Below are positions 1-64,000 of a stretch of 64,000 bases of DNA, piece by piece. The position numbers were made by a program, and so were the translations under genes. The first letter of the stretch is position 1, and every line of letters starts with the position of its first letter. The notes below the pieces were generated by a model. The model did no database searches. It saw only the letters and a list, made by a program, of their open reading frames with translations, and had not been told where the DNA came from. This stretch comes from Candidatus Uhrbacteria bacterium (GTDB lineage Bacteria > Patescibacteriota > Patescibacteriia > UBA9934 > GWF2-40-263): positions 32,147 to 96,146 of the forward strand of contig JACRJU010000010.1 of NCBI GenBank assembly GCA_016219925.1. Reading direction: 5' to 3'.

Positions 1-1
1 C

Positions 2-367
2 TACTTCCTCTCCATCTGGCTCTTCGCTTTCCTCGAATTTACCGATTACTATCTCGACACATGGATCGTCACCAATCAACGCATCATCAACATCGAACAA
101 GAAGGGCTCTTTAATCGCATCGCTTCCGAGCTTGATTTGGCGGCTGTACAGGACACGACAGCCGAAATCCGCGGCATTCTTCAGACGATGCTCACCTATG
201 GACAGGTGTACGTGCAAACGGCTGGTGAAAAAGGACGTTTTCATTTTAAAAATATTGATAACCCCGAACAAGTCAAAGAGACGATTGCGCATCTTGTCGA
301 AGAGGACAAACAGCGCATCGCGAGCGGCGGGATCGTTCCGGGACGGGTTAAATCGATTCTCAAATAA
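2..367 (+). CDS. 5'-truncated CDS; bacterial PH-domain (bPH_2/YdbT-like) protein, C-terminal part
   Basis: Open frame runs from the window edge to the stop at 365-367. Motif 'DTWIVTNQRIINIEQEG' is typical of bacterial pleckstrin-like domains. Confidence 0.4.
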   Translation, partial: YFLSIWLFAFLEFTDYYLDTWIVTNQRIINIEQEGLFNRIASELDLAAVQDTTAEIRGILQTMLTYGQVYVQTAGEKGRFHFKNIDNPEQVKETIAHLVEEDKQRIASGGIVPGRVKSILK

Positions 368-433
368 CTCCCAAGACCTCTGTCTACAGCCTTCGACAGG
401 CTCAGGCAATAATGAAAAATTCTGCGAAGGCCG

Positions 434-1531
434 CTAGCTTGATTTCTCCCAACGATATACCCCCCAAGCCCAGTCGGCTAGACGCTTGGCATCATCAAAC
501 GATTCCACGCGTGATCGGGCCCCGAACAAAACGATGAGCAATTCCCGCTCGTCGTTTTTGTCTGGCTTGATAGACTCCACCACGTTCCAGCCGGACTCAT
601 CGAGATACCCGGTCTTCCCGCCCGTCACCCACACATCATCATAACGCGGCTTCCAGAGCATCCAGTTTGTGTTGATCATCTTCTTGGAAACGCCGGTGTT
701 CGCAACACGAATGAGACGCGTGGCTGTCGTGGTGACTTGTTGAATAGAGTTGCGCGAAAAAGCATCGGCGGCCAAGCGCGCAAACTCCAAAGGGGTTGAA
801 ACGTTCCCGAGTTCAATACCGGTTGGATCAACAAAATGGGTCTGTGAAAGATTGAGTGCTTGCGCGCGTGCGTTCATCACCGACACAAAATCTTTACGGT
901 TCATGCCCGTTGTGCGCGAAAGCGCATTGGCCGCATTGTTGGCAGAAGCGACCAGCGCGGCATACAACAAATCGTTCACCGTAAACTGATCGCCATTATT
1001 CACGTACAATTTGGCTCCTCCCACATCATCATTGTTTCTCACGTCCGCCATCTGATCGAGACGAATGCCTTGATCCATCACAATCGAAGCGGTGATAAGC
1101 TTCGTCATCGAAGCAATCGGCCACACTAGTCTTTCGCGCTTCACGGTCAGCACCGTACCTGTCGCTCGATCAATAACCGCATAAGCTTGCGACCCGATGA
1201 TTGATTCAACCTCGCGCGAGTTGATACGCCGAGGGATCGCGGTGCCGGGGACAGGTCCAAAAGAACGCAGGGGAGGATATTCTTTCCATCCGTACTGGGC
1301 CGCCCAGTCTTGCAAATCAAGAAGTACCCCCGCGCCCGATCCGGAAATCGCCCGTAGCGTCACGGGATCAAAAACTGTTTGTAAATCCGCGCGGGAATGA
1401 TAAATCGCAAGCAACGCATCCGTCTGCGCGCTCGCCCTCCATGGAACCAACAAAAGACACAACATCACAAAAACTCCCTTCGTCCACCAAAGGGAGTCTT
1501 TTTTTTCAGTTCCATTTCTTTTTAAGATCAA
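434..1531 (-). CDS. D-alanyl-D-alanine carboxypeptidase (peptidase S11, PBP5/6-like)
   Basis: Signal peptide is followed by the SxxK motif 'SMTKLITA' and the KTG motif 'GGKTGY'. Confidence 0.7.
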   Translation of the reverse strand: MILKRNGTEKKDSLWWTKGVFVMLCLLLVPWRASAQTDALLAIYHSRADLQTVFDPVTLRAISGSGAGVLLDLQDWAAQYGWKEYPPLRSFGPVPGTAIPRRINSREVESIIGSQAYAVIDRATGTVLTVKRERLVWPIASMTKLITASIVMDQGIRLDQMADVRNNDDVGGAKLYVNNGDQFTVNDLLYAALVASANNAANALSRTTGMNRKDFVSVMNARAQALNLSQTHFVDPTGIELGNVSTPLEFARLAADAFSRNSIQQVTTTATRLIRVANTGVSKKMINTNWMLWKPRYDDVWVTGGKTGYLDESGWNVVESIKPDKNDERELLIVLFGARSRVESFDDAKRLADWAWGVYRWEKSS

Positions 1532-3392
1532 TGCCTTGATAGAAATATTTTAAAATATCTTGCCACTTCTGCCCGCCCTCGTCAGCCATGCAAAGCGCTT
1601 CGCTCGCGCTCATCCCAACACCATGACCCCAAAGCGTGCGCCCTTTGCGAGCATCGCACGGAGCCGGAACAGACTTCAGCCACGCAACCGATCCACCCCA
1701 CACTTCGCTCCAGTCGCGCGTGCGACCATCCGAGCGTGAAAAATAGGGGGTCAATGCGGTTCGATTATCATAGGTGACGACAACTCCGCGTGTTTGCGTG
1801 GCGGCCCGACCAATAGACGGGTTGCGAATCTCATAGCCGTATCCTTTATACACTTGATCATCGGCTGTCGAATTCATGTGAAAAAATTCACTCGCATGCT
1901 TGGTCGCGCGTTCGTAGTGATAAAGGGCGTATGTGCGCGCAACGGTAATCAGAGCCTTCTTAAATTCCGGATGAGAAATCTCCGAAGTCTCGCCAAGCCC
2001 CGCAAGATACGACTCCGTAGGCAGTTCATTGATGATCCAGGTTCGGTCTTTCGTATTGTTGTAGCGGAGCTCAAGTGTGCCACGGAACTGATTATCCGCG
2101 TATGCGGCATTGCGCGTCTTTCGGCGATCAAAATTTTGAATGATACAGACACCACCCGGATTATTTGGGACAAACCGTAAAAACTGATACGTCTGCTCGA
2201 TCCCTTTGCCCCGATTGAAATAGTACCGCTGATTTTTATAAAACGCGCGCACCATATCACTTGAAGTGAGCTCACCCAACAACCCGCCGGCGCCATCAAT
2301 CAATTTCCAATCCCCATCACAACCGATCTCCACTTGCCAATCCGTTTCATCATCAACGATTAAAACCCCGATACGCATGACCGGCTCATCAATGAGCGTG
2401 CCGGCCTCGATCTGTCCTTCTTCTAAAGTCAACGGACTCTCCAGAGCCTCCTGCGCGCCCGTGGTCACTTCAACCGGAATATCAATTTCAAAATCCGGAA
2501 CGACAGATCCATTCACCGCAAGACGATATGTCACCACATGCTTGCCTTTGGTCGGCGGCGCGGTAAAGCTAAAATCAATTAAATCAAGCGCGCCAGGTTT
2601 GACCTCTCCCGCATCGCTCATAGCCACCTGCGTTGCACTAACCCAAGAGGAATGGTAGGTATTCACCGCGGCGGCCGCAACGTCGTTGGGGCGAATCTCG
2701 CGCGTCTTCCATATGACCGTTCCAGTATTTTTTACCCCGACCCGATAGCGCACCTCTTCTCCTGCTTCGGCGGTGACTTCTTTGGCTGATCGCAACAACA
2801 AAGTCGCGGACAAACCCGCACTGGTTACCGGAGAAGGCGTTCCATCCGTTGTTGTCGGCTTTTGAACAACCGGTGCTGATACTCCTTTTACTTTGATGCT
2901 CAACGTAAACTTCCCTCCGGGAATCCACACGGTATTTTCCGCGGCCAACTGAAACGTCTCTTTATAATCGCCGACACTTTGAGGAGCTTTGAGAGTGAGA
3001 TCAACGTGTCCGACTTTTCCCGGAGCCACGGACGCTTCTTTCAAAACGGCCGCTTGAGTAAAGTCTTTCCAGTTGTCCGCATGAAAATCGCTCACGCGAT
3101 ACTTGGGATCGTAGGTATAGATGGAGACGTAGGCTGAACCCGTGTTCACCCATGTCTTTGTACCCATGTTTTGAACAGTGATTGAAACGGTTTGTGTGGC
3201 ACCGGGAGCCATCTCAAACCCTTGCTTAGGAGCCGACACTTGCAAAGCTTCAAATCCTTTCTTCGAAGCCGCGTGCGCAACAAGCGATCCTGAAAAAAAA
3301 ACAAAAAAAGCCGTTACGACCATCAAAACGGCTCGCGTGAAAACCGTGGAAGTATTCTTCGCGAGATGTGCCCTCATATCCATTTCTATCAT
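1506..3392 (-). CDS. Secreted SpoIID/LytB-domain protein with N-terminal Ig-like repeats
   Basis: C-terminal 'ESYLAGLGE...ALITVARTYALYHY' is a SpoIID/LytB amidase-enhancer signature. N-terminus is signal-peptide-like. Start chosen at an internal ATG to avoid overlap with the divergent gene; the ORF track extends to 3437. Confidence 0.55.
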   Translation of the reverse strand: MIEMDMRAHLAKNTSTVFTRAVLMVVTAFFVFFSGSLVAHAASKKGFEALQVSAPKQGFEMAPGATQTVSITVQNMGTKTWVNTGSAYVSIYTYDPKYRVSDFHADNWKDFTQAAVLKEASVAPGKVGHVDLTLKAPQSVGDYKETFQLAAENTVWIPGGKFTLSIKVKGVSAPVVQKPTTTDGTPSPVTSAGLSATLLLRSAKEVTAEAGEEVRYRVGVKNTGTVIWKTREIRPNDVAAAAVNTYHSSWVSATQVAMSDAGEVKPGALDLIDFSFTAPPTKGKHVVTYRLAVNGSVVPDFEIDIPVEVTTGAQEALESPLTLEEGQIEAGTLIDEPVMRIGVLIVDDETDWQVEIGCDGDWKLIDGAGGLLGELTSSDMVRAFYKNQRYYFNRGKGIEQTYQFLRFVPNNPGGVCIIQNFDRRKTRNAAYADNQFRGTLELRYNNTKDRTWIINELPTESYLAGLGETSEISHPEFKKALITVARTYALYHYERATKHASEFFHMNSTADDQVYKGYGYEIRNPSIGRAATQTRGVVVTYDNRTALTPYFSRSDGRTRDWSEVWGGSVAWLKSVPAPCDARKGRTLWGHGVGMSASEALCMADEGGQKWQDILKYFYQGIDLKKKWN

Positions 3393-3415
3393 AACAAAAA
3401 AAGAGGCCTCCGTCA

Positions 3416-4876
3416 ATGCAGGATTTTCGTGATACACTGCCGTTATCTATGCAAAAAGGCATTGTGGCGAGAAATTTCGCCGTGCAAGTATCTGGAAAAC
3501 TTCTCGCTGTTTTGGTTGGACTCATTTCAGTTGGTGTCCTGACACGCCACCTTGGAACAAATGGGTTTGGAGAATACACCACAGCGATCACGTTCCTTCA
3601 ATTGTTCGGGGTCGTGGTTGATTTTGGTCTGACCCTCACCATGGTCGTCATGATTTCAGAAGAGGGAGCGGATAATGAACGGATCATTGGAAACATTTTT
3701 GGTCTGCGCCTCTTGAGCGGGGCGCTGATTTTCAGTTTCGCTCCGCTTGCGGTGCTTTTGCTCCCGTGGTCCGCGCAGGTAAAGGACGCCGTACTGATCG
3801 GAAGCGTCGCGTATGTGCTTATGGGAGGAGCGACTCTGCTCGTCGGAGTCTTCCAGCGCTTTCAAGCGATGTGGCGGTCTGCACTGGCAGAAATGGTTAA
3901 CCGCATCGTACTGGTGATTGCCATCGTGATATTCGCGCAACTCAACTTAGGAGTGGTCTGGATGGTCGGAGCTTCGATGATTGCCAATGCGGTTTGGCTT
4001 TATGCCATGGTTCGACTGGCTCGCCCTTTCGTACGCATCCGTTTTTTGATGGATAGACATCTTTGGCAACAGGTGTGGTCTCGTTCTTGGCCGATTGCGG
4101 TCTCCATTTTTTTTAACCTGCTCTATCTCAAAGGGGACGTCCTCTTCCTTTCTTTGTATCGAAGCCAGACAGAAGTCGGTCTTTACGGAGTCACCTATCG
4201 CATCATCGACATGCTCACCGCCTTGCCGGTGATGTTCATGGGCATCCTTTTGCCTTTGGTTGTGAACACGTGGTCGGCTGGAAATCACGAAGAATTTCGC
4301 ACTCATGTGCGCCGTACATTTGATTTATTTATGATCGCCGCTATTCCGATTGTGATTGGAACACAGGTCGTGGCTGGACGGCTTATGCGACTGATCGCCG
4401 GGCCTGGATATGAAGCTTCTGGTGATATTTTGCGCTTGCTCATCTTCGCGGTCCTGGGTGTTTTTCTCGGCGCGCTATTCGGACATCTTGTGGTCGCCAT
4501 CAACAAACAAAAACCCATGGTGTGGGGATATGTGAGCGTCGCGGTGCTCACCGTAGCCGGCTACTTCCTTTTTATTCCCCCTTATGGCATGTGGGGTGCC
4601 GCTTGGATGACGCTTTTCTCTGAAGGTTTGATCGCAATCATCACGTTTGCGGTGGTCTATCACACGACCTCCGCCGTCCCACACTTGGGCGTGACACTCA
4701 AAGCCATTTTCGCTTCAGCCATCATGTATATCTTCCTGCAATTTCTCCCTACCCCATTTGTGCTTCTTGATCTTGCAGTGGCCGCCGCTCTTTACTTAAT
4801 CGTTATGCTTGTTATCAAAGGAATCAAGCTTGAAGAACTCCTCGCGCTAAGAGAAGCGCGCAATGCGATTGAATGA
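3416..4876 (+). CDS. Polysaccharide biosynthesis flippase (Wzx/MOP superfamily)
   Basis: 486 aa with about 12-14 hydrophobic helices. N-terminal '[21 protein letters not shown]' matches the Wzx pattern. Confidence 0.6.
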
Positions 4877-6062
4877 TATGACCGCGATACTCCTTTTGAT
4901 CACCCTCGTCTTTGTCGTTCTGGCTTACAAACGGCTTCCCCTCGCCGTCCTTTTGGTGATAGCCCTTCTGCCGAGCTATCTGCTTCGTCTCACCCTTTTT
5001 GGGATCCCAACAACTTTGCTTGAACTCATGCTCGGCGTTGTTGTTGTGGTTTGGCTCGGACAAAATCGTCATCGGCTGAAAACGATCCTCGCACTTGAAA
5101 GACGTTGGGCGATTGCGATTGCTTTGGTGATTCTAGCGGCGACGGTTGGAGCCGTCGTTGCTCCGGATACCATCGGCGCTCTTGGCGTTTGGAAAGCGTA
5201 CTTCATCGAACCCGTCGCATTGTTTTATGTTCTTGTTGATTTGTGCCGAAAAAAAGAATTAGACAGCAGCCGCATCATCAACGCGCTTTTGCTTGGTGGC
5301 GCGATCATCGCCGCGCTGACCCTCGTGCAGTGGGTGACGAATCTCGGCATTCCGATCCCATGGGATTTCGAACGCCGCGCGACCAGCCTCTTTGATTATC
5401 CCAATGCTGTTGGTTTGTTTTTAGGTCCGATCGCGATCATCACTTTGTACAAAAAATCCACGCGCGCGCTTTTCCTGCTCTTTCTGATTGCCATTGGGCT
5501 TGCACAGTCCGAAGCGGCTCTTGGAGCGATGGCAATCACGCTTGTCGTGATGGGACTTGCCTCTGCCCATATTCGAAAAACAACGCTCGTATTATGTCTC
5601 GTGGTCGCAACTCTCCTTTTGGTTATACCCACCACCCGCACCTATCTGATCACCAAGGTTACTTTGCAAGACCCTTCAGAACAGGTACGCGTCAGTCAAT
5701 GGCAAGAAACAATCGCCTTTCTCAAAGATCACCCGTTTTTTGGAGCAGGCCTCTCGGGATATCCTAAAGCCCTCGTCCCCTATCATACCCACCTTCAGTA
5801 CGAAATTTTTCAGTATCCGCACAATATCTTTTTGAACATCTGGGTAGAACTCGGTCTTTTGGGACTCATCGCTTTTGTTTTTTTAACGGCAACGCTTCTG
5901 CGTTCTCTTCTTTCTTCTTTCTTCTTCCTTCTTCCTTTGCTCGAAATCCTCCTCCATGGCCTCGTTGACGTTCCGTATTTCAAAAATGATTTAGCCGTGC
6001 TCGTGTGGATTCTGATCGCTCTTGTGTATGTCGAATACACCAACGCAAAACACGCCTCATAA
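4863..6062 (+). CDS. O-antigen ligase/polymerase family membrane protein (Wzy_C-like)
   Basis: Polytopic membrane protein with a loop '[13 protein letters not shown]' typical of O-antigen ligase-like proteins. Contains an in-frame CT-rich tract. Confidence 0.5.
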
Positions 6063-6657
6063 AAAAACCCTCTCAATCGGCGTCGCCGTCGCCATTGTGG
6101 TTTTGGTATCAGCGGCACTCTTGCGATTGGTTCATATCGTGAAACCGCAAGCGCCTTTGCCCCTGCTCGCAAGCGCTCCGGGACTCATTGAGCTCCATAC
6201 GATTGAGGAGATCACGGCACAGAGCACGACCTCTGTCATTCCGCCAAAACGGACATTTGATGCCGAGCTCGCGACGATCGGCATTTATCCAGATGCCACA
6301 AAAACCATTCCTGCCGGAATGGTCACTCTTGTGTACACGCGAGAGCACAATCGATTTGTTGAAATCGATTACCGCCCTGGGACGAACGCCGAAAAAGAAC
6401 TGACGGCTATTGGAGCACAGCAGAGCGAACAGATTATTCTGATGCCACAAGTGAAAGCGACATTTGTCAGAATGCGAAAATTCGTTGCGTGCAAATCGCC
6501 TGTCGCTGAACAACCCGGGGTCTGTCAATTCACTCGCGCGATCGTTTTTGATCTCCTTACGGAGACGGTCGTTTTATTCGCCGACGGGGAGCACGCAACC
6601 GATGGAGAACTGATCGAAATGGCTCGTTCAATCGTTGACGCAGGGTCTTTTGAGTGA
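6022..6657 (+). CDS. Hypothetical membrane-anchored protein
   Basis: N-terminal transmembrane anchor '[18 protein letters not shown]', then a soluble domain of unknown family. Overlaps the upstream gene by 41 nt, so the start is uncertain. Confidence 0.35.
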
Positions 6658-6674
6658 TACGCTCGTGCCCGCAT

Positions 6675-6763
6675 GGAGAGGTCGCATAGTTGGTCTAGTG
6701 CGCGCGACTCGAAATCGCGTATGCCGCAAGGCATCGAGGGTTCGAATCCCTCCCTCTCCGCCA
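6675..6763 (+). tRNA. tRNA-Ser (anticodon CGA), type II with long variable arm, encoded CCA
   Basis: Acceptor stem ggagagg/cctctcc, anticodon loop ctCGAaa, variable arm atgcc-gcaa-ggcat, T-arm gaggg-ttcgaat-ccctc, then G-CCA. Confidence 0.8.
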
Positions 6764-6765
6764 GT

Positions 6766-7114
6766 TATGAACAAAACACACACTTTGGAACTTTTGCAAA
6801 AAACGTTTTGCCGACTTCAACCATCCTCCATTGAAGGGGTTGGGGTGTTTGCGGTCAAAGAAATCCCCGAAGGGGTCAACCCATTTGAAGGCATGCGTGA
6901 TGATTTTTTCGTCATTGAAAAAAACGGAACGGTTCGCATTCCGCAAAGCGCCCTCAACGGCATGGATATGTCCTTTTATGTTAACAACTCCGACCATCCC
7001 AACCTCACCACAACCGACGGCTTCCTGTTTATCACGAGTCGTCTCATCAAACCTGGAGAGGAATTGACTGTCGCTTACGCAATCTACGACGAAAAGTACG
7101 CCACATCCCTATGA
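6766..7114 (+). CDS. SET-domain-like small protein
   Basis: 'IEGVGVFAVKEIPEGV' and 'FYVNNSDHPN' resemble SET-domain GxG and NHxCxPN motifs. Start trimmed to the first ATG after the tRNA; the ORF track runs through the tRNA. Confidence 0.4.
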
Positions 7115-7216
7115 TCCGATTCTGGATCATCGCCATCATTTTTTGTCTGCTGCTTCTCGTTGTTTTGTACTACGCCTCGAAAGAATAGGCGGCTTGTTTT
7201 ATAATAGGAACATCCT

Positions 7217-8089
7217 ATGACGATTCGAAAAGCCATCATCCCTGTTGCTGGCATGGGCACGCGTTTTTTGCCTGCTGCCAAAGCCCAGCCAAAAGAAATG
7301 CTCCCCGTGGTCGATAAACCGATCATCCAGTATATCGTTGAAGAAGCGGTGCAAAGCGGCATCGAAGAAATCATCTTCGTCACCGCCATCGGTAAACATG
7401 CTATTGAAAACCATTTTGATCGAAACTTCGAATTGGAATACCGCCTTGAACAAAAAGGGAAACTCAAGGAACTTAAAGCCATATCGGAGATCGGCAGACT
7501 CGCCAAATTCGCCTTCGTGCGCCAATCCAAACCCCTTGGTGACGGCCATGCCGTATTAAGCGCCCTCCCCTTTCTCGATTTGCACGAACCGGTCGCGGTC
7601 CTTTTTGGCGATGACATTATCGAAGGCAAAACTCCGGCGCTCAAACAATTGATTGATGTCTATAATAAGTACGGAGATTCAGTCCTCGCGTTACAAAAAG
7701 TGCCAAAAAACATGGTGAACCAATTCGGGGTGGTGGATGGGAAAAAATTATCCAAAACAACGTGGGAGATCAGGGGCTTCGTAGAAAAACCCGACATCAA
7801 GGAAGCTCCAAGCGATTTAATCGCAATCGGACGCTATATCCTGACTCCAAACATTTACACGCTTCTGGAAAAACAAAAACCCGGCAAGGATGGTGAAATC
7901 CGTCTGGCTAACGCGTTTGAGACGCTCCTCAAAAATAACGGAGTCTTGTATGGATGCCACTTTGAAGGAACCTGGCATAACTGCGGCGATAAATTCGGAT
8001 TCGTCAAAGCGCAAATTGAACTGGGCCTTAAACATCCCGATGTTGGTCCGGCTCTCAAAAAATATTTCAAAACCATGAAACCCCTATGA
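7217..8089 (+). CDS. galU: UTP--glucose-1-phosphate uridylyltransferase
   Basis: N-terminal 'KAIIPVAGMGTRFLPAAKAQPKEMLPVVDKPIIQY' is the canonical GalU signature. Confidence 0.9.
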   Translation: MTIRKAIIPVAGMGTRFLPAAKAQPKEMLPVVDKPIIQYIVEEAVQSGIEEIIFVTAIGKHAIENHFDRNFELEYRLEQKGKLKELKAISEIGRLAKFAFVRQSKPLGDGHAVLSALPFLDLHEPVAVLFGDDIIEGKTPALKQLIDVYNKYGDSVLALQKVPKNMVNQFGVVDGKKLSKTTWEIRGFVEKPDIKEAPSDLIAIGRYILTPNIYTLLEKQKPGKDGEIRLANAFETLLKNNGVLYGCHFEGTWHNCGDKFGFVKAQIELGLKHPDVGPALKKYFKTMKPL

Positions 8090-9462
8090 GGAGGACCTCT
8101 TTCAAAAAACTTTCCCTGCTGTTCGCTCTCATCCTGCTTGTCGGTGCAGGATGCACAGGCCCATCGGCCGCGGAAATTTCAGCTACCAAACCCGCCACCA
8201 TTTCCATTTGGCAGGTGTTTGACTCGGAAGAATCGCTCTTGCCAATCATGAACGCTTATCGCGCCATCCATCCCAATATTTCCTTTGAATATCGCCAGCT
8301 TCGTTCAGACGAATACAAAAATGAACTCCTGCGCGCATTTGCGGAAGGAAAAGGCCCAGATGTTTTTGCTATTCATAACACCTGGGTGGGCGAATATGAA
8401 AGTTTGATCGCTCCGTTGCCCGCGTCGCTCCAAATCGGCTATTCCGAAACGCGCGGCACCATCAAAAAAGAAACCATCTACACCTTAAAAGAAGAGCCGA
8501 CGATTTCCCTGCGAGCGCTCAAAAATGATTTCGTGGATGTGGTGTCCAAAGATGTGGTGCGTGCCTACCGCGTCAACCAGAATACCGAACCTCAAGATCG
8601 GATCTTCGGCCTTCCCCTTTCCGTTGACACAATGGCTCTTTACTACAATAAGGATCTGCTCAACGCCGCCAATATCCCTGAACCGCCAACCACATGGACG
8701 CAGTTTCAAGAACAGGTTGGCAAACTCACCAAAATTGGCCAAAACGATACGATCTTACAATCCGGCGCGGCCGTGGGCACGGGAAAAAACATCGAGCGCG
8801 CAATAGATATCTTAAATCTTCTCATGCTCCAAAATGGCGTCGAGATGGTTAGCGACCGTGGATCTGCTATCTTTGCCACAGGATCAGACAAAGAAAATCT
8901 AGCTGCAGATGCTGTGCGCTTCTATACTGATTTCGCCAACCCTCTTAAACAGGTGTACACCTGGAACGACTCTCAACCCAATTCATTTGACGCCTTCGTC
9001 AACGGCAAGGCCGCATTCTTTCTTGGCTATGCTTACCACGCGCCTCTGATTGCCGCACGGTCGCCAAAACTCAACTTCGCCATCGCTCCTGTTCCCCAAA
9101 TCGAAGGAGGAAAAACCGTGAACTACGCAAATTACTGGGTGGAAACCGTTTCACGCCAAACGAAAAATCTTGATACCGCTTGGGATTTCGTTGAGTTCGC
9201 CGCCTCAAAAGATCAGGTTACAAAATATCTCGATCTTGCCAAACGGCCGCCTGCTCGGCGAGCGCTTGTGAGTAGCCAACTTGAAGATGAAACCCTCTCG
9301 ATCTTTGCCTCCCAAGTGCTCACCGCGCAAAGCTGGTATCATGGAAGAGACGCGGGGGCTATGGAACAAGCCTTCATTGACCTCATCGGAGCGACCCTTT
9401 CAGGTTCTGATACACAAGAAATTTTGACGATCACTCAAAATAAAGTGAACCAAACGCTTTAA
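8086..9462 (+). CDS. ABC transporter substrate-binding lipoprotein (sugar-binding family 1-like)
   Basis: Lipobox 'LLVGAGCTG', a size of about 458 aa and an SBP-like sequence. No permease or ATPase is adjacent. Confidence 0.65.
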   Translation: MRRTSFKKLSLLFALILLVGAGCTGPSAAEISATKPATISIWQVFDSEESLLPIMNAYRAIHPNISFEYRQLRSDEYKNELLRAFAEGKGPDVFAIHNTWVGEYESLIAPLPASLQIGYSETRGTIKKETIYTLKEEPTISLRALKNDFVDVVSKDVVRAYRVNQNTEPQDRIFGLPLSVDTMALYYNKDLLNAANIPEPPTTWTQFQEQVGKLTKIGQNDTILQSGAAVGTGKNIERAIDILNLLMLQNGVEMVSDRGSAIFATGSDKENLAADAVRFYTDFANPLKQVYTWNDSQPNSFDAFVNGKAAFFLGYAYHAPLIAARSPKLNFAIAPVPQIEGGKTVNYANYWVETVSRQTKNLDTAWDFVEFAASKDQVTKYLDLAKRPPARRALVSSQLEDETLSIFASQVLTAQSWYHGRDAGAMEQAFIDLIGATLSGSDTQEILTITQNKVNQTL

Positions 9463-9467
9463 GCTTT

Positions 9468-10094
9468 ATGCGACGAGCTTTTGCCTTTCTGCTCATCACC
9501 CTTTCCGTTGCGGCTTTGCCGTTTGCTGGATTGGCGTACTCGAGCAACATTTGCAAAGGCCCGACCTGTGATGTCTCCGAGGTGGGACGATTTATGGAAG
9601 GGATTACGCGCGAATGTGGAAACCTGGGCAACTGCTCGATCAATGATATTTTGATGGTGTTTGCCAATGCAGGAAACTTCGCCGTCGGCATTGTGGGAGC
9701 GCTTGTGCTTCTCATGTATGTGATCGGGGGAATGTACATGCTTTCTTCAGCAGGATCTTCGGACCGAGTCGCAAAAGGAAAAAAATATCTCACCATCTCA
9801 ACAACGGGGCTCCTCATTGTCGTCTTTGCTTATATTGGCATTAAGACGCTCGAATCGGTTTTGAGAACAGCCGGAGGCGAGGGTGACTTCGTCGAGGCTT
9901 GCACCGAGTCAACGATCGGCCAGCCTTGCGGACCGTCCAAACAATGTTTTCAAGCTGATGGTGCGTCAAGTGTTTCCTGTATCTCAAACTGTGAAGCTTT
10001 TACTCCAGGGGCGAGTTGCAAAAATGCTTCAAATCCTGCATGTATTTCAGGATTATGCCCTGGAGAAGCCGTGTGTTGTCCTCCAACGCCTTAA
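9468..10094 (+). CDS. TrbC/VirB2-like pilin family paralog 1 with Cys-rich C-terminal extension
   Basis: Signal peptide, conserved two-helix core 'LLMYVIGGMYMLSSAGSSDRVAKGKKYLTISTTGLLIVVFAYIGI', then about 70 aa with at least 12 Cys. Confidence 0.55.
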   Translation: MRRAFAFLLITLSVAALPFAGLAYSSNICKGPTCDVSEVGRFMEGITRECGNLGNCSINDILMVFANAGNFAVGIVGALVLLMYVIGGMYMLSSAGSSDRVAKGKKYLTISTTGLLIVVFAYIGIKTLESVLRTAGGEGDFVEACTESTIGQPCGPSKQCFQADGASSVSCISNCEAFTPGASCKNASNPACISGLCPGEAVCCPPTP

Positions 10095-10104
10095 TCCCAT
10101 TGCT

Positions 10105-10470
10105 ATGAAACTTTTTTTAAAACGATTAACTCTCCTTCTGTGGATTTGGTCCATGCCCCTTATGGCATTCGCCGCCGACCCGGCAGAAAAAAAATTGTTT
10201 AATCCTCTTGGAACTACGAGCATTCAAGCGGTGATCGCCCGGCTCATCAAAGCTTTGCTTGGACTTAGCGGAAGCATCGCCCTTCTGATGTTTGTGTGGG
10301 GAGGATTCTTGTGGCTTAGCTCTCGAGGGGAAACCAAACAAATCGAAAAAGGGAAAGAAACCATCAAATGGGCCACTTTCGGGCTCGTTATTATTTTTAC
10401 TGCCTACATTTTGGTTGGAGCAATCATTGGTGCGCTGATAAAAGGAACAGCTGTAGAGGCCCCAAGCTAG
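10105..10470 (+). CDS. TrbC/VirB2-like pilin family paralog 2
   Basis: Signal peptide then 'WGGFLWLSSRGETKQIEKGKETIKWATFGLVIIFTAYILVGAI'. Start set at the internal ATG that gives a signal peptide. Confidence 0.55.
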   Translation: MKLFLKRLTLLLWIWSMPLMAFAADPAEKKLFNPLGTTSIQAVIARLIKALLGLSGSIALLMFVWGGFLWLSSRGETKQIEKGKETIKWATFGLVIIFTAYILVGAIIGALIKGTAVEAPS

Positions 10471-10564
10471 CCGTGTGGATAAGCAGAGTTCTTTCTTCCC
10501 AAAAAAACGAGTAAAATACCTATAACCTTTCAATCATTTAACTTTTAAGGAGGCAACAATTTCT

Positions 10565-11023
10565 ATGACCATGGTACAGAAAAAATATCTCGGTTATGCG
10601 CTGGGAGCCGCCGTAGCCCTGCTCATTGCCGCGCCGATCGTGCTGGGAGGCGCACACAACGCTCTCGCTGCCCCCGGGCCACTTACAAAGGATGAGCTTT
10701 TCGGTGGCAAGGGTAAAACAGGCGATACATTTGCGGCAAATGCCGGACTTGGAAATGCGAACCTGATCGATACGATTTCTTCGATCATTCGCGTAGCTCT
10801 TGGTTTCCTCGGTGTGATTGCAGTGGTGATCATCCTGCTTGGTGGATTCAAGTGGATGACCTCGGGCGGAAACGATACCAAAGTTGGTGAGGCTAAAAAG
10901 CTCATCTTCGCAGGCATCATTGGATTGGTGATTGTGTTATCCGCATACGCGATCGCGAATTTCGTTATCGGCCAAATCGCGGGCGTCACCTCTAATCCTG
11001 TCCCTCCTGTCGGTGCTGGCTAA
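10565..11023 (+). CDS. TrbC/VirB2-like pilin family paralog 3
   Basis: 'LGGFKWMTSGGNDTKVGEAKKLIFAGIIGLVIVLSAYAIANFVI'. Confidence 0.55.
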   Translation: MTMVQKKYLGYALGAAVALLIAAPIVLGGAHNALAAPGPLTKDELFGGKGKTGDTFAANAGLGNANLIDTISSIIRVALGFLGVIAVVIILLGGFKWMTSGGNDTKVGEAKKLIFAGIIGLVIVLSAYAIANFVIGQIAGVTSNPVPPVGAG

Positions 11024-11105
11024 TGACTCATGCCCCCATCCCCCATCTTTTGGATGGGGGTTTGCGTAAGCTGATGAGAGGATTCGTCTGCTTACGCAAA
11101 TATTT

Positions 11106-11504
11106 ATGCAACGTTTTTTCTTGCGCATCGGCGCTCCAGCGATCATCTTTCTTTTGAGCGCCCCGTCTGCTTTGGCAGAGTCCGAAGCGGCAAAAGCGCT
11201 AAAGGGCGGACTCACAGATACCGCCAAGTTGGCTGGCTACCAATCAACATCTTTGCCTGTCATCATTGGAAATGTCATCAAGGCTTTGTTGGGTGTGGTC
11301 GGTATTATTTTCCTTTTGATTACCATCTATGCCGGTATTATGTATATGACGGCCGCGGGAGATACCGGAAAAGTCGACAAAGCAAAAAAAATGCTCACGC
11401 AATCGCTTATTGGCCTGGTGATCATCATAGGCGCCTATGCCTTTGCCAATTTCGTTGTGACTCAACTGGCTGTAGCAACAACGGCGGCACCAGTAAAAAA
11501 ATAG
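11106..11504 (+). CDS. TrbC/VirB2-like pilin family paralog 4
   Basis: 'YAGIMYMTAAGDTGKVDKAKKMLTQSLIGLVIIIGAYAFANFVV'. Confidence 0.55.
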   Translation: MQRFFLRIGAPAIIFLLSAPSALAESEAAKALKGGLTDTAKLAGYQSTSLPVIIGNVIKALLGVVGIIFLLITIYAGIMYMTAAGDTGKVDKAKKMLTQSLIGLVIIIGAYAFANFVVTQLAVATTAAPVKK

Positions 11505-11505
11505 T

Positions 11506-11901
11506 ATGAAAACCTTTTCAAGATGGCTGCTCATCGGAATATTTGTCTTGCTTCCAGTTTCTGCCTGGGCCGGCCTTCTTGATTCGCAACTAAGTACCGT
11601 AGGCAGTCAATTAGGAAAAGACGGTGGGGTCCCAACGAGTCTCCCCGTATTTATCGGTGGACTCATTAATGTCGTTTTATCGGTTCTTGGTCTCGTCTTT
11701 CTCGTTCTCATCGTGTATGCTGGATACATGTGGATGACGGCTTCAGGCGATTCAACCAAAGTTGATAAGGCCAAAAAACTTATTGGACAGGCTCTCATCG
11801 GCATGATCATTGTTATCGCTTCCTATGCGATCAGCGCGTTCGTGATCGACCGAATTTCAGGCGCAATTACGGTAGCGCCGGCGGCAGCCCCCACAAAATA
11901 A
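11506..11901 (+). CDS. TrbC/VirB2-like pilin family paralog 5
   Basis: 'YAGYMWMTASGDSTKVDKAKKLIGQALIGMIIVIASYAISAFVI'. Confidence 0.55.
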   Translation: MKTFSRWLLIGIFVLLPVSAWAGLLDSQLSTVGSQLGKDGGVPTSLPVFIGGLINVVLSVLGLVFLVLIVYAGYMWMTASGDSTKVDKAKKLIGQALIGMIIVIASYAISAFVIDRISGAITVAPAAAPTK

Positions 11902-11923
11902 CTTTCTTGAATCTTAATTATCT

Positions 11924-12316
11924 ATGAAAAATCTCTACTACACTTTCAGCGCCTGGATTTCCGTCTTGGGCCTGTCGCTTTTGCCGGCAAGCGCCATGGC
12001 TCAACTTAAACCATCAACAGATGCGGCGAGTGATCTTGGTAAGATCGGCAAGAAACTCGGCAACGAGACTCCAAACGATCTTCCAAACCTCATTGGCGGA
12101 CTCATCAACATGTTCCTTTCGATTCTCGGCATCGTCTTTGTGGTGCTGGTGATCTATGCCGGATACCTTTGGATGACGGCATCTGGCGACGCTACTAAAG
12201 TTGATAAAGCCAAAAAACTGCTTGGCCAGGCCATCATTGGAATCATCATTATTGTGGCGGCCTACGCGATCAGCACGTTCGTTATTAATAGGATCGTCGG
12301 AGCGGTTAAACCGTAG
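11924..12316 (+). CDS. TrbC/VirB2-like pilin family paralog 6
   Basis: 'YAGYLWMTASGDATKVDKAKKLLGQAIIGIIIIVAAYAISTFVI'. Confidence 0.55.
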   Translation: MKNLYYTFSAWISVLGLSLLPASAMAQLKPSTDAASDLGKIGKKLGNETPNDLPNLIGGLINMFLSILGIVFVVLVIYAGYLWMTASGDATKVDKAKKLLGQAIIGIIIIVAAYAISTFVINRIVGAVKP

Positions 12317-12328
12317 ATTTAAAAAAGG

Positions 12329-12356
12329 CAGAGCCGCGAGGCTCTGTTTTTATTTT
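12329..12356 (+). terminator. Rho-independent terminator after the pilin paralog array
   Basis: Hairpin cagagcc-gcga-ggctctg followed by tttttatttt. Confidence 0.6.
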
Positions 12357-12414
12357 GAAAATAAACATCCCCTGACCGACTCCACGTGAGGTGGATATCG
12401 ACCAGGGGATAGGA

Positions 12415-13344
12415 TCAGCGCTTCCACCCGTTAGTGGCGTGGGTGATGCGCCGATCAAGGCTCTCGACGCGGTCGAGTTCGACCCGGACCGCGTTGCCCC
12501 ACAGAGTCTGGGGCGGCAGGCCGGGGATCTCGACCAGACTGCCGGTCGGAGCCAGGTAGATGATCTCGATGCGGTCGCGTGGGCCGACCGCCGAGATATA
12601 GAGCTCGTCGTAGGCGGCCGGGGCGACCGCGCTGTACGGGGTGCGGTCCGGACGACCGTCCCCATCGAGATCGGCGTAGACCGTCTCGATCGAGCCATCC
12701 GCATTGCCGATCGGGATGGCAACCCCGTTGCGCTTCACGAGAACCCGCGAGAATTGGGGGTTTCGGTGGGTGTGCCAGCTGACCCCACTGGCAAGCCCGA
12801 AGACTTGCAAGTAGGGGCCAACCACCTCGAAGGTCGTGGCGGCGTATGCCCCTGGGGTCGGGATGACCCTGTAGGGCGCGCCACCGACCATCATCGTGGA
12901 CGGTGGTAGGCCTGCGGGCGGACGGTGGTAGGCCTGCGGCTCGGCTGGTTGAGCCTTGCCGTCCTTCGCCTTCCGATCGCGGAGCGTCCGAAGACGCGCC
13001 TTGATCTGCTGCCTGGCTGTGCCAGCGGCAGGCAGCTCCGGCTGCTTGGCGTCCGGCACTGCCTGCTGGGACGCGAGCTTGGCTTTGGTCGCCTCGAGCT
13101 CCTGACGGAGCCGATCGACTTCGGCCTTGAGCCCGCTCTCGCCGGCTTTGAGCCGCGCCTCCAGGATCTTCACGTTCTGATCCTGGATGCACAGCAGTTG
13201 CTTGAGGCGGGCACTCGAGTCGGTTCCGGCGTAGCGGGCCTCGCAGAATGCGACGGCCTGCTTCGCTTCCTTCGACTCTTCAGCGTGCAGGGTGGCGGGG
13301 ACGAACAGGAACAGGGCGGCCGCGATGGCCATTTCGAACTTCAT
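12415..13344 (-). CDS. Secreted coiled-coil protein of unknown function (high-GC island 1)
   Basis: Signal peptide 'MKFEMAIAAALFLFVPATLHA', a coiled-coil stretch, then a C-terminal domain of unknown family. Strong GC-rich third-position bias. Antisense ORFs in the same region are Arg/Pro/Gly-rich junk. Confidence 0.5.
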   Translation of the reverse strand: MKFEMAIAAALFLFVPATLHAEESKEAKQAVAFCEARYAGTDSSARLKQLLCIQDQNVKILEARLKAGESGLKAEVDRLRQELEATKAKLASQQAVPDAKQPELPAAGTARQQIKARLRTLRDRKAKDGKAQPAEPQAYHRPPAGLPPSTMMVGGAPYRVIPTPGAYAATTFEVVGPYLQVFGLASGVSWHTHRNPQFSRVLVKRNGVAIPIGNADGSIETVYADLDGDGRPDRTPYSAVAPAAYDELYISAVGPRDRIEIIYLAPTGSLVEIPGLPPQTLWGNAVRVELDRVESLDRRITHATNGWKR

Positions 13345-13419
13345 GGATTTCTCCTTGTGGTCGGACGTGCCGACCGTCTTCGTCTTTCGAGACGGCCGGC
13401 ACGGACCACCCGAGCCGAC

Positions 13420-14055
13420 CTACTTGCGGTGAACTCGGAGGAGCTCGTTGAGGTCGCGGCGGTTGCACGCCGCTTCCTCTGCGGGGTTGGCGGGCGGGCG
13501 ACCACCAGGGCACTGGCTCGTGCTCGCGGGCGCGAGCGCTTGCGGAGGTGGCGGGCCGTAGTAACCCGGGGCGACCGCTTCACCGAGCGGCGGGAGGTAG
13601 CCTCTGGCTCCTGCCCGCCATCCAGCCTCGATCATGGTCGTCTCCTGGCTGGCTCCCGGATAGTAGACAGCCTGACCGTACGGCCCGTAGCCGCCGGCGG
13701 CGTAGGGGTAGGCCCCCATGCCGTACGGCCCGTAAGCGCCGTAGTAGCCCGTGTACCCGGAGGTCACCTGACCTCCGCGGGTGCTCACCTGCGTGGGCAC
13801 CCCCTTGTCAACCGACGCGCGGGCCGTTGCGGCCGCGCGCTCGGCCGCATCGCCGTCATGACGCGTACGCTCGAGCTGGTCGGCGGCGGCAAGGAGCGCT
13901 GCCGCTCCCCCGGTGGTGGCCAGATCCTGGTGGACCTGGACCGAACCGATGACCCGACCGCTTGCGTCGGTGAGGTCGCGCTTGAGCGCGACGCTCGCGC
14001 ATCCCGTGAGGGCGGCGAGCACGATGGCGAGGATGGTCTTCATCTGCTTCTCCAT
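13420..14055 (-). CDS. Lipoprotein with Gly/Tyr-rich repeat region (high-GC island 1)
   Basis: Lipobox 'LAALTGC'. Low-complexity 'YTGYYGAYGPYGMGAYPYAAGGYGPYG'. Same strand and same composition as the downstream gene. Confidence 0.5.
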   Translation of the reverse strand: MEKQMKTILAIVLAALTGCASVALKRDLTDASGRVIGSVQVHQDLATTGGAAALLAAADQLERTRHDGDAAERAAATARASVDKGVPTQVSTRGGQVTSGYTGYYGAYGPYGMGAYPYAAGGYGPYGQAVYYPGASQETTMIEAGWRAGARGYLPPLGEAVAPGYYGPPPPQALAPASTSQCPGGRPPANPAEEAACNRRDLNELLRVHRK

Positions 14056-14210
14056 GTCGACTCGCCTGCGGCTGCCGACTCAATTGCCCTGAAAAGGACG
14101 GTTTGTCCCAATTTGGGAACGTAGAAATATACCATAAAATTGCCTTTTTGTCAATAAATCCAACGAAAAAACGCCCTTTTAGGACGTTTCCTCAAACATT
14201 TAAAAACGGG

Positions 14211-15497
14211 CTAACGCAAGTATCCCCAATTATGCAAAAGATCCGAATCTCTCTCCCAACGGTCCCCGATATCCGTGCGGTAATACATATTAGGCACCAT
14301 GACGTTTTGCACACGGTTATACACCTGTTGTTGGGCGGCCTTCATCGTGGCCCCAGTCCCGGCAACCGTCATCACCGCCCCGGCATGCCCAGCCACAACC
14401 CACTGACCGTTTAACACTTTCACCTCCTCAATATGAATCCCATCAAGCGTGTTGCGGCGCAGATAAATCGCGGCATCTTTTGAGTACGTTTCAAATGCTT
14501 TATGGTCATCAAACGGATATGGCGGCGTGCGCAAACGGACTCCGACCTGGAACCCTTTTTTTGTTTTGATCGCAAAGCTCTCACGATTGGCTAGCCGATA
14601 GAGGAGCTCGGACATGGGCATGAGCAGTCCCTCGTGCTGGATCGAAATCGTCGGGTAACCAAAACGGCTTGTGAACTCAAGCGGATAAATGCCGTTCCCG
14701 TTGACGATACAGTTAAGATCGAAGTAGCCAACATATCCCTCGCGCGAAAGCGTCTCTTCCATTTTTAGAAGCGTGGCGTTGAACAATCGGTTGGGCTCGG
14801 ACCAATACATGGACGTTCCCATTTCCCCAGTCGAGATCCCGAGGTTCCCAGGAAATAATTTTTTGTGCTCAAAGTTGATGTTAATCGGGGACAAAAACCG
14901 ACTGCCATTAAAGAACGCTCCAACGGCCACTTCCACACCGGAAACGTGTTTTTGTAGTTGAAACACTTTGATCTTTTTAAGCCACACCCGCTTATACGCC
15001 TCCATAATGCCAATGACATCACTGCCGTCGTCTTCCGTACCGACAAATAGAAGGCGTTTGAGGTTGGCCGCCTCGCCGCTTGGCTTGAACACATAGCGTC
15101 CGGGATGCGCGCGGACATATGCAATGGCCTCATCAAAATCCGCGAAGGTTTGATAAGACAAAATCGGAATGCCATGCTTTTTAAGCTCTTCTTGACCAAA
15201 ACCGCGATCATCTTCGAGCTGGTCGGTGTAAGCCGTCCCTCCGATCACCGCTTTGCCGGTGCGGCGCAGACGATCCGCTTTGGCTCCCAAGCCAAGCACA
15301 TCGTCAAACACAACCACATCTGCCCAATCCACCTCCTTCTTCCAATCCTCTACCTTTTCGATGAGCCCATCGCCGACGTCCTGTGACGCATCAGAGTCAA
15401 CGTACATCTTCACGCGGTGACCCTCACGACTCACCTGCCAGGCTACATCGACACACAAGGCATCGAGTGTGACAAACAAAAAATTTTTCGAGTCCAT
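14211..15497 (-). CDS. ATP-grasp enzyme, phosphoribosylamine--glycine ligase (PurD)-like
   Basis: 'YVFKPSGEAANLKR', 'GYVGYFDLNCIVNGNGIYPLEFTSRFGYP' parallel PurD 'IVIKADGLAAGKG...GFLYAGLM...KVIEFNCRFGDPE'. Host-like GC. Confidence 0.5.
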   Translation of the reverse strand: MDSKNFLFVTLDALCVDVAWQVSREGHRVKMYVDSDASQDVGDGLIEKVEDWKKEVDWADVVVFDDVLGLGAKADRLRRTGKAVIGGTAYTDQLEDDRGFGQEELKKHGIPILSYQTFADFDEAIAYVRAHPGRYVFKPSGEAANLKRLLFVGTEDDGSDVIGIMEAYKRVWLKKIKVFQLQKHVSGVEVAVGAFFNGSRFLSPININFEHKKLFPGNLGISTGEMGTSMYWSEPNRLFNATLLKMEETLSREGYVGYFDLNCIVNGNGIYPLEFTSRFGYPTISIQHEGLLMPMSELLYRLANRESFAIKTKKGFQVGVRLRTPPYPFDDHKAFETYSKDAAIYLRRNTLDGIHIEEVKVLNGQWVVAGHAGAVMTVAGTGATMKAAQQQVYNRVQNVMVPNMYYRTDIGDRWERDSDLLHNWGYLR

Positions 15498-15532
15498 ATA
15501 TGTTGGTCATTATAGACGCATGAAAATGGAAG

Positions 15533-15591
15533 TCAAAAAATTCTGTAAAAGAAAACGACGGCAGCAATCCTTGGGAAGGAAAGCTGCCGTC
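15533..15591 (-). terminator. Rho-independent terminator downstream of the island-2 gene (minus strand)
   Basis: On the minus strand, 9-bp stem gacggcagc/gctgccgtc is followed by a T-rich run. Confidence 0.5.
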
Positions 15592-15599
15592 AGAAGCGG

Positions 15600-17600
15600 C
15601 TACTTGCAGCCGAAGGCCTGACGACCTTCATAGCTAAGCGCCGCGCAGTCGACTCCGTTGGTGTGCGTGTGCGGCTTGGAAGCCGAACGCGCGCTGGACG
15701 AAGTCGGGGGCGTCGTGGCGAAGGGGTCCATCGTGTGGTGACCCACGAACCACGGAACGCTCACCGCGACCATGAGTGCGCAGAGGAAGACCGCGAGGTG
15801 GCCCACCAGGGGGTTACTCCCTTGAGTCACGTTCAGGATCGATCCTGACTGCACCCGTGTCTGTGCGAGCCGGCGCACGAGCCAGTACCCGGGCAGGTAC
15901 ACGAGCGTGAAGAGGACCGCGCTCGCAACCCACTGATGAGTCCCGAGGAAGCTGAGGCTTGCACCCCAGGCCGCGACAGTCGCGCCCCAGACGGCTTGCG
16001 GCCATCCGTGACGGATCATCCAGTCTGCGGCGATGATCCCGATCGTCACCAGCCACCCGTACTGCGCGCCCCGAAGAGCAAGCAGTTGGGCCTTGGCCGG
16101 CGCGCCCGCGACCTTGAAGCCCATCCCGATGCACACGCCGACGAAGGCGAGGCCCAGGATGACGACGCGTGCGCTGAGCGACACACCGACCTCCGGGATG
16201 AGGCCCAGAGCGATCAGGTACGCCGGCATCAGCATGAAGGTGAACCTCCAGCCGAATTCGGCGAGCCAATCGGCGGGCCACCCGAGCACACTGACAACCA
16301 GGGGGTGGAGCAGACGCTGCCAGATCCGCAGCGTAAAAAACATGATGATCAGCACCGTCGCGCAGATGATCGCGCGCAGGCTGTGGTACATGCTCGGGGC
16401 ACTGAAGAGGCTCGAGAGCATCCACCAGAACGCCGTGAGGAACATCACCACGGTCGCCAGGTTGAACACCACGATCCCGACCGCCGAGCCGTAGAGCAGG
16501 GCTTTGAGGGTCCCGCTCATGGCGCCGCGGTTGTGCCAGGCGCTCGAAGCGCCGCGCAGGGCCTTGTGCCAGAGCGTGAGCTCCGCACCCAAGGCCGTGT
16601 CGAACGCGGCGATGATGTCGTCGAGATCTTCGGGGTTGAACCGGTCCTCGGGGGTCGCACGCGGATTGTAGTACTCCGCGAGCGTCCTGAGAAACGGCAC
16701 GCCCTTCTTGTCGACGACGTCCTTGACGATGTCCTCGCGCAGGGCGTACTGCAGGGCCGTTCCCTGCCGCACGCTGCGGCTGATGAGCAGGAAGAAGCGC
16801 CGAACCTCGGGTCCGACCGCCTCCCACCACTCGGCGGGCTTCCTCAGAAGACCCTCGAGGATCTTGAGCTCTACGGCGCTGACGCGCTGGGTATCCCCCA
16901 TCTGCGCGATCGCTTCCGCGAGCTTCAGGACCTCGTGCGGGAAGGACTCGGCCGGCACACGCTCGGTGCGAGGCTGTTGGCCCTTGCCACCGCCGACCTG
17001 CTTGGTCGTGGCTTTGTGGGTGTCATCCCAGACGCTCTTGTAGAGCGCCCAGGTCGGATCCAGGATGACGGGCACCTGGTCGGCACCCACCCGAATCTTG
17101 CCGTCAGAGTCCCGGGCCGGAACGAAGATCTTACCCGGAACGAGCCGGCTGACAACAACCCAGTCAAGAGTCTGGTTGGCATCAGCGTCTGCGACGCCGG
17201 GGTCGGAGCGGGCCGCGTCGACCTCGCGATCGATCTGGCTCGCGGCATCCGCGTACCCGGTGAACACGCCCAACAGGGCGTGTGGGCCAACCTCCTTGAG
17301 GAGGAGCTTGGCCTCGCGAACGACCGGACGGGTGTCGCCCGGAAGAATCCGCTCGACGAAGTCGCTCTTCTTGAGCAAGGCCGCGACGGCCGAGCCCGCG
17401 AGTGGGAGGGTGAACCCGGGCATGGTGCGCGCCAGGGCCATGACCGGCCCGGCCGCTCCGAAGATGCCCTTGAGCGACCGCTTGGCGATCGCCTTGCCGG
17501 ACTCTCCAGCACCCGCACCCTCGGTGAGCTCGCGCTCGAGGTGCTGGTGCACGGCCTGTTCGGCGGCCTCTTCGGCCATCAATCGAAGAAACTCGTTCAT
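15600..17600 (-). CDS. Large polytopic membrane protein of unknown function (high-GC island 2)
   Basis: 666 aa. A soluble N-terminal domain of about 350 aa is followed by about 7-9 hydrophobic helices. GGAG RBS upstream. Very GC-rich. Confidence 0.5.
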   Translation of the reverse strand: MNEFLRLMAEEAAEQAVHQHLERELTEGAGAGESGKAIAKRSLKGIFGAAGPVMALARTMPGFTLPLAGSAVAALLKKSDFVERILPGDTRPVVREAKLLLKEVGPHALLGVFTGYADAASQIDREVDAARSDPGVADADANQTLDWVVVSRLVPGKIFVPARDSDGKIRVGADQVPVILDPTWALYKSVWDDTHKATTKQVGGGKGQQPRTERVPAESFPHEVLKLAEAIAQMGDTQRVSAVELKILEGLLRKPAEWWEAVGPEVRRFFLLISRSVRQGTALQYALREDIVKDVVDKKGVPFLRTLAEYYNPRATPEDRFNPEDLDDIIAAFDTALGAELTLWHKALRGASSAWHNRGAMSGTLKALLYGSAVGIVVFNLATVVMFLTAFWWMLSSLFSAPSMYHSLRAIICATVLIIMFFTLRIWQRLLHPLVVSVLGWPADWLAEFGWRFTFMLMPAYLIALGLIPEVGVSLSARVVILGLAFVGVCIGMGFKVAGAPAKAQLLALRGAQYGWLVTIGIIAADWMIRHGWPQAVWGATVAAWGASLSFLGTHQWVASAVLFTLVYLPGYWLVRRLAQTRVQSGSILNVTQGSNPLVGHLAVFLCALMVAVSVPWFVGHHTMDPFATTPPTSSSARSASKPHTHTNGVDCAALSYEGRQAFGCK

Positions 17601-17776
17601 CTCTATCTCCTGTGCGGCTCTTGGCCGCGCAATGGGTTTGGAACACGTGAAAAGGGCGAAAAAAACCTTTTCTCCAATGCGCGTTGCCGCACACAGAAGG
17701 GACTTTTATATCATATTTCGGCCGTTTTGTCAACGGCCAATGACTCATTTTTCTTAAATTCCTTCATAAGTCACCC

Positions 17777-17851
17777 AGTGGGTAATAAGAGATTTGTGAC
17801 CTTGTCTTCGGGCCGACGGACTCATCGCCGTCGTTCCCTCCGACATGGTCA
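17777..17851. repeat. 75-bp palindromic element with perfect 15-bp terminal inverted repeats
   Basis: aagagatttgtgacc (17777-17791) and ggtcacaaatctctt (17837-17851) are exact reverse complements. The spacer holds an internal cgacgg/ccgtcg stem. Confidence 0.6.
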
Positions 17852-17979
17852 CAAATCTCTTTAGGGCTGTGAAGAATAAACGAGTCACAGCCAGTGGGGA
17901 GGCGGCCATGGGGCCCCCACTGACCTTCTCTTTGTGGGCTTCAAGCGAACCCAAGCGGGTGGTCGAAAAGACAAAAGGG

Positions 17980-19152
17980 TTATTTGAATTCAGACGCACG
18001 ACGCTTCTCCTGAATCATTTTGGTTATAATCGGCCGATCGGTGTTGCGCCCGACAAGCACGGCGCCAATAAGCTGGCCTGCCCGAGAAAAAAGTTGTGTG
18101 ATGCCTCCCTGCTCAACCGAACCCACCAACCGAACTTCATCGGCATGCGCGCGCGACACATCACCCACAAAAATAATTTCCAAACCAAGAGCGTTTGTGG
18201 CGTAAGAAGAAACCAAAGAGAACACAGTCTTCTCCCCAGCCATATTCTTTGCCACCACACGTCCCTGCATCTGCGCATTCATCCAGTTACCCACGCGCAC
18301 ATGACGGCCAACATTGATATCGTAAAACTCGGCCACATCGCCAGCCGCAAAAATGTTTGGCTCTGATGTCTGTAAAAATTCATCACACACGATGCCCGCC
18401 TCAACCTTCACTCCTGCTTCGCGCAACCATCCATCATCCGATTCGATCCCAATTCCCACTCCAAGAATGGTGCAAGGATGCTCACCGAGCGAACTGATAA
18501 ATCCGGTGAGTTCGCGCTCCCCCATGGTATCGACAAAAAGTCCGCCCGGATGGAGCTCAACACCCTTCTTGATTAAATGTTGATTGATAAGACGCCCCAC
18601 TTCGGGCTCGAGCCCTTTAGACCAAAAATGGTTTCCTCGAAAAATAACGGTTGTCGGGATCCCAAAATGGGCAAACAAGTTGATGTACTCACAGGCGATA
18701 AACCCACCGCCGTAAACGCCGCCACGGCAAGATGATCCCTGCTCGGCAAGTAGTTGATTCAAATGATCCGCGTCATCAAGCGTACGTAAATAAGAGACAC
18801 CGCGCACATCCAATCCGAGAGTACGCAGTTCGCCTCCGGTTGCGATGAGTAGTTTGTCATAGGGGAGTTCGCGGCCATCTGAGAGTTCGACGAAGGTATT
18901 TTTCGGGTCCAGTTTTACAACCGAAATTCCGCGCACCCACTCAATCTTTTGTTCTTCATACCACGACTCTTTCTTCAAAAAGACCCGCTCGCGCGGAATT
19001 TTCCCTTTCAAATAATGCGGCAACAGCACCCGCGAATAGAGGGCGTGCTGTTCCTCACTCACAAGCGTAATCTCATCGCTGGAATCGAGCTTGCGCAATT
19101 CTTCCACGGCCGTTGTTCCGGCAATGCCTCCGCCGATGATGAGATAGCGCAT
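17980..19152 (-). CDS. FAD-dependent pyridine nucleotide-disulfide oxidoreductase (ferredoxin/rubredoxin reductase-like)
   Basis: 'MRYLIIGGGIAGTTAVEELRK' is a Rossmann GxGxxG fold with two dinucleotide-binding regions. Start trimmed to the internal ATG at 19152. Confidence 0.75.
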   Translation of the reverse strand: MRYLIIGGGIAGTTAVEELRKLDSSDEITLVSEEQHALYSRVLLPHYLKGKIPRERVFLKKESWYEEQKIEWVRGISVVKLDPKNTFVELSDGRELPYDKLLIATGGELRTLGLDVRGVSYLRTLDDADHLNQLLAEQGSSCRGGVYGGGFIACEYINLFAHFGIPTTVIFRGNHFWSKGLEPEVGRLINQHLIKKGVELHPGGLFVDTMGERELTGFISSLGEHPCTILGVGIGIESDDGWLREAGVKVEAGIVCDEFLQTSEPNIFAAGDVAEFYDINVGRHVRVGNWMNAQMQGRVVAKNMAGEKTVFSLVSSYATNALGLEIIFVGDVSRAHADEVRLVGSVEQGGITQLFSRAGQLIGAVLVGRNTDRPIITKMIQEKRRASEFK

Positions 19153-19177
19153 AGACAAAAAAATCCAAAAAGACCTC

Positions 19178-19456
19178 TTAGAGCTCGGGGAAAAGTTGTT
19201 TCCCGGCTTCATCAAAAATAAAAATTGCGAGTGTCGGGCAAGACTGGGCGGCAAGCAAAATATTCTCCTGTTGCTCTTGGGTTACCTCAAGCCATCGTTC
19301 ATAGGTGGGACCACCTGGCGCTTGCCCATGGTCATACACCTCGGCTTTATTTTCACTGTTGAGTTGAAATGTTTCGGGCGCGATGGTAACGCACGAAGCC
19401 GCCCCGATACACAAGTCCTCATCGACTTTAATTCGAATCTTTGGCATAGACCTCAT
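19178..19456 (-). CDS. Ferredoxin (single [4Fe-4S]-type)
   Basis: 'PKIRIKVDEDLCIGAASCVTIAPETF'. Start ATG overlaps the nifU stop in ATGA fashion. Confidence 0.6.
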   Translation of the reverse strand: MRSMPKIRIKVDEDLCIGAASCVTIAPETFQLNSENKAEVYDHGQAPGGPTYERWLEVTQEQQENILLAAQSCPTLAIFIFDEAGKQLFPEL

Positions 19457-20103
19457 CAACCAAAATATTTTTCTTTATAAAAACGAATCAGCTCTTCGAC
19501 GGCCGGCAAACAACTGGGATTGCCAATGCCCACTTTGGTCTTTTGCTGAACGAGCTCAATTGTATGCGCACCATCGAGCACCGCCTCCTCGATATCATGA
19601 TCCGTCACTTTTGAAACCTGATCAATAATCCGAAACGCTTCAACCAATATTTTATCAGTCTGTCCGCTTCTGCGGTAATAGTCATTGATCGCATCGCGAA
19701 GCGCTTTGTCGCACAGCACCGAGCAATGAAACTTTCGCTGTGGGAGACCTCCCAAACGCTCCATAATATCTTGCGGCTTGAGCTGACGTGCTTGCTCAAG
19801 CGTCATTCCACCGTTCTCTGTCACCATGACCGATGCCATCGATGTTGACGCGATCGCGCTTCCGCATCCGAATGTTCGCCAATGGAAATCTGTAATGCGC
19901 TCGGTCGTTGGATCCACCTTCATCCAAACACGCAACTCGTCGCCACAAGCCGGCGATCCGACTTTGCCGATGGCATTGTATTGGGTTTCATCAGCCTGCT
20001 CATGCATGAAATTGCGCGGATGGAAAAAATGATCCTTCACGATATCCGTGTAGAACCACGATTGGGTTTTGTCGCGTGAGGATACATCAGCCATAAACTT
20101 CAT
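19456..20103 (-). CDS. nifU: Fe-S cluster assembly scaffold NifU/IscU-like
   Basis: 'GSPACGDELRVWMKV', 'HCSVLCDKALRDAINDY'. Confidence 0.8.
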   Translation of the reverse strand: MKFMADVSSRDKTQSWFYTDIVKDHFFHPRNFMHEQADETQYNAIGKVGSPACGDELRVWMKVDPTTERITDFHWRTFGCGSAIASTSMASVMVTENGGMTLEQARQLKPQDIMERLGGLPQRKFHCSVLCDKALRDAINDYYRRSGQTDKILVEAFRIIDQVSKVTDHDIEEAVLDGAHTIELVQQKTKVGIGNPSCLPAVEELIRFYKEKYFG

Positions 20104-20233
20104 GGGGATCTCTGCAAAACTCGATGAGATTTGCTCAAACGGGCTGTTGATCCCCGCGAACCCTACTGAAACGTAGGGAGAGCAGGGTCAACGGGCGCAC
20201 GTGAGAGCAAAGATCGCGAGTTTTGCAGAGGTC

Positions 20234-21433
20234 CTAGCGAAAATATTTTTCATCAACCCTTACTGGGCTTATTGATCGTAATTTGGCAACCAGTGGCGGA
20301 AGAGTTTCAAGCACATAGGCGATATCCTCCTTGGTTGTCGCGTGCCCGAGGGTAAACCGCAATGATCCGTGCGCCACCTCATAAGGCATCCCGAGCGCGA
20401 GAATGACGTGGGACGGATCAAGCGATGCGCTGGTACACGCAGAACCTGTTGAAGAAAAAATACCTGCGGCATCAAGGTACAACAGAAGTGCCTCCCCTTC
20501 AATATCCATGAAAGAAATATTCACATTGTTGGGAAGGCGTTTCGTGCGATGGCCGTTTAGGCGCACTTTCGGAATTGTTTTTATGATCCCTTCGATAAGC
20601 TCATCGCGCAGGGGAATCAGACGCTCTGATTCATGCTGAAGATCGCCCTGAACCAGTTCAAACGCGCGCGCCATGCCAACAATACCAGCCACATGTTCTG
20701 TCCCAGGACGCAAACCGCGCTCTTGAGGTCCGCCAAACAAGAGCGGCTGAAGTTTGATCCCTCGTTTTACATACAAAACCCCCACTCCTTTAGGACCGTA
20801 CATTTTGGAACCGTTGATCGTCAATAAATCAACATGAAGTTTCTCAACATTCAACGGAAAAAACCCGGTAGCTTGGCAGGCATCCGTGTGAAAAACTGGC
20901 CAGGCTCGCCCCTTCTCTTGGCGAAATTTCTGAATCACGTTCCCGATTTCACTGATCGGTTGAATCGTCCCAATCTCATTGTTGGCGGCCATGATCGAAA
21001 CGAGAATTGTATCCTCGCGCAAAGCCCTTGCCACCTGCTCTGGGGTAATCAACCCTTCTTTATCCGGCGAAAGATACGTCACTTGAAAACCTTCTTTCTT
21101 TTCCAAATGCATCACGGCTTCCAAAACCGCATGATGCTCAATCAAAGAGGTGATGAGATGTTTGCCTGTTTTTTGATTGGCTCGTGCATATCCGAGCACG
21201 GCGAGATTATCTGATTCTGTGCCAGAAGATGTAAACAAAAGTTCATCCGGTCGAGCCCCCAAAATTTCCGCGATGGATGAGCGCGCCTCGTCTATAGCAT
21301 CTTTGGCTTGTTTACCCAGTGTATGGAAACTCGATGGGTTGCCAAAACGATCTTTCAAATACGGCAACATGACCTCAAGCACGCGAGGATCAAGGGGAGT
21401 GGTGGCGGCATGATCAAGATAAACGGAGGGCAT
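20234..21433 (-). CDS. Cysteine desulfurase (NifS/IscS family)
   Basis: 'TSSGTESDNLA', 'ITSLIEHHAV', 'INGSKMYGPKGVGVLY'. Class V aminotransferase. Confidence 0.9.
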   Translation of the reverse strand: MPSVYLDHAATTPLDPRVLEVMLPYLKDRFGNPSSFHTLGKQAKDAIDEARSSIAEILGARPDELLFTSSGTESDNLAVLGYARANQKTGKHLITSLIEHHAVLEAVMHLEKKEGFQVTYLSPDKEGLITPEQVARALREDTILVSIMAANNEIGTIQPISEIGNVIQKFRQEKGRAWPVFHTDACQATGFFPLNVEKLHVDLLTINGSKMYGPKGVGVLYVKRGIKLQPLLFGGPQERGLRPGTEHVAGIVGMARAFELVQGDLQHESERLIPLRDELIEGIIKTIPKVRLNGHRTKRLPNNVNISFMDIEGEALLLYLDAAGIFSSTGSACTSASLDPSHVILALGMPYEVAHGSLRFTLGHATTKEDIAYVLETLPPLVAKLRSISPVRVDEKYFR

Positions 21434-21483
21434 AAATCAAAAAGACGGTAACAAAAAATTTCCCTACTTTCAAGAGTGGCCAC

Positions 21484-21681
21484 CTACTCCAACTCCTCAT
21501 CCTCTTCAAAATCCGCAAAAAGCGCAGGGTCTTCCAAATAACGTTTCAGACATTTTTCGCTACAAAATGTCAAAAGCTTGCCAAGATACTCTCTCGTCAC
21601 GGCCTGTGTGAGATCCATTATGGGGATATGGCACACATCGCACTCATTCGTTTGCTCACCTAACGACATTTCGTGGTTCAT
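21484..21681 (-). CDS. Small zinc-ribbon protein (YHS/TRASH-like), acidic C-terminus
   Basis: 'ECDVCHIP...FCSEKCLKRY'. Start overlaps the VIT1 stop in ATGA fashion. Confidence 0.35.
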   Translation of the reverse strand: MNHEMSLGEQTNECDVCHIPIMDLTQAVTREYLGKLLTFCSEKCLKRYLEDPALFADFEEDEELE

Positions 21682-22226
21682 ACATTTATCCCAAAATACC
21701 AATTCACCGCGCGCGCAATCACATACCCAATAAGCGCGGCGGAAAGCGAGATGATGGCCATTTCGACCCCACTACGAAAAGCCGGGCGTTTGGTAAAATG
21801 CGATGACCAGACCCCGACTAAAAATAACACAACAGCGGTAAGAGGAATCGAGACGATAAGGGCAAAAGAAATGGGGAACAAAAAATACGGCAATAACGGA
21901 ACAACCCCACCAACCAGATAACACAGGCCCATGACCATTGCCGCGCGGACAGGGCTCTCTTGTGTGTGGGGGGAAATTCCATCATGACGATGAATGACCG
22001 CCTCGGTTTCCAAGGCAGATTTTGAGGAAAGATAACTGCCTGCCGCCATCGACGTGCACTCGGCAGCCAAAATAACGAGTCCAGAAAGAATAACGATAAA
22101 GGTGTTGTTTGCACCAATCGCTATTCCTGTCAGGGCTCCGAGCGTCGAGACGAGAGAGTCTTCCAAACCAAATACAATTTCCCGTATCGACTCGGAGATC
22201 CATCGCTCCAAAGAGAGGTTCGACAT
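21678..22226 (-). CDS. VIT1/CCC1-family iron/manganese transporter
   Basis: 'EIVFGLEDSLVSTLGALTGIAIGANNTFIVILSGLVILAAECTSMAAGSYLS'. Confidence 0.7.
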   Translation of the reverse strand: MSNLSLERWISESIREIVFGLEDSLVSTLGALTGIAIGANNTFIVILSGLVILAAECTSMAAGSYLSSKSALETEAVIHRHDGISPHTQESPVRAAMVMGLCYLVGGVVPLLPYFLFPISFALIVSIPLTAVVLFLVGVWSSHFTKRPAFRSGVEMAIISLSAALIGYVIARAVNWYFGINV

Positions 22227-22296
22227 ATACCGTAATTATAATGCCGGGATTGATTTTCGGAAACGTTTTTGATACATTCCCCCCAGTCGATGCTTC

Positions 22297-22371
22297 TGGC
22301 CACGTGGCGAAGTGGTAACGCAGGGGTCTGCAAAACCTCGATGCGCCGGTCCGATTCCGGCCGTGGCCTCC
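22297..22371 (+). tRNA. tRNA-Cys (anticodon GCA), encoded CCA
   Basis: Acceptor ggccacg/cgtggcc, anticodon loop ctGCAaa, T-loop, discriminator t, then CCA. Confidence 0.7.
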
Positions 22372-22405
22372 AATCAAAACACCGAGCGCGTGCTCGGTGT
22401 TTTGA

Positions 22406-23044
22406 TTAAAAAATTTCAACCGTCACATACTTTAATCCAAACTGTTTGGCCGCATCTTTCTGTTTCATCCAGACGTCCAAGTGGTATCGATAGCGCTGGT
22501 TCATGCGATCCTCCACATAGAAAACACGGTCCCCATACAACTCTGGAATACGTACGCGCGTCCCCATAGGCAAAAAGTTAGCTGCAACGATATTTTCGGT
22601 ATCGCGCTCACAAACATCGAGTCCAGAAGCTGTCACACAAGGAGAATTATCCGTTTGACCAACCTCGGAAGTATAAGCCGTCACTGGAAGACGTATCGTT
22701 CGGCGCGCGCTGGCCTTATCCGATTCAGGTAAGTGGCCGTAAGGACGCGTTTCGTTTTTCATCTGCTCAATAATAAGCGCAACGGTTTGATCATCAAGCG
22801 TAACCTGTTCGCGTTCCATGTCCGCATTCGCAATGGTCGGAAAAAGCACGTAGGTTCCCAACACGGCCACGAGTAAAAGAACGGAAAAATCCAAAGCAAA
22901 GTGTTTTGCTTTACGAACAGGAAAAATAATCGCGTGAGAAACTTCAGAAATCCAAGAGACTCCCGCCTGAATTTTCTTCTTTAGAGCATTCATCATACCC
23001 CGTACCATCCTCCTACAGAGGCACGAGACATAAAAAATGCACAA
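22406..23044 (-). CDS. Membrane-anchored 3D-domain protein (MltA/YocH-like cell-wall binding)
   Basis: 'TASGLDVCERDTENIVAANFLPMGTRVRIPELYGDRVFYVEDRM' is a 3D-domain signature. N-terminal transmembrane anchor. Confidence 0.5.
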   Translation of the reverse strand: MCIFYVSCLCRRMVRGMMNALKKKIQAGVSWISEVSHAIIFPVRKAKHFALDFSVLLLVAVLGTYVLFPTIANADMEREQVTLDDQTVALIIEQMKNETRPYGHLPESDKASARRTIRLPVTAYTSEVGQTDNSPCVTASGLDVCERDTENIVAANFLPMGTRVRIPELYGDRVFYVEDRMNQRYRYHLDVWMKQKDAAKQFGLKYVTVEIF

Positions 23045-23179
23045 TGTTCCACCTAAATAAAAAGCTCCCCTTGTCTCTTGGGAGCTTATTTAGGTTACCA
23101 TAAAAATCGTGTTTTGTCAATCGAAAGTTATCCGCACCTATTCCCTCGCATCATTTTTCCCTATATCCTTATATCAGCT

Positions 23180-26113
23180 ATGTCCCAATATACGTACAGT
23201 TCGCACGGTTGGAAATCTCGTCGCCCTCTGCGCAGTCGCTTGCCAAAAACCGGTCTCATTAAAAATCTCGTCCTGCTCGCCATCGCGCTTGGATTTGCTG
23301 GGTCGCTTGCCCTCCTGGCTCTTTTTGCGGTTGCCAGTCACAACCTCCCCAATCCAAACGCGCTGACGAAACGTTCTATTTCTCAAACCACAAAAATCTA
23401 CGATCGCACAGGCGAGCATGTGCTGTATGAAATTTTCGGTAACGAAAACCGCACGCTGAAAAAAGTCCAAGAAGGCTTTTGCAAAGACGACCTCAAACTG
23501 GAAACAGACCCCAATGGCATCCCCTTGTTTGCTTTGCAAGCGACCATCGCCGCTGAAGATCGCAACTTTTGCAAACATGGCGGATTTGATCTTAAAGGAA
23601 TCGCGCGCGCATTCTTCCAAAACCTCACAGGCAACCGGGTAGGAGGATCAACGCTCACCCAACAGCTCGTCAAAAACGCAATTCTATCGAATGAAAAAAC
23701 GCTCATGCGCAAAGTTAAAGAACTCGTCCTCTCGATTGAACTTGAACGCCGTTATCACAAAGATGAAATCCTCCAGATTTATTTCAATGAGATTCCCTAC
23801 GGCTCGACCTACTACGGCATTGAGGCCGCCGCACAAAATTTTTTTCATACCTCCGCAGATAAACTGACTCTCGCGCAAGCTGCCACCCTCGCCGCTCTCC
23901 CTAAAGCGCCAACGACCTACCTTAATAATCCAGACCGCTTGCTTGCTCGTCGCAACTATGTCCTCGATCAAATGAAAGGGCTTGGATTCATCAGTAAAGA
24001 ACAGGCCGTCGCTGCGGAAAAAGAACAAACCCCTATCGAAACTCGCCTTTCCAATATTGAAGCTCCACATTTTGTTTTATACGTGAAAGAACTTCTTGAA
24101 GAAAAATATGGACAACAGGCCGTCGAAGAAGGAGGCCTCAAGGTGATCACCACTCTAAACTACGACGATCAAAAAATCGCCGAAGAAGAAGTAAAAAAAG
24201 AAGTGGAGGCCCGAGGAAAAGAACGCGGGTTTTCCAATGCGGCCCTTATCGCTCTTGATCCCAAAACTGGTCAGATTTTGAGCATGGTAGGATCAAAAGA
24301 TTATTTCGATGACTCAATTGATGGACAAGTCAACGTCACAACCCGCTTGCGCCAACCCGGATCCAGCTTCAAACCGATCGTTTATGCTAAAGCGTTTGAG
24401 ATGGGATACACCCCCAACACGGTGCTGTGGGATGTCGAAACGACCTTCCCAACTGTAACAGGAGCTTATACCCCTCATAACTACGATCTCCAAGAGCGCG
24501 GACCTGTTCGTCTGCGCGATGCTCTTCAAATGTCGCTTAACATCCCTGCTGTTAAACTGGTTTATCTCGTTGGGGTTGAAAACGCTCTTGATTTTGCCAC
24601 ATCGCTCGGTTACAGCACGTTTGGCGATCATAGCGCTTTTGGTCTTTCAATTGTTTTGGGTGGAGGGGAAGTTAAACTGATCGAGCACACGGCGGCTTAC
24701 GGCGTTTTCGCAAACAACGGCGTAAAGATGGACACGGTTTCTCTTTTGCGTGTGGAAGATAGCGACGGAACGGTGCTCGAGGAATGGAAACCAAACAAAG
24801 GGAAGCGAGTCGTTGACGAAAATGTTACGCGTACCCTGACGCATGTCCTCTCTGACAACAACGCGCGCATTCCGGTCTTTGGGGCCGCGAGTCATCTTCA
24901 ACTTGGCGATCGTCCGGTTGCGGCCAAAACAGGAACCACCAACGACAACAAAGACGCTTGGCTCATTGGCTATACCCCCTCGCTTGTGGTTGGGGTATGG
25001 GGCGGCAACAATAACAACAAACCGATGGTGAAAGGCGCAGGCGGTTCTTCGGTCTCGGCACCGATCTGGAACGGATTCATGCGTCGCGCCCTTGCAAACA
25101 CCCCCATCGAAACCTTCATTCCACCCGTCATCAAACAAACAGGCAAGCCGATCCTCGACGGACAAATCGGATCAACCAAAGCGATCGTTGATAAAACAAC
25201 AGGGAAACTTGCCACACAGTACACGCCAGAATCCCAAAAAGAAGAACGCGTGTTTGCGCAGTATCATTCCATCCTACACGACGTAGATCGAGCCAATCCC
25301 CTTGGAGATCCTCCCAAAGACCCCAACGCCGATCCTTATTATACGTCGTGGGAACAGGGGATTGCTCGTTGGATCAAAAAACAGGAAGAAAAAACCGGAA
25401 AAAAAATCGTGTCGCAAGATCCCCCAACGCAGTTTGACGATGTGCATATTCCGGAAAATTTCCCCACCATCAAGTGGATCAAACCCTCCGATGGTCAATT
25501 TGTCTCACGGAACCTTGAGGCAGAAGCGTTTGCGAGCGCCCCGCGCGGTATTGCTCGCGTCGAATTCTTTGTTGATGGATTTTATCTGGGTTCAGATAAC
25601 ACCCAACCGTTTCAATTTTCTGGAACCCTTCCAAGTTCAATAGACCGAGGTCTGCACACACTCAAAGCGGTCGCCTATGACGATGTAGAAAACTCGGGGT
25701 CCATCACACAAAATATTCAAGTTGCAGAAGAAGCCCCGGAAGAAACCCTCTCTCTTGTTGACCCAAAAAATGGACAGACCATCGAACAAAATGACGAACC
25801 TTATCGAGTCATCTTGTCCCTCAAACATCCCAGTCAGTACAGTTCGGTGCGTCTCTACGCCAACCCCATCGGTCCAGGACCAAGACAACTTATCGGAGAA
25901 CAAAACCATCCTACAAGCGTCTTTCAAACGATCGCATGGAAATTACCTACATCCGGGAATTACGCGTTGTTTGCTGAAGGCACAACGATCACAGGAGCGA
26001 CGGTCAAAACCGCGGGGATCACCGTTTCGGTTGTCCAAAAAACCCCGCAGGGCAACACCTCGGGGACTGGAGGAGAACTCTTTACTCCAACGAATCCGCT
26101 CAACCTTTTTTAA
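23180..26113 (+). CDS. Penicillin-binding protein 1A (bifunctional glycosyltransferase/transpeptidase) with C-terminal Ig-like extension
   Basis: Glycosyltransferase motifs 'EDRNFCKHGGFD', 'GGSTLTQQLVKN'. Transpeptidase 'SSFKP', 'KTGTTND'. Start moved to the internal ATG at 23180. Confidence 0.9.
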   Translation: MSQYTYSSHGWKSRRPLRSRLPKTGLIKNLVLLAIALGFAGSLALLALFAVASHNLPNPNALTKRSISQTTKIYDRTGEHVLYEIFGNENRTLKKVQEGFCKDDLKLETDPNGIPLFALQATIAAEDRNFCKHGGFDLKGIARAFFQNLTGNRVGGSTLTQQLVKNAILSNEKTLMRKVKELVLSIELERRYHKDEILQIYFNEIPYGSTYYGIEAAAQNFFHTSADKLTLAQAATLAALPKAPTTYLNNPDRLLARRNYVLDQMKGLGFISKEQAVAAEKEQTPIETRLSNIEAPHFVLYVKELLEEKYGQQAVEEGGLKVITTLNYDDQKIAEEEVKKEVEARGKERGFSNAALIALDPKTGQILSMVGSKDYFDDSIDGQVNVTTRLRQPGSSFKPIVYAKAFEMGYTPNTVLWDVETTFPTVTGAYTPHNYDLQERGPVRLRDALQMSLNIPAVKLVYLVGVENALDFATSLGYSTFGDHSAFGLSIVLGGGEVKLIEHTAAYGVFANNGVKMDTVSLLRVEDSDGTVLEEWKPNKGKRVVDENVTRTLTHVLSDNNARIPVFGAASHLQLGDRPVAAKTGTTNDNKDAWLIGYTPSLVVGVWGGNNNNKPMVKGAGGSSVSAPIWNGFMRRALANTPIETFIPPVIKQTGKPILDGQIGSTKAIVDKTTGKLATQYTPESQKEERVFAQYHSILHDVDRANPLGDPPKDPNADPYYTSWEQGIARWIKKQEEKTGKKIVSQDPPTQFDDVHIPENFPTIKWIKPSDGQFVSRNLEAEAFASAPRGIARVEFFVDGFYLGSDNTQPFQFSGTLPSSIDRGLHTLKAVAYDDVENSGSITQNIQVAEEAPEETLSLVDPKNGQTIEQNDEPYRVILSLKHPSQYSSVRLYANPIGPGPRQLIGEQNHPTSVFQTIAWKLPTSGNYALFAEGTTITGATVKTAGITVSVVQKTPQGNTSGTGGELFTPTNPLNLF

Positions 26114-26814
26114 GAAAGATACGCGCTTTGCATCACACCTTCTTTAGCAAGCTCGGAGGCTGAACCAGAAACTTTGATACGGCCTCCGGCGAGCAAATAC
26201 CCGCGGTCCACATAATGCAGAGCGAACCGAACATTTTGCTCTACGATCAACAGCGCGGTTCCTTCCTGCGCGAGTCGCTTTAACACCTCAAAAACCTCAT
26301 GCATCAGTTTAGGCGAAAGACCAAGCGATGGTTCGTCCAGCATGAGCAGTTTTGGTTGCGTCATGAGGGCCCGGCCGATGGCGAGCTGCTGTTGTTGGCC
26401 TCCTGAAAGATTTCCGGAAAGTTCGCGGCGTTTTTCACACAACACTGGAAACGTCTCATACACATGCTGTAAATTCGCGCGACACGTTTCTTTGTGATCA
26501 AGAAGATAGCCACCTATTTCCAAATTCTCTTCAACGGTTAAGCTCGAAAAAACCTGACGCCCTTGGGGCACATACCCCACCCCCTGCTCGATAAGCCCAT
26601 GGGTCGGCAGATGGGTAATGTCTATTCCATCAAACAAAATACGGCCGGCGGTTTTTGTCGTCATGGCATAAACCGATTTAAGCACAGTGGATTTCCCTGC
26701 CCCGTTTGGACCAATCAGAACCACCATTTCTGAGCTGTCGACCACAAGATTCACGTCTTCAAGGACGTGCAGATCGCCATAGCCGGCCGAGAGATTTTCA
26801 ATATGCATCAACAT
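26110..26814 (-). CDS. livF: Branched-chain amino acid ABC transporter ATP-binding protein (LivF-like)
   Basis: Walker A 'GPNGAGKST', signature 'LSGGQQQQLAIGRAL', Walker B 'LLMLDEPS'. Confidence 0.8.
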   Translation of the reverse strand: MLMHIENLSAGYGDLHVLEDVNLVVDSSEMVVLIGPNGAGKSTVLKSVYAMTTKTAGRILFDGIDITHLPTHGLIEQGVGYVPQGRQVFSSLTVEENLEIGGYLLDHKETCRANLQHVYETFPVLCEKRRELSGNLSGGQQQQLAIGRALMTQPKLLMLDEPSLGLSPKLMHEVFEVLKRLAQEGTALLIVEQNVRFALHYVDRGYLLAGGRIKVSGSASELAKEGVMQSAYLS

Positions 26815-26815
26815 A

Positions 26816-27367
26816 TTAGGTCAGCGTCGCGGATGGAAATTCATCCGGTTGATGAAAGTCTGGTTTATCGCCTGGCAAAGGGCTTAAAGAAAGAAACTGT
26901 CCGGCCATGTACACGAAAACGTTTAGGGCGCGCACATTTTCCGGAAGCAACCGATTTGGAATGACACATGCACTGATCCATGTTTTATGCGGGGTCTTCG
27001 TATATACGAGTGATGGGGAGAATTGGGAGAAATCATCACGACGGTGTCGGATACGATCGAACGAGAGCGCAAGAAAATGTCCACCCGCTCCTAACTCCAG
27101 TTCGAAATATTGATGCCCCGGACCTACCAAAAAAAGCTCAATGACATCGTCGTTCCAAAGTCCTTCCACTCGCGCGCCAATCGGCGCCTCTTTTGGGACC
27201 CGCATCTCAGGCAAGACTGGTCCTTCTGCTTTAATTTCAAGCCCTTCAGACACGACAGATAATTCCACTTTTCCCCACACGCGTTCATCCGGACAGAGCT
27301 GACCGTTCCACAGCCGATCAACGCGCAAAGCGAGGGTCTCTGGGTGTCTGGGGACGATGAGCATCAT
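26816..27367 (-). CDS. Hypothetical protein, CBM9/DOMON-like fold suspected
   Basis: 'VEGLWNDDVIELFL' resembles the CBM9-type 'W-DD-vE-F' motif. Wedged between livG and livF with 4-nt ATGA overlaps on both sides. Confidence 0.35.
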   Translation of the reverse strand: MMLIVPRHPETLALRVDRLWNGQLCPDERVWGKVELSVVSEGLEIKAEGPVLPEMRVPKEAPIGARVEGLWNDDVIELFLVGPGHQYFELELGAGGHFLALSFDRIRHRRDDFSQFSPSLVYTKTPHKTWISACVIPNRLLPENVRALNVFVYMAGQFLSLSPLPGDKPDFHQPDEFPSATLT

Positions 27368-28161
27368 AGGGCCGGTCCTAAATAGGCTTCCAGGACACGG
27401 GCATCGGACAGGACCTCGTGCGGCAGACCTTGTGTAAGAACGCGACCTTGATTCATCACGATAACCTTATCCGCGACCCGACGCACGAAATCCATGTCAT
27501 GCTCAATAAGCAAAACGGTCTCTCCTTTTTCCCTAAGCGCGCACAACGTTTTCTTAAACTGATCGCGTAGAACCGGATTCACTCCAGCCACCGGCTCATC
27601 AAGCATGAGCAGGTCGTGAGGATTCAAAAGGGCGCGGGCAAGATCAAACAGTTTTTGCTGGCCATAGGACAGATCGGTTACAATGGTGTGTGGATCCTTA
27701 TCCAGTCCGACAAACGTCATCATCTCTTGTATGCGGCTATGTTCTTGAGGGTCGGCTTTGATCGTGCGCAGGAACATTTTTAAAAATTGGTCATCATCTT
27801 CACGCAGAGCAATCAACAGATTGTCCTCAATAGAGAGATTGCGAAAGAGACGTGAAGTTTGGAAGGTGCGCGAGATTCCCGCGCGCGAGCGACGCCAAAT
27901 GTTTTGATGTGTTAGGTTTATATTTTTAAAAAAAATCTCCCCAGAATCAACAGGGAAGAACCCAGAAATCAAATTGAACACTGTAGTCTTACCGGCGCCG
28001 TTTGGCCCGATAAGCGCGGTGATTTTTCCAGAATCAATTTCAAAATGACAACCGTCCACGGCCTGAACCCCTCCGAAATGTTTCGTTAGATTTTTTACAG
28101 AGAGCATAGGGCTAGTCGAGGTCGGCGCGACCGAGTAAACCTTTTGGTCGCCACAACACAA
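27364..28161 (-). CDS. livG: Branched-chain amino acid ABC transporter ATP-binding protein (LivG-like)
   Basis: 'GPNGAGKTT', 'LSYGQQKLFDLARAL', 'LLMLDEPVAGV'. Confidence 0.8.
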   Translation of the reverse strand: MCCGDQKVYSVAPTSTSPMLSVKNLTKHFGGVQAVDGCHFEIDSGKITALIGPNGAGKTTVFNLISGFFPVDSGEIFFKNINLTHQNIWRRSRAGISRTFQTSRLFRNLSIEDNLLIALREDDDQFLKMFLRTIKADPQEHSRIQEMMTFVGLDKDPHTIVTDLSYGQQKLFDLARALLNPHDLLMLDEPVAGVNPVLRDQFKKTLCALREKGETVLLIEHDMDFVRRVADKVIVMNQGRVLTQGLPHEVLSDARVLEAYLGPAL

Positions 28162-28972
28162 TGATCACAAGGACCGCCATAAATATCATCACCCGCAAAG
28201 GCCCAATGAGTGATGAAGGAATAGCAAAAAATCTAAGAGACTCCGAAATCACAAACACAAGAATCACCCCCACAAGCGATCCGCGCAGGGACGCGAGCCC
28301 GCCGATCACAACAGCCGCGAGCGCAAGCACAAGAGGGTCAAGCCAAAAGGTCCCGGGATTGATGAGCCGCAAAAAATGAGCAAGGAGTGATCCGGAGAGA
28401 CCAACAAAAAACCCAGAAAGAGCCATGGCTGTGATCTTCGCACGCTCCACATTTTTCCCAAGGCTCTCAGCCACTTGTTCATCGTCACGGATAGCTTCAA
28501 GCACACGTCCAAACGGAGATGAAACCGTTTGATTCAAAATGATATAAGCCACCGCAAGCACGAGCAAGACAAGAATGAAAAAGAAAAATGGATCGGTGAA
28601 ACCCTCTGGACGCATGATGCCGCGGACACCAAGCGTCCCGCGCGTAAGACTCGTCCAATTGATAAACACAGCAGAAGTCACGAACATAAAGCCCAAAGTC
28701 AGCAAGGCAAAATAATCGTCCTTGATGCGCCGGCTCGGAAGAGCAAGCAAAGCCCCGAAGACAGCGGCGGAGATTCCCGCAAGCACAAATGCTGGAAAAA
28801 ACGAAAATCCAAACTTCGTTGTTAAAATGGCACTGACATAAGCGCCAATCCCCATCAGTCCAACATGCCCTAAATTCACCAGACCTGTGTAACCCATCGC
28901 GAGATTAAAAGAAATGGCGATCAGGCCATAAATAGCCACGAGGGTAAAGATGTGAATGAGGAAGTTGACCAT
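28112..28972 (-). CDS. livM: Branched-chain amino acid ABC transporter permease (LivM-like)
   Basis: Polytopic permease following LivH. 5' end overlaps livG. Confidence 0.7.
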   Translation of the reverse strand: MVNFLIHIFTLVAIYGLIAISFNLAMGYTGLVNLGHVGLMGIGAYVSAILTTKFGFSFFPAFVLAGISAAVFGALLALPSRRIKDDYFALLTLGFMFVTSAVFINWTSLTRGTLGVRGIMRPEGFTDPFFFFILVLLVLAVAYIILNQTVSSPFGRVLEAIRDDEQVAESLGKNVERAKITAMALSGFFVGLSGSLLAHFLRLINPGTFWLDPLVLALAAVVIGGLASLRGSLVGVILVFVISESLRFFAIPSSLIGPLRVMIFMAVLVIIVLWRPKGLLGRADLD

Positions 28973-28976
28973 ACTG

Positions 28977-29873
28977 TTATTTAAACTTTCTCATACCGAA
29001 CAATCCCTGCGGACGAAGAAGGAGGAAAAAGAATAAGAGGACAAACGCCATGGAATTTTTCCATCCAGCGCCGAAGAACCAAACAGCAATCTGTTCGAAT
29101 AGTCCGACGATGAATGCTCCAAAAATCGCGCCCCCGATTGAGCCAACGCCGCCAATAACCATCGCGGTGAAACCTTTAATAGCGAGGTACACCCCCATGT
29201 TGGGATCCAAATTGAACTCCAGACCAATCAAAATGCCAGCGATTGCTCCGAGTAAAGAACCAACCAAAAAAGAGAGTCTTCGAATGTCGCGCGTTTTAAT
29301 CCCCATGACCTCCGCCACTTCTTCGTTATCCGCTGTGGCGCGCATCGCCTTGCCAAATTTCGTTTTCTTGACGATGAAAGAAAGGGTAAGAAGGAGCAGG
29401 GTGGAAACGATGATCAAAATAATCTGCATTAGCGTAATGTTGAGATCAAAAAAACGATACACTTCTGTTTGCACGCTGAACGCTTTGAGGCTCGATCCGA
29501 ACAAAAGAAGAACCAAAGCGTTGCCGATCATCAAAAGAGCAATGGTTGAGATGAGATACGCCATCCGTTTGGCTTTGCGTTTACGCTGGGTCTCATAAAC
29601 AAGTTCGTTCATGATAAGACCTGTAGCCACAGACACAACAATGGCGCACACCGCTGCGAGCGCTGGGCTGAACCCCAGAACCACCCAAACATAATGAAAC
29701 ACATACCCCCCAAGTAAAATCACCACACCATGGGCCAAATGAAAAATCCGGCTTGTCGCGTAGATGAATGTGAGGCCAGAAGCCACCAAGGCATAAACCG
29801 AACCGGCGATAATCGCGTTGATAATCAGCTGAAGAACAATCTGCATACTTCGCTTATCATAGAGAAAATACAA
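28977..29873 (-). CDS. livH: Branched-chain amino acid ABC transporter permease (LivH-like)
   Basis: Polytopic membrane protein. Operon context. Confidence 0.75.
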   Translation of the reverse strand: MYFLYDKRSMQIVLQLIINAIIAGSVYALVASGLTFIYATSRIFHLAHGVVILLGGYVFHYVWVVLGFSPALAAVCAIVVSVATGLIMNELVYETQRKRKAKRMAYLISTIALLMIGNALVLLLFGSSLKAFSVQTEVYRFFDLNITLMQIILIIVSTLLLLTLSFIVKKTKFGKAMRATADNEEVAEVMGIKTRDIRRLSFLVGSLLGAIAGILIGLEFNLDPNMGVYLAIKGFTAMVIGGVGSIGGAIFGAFIVGLFEQIAVWFFGAGWKNSMAFVLLFFFLLLRPQGLFGMRKFK

Positions 29874-29908
29874 AAGACCCGCAACAAGCGCGGGTCTTTT
29901 GTTTTGTT

Positions 29909-31105
29909 TTACGGCGTGTAGGCACCCAGATCAATTGTTTCGCCATTAACGAAATGTTTGATGTGGTAGCCGATAATCGGATCACCGTTTTGATCAAATG
30001 AAGTATCTCCGAGAGCTCCCGGCCAATTTTTTACTGCATAGAGCCAATCTCGAACCTTCAAAGGATCCACACCAGAAACAGGGAAGGCGTCCTTCAGCAT
30101 GTAAATCTGGTCATAAGCCGCAGCCATGGACGCTGGATATTCCGGAGCGTGGCCATAGGCGGCCTGAAAATTGTCGAGGAAACGCTTGGTCACTTCACGC
30201 GTAGAATCAAGTTCGGGTGTTGGCGAATAAATGTCTGCGTAGAGAGTTTTGTTTTTAGCAATAGTGTCTGAACCCAACATCACGTCTGAAACAAGAAGTT
30301 GGCCTTTAAATCCATTCTCTTTCAATTGTTTGAGAATCTGAATTCCGGCGGCAGGAGTCTGTGGAACGATATAGAGGACATCTGGAGCGGCTGTTGAAAT
30401 TTTGAGAACCTGCGTTCTAAAATCTGTGTCTCCGGTGTTGAACGTTTCGTCTGCCACCACTTCTGCGCCATATTCTGCAGCCGCGGCCGTAAACGACTTG
30501 CGCAAACCTTGCGCATAATCTGTCTGTTCAGAAATTACGGAGACTTTCTTTGTCCCAAGTTTCTTGATGCTGTACGAGGCGATCACGTCTCCAGCCATGG
30601 CATCAGATGGATAAGAGCGGAAAACGAGGTCTCCAGCCGTTGAAAGATCTGGGCTTGAGGCCGCCGCTGAAAACAACATCACTCCTGCTGGCTCCGTGAG
30701 AGCGGCGGCGGCAAGGGCGGCACCTGAACAGTCTCCACTCACAATGAATTTAATCTTATCAACCTCGATCAGTTTTTGGGCGGCTGATGAGCCGTCTTGT
30801 GGATTGCACTTCGAGTCCTCCCAAACGAGTTGCAATTGGTGACCATCAATTCCTCCAGCCGCGTTAATTTCATTGACGGCAAGCATCGTGGCGTTCTGAA
30901 GCGGAATACCATAAACGGCACCATCTCCAGTAAGAGGATCCATCGCTCCAAGAACGATCGGGCCCTCTGGAATTGTGGCTTGAGCTGTGGGTTGGGCCTG
31001 CTCCTCTGGAGCTTTGGGAGCTGGTTTTGAAAAGTACACGATGCCGAGCACCACGATCACGATCGCGATGACCCAAAGCAGTGCACTGCTGGATTTTCCA
31101 GACAT
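29909..31105 (-). CDS. Branched-chain amino acid ABC transporter substrate-binding protein (LivJ/K-like)
   Basis: N-terminal transmembrane/signal region and periplasmic binding fold of family 1 ('LGAMDPLTGDGAVYG'). Confidence 0.75.
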   Translation of the reverse strand: MSGKSSSALLWVIAIVIVVLGIVYFSKPAPKAPEEQAQPTAQATIPEGPIVLGAMDPLTGDGAVYGIPLQNATMLAVNEINAAGGIDGHQLQLVWEDSKCNPQDGSSAAQKLIEVDKIKFIVSGDCSGAALAAAALTEPAGVMLFSAAASSPDLSTAGDLVFRSYPSDAMAGDVIASYSIKKLGTKKVSVISEQTDYAQGLRKSFTAAAAEYGAEVVADETFNTGDTDFRTQVLKISTAAPDVLYIVPQTPAAGIQILKQLKENGFKGQLLVSDVMLGSDTIAKNKTLYADIYSPTPELDSTREVTKRFLDNFQAAYGHAPEYPASMAAAYDQIYMLKDAFPVSGVDPLKVRDWLYAVKNWPGALGDTSFDQNGDPIIGYHIKHFVNGETIDLGAYTP

Positions 31106-31153
31106 AAGTCAAAATGGGTATTTAATCCCGTTTTCGTGGGTGCGATACGGGTT

Positions 31154-32290
31154 TTATGAACGAATAGGCATGAGCACATACCGGTACGCCTGTGTGCTCT
31201 GTGCGGGACTGATAAGACAGGGGTTGGCCCCATCAATCATTTCAAAGACCACCTGATCTGAAACGATCGCTTGCAGGCCATCGAGGAGATAGCGATAATT
31301 TACCGAAACTGTGTTTGGCTGTCCAGAAATTTCTGCGCCGCAAGAGCTGATGTTATCCCCACGGGTTGCGTCTGTCGCCTGAACATGGAGAGCCTCCGCG
31401 GTGGGTTCAAAAGCCAAAGTGACGTCAAATAAGCCATTTTTTGAGAATAAACTAGCGGTTTTTACAGCTTTTATAAAGTCTTCTTTATCCAAAATAGCCC
31501 GTGTTGAAAACTGTTTTGGGATAATCTGCTGGTAATCAGGATAATTTTCATCAATAACCCGTGAAATAAGTTCAACCGGACCAAAAATAAATACCGCCTG
31601 ACTTTGCGAAAGCTGTAAGCTGACAGTTGTTGGTAGTTCAACATCATCTTTGAAAACGGAAAGAACGCGTAGAACCTCCGAAAGCGTCTTGGCTGGGACA
31701 ACGACACTTCTTTCTTGTCCTGGACGATCCAGAAGCGTTATGGTGGCTTCTGAGAGCCTGTAGGAGTCGGTTGCAACCAGCTTCAAACGCCCCTCACTCT
31801 CAAATGAAGAAAAATGCATGAGCACACCCGTGAGTTCTGGACGTGATTCGTTTGTTGCTACCGCAAAGAGGACTTGAGATAAGGCGGCTTTTAAATCACC
31901 AACAGGAATCCGATAGATCTCCTCCCCATTCACTTTTGGCACAAGAGGGAATTCAGAAGCAGAAAGTCCGTTGATTTTTGTTTTGTGGTTTCCGCACTGC
32001 AAACGAATATTATCATCATCCGTATCAAGACGAATTGTTTCGCTTGGAAGGAGCGAAACGTAATCATAAAATAGTTTTGATGGGACGGTGTGCTCCCCCG
32101 GTTCATCAACTTTGCCTCTCACAACACAATTCACTGCAATTTCTAAATTTGTCGACGTAAATTTTATTGTTCCCCCCTCCGCTTTAACAAGAACATTTTG
32201 TAAAATCGGTAAATTAACGTTCTTCGTCATGAGATGGCTTGTGATGCTCAACCCTTGATGGAGATTCTCTTTCGTACAAGACAGTTTCAT
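31154..32290 (-). CDS. dnaN: DNA polymerase III beta sliding clamp
   Basis: 378 aa, lies downstream of dnaA, with a three-domain repeat pattern. Confidence 0.85.
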   Translation of the reverse strand: MKLSCTKENLHQGLSITSHLMTKNVNLPILQNVLVKAEGGTIKFTSTNLEIAVNCVVRGKVDEPGEHTVPSKLFYDYVSLLPSETIRLDTDDDNIRLQCGNHKTKINGLSASEFPLVPKVNGEEIYRIPVGDLKAALSQVLFAVATNESRPELTGVLMHFSSFESEGRLKLVATDSYRLSEATITLLDRPGQERSVVVPAKTLSEVLRVLSVFKDDVELPTTVSLQLSQSQAVFIFGPVELISRVIDENYPDYQQIIPKQFSTRAILDKEDFIKAVKTASLFSKNGLFDVTLAFEPTAEALHVQATDATRGDNISSCGAEISGQPNTVSVNYRYLLDGLQAIVSDQVVFEMIDGANPCLISPAQSTQAYRYVLMPIRS

Positions 32291-32354
32291 ATTTTTGTTC
32301 TGTATTATTGTTTTTACAAAAGAGATTAATAAATAAAGTAATAGTAGTAAGGGG

Positions 32355-32425
32355 TGTGGATGAAGTGGAAAACAGAAATTTTTAGCTTAATTGAGTGATG
32401 TTTTAGCTTATGGATTTGTGGATGA
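32355..32425. promoter_or_regulatory. Candidate oriC core: two TGTGGATGA DnaA-box-like 9-mers beside an AT-rich stretch in the dnaA-dnaN intergenic region
   Basis: tgtggatga at 32355-32363 and 32417-32425, each one mismatch from TGTGGATAA. 32291-32350 is about 80% AT. Confidence 0.45.
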
Positions 32426-32535
32426 ACTTAGGTGTTTGGTTGTGGAGTCTTGGTGAATATTTTTGAACACTTTATTTATTCACTCTTTCCCCCACCTCTT
32501 TCACAGAGGGTTACCCACGAGAAGTGCACTGTATA

Positions 32536-33927
32536 TTAATAGGTGTAGAGTTTTTGTTTGATCAGTTCAAGATCGTGTTGAAGTTTTTCATCCGCCACAA
32601 GACAATTACAGATTTTTTCATAGGCGTGCATAGCTGTTGTGTGGTCTCGTCCTCCAAGTTCTGTTCCAATAGATGGATAACTCGCTTTCATTTCCTCACG
32701 CATGAGATACATGATAATTTGTCTTGGAAACGCCAGCCGTTTTTGGCGGCTCGCTCCAAGCAGGTCAACGATTTGGACATCGAAATATCCAGCGACTGTC
32801 TGAATAAGCTGTTTGGGGGTAACGGTTTTTCTTGTGTTTGAAGGAGTGAAGCTTGAGAGGATTGGTTTTACAGAATCAAGAGTTGCGCGGGTGTTTTTGA
32901 ATTGATGAAACGCGATAATTTTGTTAAGGGCTCCTTCAAGTTCTCGAACGTTCGTTTGGACAACACTTGCGATGTGATGAACGATGTCGTGTTCGAGTGC
33001 GTAAGTTTTTTCTCGGCACTTGGTTTCTAAAATTGCTACACGTGTTTCAAAATCTGGAGAGCCCACGTCGGCCATCATTCCCTGCTCAAATCTTGAGATA
33101 AGCCGGCTTTCAAGTTGGGGGATGGCTTTTGGTGGACGATCTGAAGAGATCACGATCTGCTTGTTATTTTGGTAGAGCTGGTTGAATGTGTGAAAAAACT
33201 CTTCCTGCGTTCCCTCTTTTCCAGTCATAAACTGGATGTCGTCAACCAATAGAACATCAACCGTTCGGTAACGATTTTTAAACTCAACCATCCGCCCCCC
33301 CTTAAGCGCCCCAATGAAATCATTGGTAAAACGCTCGCTTGTGACATATAAAATGCGCGTTTGTGGGCTTTTTCGTATAAGTTCGTTGCCAACCGCTTGT
33401 AAAAGGTGGGTTTTTCCAAGGCCGACACCACCATAGATAAACAAGGGGTTGTAGACGCCTCCTGGCTGTGCACACACAGCTTGAGCGGCGGCGTGGGCCA
33501 GCTCATTTTGTTTGCCAACAATGAACGTTCCAAAACAGTACTTTCCATTAAGAGAAAATTCCCCTGTGCGAATTTCTTGAGGTTCGTGACTGGTTCTGGG
33601 TTGGTACCCGTCTGATGTTGGTGGTTCGTTCTGCGAAGACCCATCGAACAGCGGAATAATTTGTTGAGGAGCTTGTTGGCGCGCTTCCACGCGGTACGTC
33701 AACTGTTTGATTGTTCCGTTCGTGAGATCCTGCAAAGACTGCATGATTTCTTTTGAATACTTCTTTTCTAGCCAGGCTTTTGTAAAAAGATTCGGAACTC
33801 CAACGATAATGGCATGATCACGCACTTCTGAAATAAAAGTTTGTTTAAACCAGGTGGTGAAATTTGCTTTACTCAATGACAATTCGAGTTCGCCAAGAAC
33901 CGCTTGCCAGAGTTCGTTGGTGTTCAT
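32536..33927 (-). CDS. dnaA: Chromosomal replication initiator DnaA
   Basis: 'GGVGLGKTHLLQAVG', 'VDVLLVDDIQF', C-terminal 'RDHTTAMHAYEKI'. Start at internal ATG 'MNTNELWQ'. Confidence 0.9.
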   Translation of the reverse strand: MNTNELWQAVLGELELSLSKANFTTWFKQTFISEVRDHAIIVGVPNLFTKAWLEKKYSKEIMQSLQDLTNGTIKQLTYRVEARQQAPQQIIPLFDGSSQNEPPTSDGYQPRTSHEPQEIRTGEFSLNGKYCFGTFIVGKQNELAHAAAQAVCAQPGGVYNPLFIYGGVGLGKTHLLQAVGNELIRKSPQTRILYVTSERFTNDFIGALKGGRMVEFKNRYRTVDVLLVDDIQFMTGKEGTQEEFFHTFNQLYQNNKQIVISSDRPPKAIPQLESRLISRFEQGMMADVGSPDFETRVAILETKCREKTYALEHDIVHHIASVVQTNVRELEGALNKIIAFHQFKNTRATLDSVKPILSSFTPSNTRKTVTPKQLIQTVAGYFDVQIVDLLGASRQKRLAFPRQIIMYLMREEMKASYPSIGTELGGRDHTTAMHAYEKICNCLVADEKLQHDLELIKQKLYTY

Positions 33928-33990
33928 ACGGGGCGTAGTGTAGACTACTTGTCCACATGTGAGCAAGTGCGTGTTTCGTGTACAAAGGGG

Positions 33991-34018
33991 TTGATGTTTT
34001 GTGGGTAACTTGTTAATA
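33991..34018 (+). promoter_or_regulatory. Putative rpmH promoter (-35 ttgatg, 16 nt, -10 taatat) overlapping DnaA-box-like tgtgggtaa
   Basis: Sequence motifs upstream of rpmH. ttgtccaca (33949-33957) and tgtgggtaa (34000-34008) are one-mismatch DnaA boxes. Confidence 0.3.
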
Positions 34019-34043
34019 TCTTTGTGCCTAATGTTTTACCCCT

Positions 34044-34190
34044 ATGCCAAAGCGCACACATCAACCAAAGACGCGTCAGCGCGCCAAAGTTCACGGATTT
34101 CGCCAGCGCATGACGACATCAACTGGAAAGAAAGTGCTCAGCCGTCGCCGCGCAAGCGGGCGCAAGCGTTTGAGCGTGAGCGACAAGTAA
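34044..34190 (+). CDS. rpmH: 50S ribosomal protein L34
   Basis: Translates to '[48 protein letters not shown]'. Below the size cutoff of the ORF track. Confidence 0.9.
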
Positions 34191-34191
34191 C

Positions 34192-34536
34192 ATGCTTCCC
34201 GCGGCCCATCGGCTTCGTCATGAAAAAGACATCAAAACGCTCCTGGCCAAAGGCAGGAGCGTGTTTGGTCTGTTCATGGGTTTCCGCATTCGTAAAAATA
34301 CTCTTGATGTTTCTCGGTTCGCGGTCGCTGTGGGGACCAAAGTGTCAAAAAAAGCCGTTGTGCGGAATCGTCTACGCCGACAGATTCGCGCGATTTTGTT
34401 TAAACATCTTTCTGCCATTACCCCAGGCTATGATTTTTTGGTTATGGTAAAAAAAGAATCCATTGGAAAAACATCAAAGGAACTCGAAACGGATTTGGTA
34501 AAAACTTTGCGAGGACGAGCTCGCCTATTGCGATGA
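34192..34536 (+). CDS. rnpA: Ribonuclease P protein component
   Basis: '[29 protein letters not shown]', classic position after rpmH. Confidence 0.85.
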
Positions 34537-34790
34537 TTTGGCAATTTTTTCCAAAATACATTGCCCTAAGAACAATTCGTCTGTATCAAAAGACTCTTTC
34601 TTTTGATCATGGAATATTTAAACGGCTTTACCCAAGCGGATTTTGCCGATTTCATCCAACATGTTCTGAATACGGCTATCAAGCCGTTGAACGATTCGGG
34701 GTTTTGCATGGTGGGTGGCTGGCCATTGGCCGCATCATTCGATGCAATCCCTTTTCAAAAGGCGGGATAGACGAAGTCCCAAAACAATAG
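34533..34790 (+). CDS. yidD: Membrane protein insertion efficiency factor YidD
   Basis: 'RLYQKTLS...[19 protein letters not shown]...[14 protein letters not shown]'. Confidence 0.85.
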
Positions 34791-34803
34791 ACGGGCTATC
34801 CGT

Positions 34804-35022
34804 CTATTCTATTTCTATTTGTTTGATTTTTGCGGTTGCTCCTCGCACAAGTGTCAGACGAGACGGAGCGATTTTCAATTCCTGAGCTAACACCTTAATG
34901 ACAGCGGTATTGGCTTTTCCCTTTTCTGCCACAGCGCACACAGAAATTTTGAGAGTATCCTCATCTAACCATTCTAGCGATTCTTTTTTCGCCCGAGGTT
35001 TCACATGAACGGTTAGCAACAT
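34804..35022 (-). CDS. DUF167 (YggU) family protein
   Basis: 'MLLTVHVKPRAKKESL...LVRGATAKIKQIEI'. Confidence 0.65.
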   Translation of the reverse strand: MLLTVHVKPRAKKESLEWLDEDTLKISVCAVAEKGKANTAVIKVLAQELKIAPSRLTLVRGATAKIKQIEIE

Positions 35023-35816
35023 AGTCCGGGCCCCCCTTCAAGGGAGTTGGTGATGCCAATCAATTTTTGGTGTATGAGCCCATTGGTTGCGACCAGATCA
35101 CGACTCTGATGGCTCCAAAGGTTTCCACAATAGTCTGATATTTTTCCTCCAGCTTCGCAGACCAACAGAGATCCCACCACCGTGTCCCATGGATTATTAC
35201 CAGTAAGGATCACCGCATCGGCTCGTCCACTTGCCACATATGCGAGCATAATTGTCGCTGAACCTAAGCGACGGAAATAGGTTGTTTGTCTTTCAAGAGC
35301 GGAAATAATTTGAGCATGGCGCTGTTGGTCTTTTTCTTTATATCCTCTTCCCGCAAAAAGCATCGAGCCGCGCGCGGCGTCTTTGGTTGAGACATGAATA
35401 GACGTTCCATTGAGGGTTGCTCCTTGCCCTTTCGCGCAAACGAACATTTCATCATGGAGGGGATCATAAATAACCCCAAGGAGTGTTTCATTATTCTCAA
35501 CAAGCGCAATGGCCACAGCAAAAATCGGAATATGAGCGAGAAAATTTGAGGTTCCATCTAATGGATCGATGACCCACGTACGTGAATTGGTGATCTGTTT
35601 GTGAAGGGCGTCGGGCGATTCTTCACTCAGTTGGAGGTCATTTGGAAAAATACGCGCAAGCGATTGTGCGATGTACTCGTGGGAAATCAGATCCGCCTCT
35701 GATACGAGAGTCTGGTCTTCTTTTGTCTGAACGTGGTTTGAATTTCCGAAGCGATTTTTGACAAGAGCGCCTGCGGCTCGGGCAATATCCACAACCACAT
35801 CACATTCACGAAACAT
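35013..35816 (-). CDS. Inositol monophosphatase family protein (SuhB-like)
   Basis: 'WVIDPLDGTSNFLAHIPIFAVAIAL'. Confidence 0.8.
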   Translation of the reverse strand: MFRECDVVVDIARAAGALVKNRFGNSNHVQTKEDQTLVSEADLISHEYIAQSLARIFPNDLQLSEESPDALHKQITNSRTWVIDPLDGTSNFLAHIPIFAVAIALVENNETLLGVIYDPLHDEMFVCAKGQGATLNGTSIHVSTKDAARGSMLFAGRGYKEKDQQRHAQIISALERQTTYFRRLGSATIMLAYVASGRADAVILTGNNPWDTVVGSLLVCEAGGKISDYCGNLWSHQSRDLVATNGLIHQKLIGITNSLEGGPGLCC

Positions 35817-35875
35817 AGATGGGGGCTCCCCCTTTTTTATCTAACGGCGTTTTTGTGATGTGGTCAAGACGCGAC

Positions 35876-37165
35876 TTATTTCACCATCACTGATTTCAAA
35901 AATTCGATGACTTTCCGATTTCTTAGAATTTGTTGGACATACTCACGATATTCCGGGGCGTAGATTTGTTCTTTAGCTTCTTTATCTTGATAATGTTCTG
36001 CAACACGATCCAACTCCGTATCGATTTCTTTTTCCTCCACAGTTGTGTGCTCTTGATCGGCGATCGCCCGCAGGACCAAAGCCACTTTGATGCGCGTCAG
36101 AGCTTGAGGGGTGAAGTCCATTTTCAGTTGTGCGAGCGTGCGTTTGAGATTAGCTATGTAGGTTTCAAATTCAAGCCCCTGGGACTCGACCCCACGCTTG
36201 AGTTCCTCGATCATTTTATTGATCTCCTCGTTAAGCAAGAGATCCGGAATTTCCTCAAAACGAGATTTTTTTGCGATGAGTTCCAACACCTCGCGCTCTT
36301 GTCGCTTAGCCTCCTCTTGTTGTTTTTCTTCGAGGAGGTTCTTGTTAATGATGGCTTTTAAGGCTTGCAAATCCTTGAGACCGTGGGTCACAGCAAACGC
36401 GTCATCGAGTTCTGGAGGTTGCAAGTGATAGACTTCTTTGATAGTGATTTCAAATTCCGCTTGCGATCCAGCAAGCATTTTTTGGACATGATCTTTTGGG
36501 AATGAAAGAGAGAACGCTTTTTGTTCGTCCTCTTTAAGTCCTATCAGTCGCTCCTTAAGGCCTGGGATGTAGTAGTCTTCGTTGAGGTAGATCATGTGGT
36601 TTGGGGAAGAACCTCCTTCGATCGCCACCCCATTTTTTTTTATGATCATGGAGACGACGACCTTATCCGTTGCGCCGATCGGCGTTTCTTTTGGCGCACG
36701 AACTTCTTTTGTTTGCATGCGCTGGAGATCGCGCAGGGCCAGGTCGATCTCTTTATCTTCAACGACAATAGTTTTTGGCTCAACACGCAAATCTTTGTAC
36801 ATAGCAAGTTCGGACGCTTTTGGCATGCGTGTCACTTCGGCTGTGAAAACGAGGTCATTGTCGGGCGCCAATTTGGAAACATCAATTTTCGGTGATCCAA
36901 CCGTTTCGATGTCGTGGGCTAACAGAGCTTGAACATAAGAGGAACGAACAATAGACTCGAGAGCTTCCTCGAGGATTTTCATTTCACCAAATCGTTGTTT
37001 GACTATGTCGTAGTTTGCTTTCCCCGGACGAAAACCAGGAATTTCGGAATGCTCGGACAAGTGCGTCGCCGCATCGGTCAAGTATGGAAGCAACTCTTGC
37101 GAAGTGAGTGTGAACGTCAGTTTTACGAGATTCTTTTCGAGATTTTCGATTTTGACATCAGGCAT
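35876..37165 (-). CDS. tig: Trigger factor
   Basis: 429 aa. N-terminal 'MPDVKIENLEKNLVKLTFTL', central PPIase-like region and a C-terminal arm. Confidence 0.8.
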   Translation of the reverse strand: MPDVKIENLEKNLVKLTFTLTSQELLPYLTDAATHLSEHSEIPGFRPGKANYDIVKQRFGEMKILEEALESIVRSSYVQALLAHDIETVGSPKIDVSKLAPDNDLVFTAEVTRMPKASELAMYKDLRVEPKTIVVEDKEIDLALRDLQRMQTKEVRAPKETPIGATDKVVVSMIIKKNGVAIEGGSSPNHMIYLNEDYYIPGLKERLIGLKEDEQKAFSLSFPKDHVQKMLAGSQAEFEITIKEVYHLQPPELDDAFAVTHGLKDLQALKAIINKNLLEEKQQEEAKRQEREVLELIAKKSRFEEIPDLLLNEEINKMIEELKRGVESQGLEFETYIANLKRTLAQLKMDFTPQALTRIKVALVLRAIADQEHTTVEEKEIDTELDRVAEHYQDKEAKEQIYAPEYREYVQQILRNRKVIEFLKSVMVK

Positions 37166-37179
37166 AGTGGGCTGCTTTC

Positions 37180-39171
37180 TTAGACGATGAGCGCCACGAT
37201 AAGAAGCGCAACGATATTCAAGATTTTGATCATGGGGTTGATGGCCGGACCCGCAGTATCTTTGTAAGGGTCTCCGACGGTATCACCAGTGACAGCGGCT
37301 TTGTGAGCATCCGATCCTTTGCCACCATAGTTTCCAGCTTCAATAAATTTTTTGGCGTTGTCCCATGCTCCACCGCCAGTTGTCATCGAGATTGCCACGA
37401 ACAGTCCAGTGATAATCGAACCAATAAGGAGCCCTCCCAAAGCCTCTGCTCCCAAAGCAAACCCAACGACCACTGGAGCAAGCACGGCGAGCAAAGAGGG
37501 AACGAGCATCCGACGTAGAGCGGCTTGCGTCACAATATCAACCGCCTTGCCATACTCCGGTTTTGCCGAGCCATCCATAATGCCTCGGATTTCGCGAAAC
37601 TGGCGGCGCACTTCTTCAACCACCGCACCAGCGGCTTGCCCAACAGCTTGCATGGCCATCGCTCCAAACAAATACGTCACGAGTCCGCCCAAGAAGAGTC
37701 CGGCAATGACGCGCGGATCAACGAGGCTAAAGGAGACATGGACACCCCGTGCTTCGATGGCATGAACATAGTCTCCAAACAATACGAGTGTTGCCAAACC
37801 AGCTGAACCAATAGCATACGCTTTGGTGACGGCTTTTGTCGTGTTGCCAACAGCATCGAGTGGATCAGTGACATCGCGCACTTCAGAAGAGAGTTCGGCC
37901 ATTTCGGCGATTCCGCCGGCGTTATCCGTGATGGGGCCAAAAGCATCGATTGCAACGATAATACCAGTGAGTGATAGCATGGCCATGGCGGCGATGGCGA
38001 TGCCGAACAAACCAGAGAGCTGATACGAAACGAGAATACCAAGGACGATCGTCAACACAGGGAGGGCGGTTGATTTCATCGACAAAGCGATTCCGGCAAT
38101 GATATTCGTGCCATGTCCGGACTGGGAAGCGCTGGCCAAATTTTGTACCGGCGCATATTGAGTGCCAGTATAGTATTCCGTAATCATGATCATGAGCGCT
38201 GTTACGAGAAGTCCAACCAGAGCGCTGAGATAAATGTTGGTGATGGAGAGTCCGACGATTCCCGCAAGGACCACTTTTGTGACGGGATAAAACCCAATCG
38301 CACTCAAGACTCCTGCGACGAGGAGTCCTTTGTAGAGGGCTTTCATGATTTTTTTGTCCGAGCCGATCTTGATGAAGAAACTTCCAATGATCGAGGCGAC
38401 GATCGCAACAGCCCCAAGAGCGAGGGGATACAAGATCAAAGCTTCCTTTCCTGGGAACAATAAAGATCCGAGAAGGATGGTCGCCACGCAAGTGACCGCG
38501 TAGGTTTCAAACAAGTCTGCCGCCATCCCAGCGCAATCACCGACGTTATCACCGACGTTATCTGCAATTACCGCGGGATTGCGAGGATCATCTTCTGGGA
38601 TTCCAGCTTCTGTTTTTCCAACAAGGTCAGCTCCGACATCAGCGGCTTTTGTGAAAATTCCACCACCCAAACGTGCGAATACACTGATAAGAGATCCTCC
38701 GAATCCAAGCCCGACTAACGCCTGAACATCATGGGTGAGCGCATAAAAAACCGTGACTCCAATCAAAGCGAGACCGACAACAAACAGACCAGTGACCGAT
38801 CCGCCGCGCGTGGCCATGTCCATCGCTTCTGAAAGACCCGTCTTAGCGGCTTCGGTGGTGCGAACGTTGGCACGGACAGACACCGCCATGCCGATCACCC
38901 CAGCAAGTCCTGAGAGCACAGCGCCTACAAGGAAGCCAAGAGCGAGTTTCCAAGACAAGATAAACCCAAGTAGGAGGAAAACAATGATACCGATACCGGC
39001 AATCATTTTGTATTGACGAGCCATATAAGCATTCGCCCCTTCTTGGATCGCAAGAGCGATGCCTTTCATTTTTCCTTCACCTGCTGGTTGTTTAAGGATC
39101 CATTGAATAAGAATGCTTCCATAAAGAAGTGCGAGCACGCCCGCGACGATCGCTAGAACGATAATAGACAT
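37180..39171 (-). CDS. hppA: Membrane-bound proton/sodium-translocating pyrophosphatase
   Basis: '[12 protein letters not shown]', '[22 protein letters not shown]'. About 16 transmembrane helices. Confidence 0.85.
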
Positions 39172-39249
39172 AACATCACAAATGAAATTACAGATTATCA
39201 AAAAGACGATGATATACTAGAAAAAAAGACGGGTTGTGTCAACGCTAAC

Positions 39250-39852
39250 ATGTCAAAAATGCCCACATTTGCATATGAACGGCGGCTAATCACTCAAGGT
39301 TTTAAGGTGATTGTTGGGGTTGATGAGGTGGGGTGTGGGGCGCTAGCTGGACCGGTATGTGCCGGGGCCGTTGTGCTTCCTCTTGATTCGCGTTTGGGAG
39401 CCATTCGCGATAGCAAACTTGTTGGGCCCCAAGAGCGTGAGCGTCTTTATGCGCGTATTGTAGAACGGGCAGATGCATGGTCTGTTGGCTATGCGGATGT
39501 TCAAGAGATTGCCACACTCAACATCCGTGGCGCGACCTTTTTGGCGATGCGTCGCGCGGTTGAACAGATTCCACAAGCCCAAGTGCTTTTGATTGATGCT
39601 TGGCGAATTCCAGGAGTTGATCTTCCTCAACAAGCCATCATTCACGGAGATCTCTTGGTGAAATCTATTGCGGCCGCTTCGCTCATTGCCAAAGTGTCTC
39701 GCGACCGAGTCATGCAGTCGTACCACGAGCAATACCCGCAGTACGGGTTTCCTATTCATAAAGGATACGCAACAGCGTTGCACAAAAAAGCGATCGCGAT
39801 TCATGGCCCCTGTCTTATTCATCGCCTCGGTTTCCGAACATTTTCTTCATAG
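39250..39852 (+). CDS. rnhB: Ribonuclease HII
   Basis: 'VGVDEVGCGALAGPVCAGAVVL'. Confidence 0.85.
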   Translation: MSKMPTFAYERRLITQGFKVIVGVDEVGCGALAGPVCAGAVVLPLDSRLGAIRDSKLVGPQERERLYARIVERADAWSVGYADVQEIATLNIRGATFLAMRRAVEQIPQAQVLLIDAWRIPGVDLPQQAIIHGDLLVKSIAAASLIAKVSRDRVMQSYHEQYPQYGFPIHKGYATALHKKAIAIHGPCLIHRLGFRTFSS

Positions 39853-39898
39853 GCGGATTGACGAGAGGCTCGAATTTTGGTAGTCTGAGGGACGTTAA

Positions 39899-41209
39899 TT
39901 GTTGTTTTCTATACCTCTTAAATTCAAACAACTTCTTGTCCGTGTCCTGCTTTCGTCCCTGCGAGGTCTGTTGGCTTTCAAGCGACACGGAGGAGGATGG
40001 CTTCGATGGTTTTCGAAGCCTTTTTCGTTTGTCGGGGTCTGGCTCGTTCGTCTTGTAGGCATCCCTGTTTACCGTGTCTTCTTTTTTATCAAGCGGCAGA
40101 TTGCCAACATTGTTCGTCCTACGAAGCACGGTTTATTACACATCATTACCAATCGATATACCGTGCATGTGGTTATGATTATTTTGGTGGCCTGTGTGAT
40201 TGGACTAAACATCAAAACCCGTGCCGTGCGTGCGGAAACATTTGGACAGAAGAGTTTGTTGTATGCGCTTGTATCGGTTGATGATTCTCAAACCATTGAG
40301 ATCGTTCAAGCGGACCAGAGCATTCTTCCAACAGGAGTCATCTCACGGTATGAATCGGATACGGTTTTAGACAATCAAGCTGATGTTGATTTATCTGATT
40401 TGCAGTCGCCTTATACCACCCCAACAACCGGAGGGACACCGCAGACGCCACCAAGCGTTCCCGCGCGCAGTGCGGTTGAAACGTATGTGGTTCAGGAAGG
40501 TGATACGCTTGGGAATATTGCGGATCATTATGGGTTAAATTTGAGCACGATTCTTTGGGCGAACCAACTTACTTTGCGAAGCACCATTCGTCCGGGCCAA
40601 GAGCTCTCCATCCTTCCAACGGACGGAGTGCTTTATAAGGTAACCTCTGGGGATACTCTTTCGCGCATTGCTCGACGCTTTAATGTTGATGCGGACAAAA
40701 TTTTGTCACAGAACCAATTAGCCAGCGCTGATCGGTTACATATCGGTGATCGACTCCTCATTCCAGGCGCAGAACCCTATCAAGCCGCTCCACGCATCAC
40801 CGCACCGGTATCGAATTTGTTTGCTCCATCTACAAAAACTCCTCCTGCGACAGGTGGTTGGATATGGCCGACCGATTGGCATGTCATCACCCAGTATTTT
40901 GGATGGAAACATACCGGTGTTGATATTGATGGGGATTACACCACCAACAACTATGCTGCGCGCGATGGGGTGGTTATTTATAGCGGATGGCGCGGAGGGT
41001 ACGGGTTGACGGTTGAAATTGATCATGGGGATGGATATGTCACACGGTATGGTCACCATTCGAAGATTTATGTGAAAGTTGGAGATTATGTAACCGCAGG
41101 ACAAGCCGTTGGCCGCACTGGCACGACCGGACGTTCGACAGGAACTCACCTCCATTTTGAGGTGATTAAGAATGGACGTTTTCAGAATCCGCTGGATTAC
41201 GTAAGATAA
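39899..41209 (+). CDS. LysM-domain M23 family metallopeptidase
   Basis: Two LysM repeats ('YVVQEGDTLGNIADHYG', 'YKVTSGDTLSRIARRFN') and M23 'HTGVDID...GTHLHFEV'. Confidence 0.75.
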   Translation: MLFSIPLKFKQLLVRVLLSSLRGLLAFKRHGGGWLRWFSKPFSFVGVWLVRLVGIPVYRVFFFIKRQIANIVRPTKHGLLHIITNRYTVHVVMIILVACVIGLNIKTRAVRAETFGQKSLLYALVSVDDSQTIEIVQADQSILPTGVISRYESDTVLDNQADVDLSDLQSPYTTPTTGGTPQTPPSVPARSAVETYVVQEGDTLGNIADHYGLNLSTILWANQLTLRSTIRPGQELSILPTDGVLYKVTSGDTLSRIARRFNVDADKILSQNQLASADRLHIGDRLLIPGAEPYQAAPRITAPVSNLFAPSTKTPPATGGWIWPTDWHVITQYFGWKHTGVDIDGDYTTNNYAARDGVVIYSGWRGGYGLTVEIDHGDGYVTRYGHHSKIYVKVGDYVTAGQAVGRTGTTGRSTGTHLHFEVIKNGRFQNPLDYVR

Positions 41210-41213
41210 CAGC

Positions 41214-41594
41214 ATGAATACTTGTACCAACTGTAAACATCTTGTTGAAGAATGGAACCGAATTTGCAGACAGTGTGGGTATCATTTGGTTTTGGAACCT
41301 GAGGCTGATGTCCGCGCGCGGTATTTGCGCGGGCCATCACTAGGGGCTCTTTTGTTTACGCAGGTTTGGTCAGCGGGTGCGCGGCTGTATGTATGGTTTC
41401 TGATCTCGCTCGTTCCCGGAGTCGGTTTAGTTGCTCTGTTTGCTTGTCTGTTTTGGGGTCGGCGATGGTCATGGAAGTCCGGTGGCTGGCAAAGTTGGGA
41501 AGCTTTTACAAAACGCATGCGTCTGCTCGATCTCCTTGGGCTGTGTTGGGTTTTGATATTGGTCGGGTTCTATCTATTTAGACGATTCGCTTAG
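41214..41594 (+). CDS. Zinc-ribbon membrane protein, hypothetical
   Basis: 'CTNCKHLV...CRQCGY' then two hydrophobic helices. Confidence 0.35.
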   Translation: MNTCTNCKHLVEEWNRICRQCGYHLVLEPEADVRARYLRGPSLGALLFTQVWSAGARLYVWFLISLVPGVGLVALFACLFWGRRWSWKSGGWQSWEAFTKRMRLLDLLGLCWVLILVGFYLFRRFA

Positions 41595-43090
41595 AGGCGT
41601 TCTTTGTACTGAAGGGCTTCAATGAGATGGGCTTTTTCAATCTGTTCCGCTCCGGCCAAGTCTGCGATCGTGCGGGCGATTTTTTTTATGCGCGTGTAGC
41701 CACGCATGCTGAGCATCCCTCTTGCGAAGCACGCATGCAAAAGTTGGGTAAGTTGTTTGTTGAGCGAGCAGTAAGCATCCAGATTTTTTTGCGAAAGTTG
41801 TGCGTTCGTCTTGATGCCGATGATTTTGTAACGATCTTGCTGTCTTTCGCGCGCTGTTTGGACGCGTCTTTGCACACACGCAGAAGTCTCGGATACAGAG
41901 GTTTCCAAATCTGAGACTTGGAGGTTTGGGACAGAGGCGAAGAGATCGATGCGATCAAGAAGCGGACCAGAGATTTTTTTTCGATACCGATCGACTTCTC
42001 CAAACGCACACGTGCATGCGCGTTTGGGGTCATTGAAATATCCACACGGACAAGGATTCATCGTTGCGATGAGTTGAAACTGTGCAGGGAATCTCACAGT
42101 TTCGTGTGCACGCGCAATAACAACCTCCCCTTCCTCCAGAGGTTGGCGCAGATGTTCAAGCACGCGTGAAGAAAATTCAGGAAGTTCGTCTAGAAATAAA
42201 ACCCCGCGGTGGGAGAGGGTAATTTCTCCCGGTCTAGGGAGAGATCCTCCACCAACAAGAGCCGCCGCTGAGGCGCTATGGTGGGGAGATCGCAGTGGAC
42301 GTTGTAAAAGTACACCAGGATTTAGACCGATTCCCGCTATGGATGCGATGCTCGTCACCTCGAGCATCTCTTCGCGCGTAAGGGTCGGCAGGATACCAGC
42401 GATCGAACGTGCCAAAAGCGTTTTTCCTGTTCCTGGGGGTCCGCTTAGTAAAAGATGATGCCCGCCACTTGCTGCAATTTCGAGCGCGCGTTTTGCGGAT
42501 TCTTGTCCGCGAATCATCGCAAAGTCCACACGATCTTCTTGGCTCGTATTTGGTTGAGTTGGGGGTTGTTGGATTATCGGCTGGTCCCCTCGCATATGCG
42601 CGACCAACTCTTGTATCGTCTCAATACCAAATATTCCAATACCTTCAACTAATGCCGCCTCCGCGGCATTGTTTTTTGGCACAAAAATACGCAGATGACC
42701 ATTTTGTTTTGCCATCAGAGTCGTAGCGAGAACGCCGCGCTGTGTTCGGATTTCCCCGTGAAGCCCCAATTCTCCTAACAAAACTGAACTCACTAAAGCA
42801 TTTTCGTCGAGCTGGCCGCTTCGGCACAGGATGGCCATAGCGATAGGGAGGTCATAACAGGCTCCTTGCTTGCGAAGGTGGGCAGGAGCGAGGTTGACGG
42901 TCACATGACCACGGGGAAATTGGAAGCCACTGTTTTTAATCGCCGCCTTGATCCGATCACGCGATTCTCTGACCGAGGCGTCCGGAAGGCCAACAATGGT
43001 AAATTGCGGAAGTCCCGAGGCAATGTCTACTTCGACAGAAACCGGTATGGCTGTGGTGCCGAAAATTGCCGATGAGGTAATCGAAAACAT
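41591..43090 (-). CDS. YifB/ComM family Mg-chelatase-like AAA+ ATPase
   Basis: 'GPPGTGKTLLARS', 'RGVLFLDELPEF', C-terminal 'RIKKIARTIADLAG'. Confidence 0.85.
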   Translation of the reverse strand: MFSITSSAIFGTTAIPVSVEVDIASGLPQFTIVGLPDASVRESRDRIKAAIKNSGFQFPRGHVTVNLAPAHLRKQGACYDLPIAMAILCRSGQLDENALVSSVLLGELGLHGEIRTQRGVLATTLMAKQNGHLRIFVPKNNAAEAALVEGIGIFGIETIQELVAHMRGDQPIIQQPPTQPNTSQEDRVDFAMIRGQESAKRALEIAASGGHHLLLSGPPGTGKTLLARSIAGILPTLTREEMLEVTSIASIAGIGLNPGVLLQRPLRSPHHSASAAALVGGGSLPRPGEITLSHRGVLFLDELPEFSSRVLEHLRQPLEEGEVVIARAHETVRFPAQFQLIATMNPCPCGYFNDPKRACTCAFGEVDRYRKKISGPLLDRIDLFASVPNLQVSDLETSVSETSACVQRRVQTARERQQDRYKIIGIKTNAQLSQKNLDAYCSLNKQLTQLLHACFARGMLSMRGYTRIKKIARTIADLAGAEQIEKAHLIEALQYKERL

Positions 43091-43138
43091 AAAACCTCCC
43101 AATAAAGGGAGGTCTTATCTAGCACTCGTGCTATTACC

Positions 43139-43651
43139 TTACACGATAGGAACGGTTTTGTCAATATTTTTTTTGCGTGAAGTCAAAAGCAGAAGGGCGA
43201 TAACTCCCAGGACAATCACCAAATCAGAGAAGTTGATGGCACTGCGGCCAAAGAAAATAAGATAATCAACTGTGAAGCCGTAAATAAGGCGATCAAAAAG
43301 GTTTCCCGCCGCTCCGATAAGGATCATGAGACAAGCAAAAGCTACATGAGGCTTTGTGAGAATCGTTTTGCTCACGACGCGAATCAACACAAGACCGATA
43401 ACAATGCTGACGAGCACCACAAGTTCATGACGAAACGGGAGATCGAAGGCGAGTCCGAAGTTTTTATGAACCGCAAAATCAATCAGATGAGGTGAGGTCA
43501 AAAAAGTCTCTTCTGGAAAATATAAGAGTGCCTTTGCTTTGAGCCACTCATCAAGAATGACTGTCAGGGCGATCGGAAAGAGCAAAAAATAAATGTCGAA
43601 TTTTGAACGTTTCACACCTCTTGTGTCAGGGTTTTCTTGCATTGGATGCAA
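43139..43651 (-). CDS. lspA: Lipoprotein signal peptidase II
   Basis: 'GAAGNLFDRLIYGFTVDYLIFF'. Confidence 0.7.
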   Translation of the reverse strand: MHPMQENPDTRGVKRSKFDIYFLLFPIALTVILDEWLKAKALLYFPEETFLTSPHLIDFAVHKNFGLAFDLPFRHELVVLVSIVIGLVLIRVVSKTILTKPHVAFACLMILIGAAGNLFDRLIYGFTVDYLIFFGRSAINFSDLVIVLGVIALLLLTSRKKNIDKTVPIV

Positions 43652-43995
43652 GATGTGGAAGTTGGTCGGGCCTCCAAACGACGTTCGTCAATTTCTTGTC
43701 CGCAGTATTTACAAGTGCCGTAGGTTCCGCCATCGAACATTTTAAGAGCACTCTCGACATCACGAAGAGCCTTTTCGAGTTCTTCTTCCAAGGAAAGATT
43801 GTCGGAGAAGCTCGCGACTTCGGAGGCGTTTTCATCTTCTTTGTCGCCGATATTCTGAAAATCCGTTTCAAATTCGGTTTCTTTTGCTTTTGGATTGCGA
43901 TGGGCAAACTTAGACAACTCCGTCGTCAATCGGTTTTTCTCCTCTTCGAGCGTCGTCTTCATTTTTTCAAGAAACTGCTGGTTCATATCAGTCAA
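43612..43995 (-). CDS. DksA/TraR-family C4 zinc-finger protein
   Basis: 'CKYCGQEIDERRLEARPTSTSCIQC'. Confidence 0.65.
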   Translation of the reverse strand: MTDMNQQFLEKMKTTLEEEKNRLTTELSKFAHRNPKAKETEFETDFQNIGDKEDENASEVASFSDNLSLEEELEKALRDVESALKMFDGGTYGTCKYCGQEIDERRLEARPTSTSCIQCKKTLTQEV

Positions 43996-44554
43996 AAATG
44001 GCTTAGTTTGGATACCTTATCAGCTTTTGGATAAAAAAAGAAGAGGGCAGTGAGCCCATGACAAGTGTTGTTTAAGGCTATGCCCCCAAGGCAGGATTGA
44101 TGGTGGCTTTGGAGGCGTCGGGTTATGGGTTCCATGCTTGAAGCCCATGACTCGACGCCCTTAGAACACAACCGACTCAATCCTAAGGTTCCTACACCAC
44201 CTCTCTACCATTTCATGGTTTTACCTGCGGATGAATCCTGACGGATTCACATCATTGCAGGCGAACCTAGATGTTTCGTTTTTGTTTTTGTTTGGAGGAT
44301 ATCGAAACAGTAGAGCGGCGAGACGTTTTCCGAATAACGCGCGAGCGTGGGGTGCTCACTCACCATTGAAGGCAAGCGTCTTCGGAAAACCTCCCAAGAG
44401 TGTGTAGAAAGAACGAACGATCAGTGGTTGATCGTATTTACATAGTAACAAAAAAATGACGTTTGGTCAATTGTCATTTTTTGCCTGTGATTAGCTTAGA
44501 AGCAGACGTCTTGAAAACAGGATGTGTTCATTATGTATTACTGTAATTGCAAAG

Positions 44555-44594
44555 TTATCCACAGAATCTGTTATTTACCCATAACTTATCCACA
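44555..44594 (+). promoter_or_regulatory. Two perfect DnaA boxes (TTATCCACA) in direct orientation, 31 bp apart
   Basis: ttatccaca at 44555-44563 and 44586-44594, with degenerate ttatttacc between them. Confidence 0.6.
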
Positions 44595-44595
44595 A

Positions 44596-45891
44596 TTAAA
44601 AACACAGATGAAATTCCTCTTGTTTTCCAGATGTTTTGACACCAATAGCTGAAAGGTTGTTGCCCAAAAGTCTAAAGACATCACTGCTATAAGCATTTGT
44701 TGGATAGGATTTTGATTCGGCGAGACTTTTCATTGAAAGATAAGCGGTATTTACATCACAGGGAACAGCTTTTTTATGCTCTTTTTGTGGTTCTTGTAAC
44801 CATTCCTTCAGAGTTTCTTCATCGTTTGTGAAAATAAATGGGTCATTCTTGCTCACAAAAAGGCCATCATTTCCGTTTGAAGCATGAAAAAATTCAGTAC
44901 CGCCTACAGTGATTTCTTCAACCGGGATGAGGCTTGGGTCAGCAATGATTTCTTGTATTGTTGTGGAATCCGGCAGAGATCGCGATGTCATTGTTGGTTT
45001 TGAGACTGACAAGATTGTTTGAATCAACTTGGATCGATCAGCTTGAGCATCTGTATGGATCATTGAGACAAGGAAAACAGGATTTTGTGGGTTTTTTAAA
45101 ATGATATCCCCGGTCATTGATGAAAAATTGCTAAAGAGCGAAATAGAAGATTCGGAGAGAAGTGGTCCTGCAATAGGCGTGAATATACTCAGAAAGCCAT
45201 TGGCAACTTTTTGATTTGTTGACACTGGCGTATGCAAATAGAGATATAAACTAGTGAAGTCTAGATTACGATATCCTATGTTGTTTGCGTTTTTTTCTTG
45301 CAGAGGAATAATAAGACCATTCTTATCTTGGAAAATTGCAGAAAGTTTTTGGTGATCCTTTTCGTAAAGATTCCCAATGGGAGCGTTGAAGATCGACGAG
45401 AATGAAAAGCGTGGGTGTTTCACCTTTAGCCCGCTGATAGCTTGAAGTTTGTCAGAAAGGAGCAACATATTATTACCGATGGGTTGGACGATAATATGGT
45501 TAGCATCGAATAGGGGAGTTTTAAGATCACTTTTTTGCGAGCGGATGGCCACAACTCTTGATCCATCATCCAAAAAGAACCAAATGAGTTCTCCATGCGT
45601 AATAGGTTCAAGATCCTCCAGAGTGAAGTTTCGGTTTGAAATCAACGGAACGTTTCTTAGAACGCGTTCAAGAACAGGTTTTGTTTTTGGGTTGATAAAT
45701 AGTTGGGCAGCTCCGATGGTTCCTTCTGGAGCCGCGATGAAAAGTCGCGTCGAACTTAGGAAAAAAAGTCGTGTCCAAGAAAAGACAATAAAACCAAACC
45801 CCAAAAGAACCACCAAAAGCCAAACAACCCACCAAGATCGGCGGGTTGTTTTATGACTGCGGGAAAGAGGGATATGAAGTCTTTCTCCCAT
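44596..45891 (-). CDS. Hypothetical membrane-anchored extracytoplasmic protein
   Basis: N-terminal transmembrane anchor 'WWVVWLLVVLLGFGFIVF'. No recognisable domain. Confidence 0.35.
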   Translation of the reverse strand: MGERLHIPLSRSHKTTRRSWWVVWLLVVLLGFGFIVFSWTRLFFLSSTRLFIAAPEGTIGAAQLFINPKTKPVLERVLRNVPLISNRNFTLEDLEPITHGELIWFFLDDGSRVVAIRSQKSDLKTPLFDANHIIVQPIGNNMLLLSDKLQAISGLKVKHPRFSFSSIFNAPIGNLYEKDHQKLSAIFQDKNGLIIPLQEKNANNIGYRNLDFTSLYLYLHTPVSTNQKVANGFLSIFTPIAGPLLSESSISLFSNFSSMTGDIILKNPQNPVFLVSMIHTDAQADRSKLIQTILSVSKPTMTSRSLPDSTTIQEIIADPSLIPVEEITVGGTEFFHASNGNDGLFVSKNDPFIFTNDEETLKEWLQEPQKEHKKAVPCDVNTAYLSMKSLAESKSYPTNAYSSDVFRLLGNNLSAIGVKTSGKQEEFHLCF

Positions 45892-45905
45892 GGGTTTAGA
45901 GACCT

Positions 45906-48113
45906 TTAGGGTTTTGCTGGTGGGCGCGGTCTAAACGGTTTTCGGCCCATTGGTCGCTGGCCGCCAGAGTCCGGAGCCCCTGCTGGACGTTCGGGATAGG
46001 TGTTGCCCGGAGCATCTTTCATGGAAAGACTGATTTTTCCGTCTGGTGAGAGGTCCATGACCTTCACCATAACTTCATCGCCTAACTTTACGATATCAGA
46101 GACTTTCTCAACGCGCCATGGAGCCATCATACTCACATGCACCATGCCGTCCTTTTTGGGAAGAAATTCGACAATCGCCCCGAAGTCCATCACACGCACC
46201 ACTTTTCCTTTAAAAATCTCCCCCACTTTCGCCTCTCGGGTCAACGCTTCAATCATGCTTTGGGCCTTGGCGGCACCATCGGCATTTGTCGAAGTGATCA
46301 TCACAAGCCCGTCATCTTCGATATCAATCGCTTGAACCCCAGTGGTGGCAATAATTTCGTTGATGGTTTTTCCAGACGGTCCAATGACGCTCCCGATAAG
46401 CTCTGGATTAATGTGAAGGGTAATAATGCGAGGCGCATAAGGAGAGAGATCTGGACGTGGAGCCGCGATCACATCTGTCATCGCTTTCAAAACTTCCAAT
46501 CGCGCTTCTCGCGCTTGCTTGATCGTCTGCTCAACAATATCGCTGGTCAGGCCGTCGGTTTTGGTGTCCATCTGAATGGCGGTGATGCCTTCTTGGGTTC
46601 CGGCGATTTTGAAATCCATTCCCCCTTTACCATCTTCCAAGTCTTGGAGGTCTGTGATGACTTTCCACACCCCCTTTCCATCCGTGGCGAGTCCCATCGC
46701 AATACCTGCGACCGGCGCTTTGATCGGAACTCCCGCATCCATAAGTGCGAGCGTGGAACCACACGTTGAACCCATTGAGCTTGACCCATTGGATCCCAAA
46801 ACTTCCGAGACCGCCCTGATAGTGTACGGAAAAGCTTCTTTGTCCGGCATCATGGGCATCAAAGCTTTTTCCGCCAGTCCACCGTGACCAATATCGCGTC
46901 GTGATGGGCCGCGCAGAGGTTTTACCTCGCCGACAGAAAATGGAGGGAAGTTGTAGTGATGGAAATAGCGCTTGGTGCCAACCAGTTCCATACCATCGAG
47001 TGTCTGGGCATCGCCGGGCGCGCCCAGAGTGACCACAGTAAGCACTTGGGTCTCCCCACGCATGAAGTGTCCGCTTCCATGTACGCGTGGAAGCACGGCT
47101 ACCTGCGAAAGCAACTCACGAATCTGGGTGATCGCCCGTCCGTCCACACGTCGTTCCTCCTGAAGGATCGCGCGAGAGACTTCTTTTTCCAAAATTTCCA
47201 AAACGATATCCGTTCCAAAGTGGAGCTCCTCTTCCACCACCCCTTGCTCGACCAAAAATGTTTTGGTGTTTTTTTTGAGCTGTTCTTTTTGTGTTGCCCG
47301 TTCTGTTTTGGTGGCTTTTGGTGATCCAAAAAAGAGCTCTTTGACTTGTTGGGTGATGAATGGCGCGGCGATATTTTCTACGCGTTCTTGTTGAACGGTC
47401 TTTTCTGGGATGACCTCGCGCTTTTGTTTTCCAACAGCCGCACGCACTTCCTCAATGAGTTTTACCGGAACATCAATATGCTTGAGACCAAAAGCGAATC
47501 CCCCAATCACCGTCTCTTCTGGCGCTTCGTTGGCTCCAGCTTCAATCATGATCACTTTATTTTTGGTTCCAGCAAAGGAGAGGTCGAGGATAGACTTATC
47601 TCGCGCCTCGTAGCTCGGGTTCATGACCCACTCTCCGCCAATGGATCCCACGCGGATACAGCCGATTGGACCAGCCCAAGGAATATCGCTGATGTGCAGG
47701 GCGCAGGAAGCTCCGATGAGGCCGAGCACATCCGGATCATTCTCGCCGTCAAAAGACAGTGTCGTCACAATGACCTGTACATCATTGCGCATGCGGTCAT
47801 CAAAGAGCGGACGAATGGCGCGGTCGATGAAGCGTGCTGTCAGAATCGCTTCATCGGTTGGGCGACCTTCTTTTTTAATGAATCGACTTCCTTTAATGCG
47901 TCCGGCGGCATAGAGTTTTTCTTCAAAATCCACCATAAGCGGAAAAAATCCCATGTTTTCGCGCAACTCTGAACTCATGGTTGCGGTTGCAAGCACGATG
48001 GTGTCGCCATATTGAACCGTGCAGGATCCCCCTGTTTGGTTTGCATATTTGCCCACTTCAATCGTGAGCGTTTTTCCGCCCCACGGGGCGGAAAAGGATT
48101 TGGGTTGGATCAT
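45906..48113 (-). CDS. pnp: Polyribonucleotide nucleotidyltransferase (PNPase)
   Basis: Two RNase PH domains plus KH '[15 protein letters not shown]' and S1 '[20 protein letters not shown]'. Confidence 0.9.
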
Positions 48114-48203
48114 AGAGTATGGTGATCCTACAGAGGCAGAAGATGTCGAGGCAACCTCGAAATCTCAACGTCTCCGCAGGAATCAAAAATAAGAATCAGT
48201 AAA

Positions 48204-48842
48204 TTAAAACTCAAGCCGACGGGTTCTGGATTCATCCTGATTATCATCCGAGGCTTCCATCACAAAACTCAAATCGTCACTTCCCCCTTCTTCATCAACC
48301 GAGTCTCCCGCGGTCTCACCTCCCGTCTGTGGAGCTTTGCCAACCGGACCGATGAGATACCGGCGTTTGTTTTTTGAGAGATCCGTATAGTCATCAACAA
48401 AATTTGTCAGACTCGTCGAAGTCGTTTCTCCAAAAGCCATTACTTCGGCAATGCGCCCACGACTTTGGATATGTTCGACCAGAGGAATGAAGTCCCCATC
48501 GCCAGAGACGATAACCACAACATCAAGAACATCAAGCATGCGAACCACATCAATCGCAAGACCGACGTCCCAGTCGGCTTTTTTGTGGCCCGAGGCATAT
48601 TCCATGAGCTCTTTTTCTCGCGTTTCAATGCCGGATTTTTGCAGGGCTTCGAAGAACGGCTGTTCTTCGGCGGTTTTTGTGCTCACGACATACGCTAGTG
48701 CACGAATGAGTCGTCGGCCGGCCACAGCGTCCTCAACGATATTTTTGAAATGGACTTTGCGCTGAAAAAGAGAGCGGGCGCTGTAGTACATGTTTTGCGT
48801 GTCGATAAAAACACCAACGCGCTGATCTTTGTGTTTAAACAT
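48204..48842 (-). CDS. NYN-domain (LabA/DUF88-like) protein with acidic C-terminal tail
   Basis: 'VGVFIDTQNMYY', 'DVVVIVSGDGDFIPLVE'. Confidence 0.65.
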   Translation of the reverse strand: MFKHKDQRVGVFIDTQNMYYSARSLFQRKVHFKNIVEDAVAGRRLIRALAYVVSTKTAEEQPFFEALQKSGIETREKELMEYASGHKKADWDVGLAIDVVRMLDVLDVVVIVSGDGDFIPLVEHIQSRGRIAEVMAFGETTSTSLTNFVDDYTDLSKNKRRYLIGPVGKAPQTGGETAGDSVDEEGGSDDLSFVMEASDDNQDESRTRRLEF

Positions 48843-48864
48843 AGGGGAAGAAAAAAGAGTTGAA

Positions 48865-49128
48865 TTACTTCAACTCTAACTCTTTTTTGATTTTCAAAAA
48901 GGCCTTTTCGTCTTCGCGTTCGAGATATTTGAGCAGACGGCGGCGTTCGTTCACTTTTTTGATGAGCCCACGACGAGAGGAAAAATCTTTTTTGTGGGTA
49001 CGCATGTGCTTGGTCAGCTCGTCGATTTCTGTCGTGAGAATCGCGATCTGAACTTGTGGCGACCCGGTATCTGAATCGTGGGTACGGAATTTTTCAATGA
49101 CTTTCTGCTTCTTTTTGATGTTGAGCAT
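48865..49128 (-). CDS. rpsO: 30S ribosomal protein S15
   Basis: '[42 protein letters not shown]'. Confidence 0.9.
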
Positions 49129-49293
49129 AGATAAGGAGAGTTCACGCGCGGGGCCGAGTGAGGGGGCTCAATCCCTAGCCAAGCCAGCGCCAGAGTGATT
49201 TATGGCAAAAGCATAGCAAAAAGCCCACTTGGCGTCAATTATTCTGTCGGAGGTCATCCTACTCGAGCCGGTTGCTGTTATACTATAGACCAT

Positions 49294-50508
49294 ATGTCTG
49301 AACCCCTAGCCTCTTCTTTTCCGGCAACGCATCGCCGCTCGATCGCCCATCTTGGTGCATTCCCCACCCTTGCCTCAAATCGGCTTATCGGATTTATCGG
49401 GTCGAGTATGCTTGGGGTTTTTCTGCCGATTTTTTTATATGAGTTTTTTGATGCCTCCCTTTCGTTCGTCCTGTTGTGGTTTGCGATTGATTTTTTAATT
49501 AAACTTCCGTTTTATGTTCCGGCCGCACGCGCGTTCTCTCGCATCGGGTTGGTTCGTTCCATGATGATTGGGACTCTTGGAATGGTTCTTTTTTACGGAG
49601 TATTTTTCTTGCTTGATAAAAACATCTCTTTTCACCCATTTGTTCTGATGGCCATTGGAATGTTCGGGCTCTCGCTTGATAGCACGTTTTATTGGTCACC
49701 GTTCCACATCGACATGGCGAAGTTTATGGATGCTAAGCGACGCGGGATTCAGTTGGGAGCCTACTATAGTCTTCAGCAAATCATGTCCGTGGTCACTCCT
49801 CTTGCGGCGGCGTTTCTCATTGCACATTTTGGCTATCGTGCCAATTTTTTTGCTGGGCTCATAATCTCATTTCTCTCGATCATTCCGCTTTTTTTTGTTC
49901 CCGAGCGTCGCGTGCGGTATGAATTTGGCTATCTGGAAAGTTTACGCAAACTTTTTTCAAAAAAATTTCGCGCAATGTCTTTTTCAATGATGGCGCTTGG
50001 GGCGGAAAACATTGTGGCATCAGTTGTGTGGCCCATCTTTTTGTTTTCCCTTTTTCGTGGGAGTTATCTTGAAGTCGGCGGCGTGACCGCCGCGATTATC
50101 GTTATCTCACTTGTGTTAGAGATGGTGGTCGGAAAAGAAACGGATCGAATGCGCGCGGGCTTCATGATCAAATGGGGAACGTGGATTTATGCTTTGGGTT
50201 GGGTGGCTAAAGGGATTGTAAGCACGCTTACCGGGGTCTTTGCAGCCTCGACATTTCATAGCTTTAGCTCGATTGTGGTGCACACGCCTCTTGATGCCCT
50301 CACGTATCAGCAAGCCGCGGATTCTGGACACTACATTGATGAGTATACGGTTTTGCGTGAGATGTCGCTTGGCATCGGGCGCGTCGTCATGTTGCTTCTT
50401 TTGATTCCTCTGACGACTTCCTTTTCGATCGGCTATGCTTTTTTTGCGGCCGCGGTTGTCTCGCTTGGGATGAACTGGCTTGTGCAGTATCACGCGCAAG
50501 AATCATAA
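49294..50508 (+). CDS. MFS-type transporter
   Basis: 12 predicted helices. Start trimmed to the internal ATG 'MSEPLASSF'. Confidence 0.55.
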   Translation: MSEPLASSFPATHRRSIAHLGAFPTLASNRLIGFIGSSMLGVFLPIFLYEFFDASLSFVLLWFAIDFLIKLPFYVPAARAFSRIGLVRSMMIGTLGMVLFYGVFFLLDKNISFHPFVLMAIGMFGLSLDSTFYWSPFHIDMAKFMDAKRRGIQLGAYYSLQQIMSVVTPLAAAFLIAHFGYRANFFAGLIISFLSIIPLFFVPERRVRYEFGYLESLRKLFSKKFRAMSFSMMALGAENIVASVVWPIFLFSLFRGSYLEVGGVTAAIIVISLVLEMVVGKETDRMRAGFMIKWGTWIYALGWVAKGIVSTLTGVFAASTFHSFSSIVVHTPLDALTYQQAADSGHYIDEYTVLREMSLGIGRVVMLLLLIPLTTSFSIGYAFFAAAVVSLGMNWLVQYHAQES

Positions 50509-50539
50509 AACTCCCGAGAGCTTCGGGAGTTTTATGATT
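50509..50539. terminator. Bidirectional hairpin terminator between the MFS and DsbA-like genes
   Basis: aactcccgag-agc-ttcgggagtt, T-rich on both sides. Confidence 0.5.
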
Positions 50540-51313
50540 CTACGTTTTGAGAAGTTGATCAATAGCCGCTGATACAGAGCTGTATGGGAGAGCTCCTTTG
50601 ATCGGGATCGCGTTGCCATCTTTGTCGATGATGAAAGACCCGGGGGTTCCGTTCACTCCTGCGTTTGCGCCATCTTGGGACTGTTGTTGGATCTTTCCGT
50701 CATACTTGCTTTTGCGGTAGCAGTCTTCCCATTGGTTGACGTTCAGACCAAGCTTGCCGGCAAGCTGTTTGTAGTACGCATCGGATTCAGAATCTTGATT
50801 CGCGAAAAGATCATCTGCAAATTCCCAGAATTTCCCCTGCTCGGATGCACACTCCGCGGCGTTGGCGGCTGGAAGAGCGTTGGGATGAAATGACAATGGG
50901 AAATGTCGGTAGATCCAGCGCACTTTTCCATCGTAATTTTTCATGACTTGTTGCATGGTGGGATGAAAATTTTGACAGAACGGACACTGGAAATCGGAGT
51001 ATTCAATAACGGTGATCGCGGCATCTTTTGCCCCGCGGATATGATCCGCATCTGTGACAACTGGGACGGCTGTGGGCTCGGGAGTTGGGATAGTTGTTGG
51101 ATCCGTGACTCCAGCGTCAGCCACGGCTCCCGCGGCGGATGGGGCTTTCAAACCGAGATTGATTGTCCCCCCTTTGAGTATTTGGGTGCCGAGAATGATG
51201 AATCCAACCGTGCACAGGACAAGAATGGCGGTCACGAAACCAAGCCAGAATGCACTTTTGGCATTCAAGACATCAAAAAGAGATGAGGGTTTGTTGGGTG
51301 AGAGTTGATCCAT
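50540..51313 (-). CDS. DsbA-like thioredoxin-fold thiol:disulfide oxidoreductase, membrane anchored
   Basis: N-terminal transmembrane anchor and a 'CPFC' active site. Confidence 0.7.
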   Translation of the reverse strand: MDQLSPNKPSSLFDVLNAKSAFWLGFVTAILVLCTVGFIILGTQILKGGTINLGLKAPSAAGAVADAGVTDPTTIPTPEPTAVPVVTDADHIRGAKDAAITVIEYSDFQCPFCQNFHPTMQQVMKNYDGKVRWIYRHFPLSFHPNALPAANAAECASEQGKFWEFADDLFANQDSESDAYYKQLAGKLGLNVNQWEDCYRKSKYDGKIQQQSQDGANAGVNGTPGSFIIDKDGNAIPIKGALPYSSVSAAIDQLLKT

Positions 51314-51361
51314 AGAGTAGAGGTTAAAAATACCAAAAAAGAAGCGGGTCGACCTCGGGTC

Positions 51362-51739
51362 TTAAAATCCGTGTGTGGCAAAAAGATAAGGGAGAAATTG
51401 GTCACCTAGAGGCCCACCTCTGCGACGGAGCCGCCATTGTTTGATCAAAAAACTTACGGACGGACGGAGAATATTAACCAGAGGCAAGAGCACGACAACG
51501 AGAGTCATCACAATCAGACTGATGTTCATCTGAACACTCGTCACCATGCCAAGTTGGTTGCTTGAAAGAGGAAGTGGGGCGCTGATATGTTCAACCGGGC
51601 AAAATGATCCGTGTTCATGTTGCGTTTCAAATAAGCCGCAGTGCGCGCCAGCGAGAAGAAGAAAACTGGAGAAGGCCAACAGGATCACCAGAGTCCATGA
51701 TTGATTTTTGAGGGCGTGCACAGTCATAACAGGCGTCAT
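51362..51739 (-). CDS. Small membrane protein with Cys/His motifs, hypothetical
   Basis: 'AHCGLFETQHEHGSFCPVEH' flanked by transmembrane helices. Start trimmed to avoid the divergent xer gene. Confidence 0.3.
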   Translation of the reverse strand: MTPVMTVHALKNQSWTLVILLAFSSFLLLAGAHCGLFETQHEHGSFCPVEHISAPLPLSSNQLGMVTSVQMNISLIVMTLVVVLLPLVNILRPSVSFLIKQWRLRRRGGPLGDQFLPYLFATHGF

Positions 51740-51796
51740 TGTAGCACGGGGCTCTCTTGGGTGAAAAGTACAAGCGTCGTATAATACAGAGGTCTT

Positions 51797-52720
51797 ATGA
51801 AATCTCTTCAAGCCTTTATCACGGATTTTTTGGAATATCTGGAAGTCGAGCGTGGTCGCAGTGCGCGGACGATTCGCAACTACGATTTTTATTTGCGCCG
51901 GTTTGCGCAGTTTGCTGGAAATATCCTTCCACCAAAGATTACGCGTGAAACCGTTCATCGCTATCGGTTATTTTTGAATCGTCTGGAACAAGGCCGTCAA
52001 GAAGTGACGCTCAAAAAAAGTACGCAGAATTATCATCTCATTGCCTTGCGCTCATTTTTGAAATATCTTTCGCGTCATGATGTTGCGAGCCTGCCCGCTG
52101 AACAGATCGAACTTGCCAAGCAGTCTAAGCGCACCGTGGATTTTCTCGAAGCTGATGAACTTGCCCGACTGTTGGCGATGCCGCAGAAAATCCATTCCGG
52201 TTTGATCGCCCTGCGTGACAAAGCGATTTTGGAGTTGTTGTTTTCCGCAGGTTTGCGCGTGAGCGAACTCACCGGACTCAAGATCGAGCAGATCAATCTC
52301 AAACGTGATGAGTTTACCGTGCGCGGCAAAGGCGACAAGCCGCGGCTGTGCTTTTTGTCTGATTCGGCAAAAGAAGCCATCAGAGGCTATCTTGAGAGAC
52401 GCCGCGATCCTTCACCGTTTTTGTTTGTTTCTCATGATCGGGCCAAAAGTGGTCGTAAAGACGGCGGACCACTCACCCCTCGCTCAGTTGAACGCTCGGT
52501 TGAACACTATGCGGTGAGCGCTGGCATCACAAAAAAAATTACTCCTCATACGCTTCGTCATACTTTCGCTACGGATTTACTCATGAGCGGCGCGGATATT
52601 CGTTCGGTGCAGTCGATGCTCGGGCATGAATCCATTACGACAACTCAGGTTTACACCCACATCACGAACAGCCAGATGAAGGAAGTTCACAAACGGTTTC
52701 ATGGGAAACAAAAGAGTTAG
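51797..52720 (+). CDS. Tyrosine recombinase XerC/XerD family
   Basis: 'ARDKAILELLFSAGLRVSEL', 'HTLRHTFATDLLMSGADIRSVQSMLGHESITTTQVYTH'. Confidence 0.85.
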   Translation: MKSLQAFITDFLEYLEVERGRSARTIRNYDFYLRRFAQFAGNILPPKITRETVHRYRLFLNRLEQGRQEVTLKKSTQNYHLIALRSFLKYLSRHDVASLPAEQIELAKQSKRTVDFLEADELARLLAMPQKIHSGLIALRDKAILELLFSAGLRVSELTGLKIEQINLKRDEFTVRGKGDKPRLCFLSDSAKEAIRGYLERRRDPSPFLFVSHDRAKSGRKDGGPLTPRSVERSVEHYAVSAGITKKITPHTLRHTFATDLLMSGADIRSVQSMLGHESITTTQVYTHITNSQMKEVHKRFHGKQKS

Positions 52721-52748
52721 CGGTAGAGTTTTTTTAGGAGTTTTTTGG

Positions 52749-52777
52749 TCGGCCATTGACAAAATGGCCGATTTTTG
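52749..52777 (+). terminator. Rho-independent terminator after xer gene
   Basis: tcggccatt-gacaaa-atggccga followed by tttttg. Confidence 0.55.
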
Positions 52778-52858
52778 ATAAATTGAGCTCTTCATTCCTG
52801 CTGGAAGCGGTTGCTTTCAGAGCGCGGGGGTGGGGTAACAACTTACCGGAGGAGAGGC

Positions 52859-53194
52859 ATGATCGACCTGACAGCCGCTACCTTCGACGGGGTCGTCAAG
52901 AAACACCCCGTCATTCTCGTCGACTTCTGGGCGGCTTGGTGTGCACCTTGCCGCGCCATGATGCCGGTCATCAGTGGGCTCGCGGAGGCCATGCCCGATC
53001 TGGTGATCGGCAAGGTCGACATCGACCCCGAGCTCGAGTTGGCGACGCGCTTTAGGATCAGCGCGATCCCCACGCTCATGTTCATCGTCGAGGGACACGA
53101 GGTTGCGCGCCTCACTGGGGCCACGTCGTTGCCCAAGCTCATCGCTTGGGTGCGCGAGCACCAGGGCGCCGTGGAGACGAACCCGAACACGTAG
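52859..53194 (+). CDS. trxA: Thioredoxin (high-GC island 3)
   Basis: 'VDFWAAWCAPCRAM', 'SAIPTLMF'. GGAGAGG RBS. About 65% GC. Confidence 0.8.
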   Translation: MIDLTAATFDGVVKKHPVILVDFWAAWCAPCRAMMPVISGLAEAMPDLVIGKVDIDPELELATRFRISAIPTLMFIVEGHEVARLTGATSLPKLIAWVREHQGAVETNPNT

Positions 53195-53232
53195 CCGGAG
53201 CGACAGAGAGTCCCCCGGTCTTTTTATTTGTC

Positions 53233-53261
53233 TTGACGCTATGGTACGCTTTGCCTATCTT
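53233..53261 (+). promoter_or_regulatory. Sigma70-like promoter (-35 ttgacg, 17 nt, -10 tatctt) for the kinase-like gene
   Basis: Motif spacing and position 10 nt upstream of the ATG at 53272. Confidence 0.35.
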
Positions 53262-53271
53262 CATAACCTGT

Positions 53272-54129
53272 ATGCCACGCGAACAAAAATTGTATTTGGT
53301 CGAGAACGAGTCAGTTTCAGAGGAACGACACGAACCTCCAGAGATGGAAACGCCAAAAGAGATTCTTGAAGCGGGCGCAGTGAGCAACACCGCGATTGTC
53401 GAAGAATTGGAGCAACACGATTTTAAGTTTGATGGCGCGCGCGAGCGGTTAAGCAGTGGTGTTTTTGGTCCGCTCTATCGCGTGGAAGCAAAAACAAAAG
53501 AAGGCGAGTCCGTAATCATGGTGGAAAAGGTTTTTGCTCCTGGTGATAAAACCAAAACCAAGCGATTTTCTATTTATGAGTCCGATGCCGCTTCGATGGA
53601 ACAAGCCAGCGTTAAACAGCGCGCGCGTCTTGGACTCGTGGATTCTTCCTCTCAAGAGAGGAAGCTTAAAAAAGTGATTATTGATTGGCTTTACAATGAA
53701 GAGCGCGCGCTGAGCGAGCTTTCCGATATCCCCGGCATCCCAAAATCATACGGGGCTGTCTATGAGGGATCTCGTGGTTCTCTGCTTGAACAATATATCG
53801 AAGGGTTTGATTTGTTCGACCTTGCTCAACAAGCACAGTCTGTTGAGCAGATCAACGACATCTTTGATCGGTATCGAGACACCTACACACAAGCAGCTGA
53901 GCGCGGGTACATCTATAACGATCCTTATGGGTCAACGGTCATGGTTGATCAACAGACTTTTCAACCCTACCTGATCGATTGGTATAAACACGCCGCCGGT
54001 TCGATCCAATCGGACGGTCCGGCCAAGGAAAAATTTGAACAAGGCTTGAAAGATTTGGAACAATTCCGAAAAGACACTATCAGTCAGTTTGAGGAAAAAC
54101 ATCTCGCAGAAGTGCGGGCGGCTTTGTGA
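53272..54129 (+). CDS. Divergent protein-kinase-like fold protein
   Basis: Gly-rich loop 'SSGVFGPLYRV', 'VIMVEKVF', catalytic-loop-like 'YIYNDPYGSTVMVD' and DFG-like 'IDW'. Start trimmed to ATG at 53272. Confidence 0.4.
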   Translation: MPREQKLYLVENESVSEERHEPPEMETPKEILEAGAVSNTAIVEELEQHDFKFDGARERLSSGVFGPLYRVEAKTKEGESVIMVEKVFAPGDKTKTKRFSIYESDAASMEQASVKQRARLGLVDSSSQERKLKKVIIDWLYNEERALSELSDIPGIPKSYGAVYEGSRGSLLEQYIEGFDLFDLAQQAQSVEQINDIFDRYRDTYTQAAERGYIYNDPYGSTVMVDQQTFQPYLIDWYKHAAGSIQSDGPAKEKFEQGLKDLEQFRKDTISQFEEKHLAEVRAAL

Positions 54130-54167
54130 TTTTTTAAGATTTAAAGGTGTTGTCTGTTTATTCGACA

Positions 54168-54189
54168 GAGGCCATTGGCCTCTTTTTGG
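54168..54189 (+). terminator. Rho-independent terminator after kinase-like gene
   Basis: gaggcc-att-ggcctc followed by tttttgg. Confidence 0.5.
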
Positions 54190-54245
54190 TCTCTTGGTAG
54201 GGTACAGATACGACCTGGCATAAGGCTCGGTCAAGGGAGGCCATC

Positions 54246-55226
54246 ATGGCACACGTGACCCATCGCGATCTGCTCTTTCCCATCGTCGTGAAGTTCTGGG
54301 GGGTCCGCGGATCCTTCCCGACCAGCGACGTCCGGATCGGCGGGCACACGACATGCCTGACGCTCCAGTTCCCCGACCAACTCATCATCTTCGACACGGG
54401 TTCGGGGATGATCGACCTTGGCAACCATCTGCTCGAGCCGGCGCTCGTGCCTGGAACGACCCTCAAAGACATCGAGGTGTTCACCAAGGTCTGGCTCGGC
54501 CAGACTGGCAACAAGCCCGAGGATCTCGGGCGCGCTCTGCAGGAGCGGTTCCAGGGCAAGAACGGCGGGGTCAACGCGACCGTGATCCACAGCCACGTCC
54601 ACAAGGATCACCTCGACGGGCTCACGGCGTTCAAGCCCGTGTTCCGTCCGGACACGGAGCTCACCTTCATCGGCTCGCGCCACAATGATCTGACGATCGA
54701 GCAGGTCATGGAGCGCTTCGTGTTCACCCCGCCGGTGTTTCCGGTGCCCTGGAAGGTCCTGGGGTCGAGGCGCACCATGCGCGAGATCGCTCCGTCGGGC
54801 GACACCTTCACGATCCCCTGCGCGGTCGGCGACGACATCCGTGTGCGGATGCTGCCGATGAACCACCCCAACCAAGCCTACGGGTACCGGTTCGAGTGGG
54901 GCGGTCGTGTGATCGCGGTCACGCTCGACCACGAGCACGGTCACGACTTCGACCGCAACGTCGTCGAGCTCGCGGACAACGCCGACCTGTGGATCACCGA
55001 GGCGCAGTACACCGATGCGCAGTACGCGCGGTGCAAGGGCTTCGGCCACATCAGCGAGACCGCGGCCGCCGCGCACGCCAAGGCGGCCAAGCCCCGGCTC
55101 GTCTACACGACCCACCACGATCCGGACGCCGGCTTCGACGATGTCCAGCAGATCGCGCGCACCATCCAGGAGTTCTCGGGCGTCGAAGCTCGGTACGCCT
55201 GGCAGGGTAGCGAGGTCCACGTCTGA
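54246..55226 (+). CDS. MBL-fold metallo-hydrolase (high-GC island 4)
   Basis: 'VIHSHVHKDHLDG' HxHxDH motif, plus downstream His/Asp ligands. AGGGAGG RBS. Confidence 0.7.
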   Translation: MAHVTHRDLLFPIVVKFWGVRGSFPTSDVRIGGHTTCLTLQFPDQLIIFDTGSGMIDLGNHLLEPALVPGTTLKDIEVFTKVWLGQTGNKPEDLGRALQERFQGKNGGVNATVIHSHVHKDHLDGLTAFKPVFRPDTELTFIGSRHNDLTIEQVMERFVFTPPVFPVPWKVLGSRRTMREIAPSGDTFTIPCAVGDDIRVRMLPMNHPNQAYGYRFEWGGRVIAVTLDHEHGHDFDRNVVELADNADLWITEAQYTDAQYARCKGFGHISETAAAAHAKAAKPRLVYTTHHDPDAGFDDVQQIARTIQEFSGVEARYAWQGSEVHV

Positions 55227-55234
55227 CCCTTCTT

Positions 55235-55260
55235 CACCAGCTTCTGCTGGTGCTTTTTTA
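55235..55260. terminator. Hairpin terminator after MBL gene, possibly bidirectional
   Basis: caccagc-ttct-gctggtg followed by cttttttat. The stop of the convergent antiporter gene abuts it. Confidence 0.5.
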
Positions 55261-56262
55261 TAGGGCGTTTTTTAATCGTGATATCTGTCCGATCAACAGA
55301 GTGTTTGCTGTCAGGATAATTAAAAAGATGAGGATCAGGGAATTACCACCAAGAAAGATGCCGCCCATCATGGCGACGACGGATGCCCCAAGGGTCGTGA
55401 CGATGTTGTCCATTGCAACTCCGACGATCGCATCACCAATGCGGCCTTTGGGATGAATGGAAAAGCGATGCACAACGATCATCTCCCCAAAACAGCCGAT
55501 GAGCCCGGCCAAAATTCCGGTAATGACAAAAGGGATATGAGTCAGGTGGGAAAAGACCTCCAGAGTTTTGACCATGCTTTCTGCGGCAAGTAAAATCGCG
55601 ATTCCAGATAAGATGAGATCGAACCAAATGCGCCATGATCCGTGACGGTCGTAATAGCGTTCGCCCTGCGCGATTTTTTCGACGGGTGAATCCGGCCGAT
55701 CATTTTTGCGGAAGAGATAAAGTACGGCGATGCACACGATAAATAAAATGATCCCGACAGGAGGAATCAGTTGATACAGATCGCCAACCATTAATGTTTC
55801 AGTTTGCTGAATCTGTCCGAAGAGCACCATGCTGACGGCCACGAAAGCTGTCAGAAGCGTAAGTGTTGTTAAGATGTTGATGGCGCCGTCCATTTCTTGG
55901 CGAGAGGGTTTGACGGCGTGCTGTTTGATGGGTTTGAGCGTTCCGCCGGACGTAAACGGAGGAAACATGAGAACGATTTTGTTTTTTCGGTCTGCGATAT
56001 TTTGACGAAACAGACACCAAACCGCATGAACAATGTTGTAAATGTTTGAACCGAACGTGGTTGATGCCGCGATGATGGCGAGTTGGATCGCACGGACTGG
56101 GTCGGTGTCTTTGACTTGAAGAGAGATAAAGGCCGCGACGATACCGATCACCATGTCGGGGAATGCGGTCCCGAATGCTTGGAGGAATCCGCCAGCCAAT
56201 TTGGTGCGGTCTTTGAGAACATCAGTTGTTTCTTCAATCACTTGGGCCGTGCCGCGAAACAC
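55258..56262 (-). CDS. Ca2+/cation antiporter (CaCA/YrbG family) membrane protein
   Basis: Alpha-repeat-like 'AFGTAFPDMVIGIV' and a second repeat 'GASVVAMMGGIF'. Start is GTG. An in-frame TGA lies 18 codons upstream. Confidence 0.55.
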   Translation of the reverse strand: MFRGTAQVIEETTDVLKDRTKLAGGFLQAFGTAFPDMVIGIVAAFISLQVKDTDPVRAIQLAIIAASTTFGSNIYNIVHAVWCLFRQNIADRKNKIVLMFPPFTSGGTLKPIKQHAVKPSRQEMDGAINILTTLTLLTAFVAVSMVLFGQIQQTETLMVGDLYQLIPPVGIILFIVCIAVLYLFRKNDRPDSPVEKIAQGERYYDRHGSWRIWFDLILSGIAILLAAESMVKTLEVFSHLTHIPFVITGILAGLIGCFGEMIVVHRFSIHPKGRIGDAIVGVAMDNIVTTLGASVVAMMGGIFLGGNSLILIFLIILTANTLLIGQISRLKNAL

Positions 56263-56411
56263 GACGCCGACACCGATACTAAAGACCGCGACGATGACAA
56301 GCGTCTGGAGCCATCATGAATCTGAAATGGGCAAAATCTGATCAATGATAAAAAACCTAAGCCCGAGCGCAAGAGCGAGGTACAGAAGGATTCTTAAAAA
56401 GATCATAGATG

Positions 56412-56488
56412 TGGTGGCCCGGGAGGGACTTGAACCCCCAACCCTGTGCTTAGAACGCACCTGCTCTATCCAGTTGAGCTACCGGGCC
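56412..56488 (-). tRNA. tRNA-Arg (anticodon TCT, tentative), encoded CCA
   Basis: Reverse complement ggcccgg...ccgggcc-a-cca. D-arm gctc/gagc, anticodon loop gtTCTaa with one G·A at the stem end, T-loop ttcaagt. Confidence 0.65.
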
Positions 56489-56544
56489 AAATTCAGTAAA
56501 CTGAATCGGAAGCGTAGATAAATTTTATCACAAAGTCAACCCAT

Positions 56545-57132
56545 ATGCGTACGCGCGTGATTATTGTTCATGGGTGGGGAGGTTTTCCAGAGGAAGGCTG
56601 GTTCCCTTGGCTGAAACAAACATTGGAACAGAAAGGATATACGGTTGAAGTTCCTCACATGCCTCATCCCGATTCTCCGGAAATTTTCCCGTGGGTTTCA
56701 ACACTCGCTCAAGTGGTTGGAGATATTGATGAGCACACGTTTTTTGTTGGGCATAGTATCGGCTGTCAGACGATTTTGCGTTTTTTGGAATCTCTGCCAG
56801 CGGGTCAGACGGCCGCAGGGGCAGTCTTTGTGGCGCCATGGCTTGCTCTTCAGCATTTAGGTGAAGAAGAAATGGAAATTGCCAAGCCATGGTTGCAGAC
56901 GCAGATTGATCTTGTGAAGGTCTTAGAGCATCTTCCAAAGAGCGCGGCGATTTTTTCTGACAATGATCCGTTTGTTTCTATTGAACAGCAGGATATTTTT
57001 CGTGATGAGCTTCATTCGGAAATTGTAATCGAACACAGGCTTGGACACATGAGCGGAGAGGATGGAGTGTCAGAGCTTCCTTCAGTTTTGGTTCATCTTA
57101 TTTCGTTATTTCCGTTGGAGTCGTCGTCTTGA
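56545..57132 (+). CDS. RBBP9/YdeN-family serine hydrolase (alpha/beta fold)
   Basis: 'VIIVHGWGG', nucleophile elbow 'GHSIG'. About 195 aa. Confidence 0.65.
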   Translation: MRTRVIIVHGWGGFPEEGWFPWLKQTLEQKGYTVEVPHMPHPDSPEIFPWVSTLAQVVGDIDEHTFFVGHSIGCQTILRFLESLPAGQTAAGAVFVAPWLALQHLGEEEMEIAKPWLQTQIDLVKVLEHLPKSAAIFSDNDPFVSIEQQDIFRDELHSEIVIEHRLGHMSGEDGVSELPSVLVHLISLFPLESSS

Positions 57133-57173
57133 TTTTTTTTTCTTTCGTTGCTATTCTCTTCGCGTTCGCGCAT

Positions 57174-57249
57174 GGCGGCCATGGTGAAACGGTTATCACA
57201 GCAGGTTGTGGTCCTGTCGTTACGGGTTCGATTCCCGTTGGCCGCCCCA
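57174..57249 (+). tRNA. tRNA-His (anticodon GTG) with encoded G-1 and CCA
   Basis: G-1 + gcggcca...tggccgc-c-cca. Anticodon stem gcagg/cctgt with loop ttGTGgt. T-arm acggg-ttcgatt-cccgt. Confidence 0.75.
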
Positions 57250-57303
57250 CACAAAACCCCCGGCTTTTGCCTGGGGTTTTGTGTGAGAGATAAGAATCGA
57301 ACC

Positions 57304-57322
57304 CGTAACGACGATCAACAAC
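57304..57322. repeat. Inverted 19-nt copy of the tRNA-His variable/T-arm region
   Basis: gaatcgaacccgtaacgac is the exact reverse complement of tRNA positions 57216-57234. Confidence 0.6.
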
Positions 57323-57423
57323 ACGGGTACGATGCTTGAAGTGAGCGAGCGGAGAGGCCGAGCGGAGCTCGGACTATCCCGAGCGAGCGAGAGCAATATG
57401 GGCGCCAGCCCATATTCCCGTTG

Positions 57424-57447
57424 GCCGCCCCACAAAATAGACCCCAG
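57424..57447. repeat. Direct repeat of the tRNA-His 3' end (att-like), embedded in a long hairpin
   Basis: attcccgttggccgccccaca-aaa matches 57231-57251. Forms cccgttggcc...ggccaacggg (57427-57489) enclosing acaaaatagacccca/tggggtctattttgt. Confidence 0.6.
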
Positions 57448-57694
57448 CATGCTGGGGTCTATTTTGTTTGGCCAACGGGAGGTGAAGGGGGCATGTCTCT
57501 TTTCTCTTCATTCTATCCACACTTGACACCATTTTTTCCTTCAGGCATACTTCTGCGGGTCTGCTTGTGAGGTGGCTATTTCAGCCAAAATTGCAGGCAT
57601 CCCGGCTGGCCGGATAGCCAGAGCCAGGCCAAACCGGATCGGTTTCCGGAAAGGCCAAACACCAGAAGCCCCAATGGGGCAACAGAGGCTACAG

Positions 57695-58732
57695 ATGAGG
57701 AACCTGTTTCAGATCGCGGTGGAGAATCTCGGCATCGAGAAGCGTCGCGTCGACATCAACGGCGTCACCGTCACGGCCATCAAGGGCTCGCCCGACAACA
57801 TCGCGCGGGTCATCGGCACCGCCCTGCGCGAGGAGCAGTACGACCTCAGCAACCTGATCGGCATGGGCATCTCCCGCGACGGGCAGATCCACCTGATCGG
57901 CTTCGACCCGGACAACGGCGGCAAGATCTCCAAGGCCGAGCTGCCCGAGAACGAGCTCGGGGGGCTCTACCTCGACGGCTTCGACTATGCGCACTTCGTC
58001 GGCTCGATGAAGGACGGCATCGTCGTCAGCGCGTTCGCCAAGGGCGTCCAGGCGACCCCGCAGAAGGGCCAGGCGCTGGACACCTTCGTCAAGGCCGTCT
58101 TCGCGGACGGCAACGTCATCGGCGCCGAGGACACCACCAACACGGTGCTGCTCATCGGCCGCAAGGGCGACCGCGTGCTGTTCGCGCTCGACACCGAGAA
58201 GCCGGACCTGTTCATGCAGGTGACGACGCCGCAGATGATCGGCGAGCCGCGCTACGCGCTGGTCGACCAGCAGACGCTGCTCATCGCCGAGGCCGGGACC
58301 GACCAGGTCTACGCCACCACCGCGCAGGAGCTCAAGACGCTCTTCGAGACCGGCGTGGAGCCGACCTGGCAGATGGCCGCGCTCAAGGGCCTCAGGATCG
58401 AGGACATCTCGCTCGGCATCGGCGACACCAACACCGTGATCGTCACCGCCATCCAGGGCCGCCAGCGCAAGCTGATCCCGACCTGGGCCGGCTGGAAGCC
58501 GACCAATGAGGGCGAGCAGAAGTTCCTCATGAACCCCAGCTACGCCGACGGCGTCGAGTCCGGCACGACCGCCCCGATCGTCCGCACCACGAGCAGCACC
58601 TACGTCGCGGTCGACGGCAACGGCGGCACCTTCCCGCGCCTCACCATCGGGACGCCCGAGGACATCAACCACCGCCTCGCGGTCATGGTCAAGAAGGCCG
58701 AGACCGGCGGCTACGCCAACCTGGCCCTGTAG
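57695..58732 (+). CDS. Hypothetical protein, 345 aa (high-GC island 5), family not recognised
   Basis: Coherent ORF with GC-rich third-position bias and a GAGG RBS. Start set at 'MRNLFQ'; the ORF track runs from 57572, but that start is read as a GTG alternative. Antisense ORF is Arg/Gly/Ala junk. Confidence 0.5.
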   Translation: MRNLFQIAVENLGIEKRRVDINGVTVTAIKGSPDNIARVIGTALREEQYDLSNLIGMGISRDGQIHLIGFDPDNGGKISKAELPENELGGLYLDGFDYAHFVGSMKDGIVVSAFAKGVQATPQKGQALDTFVKAVFADGNVIGAEDTTNTVLLIGRKGDRVLFALDTEKPDLFMQVTTPQMIGEPRYALVDQQTLLIAEAGTDQVYATTAQELKTLFETGVEPTWQMAALKGLRIEDISLGIGDTNTVIVTAIQGRQRKLIPTWAGWKPTNEGEQKFLMNPSYADGVESGTTAPIVRTTSSTYVAVDGNGGTFPRLTIGTPEDINHRLAVMVKKAETGGYANLAL

Positions 58733-58776
58733 GCCGCCCCCCCACAACGTCAGCGCACACTCGCGCTGACACGCTC

Positions 58777-58825
58777 GCACCGCTTCTCGGAGCTCCTCCT
58801 CCAAGCGGTGCGTTTTTATTTTCTG
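58777..58825 (+). terminator. Rho-independent terminator after island-5 gene
   Basis: gcaccgctt...aagcggtgc, a 9-bp stem, followed by gtttttattttctg. Preceded by a second hairpin gtcagcgc-acactc-gcgctgac. Confidence 0.55.
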
Positions 58826-58881
58826 TCTAGATTTTCGACAACACTTCCCCTTTTTGCATCTGCACGCTAATGTGACACTAT

Positions 58882-59652
58882 ATGCGTATGCATTATTCGC
58901 CCGATGTCATGGCCGGACTTAGGGCTTTCGGACTTGACGAGAAAGATGTCAAAGTCTATTTGGCAGGCCTTGAGCTTGGACCATCGAGTGTGCTTGAACT
59001 TTCGCGCAGAACACAACTCGCTCGCACAACGCTCTATCCGATTCTGGAGCGTCTCGAACGACAAGGGGTCTTTCGTGTTGGGCTTGAGAAAAAAACAACC
59101 CTCTACATCGCCGAGCCCCCAGCGGTACTCCAGCGCCTGTTGGATGAGCGCGAGGGGGCCTTTGCCAAGGCGTTTCCTCTTTTGGAAGGACTGCGAGCTA
59201 CAGCGGACGATGCGCCCGGGGTGACGATCTACGAGGGATCGGATGGATTCAAGCGACTTTGGAAACAACTCCTGCGTAGTGGAGTTAAGGAATATCGATT
59301 GATCACCACCGGCGTTGGGCTCCTTGATTATGTGAAGGAACCGTATCTCATCAAACAAGTGATTGCGGAACGGCTTGAGCGCGGCATCAAAAGCAAGCAA
59401 CTCATCCCCATGAGCCGTGACGCTAAAAAAATTGTCGAAAAAGATCCCTCTGAACTTCGAGAATCTCGATTTTTGCCCGCGGGCACAACCCTCCCAGCAA
59501 CCGTGATCATTTTTGCCGGCAACATCGCCTTTATTACAACCCGAAAAGAAAACACGATGATCGTTCTGACCTCCGGCGATATTGCTCTGACTTACGCAAC
59601 GCTATTTGATTTGATTTGGGATAAGGCCAATCAAAACCATATCGAGTTTTAA
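58882..59652 (+). CDS. TrmB-family HTH transcriptional regulator
   Basis: N-terminal wHTH 'DVKVYLAGLELGPSSVLELSRRTQLARTTLYPILERLERQGVF', C-terminal TrmB-like domain. Confidence 0.55.
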   Translation: MRMHYSPDVMAGLRAFGLDEKDVKVYLAGLELGPSSVLELSRRTQLARTTLYPILERLERQGVFRVGLEKKTTLYIAEPPAVLQRLLDEREGAFAKAFPLLEGLRATADDAPGVTIYEGSDGFKRLWKQLLRSGVKEYRLITTGVGLLDYVKEPYLIKQVIAERLERGIKSKQLIPMSRDAKKIVEKDPSELRESRFLPAGTTLPATVIIFAGNIAFITTRKENTMIVLTSGDIALTYATLFDLIWDKANQNHIEF

Positions 59653-59676
59653 GACGTTTTTTGATACACTCTGGGC

Positions 59677-62325
59677 ATGTCTGAATCGACTCCCCTTTTT
59701 TTGATTCTCGACGGCAATGCGCTTTTGCACCGCGCCTGGCACGCCATCCCCCCTCTGACGACAAAAGACGGGCTGGTTGTGAATGCGGCGTATGGATTTA
59801 CGATGGTGATCGAGAAAATGCGCGAGCAGTTTAAGCCGGATTACATGGCGGTTGCCTGGGATTTGCCAGGCAAGACGTTTCGGCATGAAAAGTTTGAAGC
59901 TTACAAAGCCACGCGCCAGAAAAAAGAACAAGAACTTTATGACCAAATTCCGATCATTCAGAAGATCCTTAAAGCGTTTTACATTCCTTCTTTTGAAGCG
60001 CCGGGGTTTGAGGCGGATGATTTGATCGGGACGCTCTGTGCGAAGGCTGAAAAAAAAGGCTATCGAACTCTTATTGTGACAGGTGATCTGGATGCGCTCC
60101 AGCTGGTTTCAAAAAAAACACAGGTTGTCTTTTTTCAAAAAGGCATTTCCGAAACGAAAACGTATGATGAGCCGGCTGTGCGTGAACGCTATGGCCTGAC
60201 TCCAACTGAACTCATAGATTACAAGGCATTGCGTGGGGATGTCTCGGACAATATTCCGGGCGTTTCTGGCATTGGAGAAAAAACAGCTGGTGCACTTGTT
60301 CAGACCTATGGTTCGCTCAAGGGGATTTTTACGGCGCTAAAAAAAGGAGAGATTGAAGAGAAAGTGGCAAAGAAACTGCGCGGACAGGAAAAGAACGCCG
60401 AGGATTCTCTCGAACTTGTGACGATTGTACGCGATGTTGATGTGCCGTTTCATTTTGATGCGGCCAAGACGCGCCAGCCGGATTGGGAGGCTCTTTTAGA
60501 TCAGTACCGCCAACTGGAATTTCGCACACTTCTTCGCAAGCATACGCAAGATCTTCTCGCGCCACCTCTAAAGACGTCTGGACGGACGACACCACAGGAA
60601 GTTCATATCGTGCGTGAACTTGATGATCTTAAAAACAGTCTTGCTCGAGTTACAACCCCTTGCGGTCTTCTGCTCGCAACACAACAACCAGATCTTTTTG
60701 GAGCGACGCTGGCCGCCTTGGCGTTGAGCGATGGAAAGCAAACCGTTGTTGTTACAAATCCTGCGGACAAACAAATGAAACTCATTGAGGCAAAACTTAA
60801 ATCGTCCAAACTTATCATCACACATGATCTAAAAACCACGTTGCATCAGTGCTCCCTCTTCTCCCCCTTCTTCCCCTTCCCTTCTTCTTTGTTCTTCGAC
60901 ATCATGCTCGCTTCCTATCTTCTCCATTCCGGTTCGCGCGCGCATGATCTTCCGACGATTATTTCTGACCAGCTGAACATCAAATTTCCAGAATTGCCGA
61001 TGGCGTATGCTTCGCAAAAAGATTATGAACGATTAGGTGCAGCTTCTGCCTTATTGCCCAAACTGGCCACAAAACTTCGGGAGGCTCTTCAAGCTTCTCA
61101 CATGGAGACGATTTTTGATGAGATTGAGATGCCGCTTATTCCCGTGCTCTATCGAATGGAACGTCGGGGCATCGAACTTGATACGGATGCACTCGGTCAT
61201 TTTTCCAAGCAATTGAAACAGCGCATTGAAGATTTGGAAAAACAGATCCACACGGCGGCAGGTGAAGATATCAACGTCAACTCCCCACTTCAGCTTGCAC
61301 AGGTTTTGTTTGAGACTCTCAAACTGCCGACCAAAGGAATCAAAAAAACCAAAGCGGGTTTTTCAACGGCGGCTTCCGAGCTGGAGAAACTGTGGGACGC
61401 GCATCCCATCATCCCGCTTATTTCCGAACATCGTGAATTAGCTAAACTTCAGTCGACGTATGTGGAGGCTTTGCCTAAACTGGTAGACCGCGAGGGCCGA
61501 GTGCACACGACGTATCATCAAACCGTGGCCGCCACAGGCCGACTGTCTTCTTCCGATCCCAATTTGCAAAACATTCCGATCAAGACGGAATTGGGGCGCG
61601 AGATTCGAAAAGCGTTTGTGGCGCCTCGGGGCAAACGGCTTTTGAGCGCGGATTATTCACAGATCGAGTTGCGTCTTGCCGCGGTGATTGCCAAGGATCG
61701 TCCGTTCATTGATGCGTTTCGCGATGGAGCGGATATCCATACGCGTACGGCCGCGGAAGTTTTTGAGATTACAGAGGAAGCTGTGACTAAAGAACAGCGT
61801 CGCGCGGCCAAGGCGATCAATTTTGGGATTCTCTATGGGATGGGACCACGTTCCCTTTCACGTTCGACTAACCTGTCTCTTTCACAAGCCAAGGAGTTCA
61901 TTGAACGCTATTTTGAAATTCATTTTGCGATCAAAAATTATTTGGACGAGACCAAAACAAAGGCGCATGTAGATGGATATGTGGAAACGCTTTTCGGACG
62001 GCGCCGCTCGTTTCCAGAGATTCAGTCGGGCGTGCCGATGCTCGTAGCGCAGGCCGAACGCATGGCCATCAATATGCCGATTCAGGGAACGGCTGCGGAC
62101 ATTATGAAAAAAGCGATGCTTTCCGTTGATGGGTGGCTTTCACAAAGCGGCTTGCCCGCGGCGATTCTTCTTCAAGTGCATGATGAGCTTGTCTTGGAGG
62201 TGGAAAAAGAAGCGGTTGAGGCGGTGGGACATGGAGTAAAGGAAATGATGGAAGGTGTGGCCAGTTTTGAGGTGCCGCTTATTGTGGATGTGGAAGTGGG
62301 GACGAATTGGGGAGAGATGAAATAA
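59677..62325 (+). CDS. polA: DNA polymerase I (5'-3' exonuclease + polymerase; 3'-5' exo domain apparently degenerate)
   Basis: 5' nuclease 'LILDGNALLHRAWHA', polymerase motifs 'RRAAKAINFGILYGMG', 'LLQVHDELVLE'. No DxE Exo I motif. Confidence 0.9.
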   Translation: MSESTPLFLILDGNALLHRAWHAIPPLTTKDGLVVNAAYGFTMVIEKMREQFKPDYMAVAWDLPGKTFRHEKFEAYKATRQKKEQELYDQIPIIQKILKAFYIPSFEAPGFEADDLIGTLCAKAEKKGYRTLIVTGDLDALQLVSKKTQVVFFQKGISETKTYDEPAVRERYGLTPTELIDYKALRGDVSDNIPGVSGIGEKTAGALVQTYGSLKGIFTALKKGEIEEKVAKKLRGQEKNAEDSLELVTIVRDVDVPFHFDAAKTRQPDWEALLDQYRQLEFRTLLRKHTQDLLAPPLKTSGRTTPQEVHIVRELDDLKNSLARVTTPCGLLLATQQPDLFGATLAALALSDGKQTVVVTNPADKQMKLIEAKLKSSKLIITHDLKTTLHQCSLFSPFFPFPSSLFFDIMLASYLLHSGSRAHDLPTIISDQLNIKFPELPMAYASQKDYERLGAASALLPKLATKLREALQASHMETIFDEIEMPLIPVLYRMERRGIELDTDALGHFSKQLKQRIEDLEKQIHTAAGEDINVNSPLQLAQVLFETLKLPTKGIKKTKAGFSTAASELEKLWDAHPIIPLISEHRELAKLQSTYVEALPKLVDREGRVHTTYHQTVAATGRLSSSDPNLQNIPIKTELGREIRKAFVAPRGKRLLSADYSQIELRLAAVIAKDRPFIDAFRDGADIHTRTAAEVFEITEEAVTKEQRRAAKAINFGILYGMGPRSLSRSTNLSLSQAKEFIERYFEIHFAIKNYLDETKTKAHVDGYVETLFGRRRSFPEIQSGVPMLVAQAERMAINMPIQGTAADIMKKAMLSVDGWLSQSGLPAAILLQVHDELVLEVEKEAVEAVGHGVKEMMEGVASFEVPLIVDVEVGTNWGEMK

Positions 62326-62329
62326 GGGT

Positions 62330-63307
62330 ATGTTGATTTTGATTTATGGCGACGATACCTTTCGAGTGCAAGAAAAAGTGCGCCACATGCGGCAGGCGTT
62401 TTTGGATAAGTTTGATAAGTCCGGGATGAATCTTGCCGAGTTTCCCGTGAAAGGCTCGAGTGCGATTGTGGCGTCAGAGGTTTTGCAAGCCGCTTGTTCC
62501 TATCCTTTTTTATCACCCAAACGCATGGTGATTGTTGAGGGGCTCATCAGCGCAACAAAAAAGGATGAACAATCGGTGTGGGTTCAGGGCTTAGCGCGCA
62601 TTCCGCAGTCAACGATCGTGGTGCTTTGGGAATCTATCGAACCGGCCGCACTGGAGAAGAAACCATTTTTTAAAGAACTTTTGAAAATGGCCGAAGTGCA
62701 CACCTACCCTTTTGTGAACCTTCAAGGTCCAGCTCTTTCAAAATGGGCGAGCGACCGTGTGGGGGCAAGAGGCGCTCGAATGAGTCGAACCGCTTTGCAG
62801 GAGTTGGTGACGCGCGTCGGAGGTGACCTTTGGCGTTTGTCGCAAGAAATTGAAAAGCTCATTGCGTATGCAAGCGGTCAGGAGGTGACCAAAGAAATGG
62901 TTGAGGCACTCGTCGAGGCTTCTTTTGAAGGAAAAATTTTTGAGTTGATGGACGCCATTTCTAAAAGACAACCCGCTCGTGCTTTACAGTTGCTAAAGCA
63001 GGAGCGACTTTCTGGAAATGATGATCACTATGTGCTGACTATGCTCGGACGGCAGGTGCGCATTTTGCTGAGCACCCGCTGTTTCCTGGATGAACATCCG
63101 GGAGCGAATAAAAATCAAGTTGCCGAAGCGATCGGTGTTCATCCTTTTGTGGCGAGCAAAGCCGTTGAACAAGCGCGCTTGTTTTCTTTTGATCATTTAA
63201 GCAAAGCACACGATCTCTTATTCTCGTTTGATCAAAAACTAAAGACCGGTCGCATCAGCGCCGGTCTTGCGGTTGATTTGATCGTCGATCACTTTACGCA
63301 TTCTTGA
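62330..63307 (+). CDS. holA: DNA polymerase III delta subunit
   Basis: 'MLILIYGDDTF', size 325 aa and position after polA. Confidence 0.65.
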   Translation: MLILIYGDDTFRVQEKVRHMRQAFLDKFDKSGMNLAEFPVKGSSAIVASEVLQAACSYPFLSPKRMVIVEGLISATKKDEQSVWVQGLARIPQSTIVVLWESIEPAALEKKPFFKELLKMAEVHTYPFVNLQGPALSKWASDRVGARGARMSRTALQELVTRVGGDLWRLSQEIEKLIAYASGQEVTKEMVEALVEASFEGKIFELMDAISKRQPARALQLLKQERLSGNDDHYVLTMLGRQVRILLSTRCFLDEHPGANKNQVAEAIGVHPFVASKAVEQARLFSFDHLSKAHDLLFSFDQKLKTGRISAGLAVDLIVDHFTHS

Positions 63308-63563
63308 TTGCGTTGATCTTCTGCATCATGCGCGATTTAAATCGCGCGACAGTATTTTTCTTAAGGACTTTCTTGGCCAGCGCTTTGTCCAGCTTTTTGC
63401 CGACGATGTGGTAAAGCTCGAGAGCTTCTTTTGCCTGCTTCGCGGTGAGCGCTTTGCGCAACTTCACACGCAAGGAGTGGATTTCAGCCTGAACCAATTT
63501 ATTTCGTGTGGCTCGCTGAACACTCTGGCGCAGGGCTTTTTTTGCATTTTGGAGATTTGGCAT
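63294..63563 (-). CDS. rpsT: 30S ribosomal protein S20
   Basis: 'MPNLQNAKKALRQSVQRATRNKLVQAE'. Confidence 0.9.
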   Translation of the reverse strand: MPNLQNAKKALRQSVQRATRNKLVQAEIHSLRVKLRKALTAKQAKEALELYHIVGKKLDKALAKKVLKKNTVARFKSRMMQKINAIKNA

Positions 63564-63620
63564 AGAAGTAGATGAACGCGGCTAGTATAAATGAACCAGA
63601 CAAGCTGTCAACCCTTAGGC

Positions 63621-64000
63621 TTATTCTTCAGCGACAACAACCATATCGATTTCGACAGGGTCGAGCTGTTTACCTGATGAACCGTCTGTGATTTTATAGA
63701 TATCCTTATCGATTTTTTTGAGTTCGCTGGATGAGGCCGAGTAGGCCTTTACGGTTGTCTCAAGATGTTTGCCCAAGCGATTATGATGATCTTCGTAGGC
63801 CTTCATATGGCGCATCAGTAATTCGGTGTGTTTTTGAATGTCCTTTACAGATTCCTCAATTTGCAAAGCCTTGAGTCCCAAGATAACAGTTTGAAGATAG
63901 GCAAAAAATGACGTTGGCGAAACTATCATGACATTTTTTTCAAAAGCGTACTCGATCAGATTTCTTGTGTTGACTTTCACCGCGCCGACATCTGCAGAAA
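63621..64000 (-). CDS. rmuC: DNA recombination protein RmuC, C-terminal part; gene continues past the window end
   Basis: 'NVMIVSPTSFFAYLQTVILGLKALQIEESVKDIQKH' is RmuC C-terminal-like. Open frame reaches position 64000. Confidence 0.6.
   Translation of the reverse strand, partial: SADVGAVKVNTRNLIEYAFEKNVMIVSPTSFFAYLQTVILGLKALQIEESVKDIQKHTELLMRHMKAYEDHHNRLGKHLETTVKAYSASSSELKKIDKDIYKITDGSSGKQLDPVEIDMVVVAEE

What the first reader, a model, noticed from the sequence alone, without database searches (positions are those of the whole stretch)
9468..12356. Six tandem, diverging paralogs of a TrbC/VirB2-like pilin under one terminator
All six plus-strand ORFs (121-208 aa) share a signal peptide and two hydrophobic helices joined by a conserved loop (consensus roughly 'YAGY-WMTA-GD--KVDKAKK-L-Q--IG-IIV-A-YAI--FVI'). 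The region between signal peptide and core is different in every copy. One terminator follows the last gene (12329-12356). This fold and topology is that of conjugative or type IV secretion pilins, a family reported as expanded in CPR/Patescibacteria. No VirB4/VirD4 ATPase or other type IV secretion gene lies within the window. A six-gene expression array with diversified N-terminal regions suggests subunit switching or a heteropolymeric surface fibre.
Basis: partly seen in the sequence, partly recalled or inferred. Interest (0 to 1): 0.6.

Follow-up and report, generated by a model that had tools for sequence, protein, structure and literature searches.

The report
Six-gene VirB2-like pilin array, Uhrbacteria
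Six neighbouring genes in a Candidatus Uhrbacteria chromosome encode small VirB2/TrbC-like "pilin" membrane proteins; such arrays are already described in this group of ultra-small bacteria, so this is an ordinary new example, though its gene order turns out to be old and conserved.

Summary
Six co-oriented genes (9468-12316) each encode a signal peptide and two hydrophobic helices joined by a basic loop. All six match Pfam PF18895 (T4SS_pilin): four pass the curated cut-off and two fall just below it. The window comes from a Candidatus Uhrbacteria MAG (GTDB class ABY1).

Such arrays are already published: 441 VirB2 arrays of 2-11 genes in 383 Patescibacteria assemblies, and an essential six-pilin array in Southlakia epibionticum. 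So this is a new member of a known kind.

What I add:
- The array is syntenic in six other genomes (galU, solute-binding lipoprotein, then 5-6 pilins).
- The paralogs group by position, not by genome, so they are ancient and retained. This argues against subunit switching.
- Position 3 looks like the major subunit. It is the most conserved, alone has a strong ribosome-binding site, and is followed by a conserved, covarying double RNA hairpin.
- Position 1 is a cysteine-rich long form.
- No type IV secretion gene was detected in the 64 kb window, nor any Pfam hit to one within about 10 kb of the array in the relatives. Whether this genome has VirB4 could not be tested.

Fold searches could not discriminate. 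A separate oddity is five scattered genes with GC3 of 0.82-0.94.

The parts
7217..8089 (+). galU (UTP-glucose-1-phosphate uridylyltransferase). It is the first gene of the conserved co-oriented block and overlaps the next gene by 4 nt.
   Evidence: TIGR01099 scores 333.7 bits against a cut-off of 326.8. Pfam NTP_transferase. It sits in the same position in all six other genomes.
8086..9462 (+). Solute-binding-protein-family lipoprotein (lipobox LVGAGC). It ends 5 nt before pilin gene 1, and no ABC permease gene lies beside it.
   Evidence: Pfam SBP_bac_1 and SBP_bac_8. It lies directly upstream of the pilin array in all seven genomes.
9468..10094 (+). Pilin 1: the long form (208 aa). It has four conserved Cys before the core and a Cys-rich C-terminal extension of about 70 aa.
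   Evidence: PF18895 scores 25.4 bits, just under the 26.6 cut-off. Orthologues of 174-247 aa hold the first position in L002, L006, L008 and L009 with the same Cys pattern.
10105..10470 (+). Pilin 2: the short TrbC-like form (121 aa), with an NPLGTT motif after the leader.
   Evidence: PF18895 scores 50.9 bits and TrbC PF04956 scores 30.5 bits against a cut-off of 27.9. It falls in the position-2 clade.
10471..10564 (+). Unstructured spacer before pilin 3. It carries conserved blocks (GTGTGGATA, A-run, TAAAAT, TTTAACTTTTAAG) and the only strong Shine-Dalgarno sequence (AAGGAGG). It is a possible internal promoter and a strong translation start.
   Evidence: Alignment of five genomes. The SD scan marks position 3 in W, L002, L006, L008 and L009; the pattern also flags some other genes, but AAGGAGG-class sites occur only at position 3. 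It folds less well than shuffled sequence, z = +2.0. The promoter role is inferred.
10565..11023 (+). Pilin 3: the candidate major subunit (152 aa, 35-aa leader).
   Evidence: PF18895 scores 34.5 bits. It is the most conserved position: 59-78% identity across genomes over 117 core columns, and 79-89% over the 72-residue core in the five closer genomes. Proteins of about 150 aa dominate the database hits, and the consensus of the 76-sequence alignment matches pilin 3.
11032..11099 (+). Two adjacent stable hairpins in the spacer between pilins 3 and 4. This is a conserved structured element, possibly an attenuator or an mRNA 3'-end stabiliser. It is not a canonical terminator, because it has no long U-run.
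   Evidence: dG -40.4 kcal/mol, z = -6.3. In five genomes 95% of cells pair, 13 of 24 pairs change on both sides, 0 of 500 shuffles reach this, and slid controls pair at 37-52%. No Rfam family matches.
11106..11504 (+). Pilin 4 (132 aa).
   Evidence: PF18895 scores 38.5 bits. NF045849 scores 41.9 bits against a cut-off of 40. It falls in the position-4 clade with L002, L006, L008 and L009.
11506..11901 (+). Pilin 5 (131 aa), starting 1 nt after the stop of pilin 4.
   Evidence: PF18895 scores 24.4 bits, just under the cut-off. NF045849 gives E = 1.8e-8. It is 61.5% identical to pilin 6. The 5/6 duplication is shared only with L002.
11924..12316 (+). Pilin 6 (130 aa).
   Evidence: PF18895 scores 35.7 bits. 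NF045849 scores 42.1 bits against a cut-off of 40. The AlphaFold2 model shows a leader helix plus a long helical hairpin (residues 53-84 and 90-128) with core pLDDT above 90.
12329..12356 (.). Terminator that reads in both directions, shared with the convergent gene at 12415-13344.
   Evidence: Stem CAGAGCC/GGCTCTG is flanked by an A-run and a T-run. dG -19 kcal/mol, z = -5.1. A hairpin plus T-run follows the last pilin gene in all seven genomes.

Best explanation
This is a chromosomal array of six VirB2/TrbC-like pilin genes (Pfam T4SS_pilin family) in a Candidatus Uhrbacteria genome. It is one more instance of the VirB2 arrays already described in Patescibacteria.

Proposed mechanism; every step below is inferred, none was shown:
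1. Each protein enters the membrane through Sec and loses its leader at an A-x-A site.
2. It then sits in the membrane as a helical hairpin. Both ends face outward and the Lys-rich loop faces the cytoplasm.
3. A VirB4-powered type IV secretion machine, encoded elsewhere in the genome, extracts the subunits and polymerises them. The product is a surface filament or conduit through the monoderm envelope, used to contact a host cell.

The six genes are not interchangeable variants. They form an old, vertically inherited set of specialised subunits in a fixed order:
- Position 1 is a Cys-rich long form whose two ends would decorate the outside of the filament, so it is a candidate adhesin or tip subunit.
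- Position 2 is a TrbC-like short form.
- Position 3 is the major subunit.
- Positions 4 to 6 are minor subunits, and this end of the array still gains and loses copies.

Relative dosage is probably set within the operon. Gene 3 has a strong ribosome-binding site and perhaps a promoter in front of it, and a conserved double hairpin behind it.
For: Family:
- All six hit PF18895 and gene 2 passes the TrbC cut-off.
- Genes 4 and 6 pass NF045849, 'pilin-like conjugal transfer protein' of Mycoplasma ICEs.

Topology:
- Leaders ending in A-x-A-type sites (A-x-A in genes 2-6), two hydrophobic helices and a basic loop.
- A confident helical hairpin in the AlphaFold2 model.

Host and precedent:
- The source is a Candidatus Uhrbacteria MAG.
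- 441 arrays of 2-11 VirB2 genes are reported in 383 Patescibacteria assemblies (PMC12102498).
- Southlakia has a six-pilin array that is essential for its survival in co-culture (PMC12857230).

Specialisation of the copies:
- The same gene order is found in six other genomes.
- A neighbour-joining tree of 39 pilins groups them by position, not by genome.
- Orthologues have pN of 0.19-0.30 against pS of 0.72-0.82.
- The paralog-specific N-terminal segments are conserved between orthologues at positions 1-3.
- There are no long identical tracts and no inverted repeats flanking the array.

Dosage design:
- In the five closer genomes position 3 carries an AAGGAGG-class Shine-Dalgarno sequence, and its upstream spacer is unstructured in the window.
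- The double hairpin after gene 3 covaries.

VirB4 exists in the lineage. It was reported in 23 of the 41 Uhrbacteria assemblies I could read in Table S1 of PMC12102498, including two that carry close homologues of these pilins.
Against: - No VirB4, VirB6, VirB3, VirD4 or relaxase domain was detected in the 64 kb window, and no such Pfam hit is on record within about 10 kb of the array in six relatives.
- One array-bearing Uhrbacteria assembly, GW2011_GWF2_39_13 (1.16 Mb), is listed without VirB4.
- I could not search the rest of this MAG.
- No solved pilin is detectable by sequence, and fold searches are non-discriminating.
- No filament has been seen in any Uhrbacterium.
- The major/minor assignment rests on conservation and expression signals, not on expression data.
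- Genes 1 and 5 fall slightly below the Pfam cut-off.
Confidence: 0.55

Rival explanations
1. The copies are interchangeable major pilins kept for variation. Different copies would be used to match different host strains or to evade recognition, as proposed for virB2 paralog arrays in Bartonella and Anaplasma and suggested for Patescibacteria.
For: - The mature N-terminal segment is poorly conserved at positions 4-6 (21-54% identity).
- The 3' end of the array changes in copy number. The 5/6 duplication is found only in this genome and L002, and L004 and L010 have their own position 4-6 clades.
- PMC12102498 proposes this reading.
Against: - Positions 1-4 are orthologous across genomes and under purifying selection.
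- The genes share one orientation with gaps of 1-22 nt within the pilin 1-2 and pilin 4-6 sub-blocks, and the consensus scan found no plus-strand promoter for individual genes.
- There is no sign of gene conversion or of an invertible element.
Confidence: 0.2
2. The proteins form no extended pilus. They would be membrane-embedded parts of a monoderm-type type IV secretion channel, or a short wall-spanning conduit, like the pilin-like proteins of Mycoplasma ICE conjugation systems.
For: - Genes 2-6 hit NF045849 (Mbov_0395 family) and two of them pass its cut-off. Gene 4 gives a weak hit to a pLS20 conjugation membrane protein.
- The Patescibacteria VirB4 clade is related to the monoderm MPF-FATA class, whose systems are not known to make pili (PMC12102498).
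Against: - Six differentiated copies, one of them with large Cys-rich extracellular extensions, are hard to explain for a buried channel part.
- Reviews of the Southlakia system favour a pilus-like structure, but without direct data.
Confidence: 0.17
3. The array works without any type IV secretion system. It would be a lineage-specific set of small membrane or surface proteins that only share the helical-hairpin architecture, and would be linked in function to the envelope glycan genes upstream.
For: - The array is uncoupled from type IV secretion genes in seven genomes.
- VirB4 is reported absent from 18 of the 41 Uhrbacteria assemblies I could read.
- The array sits at the end of a Wzx, Wzy_C, galU, solute-binding-protein envelope block.
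Against: - Three independent curated pilin or conjugation models match these proteins.
- Draft MAGs often miss genes.
- Two pilin-bearing Uhrbacteria assemblies are listed with VirB4.
Confidence: 0.08

Closest known systems
VirB2-like pilin arrays of Patescibacteria: the Ca. Southlakia epibionticum ML1 six-pilin array (Wang et al. 2023, cited in PMC12857230) and the 441 arrays surveyed in PMC12102498
   Same: Tandem, sequence-divergent VirB2-like pilin genes in a Patescibacterium. The copy number is the same as in Southlakia (six). The Pfam family used for detection is the same (PF18895). Within-array identity is low.
   Different: In Southlakia the array lies inside the type IV secretion locus with VirB4 and VirB6-like genes and is essential there. 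Here no such gene was detected in 64 kb or beside six syntenic relatives, and essentiality is untested. The published survey found arrays mainly in Microgenomatia and Saccharimonadia, whereas this one is in class ABY1. The top within-array identity here (61.5%, local alignment) exceeds the 54% maximum reported. Positional orthology and the spacer hairpins are not mentioned in the passages I read.
Conjugative pilins of diderm systems: Agrobacterium VirB2, RP4 TrbC and F TraA (Pfam PF04956 TrbC/VirB2)
   Same: A cleaved leader, two hydrophobic helices and a basic connecting loop. Gene 2 passes the PF04956 cut-off, and genes 3, 4 and 6 give sub-threshold hits.
   Different: Those are usually single genes inside the transfer operon of a diderm system. 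Here there are six chromosomal copies in a monoderm-type cell. No similarity to solved pilins is detectable by sequence. Cyclisation or acetylation of the pilin is unknown here.
Mycoplasma ICE pilin-like conjugal transfer protein (NCBIfam NF045849, Mbov_0395 / MMCAP2_0565 family)
   Same: Genes 4 and 6 pass the model's cut-off and genes 2, 3 and 5 give E-values of 1e-6 to 1e-8. Both hosts are monoderm or wall-less. This fits the reported MPF-FATA ancestry of the Patescibacteria VirB4.
   Different: That model describes a protein of a mobile element. Here the genes form a chromosomal multi-copy array with no ICE genes nearby.
virB2 paralog arrays of Bartonella, Anaplasma and Rickettsia type IV secretion systems
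   Same: Several tandem virB2 paralogs in an organism that depends on a host.
   Different: Those arrays are interpreted as antigenic or host-range variation in diderm intracellular bacteria. Here the copies are ancient positional orthologues under purifying selection.
Major and minor pilin operons of type IV pili and chaperone-usher pili (an analogy only)
   Same: One abundant subunit gene is followed by a stem-loop and then by less-expressed specialised subunits.
   Different: The folds and assembly machines are unrelated. I use this only as a model for dosage control.

Membership tests
Pfam PF18895 T4SS_pilin | HMM score at or above the curated gathering cut-off (26.6 bits) | tested here: met
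   Genes 2, 3, 4 and 6 score 50.9, 34.5, 38.5 and 35.7 bits. Genes 1 and 5 score 25.4 and 24.4 bits, just below. Both of those sit inside the family by alignment, in orthologue clades. The Pfam hits on record for their orthologues are mostly marked weak and are absent for two position-1 proteins.
Pfam PF04956 TrbC/VirB2 pilin | HMM score at or above the cut-off (27.9 bits) | tested here: inconclusive
   Only gene 2 passes (30.5 bits). Genes 3, 4 and 6 score 18.6, 23.5 and 17.2 bits. Genes 1 and 5 give no hit.
NCBIfam NF045849 Mbov_0395-family pilin-like conjugal transfer protein | HMM score at or above the cut-off (40 bits) | tested here: inconclusive
   Gene 4 (41.9 bits) and gene 6 (42.1 bits) pass. 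Genes 2, 3 and 5 score 28.5-34.1 bits. Gene 1 gives no hit.
VirB2-type conjugative pilin (functional class) | Cleavable leader, two membrane helices and a short basic loop, with both termini outside | tested here: met
   A-x-A sites, hydropathy segments and a Lys-rich loop. The AlphaFold2 hairpin has core pLDDT above 90. The orientation is inferred from the positive-inside rule.
VirB2-type conjugative pilin (functional class) | Three-dimensional similarity to solved pilins (F, T, pKM101 or pED208 pili) | tested here: inconclusive
VirB2-type conjugative pilin (functional class) | Encoded with, or in the same genome as, a VirB4 ATPase and other type IV secretion core genes | tested here: not met
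   Linkage fails. No T4SS-family Pfam domain was found among ORFs of at least 120 aa across the 64 kb or on record within about 10 kb of the array in six relatives. Presence elsewhere in this MAG could not be tested. In Table S1 of PMC12102498, 23 of the 41 Uhrbacteria assemblies I could read have VirB4.
VirB2-type conjugative pilin (functional class) | Polymerises into an extracellular filament | not testable with these tools
   This needs microscopy or biochemistry. No such data exist for Uhrbacteria in the papers I read.
Patescibacteria VirB2 array (as defined in PMC12102498) | Two or more VirB2-like pilin genes in tandem, or separated by one non-pilin gene, in a Patescibacteria genome | tested here: met
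   Six consecutive pilin genes. The host is Candidatus Uhrbacteria, placed in class ABY1 in the paper's Table S1.

The most novel reading that the evidence does not exclude
In Uhrbacteria the VirB2-like pilins may have become a self-contained, fixed-order module of five specialised subunit types: a Cys-knot form, a TrbC-like form, a major form and minor forms. The module is genetically uncoupled from VirB4. About half of the Uhrbacteria assemblies I could check show no VirB4, so there the module may be assembled by some other machine or act as a membrane assembly of its own. Subunit ratios would be set by a conserved structured RNA element after the major gene. The subunits might also be O-glycosylated on their Ser/Thr/Pro-rich C-terminal tails by the Wzx, Wzy_C and GalU genes upstream.
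Probability: 0.12. Interest if true: 0.6.

Novelty: new member of a known kind. Interest (0 to 1): 0.3.

Why it matters
How Patescibacteria attach to and feed from host cells is an open question. The only genetic study so far found a type IV secretion locus and its six-pilin array essential for the survival of one Saccharibacterium in co-culture with its host. This window shows that a comparable six-gene array exists in a distant class (ABY1, Uhrbacteria). There it has a conserved gene order, position-specific subunit types and built-in dosage signals, and it lies away from any detected secretion ATPase gene.

That makes a fixed multi-subunit structure the more likely purpose of such arrays, rather than a store of variants. 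It also names candidates to test: pilin 3 as the major subunit and the Cys-rich pilin 1 as an adhesin. It does not reveal a new kind of system.

Tried and rejected
- **Solved pilins by sequence.** A profile of 76 family members against PDB sequences gave only a chance hit (E = 0.52).
- **Plasmid relatives.** tblastn of pilin 2 against 72,556 plasmids found no match.
Synonymous sites are saturated (pS 0.71-0.83) both between paralogs and between the closest orthologues. Only the qualitative result pN << pS can be used.
- **Switch mechanisms.** I found no long identical tracts. The only inverted repeats are the two spacer hairpins and one weak 33-nt pair (73% complementary) lying inside genes 1 and 4. 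The only recombinase found is a XerC-like gene about 40 kb away.
- **Rfam match for the spacer hairpins.** None.
- **Assembly chimera or recent foreign island for the GC-rich stretch after the array.** Rejected. An independent Logan contig has the same join. Homologous genes at the same place in other genomes are also GC3-rich.
- **The conserved 666-aa membrane protein downstream as a hidden VirB6-like part.** It has no Pfam or NCBIfam hit and only nine family members. The AlphaFold2 model is too poor to search with (pLDDT 63, pTM 0.29). I left it open.
- **VirB4 in this MAG.** The NCBI contig is not retrievable beyond the window, and I had no Uhrbacteria VirB4 sequence to use as a query. I could only use the per-assembly table of PMC12102498.


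Full report
**What is there**

The region holds six co-oriented ORFs:
- 9468-10094 (208 aa)
- 10105-10470 (121 aa)
- 10565-11023 (152 aa)
- 11106-11504 (132 aa)
- 11506-11901 (131 aa)
- 11924-12316 (130 aa)

The 195-aa GTG ORF from 9883 overlaps gene 1. It is replaced by the ATG at 10105, which gives a normal leader (MKLFLKRLTLLLWIWSMPLMAFA/ADP) matching the orthologues.

All six proteins align over a core of two hydrophobic helices joined by a Lys-rich loop. Each is preceded by a leader that ends in an A-x-A-type site.

**Family**

All six match Pfam PF18895 T4SS_pilin. Four pass the curated cut-off. Genes 1 and 5 miss it by 1-2 bits. Gene 2 also passes the TrbC/VirB2 model PF04956.

NCBIfam adds a link not mentioned in the passages of PMC12102498 that I read. 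Genes 2-6 match NF045849, the Mbov_0395-family 'pilin-like conjugal transfer protein' of Mycoplasma ICEs, and genes 4 and 6 are above its cut-off.

The family is very large. A profile of 76 members finds 78,975 cluster representatives at E <= 1e-3.

**Source and setting**

The proteins are identical to HZA85_01625 through HZA85_01650 of a Candidatus Uhrbacteria MAG, on a 145.5 kb contig. An independent Logan assembly has the same arrangement.

I ran Pfam on the ORFs of at least 120 aa that I judged to be real genes, across the whole window. It is ordinary chromosome:
- envelope genes (SpoIID, Wzx, Wzy_C, galU, PBP1)
- Fe-S assembly genes
- a Liv-type ABC transporter
- dnaN and dnaA (31154-33966), with the GC-skew minimum near 30 kb
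- trigger factor, H+-pyrophosphatase, PNPase and PolA

No VirB4, VirB6, VirB3, VirD4 or relaxase domain appears anywhere. The array lies about 20 kb from dnaA.

**Prior knowledge**

PMC12102498 searched 3,035 Patescibacteria genomes with PF18895 and PF04956. It reports 441 VirB2 arrays of 2-11 genes in 383 assemblies. Mean identity within arrays is 25% and the maximum is 54%.

PMC12857230 summarises the Southlakia epibionticum locus. It carries six divergent VirB2-like pilins that are essential for survival in co-culture.

The kind of feature is therefore known.

**What the comparison adds**

I fetched the neighbourhoods of homologues from six other genomes (L002, L004, L006, L008, L009, L010). 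All show the same order: galU, then a solute-binding-protein-family lipoprotein, then five or six pilin genes, then convergent genes of unknown function.

A tree of the 39 pilins groups them by position in the array, not by genome:
- Position 1 is always the long Cys-rich form.
- Position 2 is always the short TrbC-like form with NPLGTT.
- Position 3 is a form of about 150 aa and is the most conserved. Identity to the window copy is 59-78% over 117 core columns, and 79-89% over the 72-residue core in the five closer genomes.
- Position 4 forms its own clade in the five closer genomes.
- The last position is duplicated only in this genome and L002.

Between this genome and L002, pN is 0.19-0.30 against a saturated pS of 0.72-0.82.

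The segment between leader and core differs among paralogs. Between orthologues it is 54-67% identical at positions 1 and 3, 40-53% at position 2, and 21-54% at positions 4-6.

At the DNA level the array has only old similarity (75% over 194 nt between genes 5 and 6). No inverted repeats flank it.

These results argue for an ancient, retained set of specialised subunits. The 3' end of the array shows some turnover. They argue against a variation cassette.

**Expression layout**

- galU overlaps the binding-protein gene by 4 nt. That gene ends 5 nt before pilin 1, and pilin 2 follows pilin 1 after 10 nt. Transcription may therefore start upstream of the array.
- Before pilin 3 lies a 94-nt spacer. 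It folds less well than shuffled sequence (z = +2.0) and carries the array's only strong Shine-Dalgarno sequence. It also has sequence blocks conserved in four of five genomes.
- After pilin 3 lies an 82-nt spacer that forms two adjacent hairpins (dG -40.4 kcal/mol, z = -6.3).
- Across five genomes this structure keeps 95% of pairs. Thirteen of 24 pairs change on both sides. None of 500 shuffles matches this, and slid controls pair at only 37-52%.
- The structure matches no Rfam family and lacks the U-run of a canonical terminator.
- A canonical hairpin plus T-run follows the last pilin gene in all seven genomes.

I read this as a design that raises pilin 3 relative to the others. That reading is inferred and has not been shown.

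**Mechanism**

From established knowledge of VirB2-type pilins (my own knowledge, not tested here), I expect the following:
- The leader is cleaved.
- The hairpin sits in the membrane with the basic loop in the cytoplasm.
- The subunits are extracted and polymerised by a VirB4-driven machine.

In such a filament the N- and C-termini face outward. That would place the Cys-rich ends of pilin 1 and the Ser/Thr/Pro-rich tails of pilins 3 and 4 on the surface. A DsbA-like thioredoxin lipoprotein is encoded at 50540-51313.

Whether a type IV secretion machine exists in this genome is unknown. Table S1 of PMC12102498 lists VirB4 in 23 of the 41 Uhrbacteria assemblies I could read. Two of these carry close homologues of these pilins. 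However, GW2011_GWF2_39_13 is listed without VirB4, and it does carry a five-gene array. These are draft MAGs, so absence is weak evidence.

**Rival readings**

- Variation cassette.
- Membrane-embedded channel part without a long pilus. The Mycoplasma ICE hit and the monoderm ancestry of the Patescibacteria VirB4 support this.
- A role independent of type IV secretion.

None is excluded. I rank them below the specialised-subunit reading.

**Side observation**

Five scattered genes have GC3 of 0.82-0.94 in a genome where other genes have 0.35-0.60. Three of them lie just downstream of the array: 12415-13344, 13420-14055 and 15600-17600. The other two are 54246-55226 and 57572-58732.
- The boundaries are gene-sharp. 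The purD-like gene that sits between two of the outliers is normal.
- Orthologues of the three array-adjacent genes in four other genomes also have raised GC3, although the proteins are only 25-49% identical.
- The families are tiny: nine members for the 666-aa protein, and one homologue for the 57572-58732 gene.

This is neither an assembly chimera nor a recent island. I have no tested explanation for it.

**Verdict**

The pilin-family interpretation is supported and the 'switching' idea is weakened. The feature is a new member of a known kind and is of modest interest.

Noticed in passing
window 12415-13344(-), 13420-14055(-), 15600-17600(-), 54246-55226(+), 57572-58732(+): Five isolated genes have GC3 of 0.82-0.94 (overall GC 0.65-0.71) in a genome where other genes have GC3 of 0.35-0.60. 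The boundaries are gene-sharp. Orthologues of the three array-adjacent genes in L002, L006, L008 and L009 also have GC3 well above their neighbours, despite only 25-49% protein identity. The two families I searched (the 666-aa protein and the 57572-58732 gene) are tiny or orphan. The three array-adjacent proteins carry a signal peptide, lipobox or membrane helices. This is not a chimera or a recent island, and the cause is unknown.
   Followed up: partly
window 11032-11099 (and L002 5658-5725, L006 about 10465-10530, L008 about 7930-7995, L009 about 10450-10515): A conserved double hairpin lies in the spacer after the third pilin gene. It has strong covariation (13 of 24 pairs change on both sides in five genomes) and no Rfam match. 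It could be described as a new small cis-regulatory RNA motif of Uhrbacteria pilin operons.
   Followed up: yes
window 8086-9462(+): A solute-binding-protein-family lipoprotein has no ABC permease or ATPase gene beside it. It is tightly coupled to galU upstream and pilin 1 downstream, and it holds that position in all seven genomes examined. It may have a role in the pilin system rather than in transport.
   Followed up: partly
window 3416-6062(+) and the C-termini of pilins 3 and 4 (also L006, L008, L009): Wzx-like flippase and Wzy_C (O-antigen-ligase family) genes lie a few kb upstream. Orthologues of pilins 3 and 4 end in Ser/Thr-rich tails (for example SDSSSSSSSE and GSTTTTTSSK). Known pilin O-glycosyltransferases also carry a Wzy_C domain, so pilin glycosylation is conceivable. 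I did not test this.
   Followed up: no
database proteins P0130 (552 aa), P0133 (1775 aa), P0131, P0145 and others: Some relatives are single polypeptides with many pilin domains: six in P0130, whose sequence shows no internal leaders, and up to 17 matched stretches in P0133. These are either fused 'poly-pilins' or arrays merged by gene calling.
   Followed up: partly
window 31154-35000: dnaN and dnaA sit next to an AT-rich stretch (GC 0.43 at 32-34 kb), and the cumulative GC-skew minimum is near 30 kb. This marks the replication origin. The pilin array is about 20 kb away and is transcribed against the direction of replication.
   Followed up: partly
L002 10350-10844(+) and 11583-12296(+): Two called genes have GC1 of 0.82-0.85. 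They look like antisense miscalls over a GC3-rich minus-strand gene, probably the homologue of the window's 666-aa protein, possibly disrupted. The window likewise has long spurious antisense ORFs over its GC3-rich genes (12925-14124+, 15936-17864+, 57689-58804-).
   Followed up: no
window 44596-45891(-): This is the opposite kind of compositional outlier: a 431-aa ORF with GC 0.40, GC3 0.35 and no Pfam hit.
   Followed up: no

Follow-up and report, generated by a model that had tools for sequence, protein, structure and literature searches.

A GC-rich lipoprotein operon and its membrane-protein neighbour in Candidatus Uhrbacteria: native inheritance and a possible role at the cell surface

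The locus described here raises two questions: whether a sharply bounded GC-rich block in a Candidatus Uhrbacteria chromosome of ~49% GC is foreign DNA, and what the proteins that it encodes might do beside an array of pilin genes. The block lies within a 64,000-nucleotide stretch (hereafter the window), in which two minus-strand genes, one for a lipoprotein (LP) and one for a secreted protein (CC), have a GC content of 0.65–0.73 against 0.45–0.50 around them. The steps in composition fall at ~12400 and ~14090, with a return to background within ~100 nt. Foreign origin is the usual interpretation of a deviant GC content, and the orthologues of LP, CC and a third gene, TM, speak against it here. 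Further, CPR bacteria are thought to be host-attached, and their surface machinery is almost wholly uncharacterised; LP–CC–TM is a concrete and testable candidate for such machinery. The overall explanation that we favour, at slightly better than even probability, is a native, vertically inherited three-gene envelope set, held at a GC-rich equilibrium and encoding a fast-evolving surface complex.

Genes and transcription signals of the locus

The features of the locus, in order of position, are:

9468–12316, plus strand: six VirB2-like T4SS_pilin genes (9468–10094, 10153–10470, 10565–11023, 11106–11504, 11506–11901 and 11924–12316), with PF18895 matches and normal GC, convergent on the LP–CC operon
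12329–12346, either strand: bidirectional terminator, a hairpin flanked by A-/T-tracts, ending the convergent pilin array
12367–12411, minus strand: intrinsic terminator of the LP–CC operon, a 20-bp hairpin (−41.7 kcal/mol, z = −5.95)
12415–13344, minus strand: CC gene, 309 aa, with signal peptide, helical region (25–128), Pro-rich linker and beta-rich C-terminal domain (165–309)
13357–13410, minus strand: intercistronic stem-loop of ~24 bp, lying between the stop codon of LP and the Shine-Dalgarno sequence of CC, AAGGAG (−45.6 kcal/mol, z = −4.3)
13420–14055, minus strand: LP gene, 211 aa from the first ATG, with lipobox LTGC, Gly/Tyr-rich core and C-terminal CPxxRxPxxxAExxAC motif
14126–14154, minus strand: sigma-70-type promoter of the LP–CC operon, TTGACA-17-TATATT with TG extension (11/12 matches)
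15600–17600, minus strand: TM gene, 666 aa, GC3 0.85

LP and CC had been put forward, from the window alone, as two minus-strand genes for a lipoprotein and a 309-aa secreted protein. Both are present as open reading frames (ORFs), and at least 14 loci, drawn from a variety of genomes and samples, carry orthologues of both in the equivalent position. These orthologues, together with a dN/dS of 0.12–0.17 in the closest pair, identify them as real genes rather than chance ORFs. LP probably starts at its second ATG (14043), which is preceded by a GGAG Shine-Dalgarno sequence and gives a protein of 207 aa, matching the gene call in the Logan assembly.

The opposite strand also carries long frames, at 12391–12909, 12925–14124 and 15936–17864, and their lengths (172, 399 and 642 codons) could be taken to indicate real or additional overlapping genes. 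We give this reading next to no credence: it is to the minus-strand frames that the conservation, the indel pattern and the dN/dS of less than 1 apply, and the plus-strand ORFs are the antisense frame in register with the codons, where no stop arises so long as TTA, CTA and TCA are avoided. Their GC1 of 0.80–0.82 mirrors the GC3 of the sense strand (0.82 for LP and CC), and the two that oppose LP and CC are accounted for by the GC3-rich coding of the minus strand.

The signals of the operon recur among its relatives. The motif TTGACAaaa…TGgTATwTT stands upstream of the LP gene in six other loci, and a stable stem of different sequence occupies the same place between LP and CC in eight. On the minus-strand RNA, the 20-bp hairpin lies directly 3′ of the CC stop codon and is followed by the U-tract UGUUUAUUUU, an arrangement that marks it as an intrinsic terminator. 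An imperfect palindrome had been noted at 12376–12412, at the left boundary of the block; an inverted repeat does lie there, at 12367–12411, as a transcription terminator and not as a boundary scar. Similarly, a 12-nt direct repeat, ATTTAAAAA[A/C]GG at 12317 and 14198, was considered as an insertion scar and rejected, because both copies are terminator A-tracts and all relatives share the synteny of the locus. An Rfam search over 12000–18000 gave no match.

Inheritance and composition of the three-gene set

The orthologous loci share a recurrent gene order, Aminotran_5–NifU–Fer4–Pyr_redox–TM–LP–CC, followed by the convergent pilin array, SBP and NTP_transferase, and this order is recovered from independent samples and assemblies. 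No related locus lacks the block or has it elsewhere, so that its distribution is not patchy. Co-occurrence of the pair in other genomes had been set as a test by the preliminary description, and LP and CC are indeed found together, as one operon, wherever the family is found. The proposed "two-component module" is correct in so far as LP and CC form one operon, but falls one gene short, since TM shares their synteny, their GC-rich composition and their fast evolution. TM is directly upstream of LP except in the window's clade, where a PurD-like gene, and nothing else, separates the two. The LP–CC block is thus a native, vertically inherited Uhrbacteria operon, and TM, LP and CC constitute a lineage-specific three-gene set. 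Near-identical loci are 0–6 SNPs apart, too few for an analysis of polymorphism within populations. As a separate observation, two loci with the same GC mosaic sit in MAGs labelled Gammaproteobacteria.

The composition of the block had at first been called foreign. A high-GC organism might have contributed the block as a recently acquired island, through contamination or through chimeric assembly, and the grounds for suspecting this are apparent: a sharp block of 65–73% GC, whose GC3 is 0.82 where the genome has 49% GC, codon usage that deviates for every amino acid, and another GC-rich island in the window that adjoins tRNA-His and carries repeats of the tRNA 3′ end. Horizontally acquired islands likewise have sharply bounded deviant composition and codon usage. 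They differ, however, from the LP–CC block, which has conserved synteny, a phylogeny congruent with that of its flanks (rho 0.81 between the CC and Pyr_redox identity matrices), an equilibrium composition, and neither mobility genes nor att repeats. No integrase, tRNA gene or flanking repeat brackets the block; it is bordered by terminators and a promoter, and the sole "repeats" are the terminator A-tracts. The junctions are identical in the independent Logan assembly, and the same mosaic recurs in the 14 or more loci from other samples. All five distant family members for which context was retrieved (5/5) show the same CPR synteny, and none of the five lies outside a CPR context. No donor family outside the CPR context was found, and viral contigs held no relatives of CC or LP. 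A recent foreign origin is therefore highly improbable, and the claim of foreign composition gives way before conserved synteny, saturated flanks, congruent distances and GC-richness in every lineage, whatever the background.

The compositional difference itself is large and general. GC3 is 0.82–0.85 in LP, CC and TM, compared with ~0.5 for the window, and the rise extends to each amino acid. Across lineages the three genes range over GC3 values of ~0.55–0.87 on genome backgrounds of 0.27–0.72, exceeding their flanks in all loci by 0.13–0.40. At four-fold sites of conserved residues, W/S mismatch in the flanks is 0.44–0.52 against a saturation value of 0.47–0.54; in LP, CC and TM it is 0.31–0.35 against 0.30–0.39. 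Synonymous sites of the flanks are saturated between lineages (pS 0.72–0.83), and GC4 of the three genes is 0.68–0.85 in both partners when the window is compared with mid-GC genomes. With four-fold sites fully randomised between lineages, GC-richness is a stationary property, and the three genes stand at a GC-rich compositional equilibrium, well above background, in every lineage.

It is on these data that a second historical explanation can be weighed: that the Uhrbacteria ancestor received the genes long ago and that they are still ameliorating, with GC-richness as a fading relic rather than a maintained state. The three codon positions are shifted in a ratio typical of a ~66% GC genome. 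In a low-GC clade (L004, L008, L014 and L015), S→W changes outnumber W→S changes (48 vs 31), and a crude GC3* of 0.53 falls below the current 0.63, although these parsimony estimates rest on small numbers, are biased, and are too noisy to confirm an equilibrium in that clade. Against such a relic, four-fold sites differ as far as composition allows and hold no ancestral signal, while GC4 remains high in both partners of the mid-GC comparisons and the offset persists on backgrounds of GC3 from 0.27 to 0.72. Over the turnover recorded by the saturated flanks, a relic should have reached background. This explanation is very improbable, if less so than a recent foreign origin.

On the native reading, the GC-rich dialect would be kept up actively, either through GC-biased fixation or through selection on these transcription units. 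A GC3 held 0.13–0.40 above the genome while synonymous sites are randomised implies that strong local GC-biased fixation, or selection on composition, acts on single transcription units. The GC3-bimodal gene sets ascribed to GC-biased gene conversion, in grasses and in recombining bacterial genes, offer a parallel: there, too, a subset of genes keeps a higher GC3 across speciation, and high GC3 goes with fast evolution, as in LP, CC and TM. The boundaries of the present set differ in being sharp and coinciding with transcription units. To our knowledge, the GC3 offset is far larger than any reported in bacteria, and our literature search found no report of GC-rich gene sets of this kind in CPR bacteria. 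Blocks such as LP–CC can mislead binning and detectors of horizontal transfer.

A bolder possibility, which we hold only tentatively and consider unlikely, is that Uhrbacteria keep a second, functional GC-rich "codon dialect" for a few genes, with the module as an undescribed host-contact apparatus. Such a dialect might be the footprint of sustained recombination or gene conversion targeted to the loci for host contact, or a means of expression control through mRNA stability or a distinct pool of tRNAs or tRNA modifications. Other GC-rich genes in the window encode thioredoxin and MBL-fold proteins, which are cytoplasmic, so the dialect is not specific to envelope proteins. PDB matches of the GC-rich thioredoxin, MBL-fold and 386-aa proteins are uninformative on donor affinity.

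The three genes also stand apart in rate. Between the window and one relative (L002), dN is 0.48–0.50 for LP, CC and TM against 0.09–0.24 for the flanks; between L004 and L008, dN/dS is 0.12–0.17 against 0.03–0.09. Protein evolution in the set is 2–5 times faster than in its housekeeping neighbours.

Features of the encoded proteins

The proposal that the pair is exported holds up well, the signal peptide of CC and the lipobox of LP both being conserved. In LP, the lipobox LTGC after an MK-hydrophobic start and the Gly/Tyr-rich stretch are present as first described. The lipobox was assigned by pattern match, and the window protein (MKTILAIVLAALTG|C) conforms to [LVI][ASTVI][GAS]C. All 12 members of the alignment keep its Cys, and Cys19, Cys182 and Cys197 show little or no variation. 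More distant proteins of the family carry LAGC, LSGC or MSGC, and some members are relaxed at −3/−1 (SNGC, TSNC). A Pfam scan of 36 proteins of the window showed neither Lgt nor LspA. The AF2 model of LP is mostly disordered and of low confidence (pLDDT 49).

The signal peptide of CC has its putative cleavage site at …ATLHA|EES, and an A-x-A|Q cleavage motif is conserved in homologues. The helical region, which carries Cys34 and Cys52, had been described as a heptad-like coiled coil; it is modelled instead as four helices of 13–24 residues, not one long coil, whereas the signal peptide and the distinct C-terminal domain (165–309) were correctly recognised. The AF2 model has a mean pLDDT of 79.6, rising above 90 across that domain. 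There, a conserved loop of DxDxDG type, YADLDGDGRPD, recalls the calcium-binding repeats of FG-GAP and VCBS proteins. Those proteins have repeated blades, which CC does not, and CC shares with them the loop Y-A-D-L-D-G-D-G-x-P-D alone: the single weak match to the Pfam family FG-GAP_3 scores 15.9 bits, below the gathering cut-off of 26.9. A search of 1.84 billion proteins gave 96 cluster representatives related to CC, almost all full-length; in the tail of the match list, two multi-repeat proteins (P0096 and P0115) are similar in the DxDxDG loop only.

TM begins with a ~360-aa N-terminal domain that has neither signal peptide nor Cys, followed by 7–9 hydrophobic segments (a topology estimated from hydropathy) and a C-terminal tail in which a pair of Cys is conserved (CxxLSxxxRxxxGC).

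That LP and CC have no recognisable domain, as the preliminary description stated, is borne out by wider searches. LP, CC and TM yield nothing above threshold in Pfam, NCBIfam, PHROGs or PADLOC; profiles built from the family alignments find nothing below E = 0.029 among PDB sequences; and no member of the TM family matches Pfam or the PDB. Structure prediction, one of the checks suggested at the outset, gives a confident beta domain for CC without a fold match in the PDB or BFVD: Foldseek against the PDB returned nothing at E < 0.02 (best E = 0.02, TM-score about 0.15), and one BFVD match of sub-threshold quality (E 5.5e-4, prob 0.23, TM 0.11) was discounted. Nothing spoke for or against the suggested toxin delivery, since neither a toxin nor a hydrolase nor an adhesin domain came to light, and hhalign found no internal homology between LP and CC or between LP and TM.

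Possible roles outside the cytoplasmic membrane

LP–CC–TM is most likely a disulfide-stabilised, calcium-binding surface module adjoining the array of VirB2-like pilins, a function that is inferred. Extracytoplasmic indications are the conserved signal peptide and lipobox, the conserved Cys pairs in LP, CC and TM, and the conserved DxDxDG loop of CC; the window also holds a gene for a DsbA-like oxidoreductase (50540–51313). All three proteins would act outside the cytoplasmic membrane, with LP tethered by its N-terminal lipid, CC forming a disulfide-stapled helical stalk with a calcium-binding beta-sandwich head, and TM exposing its disulfide-looped C-terminal tail. Together they may form a surface complex that faces the environment, a host or phages, which would explain their fast evolution. 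The chance that the complex has such a surface-contact role is about even, or a little better.

It is also possible, if distinctly less probable, that the three genes form an envelope or cell-wall housekeeping module, for example a wall-spanning scaffold or a division or remodelling factor like FtsX–EnvC/PcsB, with the position beside the pilins incidental. The entire neighbourhood is syntenic, which makes adjacency uninformative, and the LP–CC promoter is strong and conserved. EnvC, PcsB and RipC have a signal peptide, a helical region and a C-terminal globular domain, and the architecture of CC recalls theirs; with PrgA of pCF10, they share with CC a signal peptide, helical stalk, linker, C-terminal globular domain and membrane partner. 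CC, however, lacks a CAP domain as well as any LytM, CHAP or NlpC/P60 domain or fold, and its beta domain matches no solved fold; neither FtsE nor FtsX was found, and TM has no Pfam match to FtsX. Protein evolution 2–5 times faster than that of neighbours would, moreover, be unusual for core envelope machinery.

A further alternative takes LP, CC and TM as distant counterparts, by analogy or homology, of the accessory proteins of a T4SS, together serving the VirB2-like pilus, with LP as VirB7, CC as VirB9 or VirB5 and TM as VirB6. Features in common with VirB7–VirB9 systems are a small, fast-evolving lipoprotein with a ~300-aa signal-peptide protein, conserved cysteines, a polytopic membrane partner and constant adjacency to VirB2-type pilins. 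VirB7 and VirB9 form inter-subunit disulfides through Cys, and the conserved cysteines here could do likewise. But there is no sequence, profile or fold similarity. The LP, CC and TM profiles retrieve no VirB5, VirB6, VirB7 or VirB9 chain from the PDB at E ≤ 10; Pfam at E ≤ 1 gives no TrbL/VirB6, VirB9/CagX or VirB5 match, TrbL/VirB6 being absent in every TM member; and CC matches no fold, VirB9 and VirB5 included. The N-terminal half of CC is helical, and LP is four times longer than VirB7. Neither VirB4 nor VirB6 was found among the window's large ORFs (all those of at least 640 aa were scanned for VirB4), and the LP–CC operon and the pilin array are convergent, not co-transcribed. The organism is, in addition, a CPR bacterium, with a T4SS of the monoderm type, in which VirB7 and VirB9 are missing (PMC12102498). 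We consider this alternative improbable.

The surface module favoured here may work with the adjacent VirB2-like pilus genes, but a specific link to the pilus is doubtful. Adjacency is weak evidence of a functional link because the whole region, and not the pilin junction alone, is syntenic. Patescibacteria are known to carry arrays of VirB2-like genes, which proved essential in the one cultured species where this was tested (PMC12102498). In the loci analysed here, the array adjoins CC in every case that reaches that far.

The lipoprotein–secreted protein unit and its composition

The window is a chromosomal stretch from a metagenome-assembled genome (MAG) of Candidatus Uhrbacteria (CPR/Patescibacteria), on a contig of 145.5 kb, with ordinary housekeeping neighbours: PolA, PNPase, H+-PPase, PBP1, NifU/cysteine desulfurase, and ABC transporters. 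From about 12400 to 14090, GC content is 0.65–0.73, against 0.45–0.49 outside, and it returns to background within ~100 nt. The preliminary description was correct in placing two real minus-strand genes in this block, a lipoprotein (LP) and a secreted protein (CC; NCBI HZA85_01655). GC3-rich genes leave a codon-aligned antisense frame open, and the long plus-strand ORFs of the block are this frame, not genes.

Features of the region (window coordinates, strand, description)
9468–12316, +, array of six VirB2-like T4SS_pilin genes
12329–12346, second hairpin, ending the convergent pilin array
12367–12411, −, LP–CC operon terminator: 20-bp hairpin directly 3' of the CC stop codon, then U-tract
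12415–13344, −, CC, 309 aa; GC1/GC2/GC3 0.69/0.49/0.82
13420–14055, −, LP; GC1/GC2/GC3 0.72/0.58/0.82
14154–14126, −, LP–CC promoter, near-consensus with TG extension, in the AT-rich spacer preceding LP
14211–15497, −, PurD-like ATP-grasp gene (GARS_A + GARS_C) with its own promoter and terminator; normal GC
15600–17600, −, TM, polytopic membrane protein, 666 aa

The window's normal genes have GC1/GC2/GC3 of about 0.58/0.38/0.52. In LP and CC, every amino acid favours G/C-ending codons; AAG supplies 92% of lysine codons in the GC-rich genes (24% in normal ones) and TTC 89% of phenylalanine codons (34% in normal ones).

A strong, conserved promoter drives LP and CC as one transcript: TTGACAaaa…TGgTATwTT also follows a terminator in the TM/LP spacer of six homologous loci from other genomes or samples (L008, L011, L012, L016, L022, L023). 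The palindrome previously noted at the left boundary of the block is the operon terminator, as it abuts the CC stop codon and precedes a U-tract. The 75-nt LP/CC spacer contains a ~24-bp stem ending just ahead of the CC ribosome-binding site, and that of eight other loci also forms a stable stem, of unrelated sequence. Promoter-bearing spacers have a GC content of 0.35–0.53 and internal (LP/CC) spacers 0.51–0.65; the GC-rich zone therefore coincides with the transcribed region.

The spacer upstream of LP is enlarged in some relatives. A ~250-nt palindromic element precedes the promoter in the TM/LP spacer of L016 (6915–7356), and L022, L023, and L008 carry long hairpins, not conserved in sequence, in the LP 5' leader downstream of the promoter. 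The window's own LP leader shows no unusual structure (z = −0.97).

Synteny, inheritance and composition across lineages

Homologues are rare: a word-seeded search of 5.8 billion proteins recovered 16 CC-family clusters and 11 LP proteins, and an exhaustive profile search of 1.84 billion proteins recovered 96 CC representatives, nearly all full-length at 270–360 aa. The loci compared (L002–L023) derive from groundwater and other metagenomes and several MAGs. Every locus fetched, the most distant members included, shares the order Aminotran_5–NifU–Fer4–Pyr_redox–TM (670–750 aa)–LP–CC; beyond CC, the compared loci have a convergent array of 5–6 T4SS_pilin genes, SBP, and NTP_transferase. LP and CC thus co-occur, together with TM, in all of these loci, and the proposed undescribed extracytoplasmic two-component module is supported as undescribed and extracytoplasmic, but comprises three genes. 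The PurD-like gene parts TM from LP in the window's own clade only (window, L002, and L009); in all other relatives TM adjoins LP. This insertion kept the background composition, and its neighbours TM and LP kept the GC-rich one. Two loci, L009 (CAYMBX010000022.1) and L013 (CAYHRJ010000050.1), have full Uhrbacteria synteny and the GC mosaic, yet their MAGs bear the title 'uncultured Gammaproteobacteria bacterium'; these contigs are probably mis-binned or mislabelled.

Clades in the CC identity matrix agree with those of Pyr_redox (Spearman rho 0.81), which therefore indicates vertical inheritance. Together with the constant synteny, and with block junctions that are identical in an independent Logan assembly, this overturns the earlier reading of the block as a compositionally foreign island. 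TM, LP, and CC are GC-richer than their neighbours in each locus, at any background GC.

GC3 of TM/LP/CC and of neighbouring genes in selected loci
L023: TM/LP/CC 0.77–0.83; neighbours 0.35–0.51
L022: TM/LP/CC 0.72–0.78; neighbours 0.47–0.64
L016: TM/LP/CC 0.80–0.84; neighbours 0.67–0.72
L004, L008: TM/LP/CC 0.55–0.63; neighbours 0.27–0.37

Synonymous sites of the flanking housekeeping genes are saturated (pS 0.72–0.83). When mismatch of W/S state between two genomes was scored at four-fold sites of conserved residues, flanks of the window and other genomes matched the expectation for independent draws (residual correlation 0.00–0.09; 0.23 for L009). For TM/LP/CC, observed mismatch was 0.31–0.35 against 0.30–0.39 expected from independent draws, with GC4 at 0.68–0.85 in both partners (window versus mid-GC genomes). 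Third positions in these genes have turned over completely, yet have repeatedly returned to G/C, so that a GC-rich state is the compositional equilibrium of these genes in each lineage. Four-fold sites that are randomised while GC4 is still high argue strongly against a relic of transfer. A coarser parsimony count in the low-GC clade (48 S→W against 31 W→S changes) was noisy. This stationary GC-rich dialect of codon usage in vertically inherited genes is the most unusual result of the analysis.

The three genes also evolve quickly. Compared with its nearest relatives, the window shows 70–86% identity in flank proteins and 40–53% in TM, LP, and CC, and dN of the three exceeds that of the flanks 2–5 times. 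In the closest pair (L004 and L008), dN/dS is 0.12–0.17 for TM/LP/CC versus 0.03–0.09 for flanks, and thus reflects purifying selection, but in a relaxed or diversifying regime.

Several processes could maintain the dialect. Ordinary translational selection is argued against by normal genes that are likely highly expressed (pilins, PPase, PNPase) and are not GC3-rich. All three codon positions are shifted, in the ratio expected under directional GC pressure, which fits codon-level selection less easily, and the internal non-coding LP/CC spacer is likewise GC-rich. Block edges coincide with transcription-unit ends; such sharp boundaries fit conversion tracts less easily, although GC-biased gene conversion, at loci recombining often owing to diversifying selection, is a candidate. 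Selection on mRNA properties and a mutation or repair bias specific to the transcription unit are the other candidates.

Protein features and possible role

The LP, CC, and TM families have no match in Pfam, NCBIfam, PHROGs, PADLOC, or PDB sequences, and the database names found for family members are all 'hypothetical protein'. The LP signal peptide ends in LTG|C, with an invariant Cys (canonical LAGC, LSGC, or MSGC in distant members). Only some family members have its Gly/Tyr-rich core; the conserved elements are a KGxPT…GGQVTSG segment, PGASPEMxxIE, LPPLG, and a C-terminal CPxDRxPxxxAExxAC-helix, and the AF2 model is largely disordered (pLDDT 49). The CC signal peptide is cleavable (A-x-A|Q in most members); behind it lie a helical region (25–128) in which a Cys34…Cys52 pair is invariant, a variable Pro-rich linker, and a beta-rich C-terminal domain (165–309; AF2 pLDDT above 90) whose conserved Y-A-D-L-D-G-D-G-x-P-D loop is of the DxDxDG calcium-binding type and is weakly matched by Pfam FG-GAP_3 (15.9 bits). 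A fold search with the CC model gave no significant PDB or BFVD match. The linker contains an exact 20-nt direct repeat (12898–12917 and 12920–12939, period 22 nt) with copies read in different frames (PQAYHRP versus PAGLPPS), which points to a duplication that shifted the frame and was either tolerated or compensated in this variable segment. In TM, an N-terminal domain of ~360 aa lacks both Cys and a signal peptide; the protein also has 7–9 hydrophobic segments and a Pro/Ser/Thr-rich tail ending in a conserved CxxLSxxxRxxxGC.

Conserved Cys pairs in all three proteins, together with a gene for a DsbA-like thioredoxin-fold oxidoreductase (PF13462, PF01323) at 50540–51313 (−), support an extracytoplasmic, oxidising location of these segments; the DsbA-like protein is consistent with disulfide formation in this organism's exported proteins. 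LP, CC, and TM may well assemble into a surface complex at the cytoplasmic membrane and wall, which would face hosts, phages, or the environment, and we lean slightly towards such a surface-contact role.

Patescibacteria are recognised to carry VirB2-like pilin arrays, which proved essential for growth as an epibiont in the only species examined, and for this pilin system neither an adhesin nor a VirB7-like lipoprotein has been identified (PMC12102498); an accessory role at the pilus is therefore attractive. It is suggested solely by adjacency, and synteny extends across the whole region; the LP–CC and pilin units are convergent, and no VirB4 was found among the window's large ORFs. A specific link to the pilus is less likely than not. 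The first member of the array (9468–10094, +, 208 aa) has a ~70-aa C-terminal extension with 11 cysteines (…CTESTIGQPCGPSKQCF…CCPPTP) that its paralogues in the array do not share.

Other GC-rich islands in the window

Three more single-gene GC-rich islands lie within the window.

Single-gene GC-rich islands
52859–53194, +, thioredoxin; GC3 0.83
54246–55226, +, MBL-fold protein; GC3 0.90
57572–58732, +, 386-aa protein without family or PDB matches; GC3 0.94

Since the thioredoxin and MBL-fold proteins probably reside in the cytoplasm, the dialect extends beyond envelope proteins. The final ~22 nt of tRNA-His (57175–57249) are repeated 183 nt downstream (57414–57435) and recur more weakly (13/15) at 58726–58740, the very end of the gene with GC3 of 0.94, bracketing it like the att sites of an integrated element. 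Unlike the LP–CC block, this island may be truly horizontally acquired. A tyrosine recombinase gene (51797–52720) and tRNA-Arg (56412–56488) lie nearby.

What the first reader, a model, noticed from the sequence alone, without database searches (positions are those of the whole stretch)
15595..17605. High-GC island 2: 666-aa protein with a large soluble N-domain fused to a polytopic membrane domain, unknown family
Single minus-strand gene with a GGAG RBS. The N-terminal ~350 aa are hydrophilic with no motif I recognise. The C-terminal ~300 aa form about 7-9 transmembrane helices rich in Trp and Gly. It ends in a short Cys-containing tail ('GVDCAALSYEGRQAFGCK'). A strong terminator follows (15533-15591). 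The 5' side carries a nested hairpin leader (ctgtgcggc...gccgcacacag enclosing gcgcaatgg/ccaatgcgc, 17611-17690). It is compositionally foreign like island 1, with only the host ATP-grasp gene between them, so islands 1 and 2 may be parts of one acquired function, such as a membrane receptor or transporter plus its exported partners.
Basis: partly seen in the sequence, partly recalled or inferred. Interest (0 to 1): 0.6.

Follow-up and report, generated by a model that had tools for sequence, protein, structure and literature searches.

The report
Native GC-rich orphan envelope gene
The 666-residue gene is real and belongs to an uncharacterised membrane-protein family found only in a small group of ultra-small (Patescibacteria) bacteria; it is not a recent foreign import, because it sits at the same place in every related genome examined and has stayed unusually GC-rich there.

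Summary
The gene is at 15600-17600 (minus strand), encodes 666 aa and has a promoter, an AGGAG ribosome-binding site, a structured leader and a strong terminator. Its GC is 0.66 and GC3 0.85, against about 0.50 in neighbouring genes. The genome is a Candidatus Uhrbacteria MAG (locus tag HZA85_01670).

No Pfam, NCBIfam, PHROGs, PADLOC or PDB match was found by sequence or by fold. The family has only 56 representatives among 1.84 billion protein clusters.

The predicted topology is a roughly 360-aa cytoplasmic N-domain, seven membrane helices, and an external Pro/Thr-rich tail ending in a conserved Cys-x12-Cys loop.

The link to island 1 is supported. Eleven distinct related loci were examined, plus one contig known only from its gene list. 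In every one that extends far enough downstream, the gene is followed by a Tyr/Gly-rich lipoprotein gene and a secreted-protein gene. In most of these, a converging array of VirB2-like pilin genes comes next. Island 1's real genes are on the minus strand.

"Acquired" is not supported. The three genes are syntenic in all relatives, and the target gene is GC3-elevated in 11 of 11 loci. Synonymous sites are saturated, and the GC shift stops at the coding-sequence boundaries.

An approximately 100-nt leader that pairs with the ribosome-binding site is conserved and matches no Rfam family.

The function is inferred, not shown: a lineage-specific, fast-evolving envelope module.

The parts
17705..17733 (-). 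Sigma-70-type promoter of the target gene: TTGACA (17733-17728), 17-nt spacer, TATAAA (17710-17705)
   Evidence: Read directly from the sequence. The same TTGACA-N17-TATAAN lies upstream of the orthologue in L002, L005, L006, L008, L009, L010, L011 and L012; L001 has TTGACA-N17-TACCTT. The scan did not list it because its -10 rule requires a T at position 6.
17601..17700 (-). Conserved, structured 5' leader of about 100 nt. The anti-SD CUUCU (17699-17695) and UGUGCGG pair with CCGCACAGGAG, which contains the SD AGGAG (17611-17607). Inside are a CGCGC/GCGCG helix and a variable hairpin.
   Evidence: MFE -36.8 kcal/mol, z -3.6, with the SD paired. The same long-range stem appears in 6 of 7 individual MFE folds. 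The sequence blocks are invariant across loci. Covariance model R1 finds the leader in 8 loci, including L009, which was not used to build it (E 4.6e-9), and only weak antisense echoes elsewhere in the window. No Rfam hit. Covariation is not significant.
16521..17600 (-). Codons 1-360: cytoplasmic N-terminal domain. It comprises two helical bundles around a small beta subdomain, with the conserved motif W-D-x-T-H-K-A-T-T-[KR]-Q-V-G-G-G-K-G.
   Evidence: AlphaFold2 model with mean pLDDT 84. Invariant residues. No signal peptide or preceding membrane helix. No fold match.
15744..16514 (-). Codons 363-619: membrane domain. Seven family-conserved hydrophobic helices (370-396, 409-429, 456-470, 474-492, 515-529, 558-574, 601-615) plus one amphipathic helix (533-554).
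   Evidence: Family-averaged hydropathy and the positive-inside count: inside loops carry K+R of 3.3, 2.8 and 3.4; outside loops 0.6, 0.2 and about 0.9. AlphaFold helices.
15603..15743 (-). Codons 620-666: predicted external Pro/Thr/Ser-rich tether ending in the conserved D-C-x2-L-[SN]-x7-G-C-[PK] loop (C652, C665)
   Evidence: Alignments A1 and A2: both Cys are present in at least 90% of 44 members. The linker has pLDDT below 50. Topology.
15547..15592 (-). Intrinsic terminator of the target gene: a 10-bp G+C-rich stem with an inner 5-bp stem, followed by UUUUCUUUU
   Evidence: Fold energy -25.8 kcal/mol, z -5.0, with 0 of 200 shuffles as stable.
14211..15497 (-). Interleaved gene with host-like composition, not part of the module: a divergent PurD-like ATP-grasp with its own promoter (15536-15509) and terminator (14194-14164)
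   Evidence: Pfam GARS_A and GARS_C. The TIGR00877 score is 104 against a cutoff of 288. GC3 0.59. It is 79-86% identical to its orthologues in L002 and L008 and absent between the module genes in L001, L009, L013 and the P0064 contig. Promoter and terminator.
13420..14055 (-). Partner 1 (island 1): a 211-aa lipoprotein with lipobox LTGC, a Tyr/Gly-rich low-complexity core and a C-terminal Cys-x15-Cys. Its promoter is at 14154-14126.
   Evidence: Translation and GC3 of 0.82 in this frame. Homologues follow the target gene in L001, L002, L008, L009, L013 and, at the contig ends, L010 and L011. Promoter.
12415..13344 (-). Partner 2 (island 1): a 309-aa secreted protein with a signal peptide, a conserved Cys34/Cys52 pair, a coiled coil, a Pro-rich linker and a C-terminal beta domain carrying a DLDGDGRPD motif. 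Its terminator is at 12346-12329.
9468..12316 (+). Converging array of five VirB2-like pilin genes of ordinary GC: 9468-10094, 10565-11023, 11106-11504, 11506-11901 and 11924-12316
   Evidence: Pfam PF18895 T4SS_pilin and PF04956 TrbC. The same arrangement occurs downstream of the module in L001, L009, L013 and the P0064 contig.

Best explanation
The gene encodes a member of an uncharacterised, vertically inherited membrane-protein family restricted to a Uhrbacteria-related clade of Patescibacteria.

Shown:
- It is a native, syntenic gene, not a recent island.
- It evolves 3-8 times faster at the protein level than its neighbours.
- It is consistently accompanied by a Tyr/Gly-rich lipoprotein gene and a secreted coiled-coil/beta-domain protein gene.
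- All three genes, and only their coding sequences, are held at a much higher GC3 than the rest of each genome.
- The gene has its own consensus promoter, a conserved leader that pairs with its ribosome-binding site, and a strong terminator.

Inferred:
- The protein has a cytoplasmic N-domain of about 360 aa and seven membrane helices.
- It presents a flexible Pro/Thr-rich tether outside the cell, ending in a disulfide-closed Cys-x12-Cys loop.
- Through this tail and its outer loops it docks the lipoprotein and the secreted protein, each of which also has a conserved Cys pair. Together they form a surface-exposed envelope complex next to the VirB2-like pilin array. The most plausible role is anchoring or assembling a surface structure used in cell-cell or host contact.
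- The N-domain couples this complex to the cytoplasm.
- The leader sets expression, either by stabilising the mRNA as a 5'-terminal stem-loop or by gating translation through ribosome-binding-site sequestration.
- The GC3 excess is an equilibrium maintained by a force specific to the coding sequences (selection on the mRNA or codons, or targeted GC-biased repair or conversion), not a relic of transfer.
For: Identity and rarity:
- The protein is 100% identical to HZA85_01670. Word-index searches found only 9 homologues, and an exhaustive HMMER scan of 1.84 billion representatives found 56. Nearly all are about 660-820 aa and align end to end.

Synteny:
- The order IscS-NifU-ferredoxin-(FAD reductase)-target holds in all 11 distinct loci (the reductase is missing in L013), including the most distant homologue fetched (L010, E 2.8e-8).
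- The lipoprotein and secreted-protein homologues lie downstream in L001, L002, L008, L009 and L013. The P0064 contig (gene list only, no DNA) has two genes of matching size at that position. A pilin array follows in L001, L009, L013, the P0064 contig and the window.

Evolutionary rate:
- Flanking proteins are 65-89% identical between the window and related loci, against 41-53% for the three module genes.
- Target dN is 0.5-0.6, against 0.07-0.28 for the flanks.
- For the close pair L005/L006, dN/dS is 0.16 for the target and 0.02-0.11 for the flanks. This indicates purifying but relaxed selection.

Composition:
- Target GC3 exceeds flank GC3 by 0.14-0.385 in 11 of 11 loci and correlates with host GC3 (rho 0.77, p 0.005).
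- Flank pS is 0.69-0.78 in most gene comparisons (0.65 at the lowest), i.e. at or near saturation.
- The shift is confined to coding sequences. The interleaved ATP-grasp gene and the intergenic regions have host-like composition. Leader GC is 0.44-0.54.

Topology.

Cys pairs in all three proteins.

Separate transcription units.

Leader.
Against: - No experiment and no homology bears on function. Physical interaction among the three proteins is inferred only from gene neighbourhood, shared composition and shared Cys pairs.
- The pilin array may be a mere neighbour. Pilin arrays are common in Patescibacteria and often stand alone (PMC12102498). L010 and L012 show a different gene immediately downstream.
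- The target is equally tightly syntenic with the upstream Fe-S/ferredoxin/reductase genes, so neighbourhood alone does not select the envelope reading.
- The topology rests on hydropathy and the positive-inside rule. AlphaFold draws eight helices, which would put the tail inside the cell.
- Leader helices show no significant covariation because the core pairs never vary.
- Other GC3-rich genes in the window look cytoplasmic: an MBL-fold hydrolase, a thioredoxin-like ORF and an unknown protein of about 350 aa. The GC3 signature is therefore not specific to exported proteins and is weak as evidence of shared function.
Confidence: 0.4

Rival explanations
1. One reading: islands 1 and 2 are a recently acquired foreign cassette from a GC-rich donor, encoding a receptor or transporter plus exported partners. 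The high GC would be un-ameliorated donor composition.
For: GC 0.66 and GC3 0.85 against about 0.50 in the rest of the window. Codon usage resembles a generic high-GC bacterium, with CGG, AGG, GGG and CCC also raised. The amino-acid composition is mildly shifted towards Gly/Ala/Arg/Pro. Another GC-rich gene in the window (about 57.6-58.7 kb) lies beside tRNA-His and is flanked by repeats of the tRNA 3' end. At least that island may therefore be truly integrated.
Against: The target occupies the same syntenic slot in 11 of 11 loci from genomes whose flanking genes are synonymously saturated. The GC3 offset persists in all of them and scales with the host GC3. The interleaved ATP-grasp gene and every promoter, leader and terminator have host-like composition. 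There is no integrase, tRNA or flanking repeat at 11.9-18 kb. Every homologue whose context was fetched lies at this same locus.
Confidence: 0.05
2. The protein is the missing polytopic channel or platform component (a VirB6/TrbL/PrgH analogue) for the adjacent VirB2-like pilins. The lipoprotein and the secreted protein would play VirB7-like and VirB8/VirB5-like roles.
For: A pilin array of three to six genes (five in the window) converges on the module in the window, L001, L009, L013 and the P0064 contig. The protein is polytopic and Trp-rich with a large soluble domain. VirB6 homologues are reported as scarce or undetectable in some Patescibacteria classes, which the authors attribute to extreme divergence (PMC12102498). 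VirB7 is described there as a small, fast-evolving lipoprotein.
Confidence: 0.12
3. The protein works with the upstream Fe-S/ferredoxin/FAD-dependent disulfide-reductase genes. It would act as a membrane relay passing reducing or oxidising equivalents, or iron/sulfur, to external Cys pairs in its own tail, the lipoprotein and the secreted protein.
For: IscS-NifU-ferredoxin lies immediately upstream in all 11 loci, and the pyridine-nucleotide-disulfide oxidoreductase in 10 of them. A VIT1 iron-transporter gene is also nearby in the window, L009, L010 and L011. All three module proteins have conserved Cys pairs. A GC3-rich thioredoxin-like ORF lies elsewhere in the window.
Against: The target has its own conserved promoter and leader, so it is a separate transcription unit. 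The reductase is missing in L013. No Cys or His is conserved inside the membrane helices, as it is in DsbD, CcdA, DsbB or VKOR; only the tail cysteines are conserved. There are no cofactor-binding motifs and no fold match.
Confidence: 0.1
4. The protein is a seven-helix sensor or signal transducer. The external tail and loops would sense a ligand or cell contact, and the N-domain would be a new cytoplasmic output domain. The neighbours would be unrelated surface proteins.
For: The predicted seven-helix topology with a large cytoplasmic domain. There are conserved charged residues within or at the ends of the membrane helices (R478, D526, R530) and a conserved motif in the N-domain.
Against: The output domain matches no known signalling domain: no kinase, cyclase, HD or GGDEF hit. 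The orientation is the reverse of known bacterial 7TM receptors, which have an external N-terminus and a cytoplasmic C-terminal output; this point rests on general knowledge. The tight co-inheritance and shared composition with the two exported partners would be left unexplained.
Confidence: 0.08

Closest known systems
VirB6/TrbL/PrgH polytopic components of type IV secretion systems, and the VirB2-like pilin arrays of Patescibacteria (PMC12102498)
   Same: A polytopic, Trp-rich inner-membrane protein with a large soluble domain, encoded next to an array of VirB2-like pilin genes. A small, fast-evolving lipoprotein (VirB7-like in concept) accompanies it.
   Different: There is no sequence match to PF04610 or any T4SS profile in any of the 44 members. 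There is no structural match to solved T4SS subunits. No VirB4 or VirD4 gene lies nearby. The soluble domain is N-terminal and cytoplasmic.
Compositionally atypical genomic islands (horizontal-transfer islands as called by GC or codon-usage methods)
   Same: A sharp GC and GC3 jump, codon usage typical of GC-rich bacteria, and genes of unknown function that encode surface proteins.
   Different: The genes are orthologous and syntenic in all related genomes sampled. The offset persists at synonymous saturation and scales with the host GC. The shift is limited to coding sequences, with host-like regulatory DNA and a host-like gene interleaved. There are no mobility genes or flanking repeats.
The Borrelia vls antigenic-variation locus, a GC-rich surface-lipoprotein locus conserved in an AT-rich genome (recalled from general knowledge, not tested here)
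   Same: Fast-evolving surface-protein genes whose GC content is persistently far above the genome's, across species.
   Different: No silent cassettes, paralogous fragments, G-quadruplex motifs or long repeats were found in the window. The genes here are single-copy within the window.
5'-terminal stabilising stem-loops and ribosome-binding-site-sequestering leaders, such as the ompA and S-layer mRNA leaders, RNA thermometers and translational riboswitches (general knowledge)
   Same: A stem starts within a few nucleotides of the predicted 5' end and pairs a CUUCU anti-SD with the SD. The gene also has a consensus promoter and a strong terminator.
   Different: No Rfam family matches. The sequence blocks are specific to this gene family. 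No ligand pocket, thermometer motif or covariation could be demonstrated.

Membership tests
VirB6/TrbL (PF04610) or PrgH T4SS channel subunit | Significant match to the family HMM | tested here: not met
   The target has no Pfam hit at E <= 0.01. None of the 44 family members hits TrbL/VirB6 at E <= 1.
VirB6/TrbL (PF04610) or PrgH T4SS channel subunit | Structural similarity to solved VirB6-type subunits | tested here: not met
VirB6/TrbL (PF04610) or PrgH T4SS channel subunit | Encoded with VirB4 and other T4SS core genes | tested here: not met
   Every ORF of 500 aa or more in the window is accounted for as SpoIID-domain protein, the target, a PBP orthologue, H+-PPase, a Mg-chelatase-like ATPase, PNPase or PolA. 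Only VirB2-like pilins are adjacent.
Horizontally acquired genomic island | Atypical base composition and codon usage | tested here: met
   GC3 is 0.82-0.85 for the three genes, against 0.35-0.60 for about 50 other genes.
Horizontally acquired genomic island | Patchy presence: absent from the same site in close relatives | tested here: not met
   The target is present at the same site in 11 of 11 distinct loci, whose flanking proteins are 70-92% identical.
Horizontally acquired genomic island | Mobility signatures: integrase, tRNA target, flanking direct repeats | tested here: not met
   No tRNA lies between 6.8 and 22.3 kb. No flanking repeats were found in 11.9-18 kb. All neighbours are housekeeping or envelope genes.
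Horizontally acquired genomic island | Closer homologues in a plausible donor lineage | tested here: not met
   The family has 56 representatives. Every one whose context was fetched lies in the same Patescibacteria-type locus.
Known cis-regulatory RNA (Rfam family) | Covariance-model match | tested here: not met
   cmscan of 12000-18500 on both strands at E <= 1 gave no matches.
Structured regulatory RNA (generic) | Base pairs supported by compensatory changes | tested here: inconclusive
   The core helices are invariant. 74% of cells are paired, against 31-58% when the structure is slid, but the covariation score does not exceed the shuffles. Only the variable hairpin shows double changes.
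DsbD/CcdA/DsbB/VKOR-type membrane thiol-redox proteins | Conserved redox Cys pairs within or beside membrane helices | tested here: not met
   Only C652 and C665 in the C-terminal tail are conserved. There is no conserved Cys in the membrane domain and no Pfam hit.
Diversity-generating retroelement target or cassette-based antigenic variation | Template/variable repeat pair or silent paralogous cassettes | tested here: not met
   No long direct repeats were found in 11.9-18 kb. The three genes have no tblastn or blastn self-matches elsewhere in the window, and there are no G4 motifs. The rest of the genome was not available.

The most novel reading that the evidence does not exclude
The three genes are examples of a so far undescribed class of native Patescibacteria genes. 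Their coding sequences alone would be held, over long evolutionary time and in many lineages, at a GC3 equilibrium far above the genome's by a gene-specific force. Candidates are selection on mRNA stability or codon choice, or targeted GC-biased repair or conversion. Compositional 'islands' in these genomes need not then be horizontal transfers.

The 7-TM protein would be the membrane anchor of a new surface apparatus, made of the lipoprotein, the secreted protein and possibly the VirB2-like pili. Its expression would be gated by a new leader RNA that sequesters the ribosome-binding site.
Probability: 0.25. Interest if true: 0.75.

Novelty: categorically new. Interest (0 to 1): 0.55.

Why it matters
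There are three reasons.

1. Composition-based island calling attributes up to about 13% of Patescibacteria genome length to horizontal transfer (PMC12455944). This locus shows that a sharp, codon-level GC island can instead be an old, vertically inherited set of genes kept GC-rich at synonymous saturation. That runs against the usual amelioration logic and points to an unknown gene-specific force acting on coding sequence.

2. The module is a conserved, fast-evolving set of membrane, lipoprotein and secreted proteins. It sits beside the VirB2-like pilin arrays, which were reported essential in the one Patescibacteria strain tested so far (PMC12102498). That makes it a concrete candidate for the poorly understood cell-surface or host-contact machinery of these ultra-small bacteria.

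3. The leader is a well-defined, family-specific RNA element that is more conserved than the protein it precedes. It can be tested directly.

None of this establishes function. The value lies in a clean, testable anomaly rather than a solved mechanism.

Tried and rejected
- **Family searches.** The target, both partners and other GC-rich genes gave nothing in Pfam, NCBIfam, PHROGs or PADLOC, except an MBL-fold hit and a weak thioredoxin hit for two unrelated GC-rich ORFs. Scanning all 44 family members against Pfam at E <= 1 gave only scattered noise.
- **PDB searches.** The profile search of PDB sequences gave nothing below E 0.2.
- **Second homologue search.** Searching with the family profile returned no new sequences.
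- **Locus search.** The 9-sequence alignment found 3 loci, one a duplicate of L001.
- **Search for a regulon.** The metagenome pattern scan for the leader found 13 stretches, only one genuine (L024, the same contig as L011). The other 12 were chance hits in GC-rich DNA. That includes L014, which the covariance model scored at E 4e-4 only because the pattern had pre-selected it. No similar leader precedes the lipoprotein gene.
- **Translational selection as the cause of high GC3.** Judged unlikely. Rare-type codons (CGG, AGG, GGG, CCC) also rise, amino-acid composition shifts, and trigger factor, PNPase and H+-PPase have ordinary GC3.
- **DGR or cassette-type variation.** No repeats, paralogues or G4 motifs were found.
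- **Tree congruence between target and flanks.** The correlation is only moderate (Spearman 0.57), because flank identities are compressed at 0.70-0.83. It is not decisive either way.
- **My own errors.** The translation used for the ~57.6-kb gene was one base out of frame, so those numbers for that gene are void. One structure string for pair counting was misregistered and rejected.


Full report
**1. Observation**

The minus-strand ORF at 15600-17600 (ATG start, 666 aa) is present as described. It is identical to NCBI hypothetical protein HZA85_01670 of a Candidatus Uhrbacteria bacterium MAG.

Its GC is 0.661, with GC1 0.66, GC2 0.47 and GC3 0.85. Neighbouring genes have GC 0.49-0.51 and GC3 0.48-0.59. 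Across the window GC3 is bimodal. About 50 genes lie at 0.35-0.60. Five lie at 0.82-0.94: the target, the two island-1 genes, an MBL-fold gene at 54246-55226, and an unknown gene at about 57.6-58.7 kb.

- AGGAG at 17611-17607.
- A terminator hairpin at 15592-15556 followed by a U-run (-25.8 kcal/mol, z -5.0).
- A nested leader hairpin (-36.8 kcal/mol, z -3.6).
- In addition, a near-perfect promoter, TTGACA-N17-TATAAA, at 17733-17705.

The 642-aa plus-strand ORF that overlaps the gene is an antisense artefact of the high GC.

**2. What the protein is**

Pfam, NCBIfam, PHROGs and PADLOC gave no hit.
- A word-indexed search of 5.8 billion proteins found 9 full-length homologues at 36-45% identity.
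- An exhaustive HMMER scan of 1.84 billion cluster representatives found 56, mostly 660-820 aa and aligned end to end.
- The named ones are Uhrbacteria or "Parcubacteria".
- No family member hits any Pfam family consistently, even at E <= 1.
- A family profile finds nothing among PDB sequences.

Family-averaged hydropathy gives seven hydrophobic helices. The positive-inside rule fits an N-in/C-out topology. Inside loops carry 2.8-3.4 Lys+Arg; outside loops carry 0.2-0.9. The helix at 533-554 that AlphaFold also draws is amphipathic in the family.

The model is therefore:
- a cytoplasmic N-domain of about 360 aa, made of two helical bundles around a small beta subdomain and carrying the invariant W..THK.TT motif;
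- seven membrane helices;
- an external, disordered Pro/Thr/Ser-rich tether;
- a terminal D-C-x2-L-[SN]-x7-G-C-[PK] loop whose two Cys are conserved in at least 90% of members.

**3. Surroundings and the link to island 1**

Island 1's genes are on the minus strand. One runs 14055-13420 (211 aa), with lipobox LTGC, a Tyr/Gly-rich core and a C-terminal Cys-x15-Cys. The other runs 13344-12415 (309 aa), with a signal peptide, a Cys34/Cys52 pair, a coiled coil, a Pro-rich linker and a beta domain.
- In these frames GC3 is 0.82. The plus-strand ORFs have GC1 greater than GC3.
- NCBI annotates the 309-aa protein as HZA85_01655.
- Each unit has its own promoter and terminator on the minus strand.

In related contigs the order is IscS, NifU, ferredoxin, FAD-dependent disulfide reductase, then the target. 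This holds in all 11 distinct loci (the reductase is missing in L013). Homologues of the lipoprotein and the secreted protein come next wherever the contig extends far enough. A converging array of three to six VirB2-like pilin genes (five in the window) then follows in the window, L001, L009, L013 and the P0064 contig.

The PurD-like ATP-grasp gene lies between the target and the lipoprotein only in the window, L002 and L008. It has host-like composition there.

The window has five pilin genes, at 9468-12316. Arrays of 2-11 such genes are a known feature of Patescibacteria (PMC12102498). No VirB4-size ATPase is in the window.

**4. Is it foreign?**

The evidence says it is not a recent transfer.
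- Proteins flanking the window's locus are 65-89% identical to their orthologues. The three GC-rich genes are 41-53% identical.
- Target GC3 exceeds flank GC3 in 11 of 11 loci, by 0.14-0.385, and correlates with host GC3 (rho 0.77, p 0.005).
- The two partner genes show the same excess in every locus where they were read.
- Between the window and L002, L008 or L001, flank synonymous differences are at or near saturation (pS 0.69-0.78). The lineages are therefore old enough for any imported composition to have been erased. Yet the target keeps GC3 of about 0.85 in three of them.
- The shift is confined to coding sequence. Promoters, the leader (GC 0.44-0.54 across loci), terminators and the interleaved 1.3-kb ATP-grasp gene all have host-like composition.
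- No tRNA, integrase or flanking repeat borders the region.

The GC excess is therefore an equilibrium held by a gene-specific force. What that force is remains open.
- Translational selection looks unlikely. CGG, AGG, GGG and CCC also rise, amino-acid usage drifts towards Gly/Ala/Arg/Pro, and trigger factor, PNPase and H+-PPase have ordinary GC3.
- Regional biased gene conversion is hard to reconcile with the untouched ATP-grasp gene.
- Cassette-type variation finds no support in the window.
- Selection on the mRNA itself is a coherent idea: GC-rich coding sequences resistant to AU-directed decay, together with a 5'-terminal stem-loop and a strong 3' hairpin. It is untested.

The target evolves fast (dN 0.5-0.6 against 0.07-0.28 for the flanks) but under purifying selection. 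For the close pair L005/L006, dN/dS is 0.16.

**5. The leader**

In most loci a consensus promoter is followed by a leader with these blocks, in order:
- CUUCU (the anti-SD) at or near the predicted 5' end;
- UGUGCGG;
- CGCGC;
- a hairpin of variable sequence;
- GCGCGG, a short loop, then CCGCACAGGAG (containing the SD);
- the start codon 6-9 nt further on.

These blocks are far better conserved than the protein.

In 6 of 7 sequences the individual minimum-energy fold is the same long-range stem burying the SD. RNAalifold prefers three local hairpins enclosed by the anti-SD/SD pairing, so alternative folds exist.

Covariation is not significant, because the core pairs never vary. Only the variable hairpin shows double changes.

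A covariance model recovers the leader in 8 loci, including L009, which was not used to build it (E 4.6e-9). Rfam has no match. A metagenome pattern scan found no further genuine copies in front of other genes.

The element is real and specific to this gene family. Whether it is a stabiliser, a thermometer or a ligand- or protein-controlled switch is unknown.

Gene callers start the ORF inside the leader in L001, L008, L009 and L010.

**6. Mechanism**

Best supported: a native, lineage-specific envelope module. The 7-TM protein anchors or organises the lipoprotein and the secreted protein through its external Cys-loop tail. The pilin array beside it suggests a role in a surface or host-contact structure.

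What is shown is synteny, co-inheritance, shared composition, export signals and Cys pairs. Physical interaction and function are inferred.

The rivals are scored in the Rival explanations section: a VirB6 analogue, a redox or Fe-S-linked relay tied to the upstream operon, a 7-TM sensor, and a recent horizontal island. The last is essentially refuted.

**7. Novelty and verdict**

The protein has no detectable relative outside its own small family and no fold neighbour, so no known kind can be named for it. I file it as categorically new at the family and module level. The caveat is that orphan membrane proteins are common in Patescibacteria and no function is shown.

The most unusual result is the CDS-limited GC3 excess, conserved across orthologues at synonymous saturation.

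Interest is 0.55.

Noticed in passing
window 12391-14124 (+) versus 12415-14055 (-): The long plus-strand ORFs of island 1 (172 aa and 399 aa) are antisense artefacts of the high GC. The real genes are on the minus strand (211-aa lipoprotein, 309-aa secreted protein). This is shown by GC3 of 0.82 in those frames, by homologues in other loci and by NCBI's annotation HZA85_01655.
   Followed up: yes
window 12898-12917 and 12920-12939: A perfect 20-nt tandem direct repeat with a 22-nt period lies inside the linker of the secreted-protein gene. The two copies are read in different frames (PQAYHRP, then AGLPPS). Gain or loss of one unit would frameshift the C-terminal beta domain. It could be a slipped-strand on/off switch or a recent duplication.
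   Followed up: partly
window 54246-55226 (+), 57572-58732 (+), 52811-53194 (+): There are more single-gene GC-rich islets with the same codon usage. They are an MBL-fold hydrolase (GC3 0.90), an unknown protein of about 350 aa (GC3 0.94; likely start at 57674 or 57695) and a small GC-rich thioredoxin-like ORF (GC 0.61-0.69; GC3 not computed). None is obviously exported. Whether their orthologues are also persistently GC-rich was not tested.
   Followed up: partly
window 57175-57249 (tRNA-His); 57240-57251, 57423-57434, 58732-58743: The 3' end of tRNA-His (GGCCGCCCCACA) is repeated 180 nt downstream and again, with one mismatch, right after the stop codon of the GC-rich gene at 57.6-58.7 kb. 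Each of the first two copies is followed by a hairpin. This looks like an integration scar, so that island, unlike the target locus, may be a true insertion.
   Followed up: no
window 32536-33966 (-) and 32-33 kb: A dnaA gene lies next to the lowest-GC kilobase of the window (0.40). The cumulative GC skew reaches its minimum near 29-30 kb. The replication origin is probably here, about 15 kb from the target locus.
   Followed up: no
window 9468-12316 (+): An array of five divergent VirB2-like (PF18895/PF04956) pilin genes with ordinary GC content. Upstream lie envelope genes: an SBP lipoprotein, an NTP-transferase, a Wzx-like flippase, a Wzy_C ligase, a SpoIID-domain protein and a D-Ala-D-Ala carboxypeptidase.
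   Followed up: partly
window 14211-15497 (-): The ATP-grasp gene is a divergent PurD relative (TIGR00877 score 104 against a cutoff of 288). It is present between the module genes only in some lineages (window, L002, L008). Its role in an organism unlikely to make purines is unclear.
   Followed up: no
L006, L007, L008 (record titles): These MAG contigs are titled 'uncultured Gammaproteobacteria bacterium'. They nevertheless carry the same Patescibacteria-type synteny, and their flanking proteins are 64-90% identical to those of the Uhrbacteria window. The taxonomic label is probably wrong.
   Followed up: no
L001 2454, L008 9974, L009 10001, L010 10001: Automatic gene calls start the target orthologue inside its 5' leader. 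The true start follows the conserved CCGCACAGGAG (L001 2514, L008 10001, L009 10109, L010 10061).
   Followed up: yes
window 17787-17806 / 17842-17861: A 20-nt inverted repeat (95% complementary, 35 nt apart) lies in the 250-nt gap between the end of the reductase gene (17980) and the target promoter. It may be the terminator or a processing hairpin of the ISC/reductase operon.
   Followed up: no
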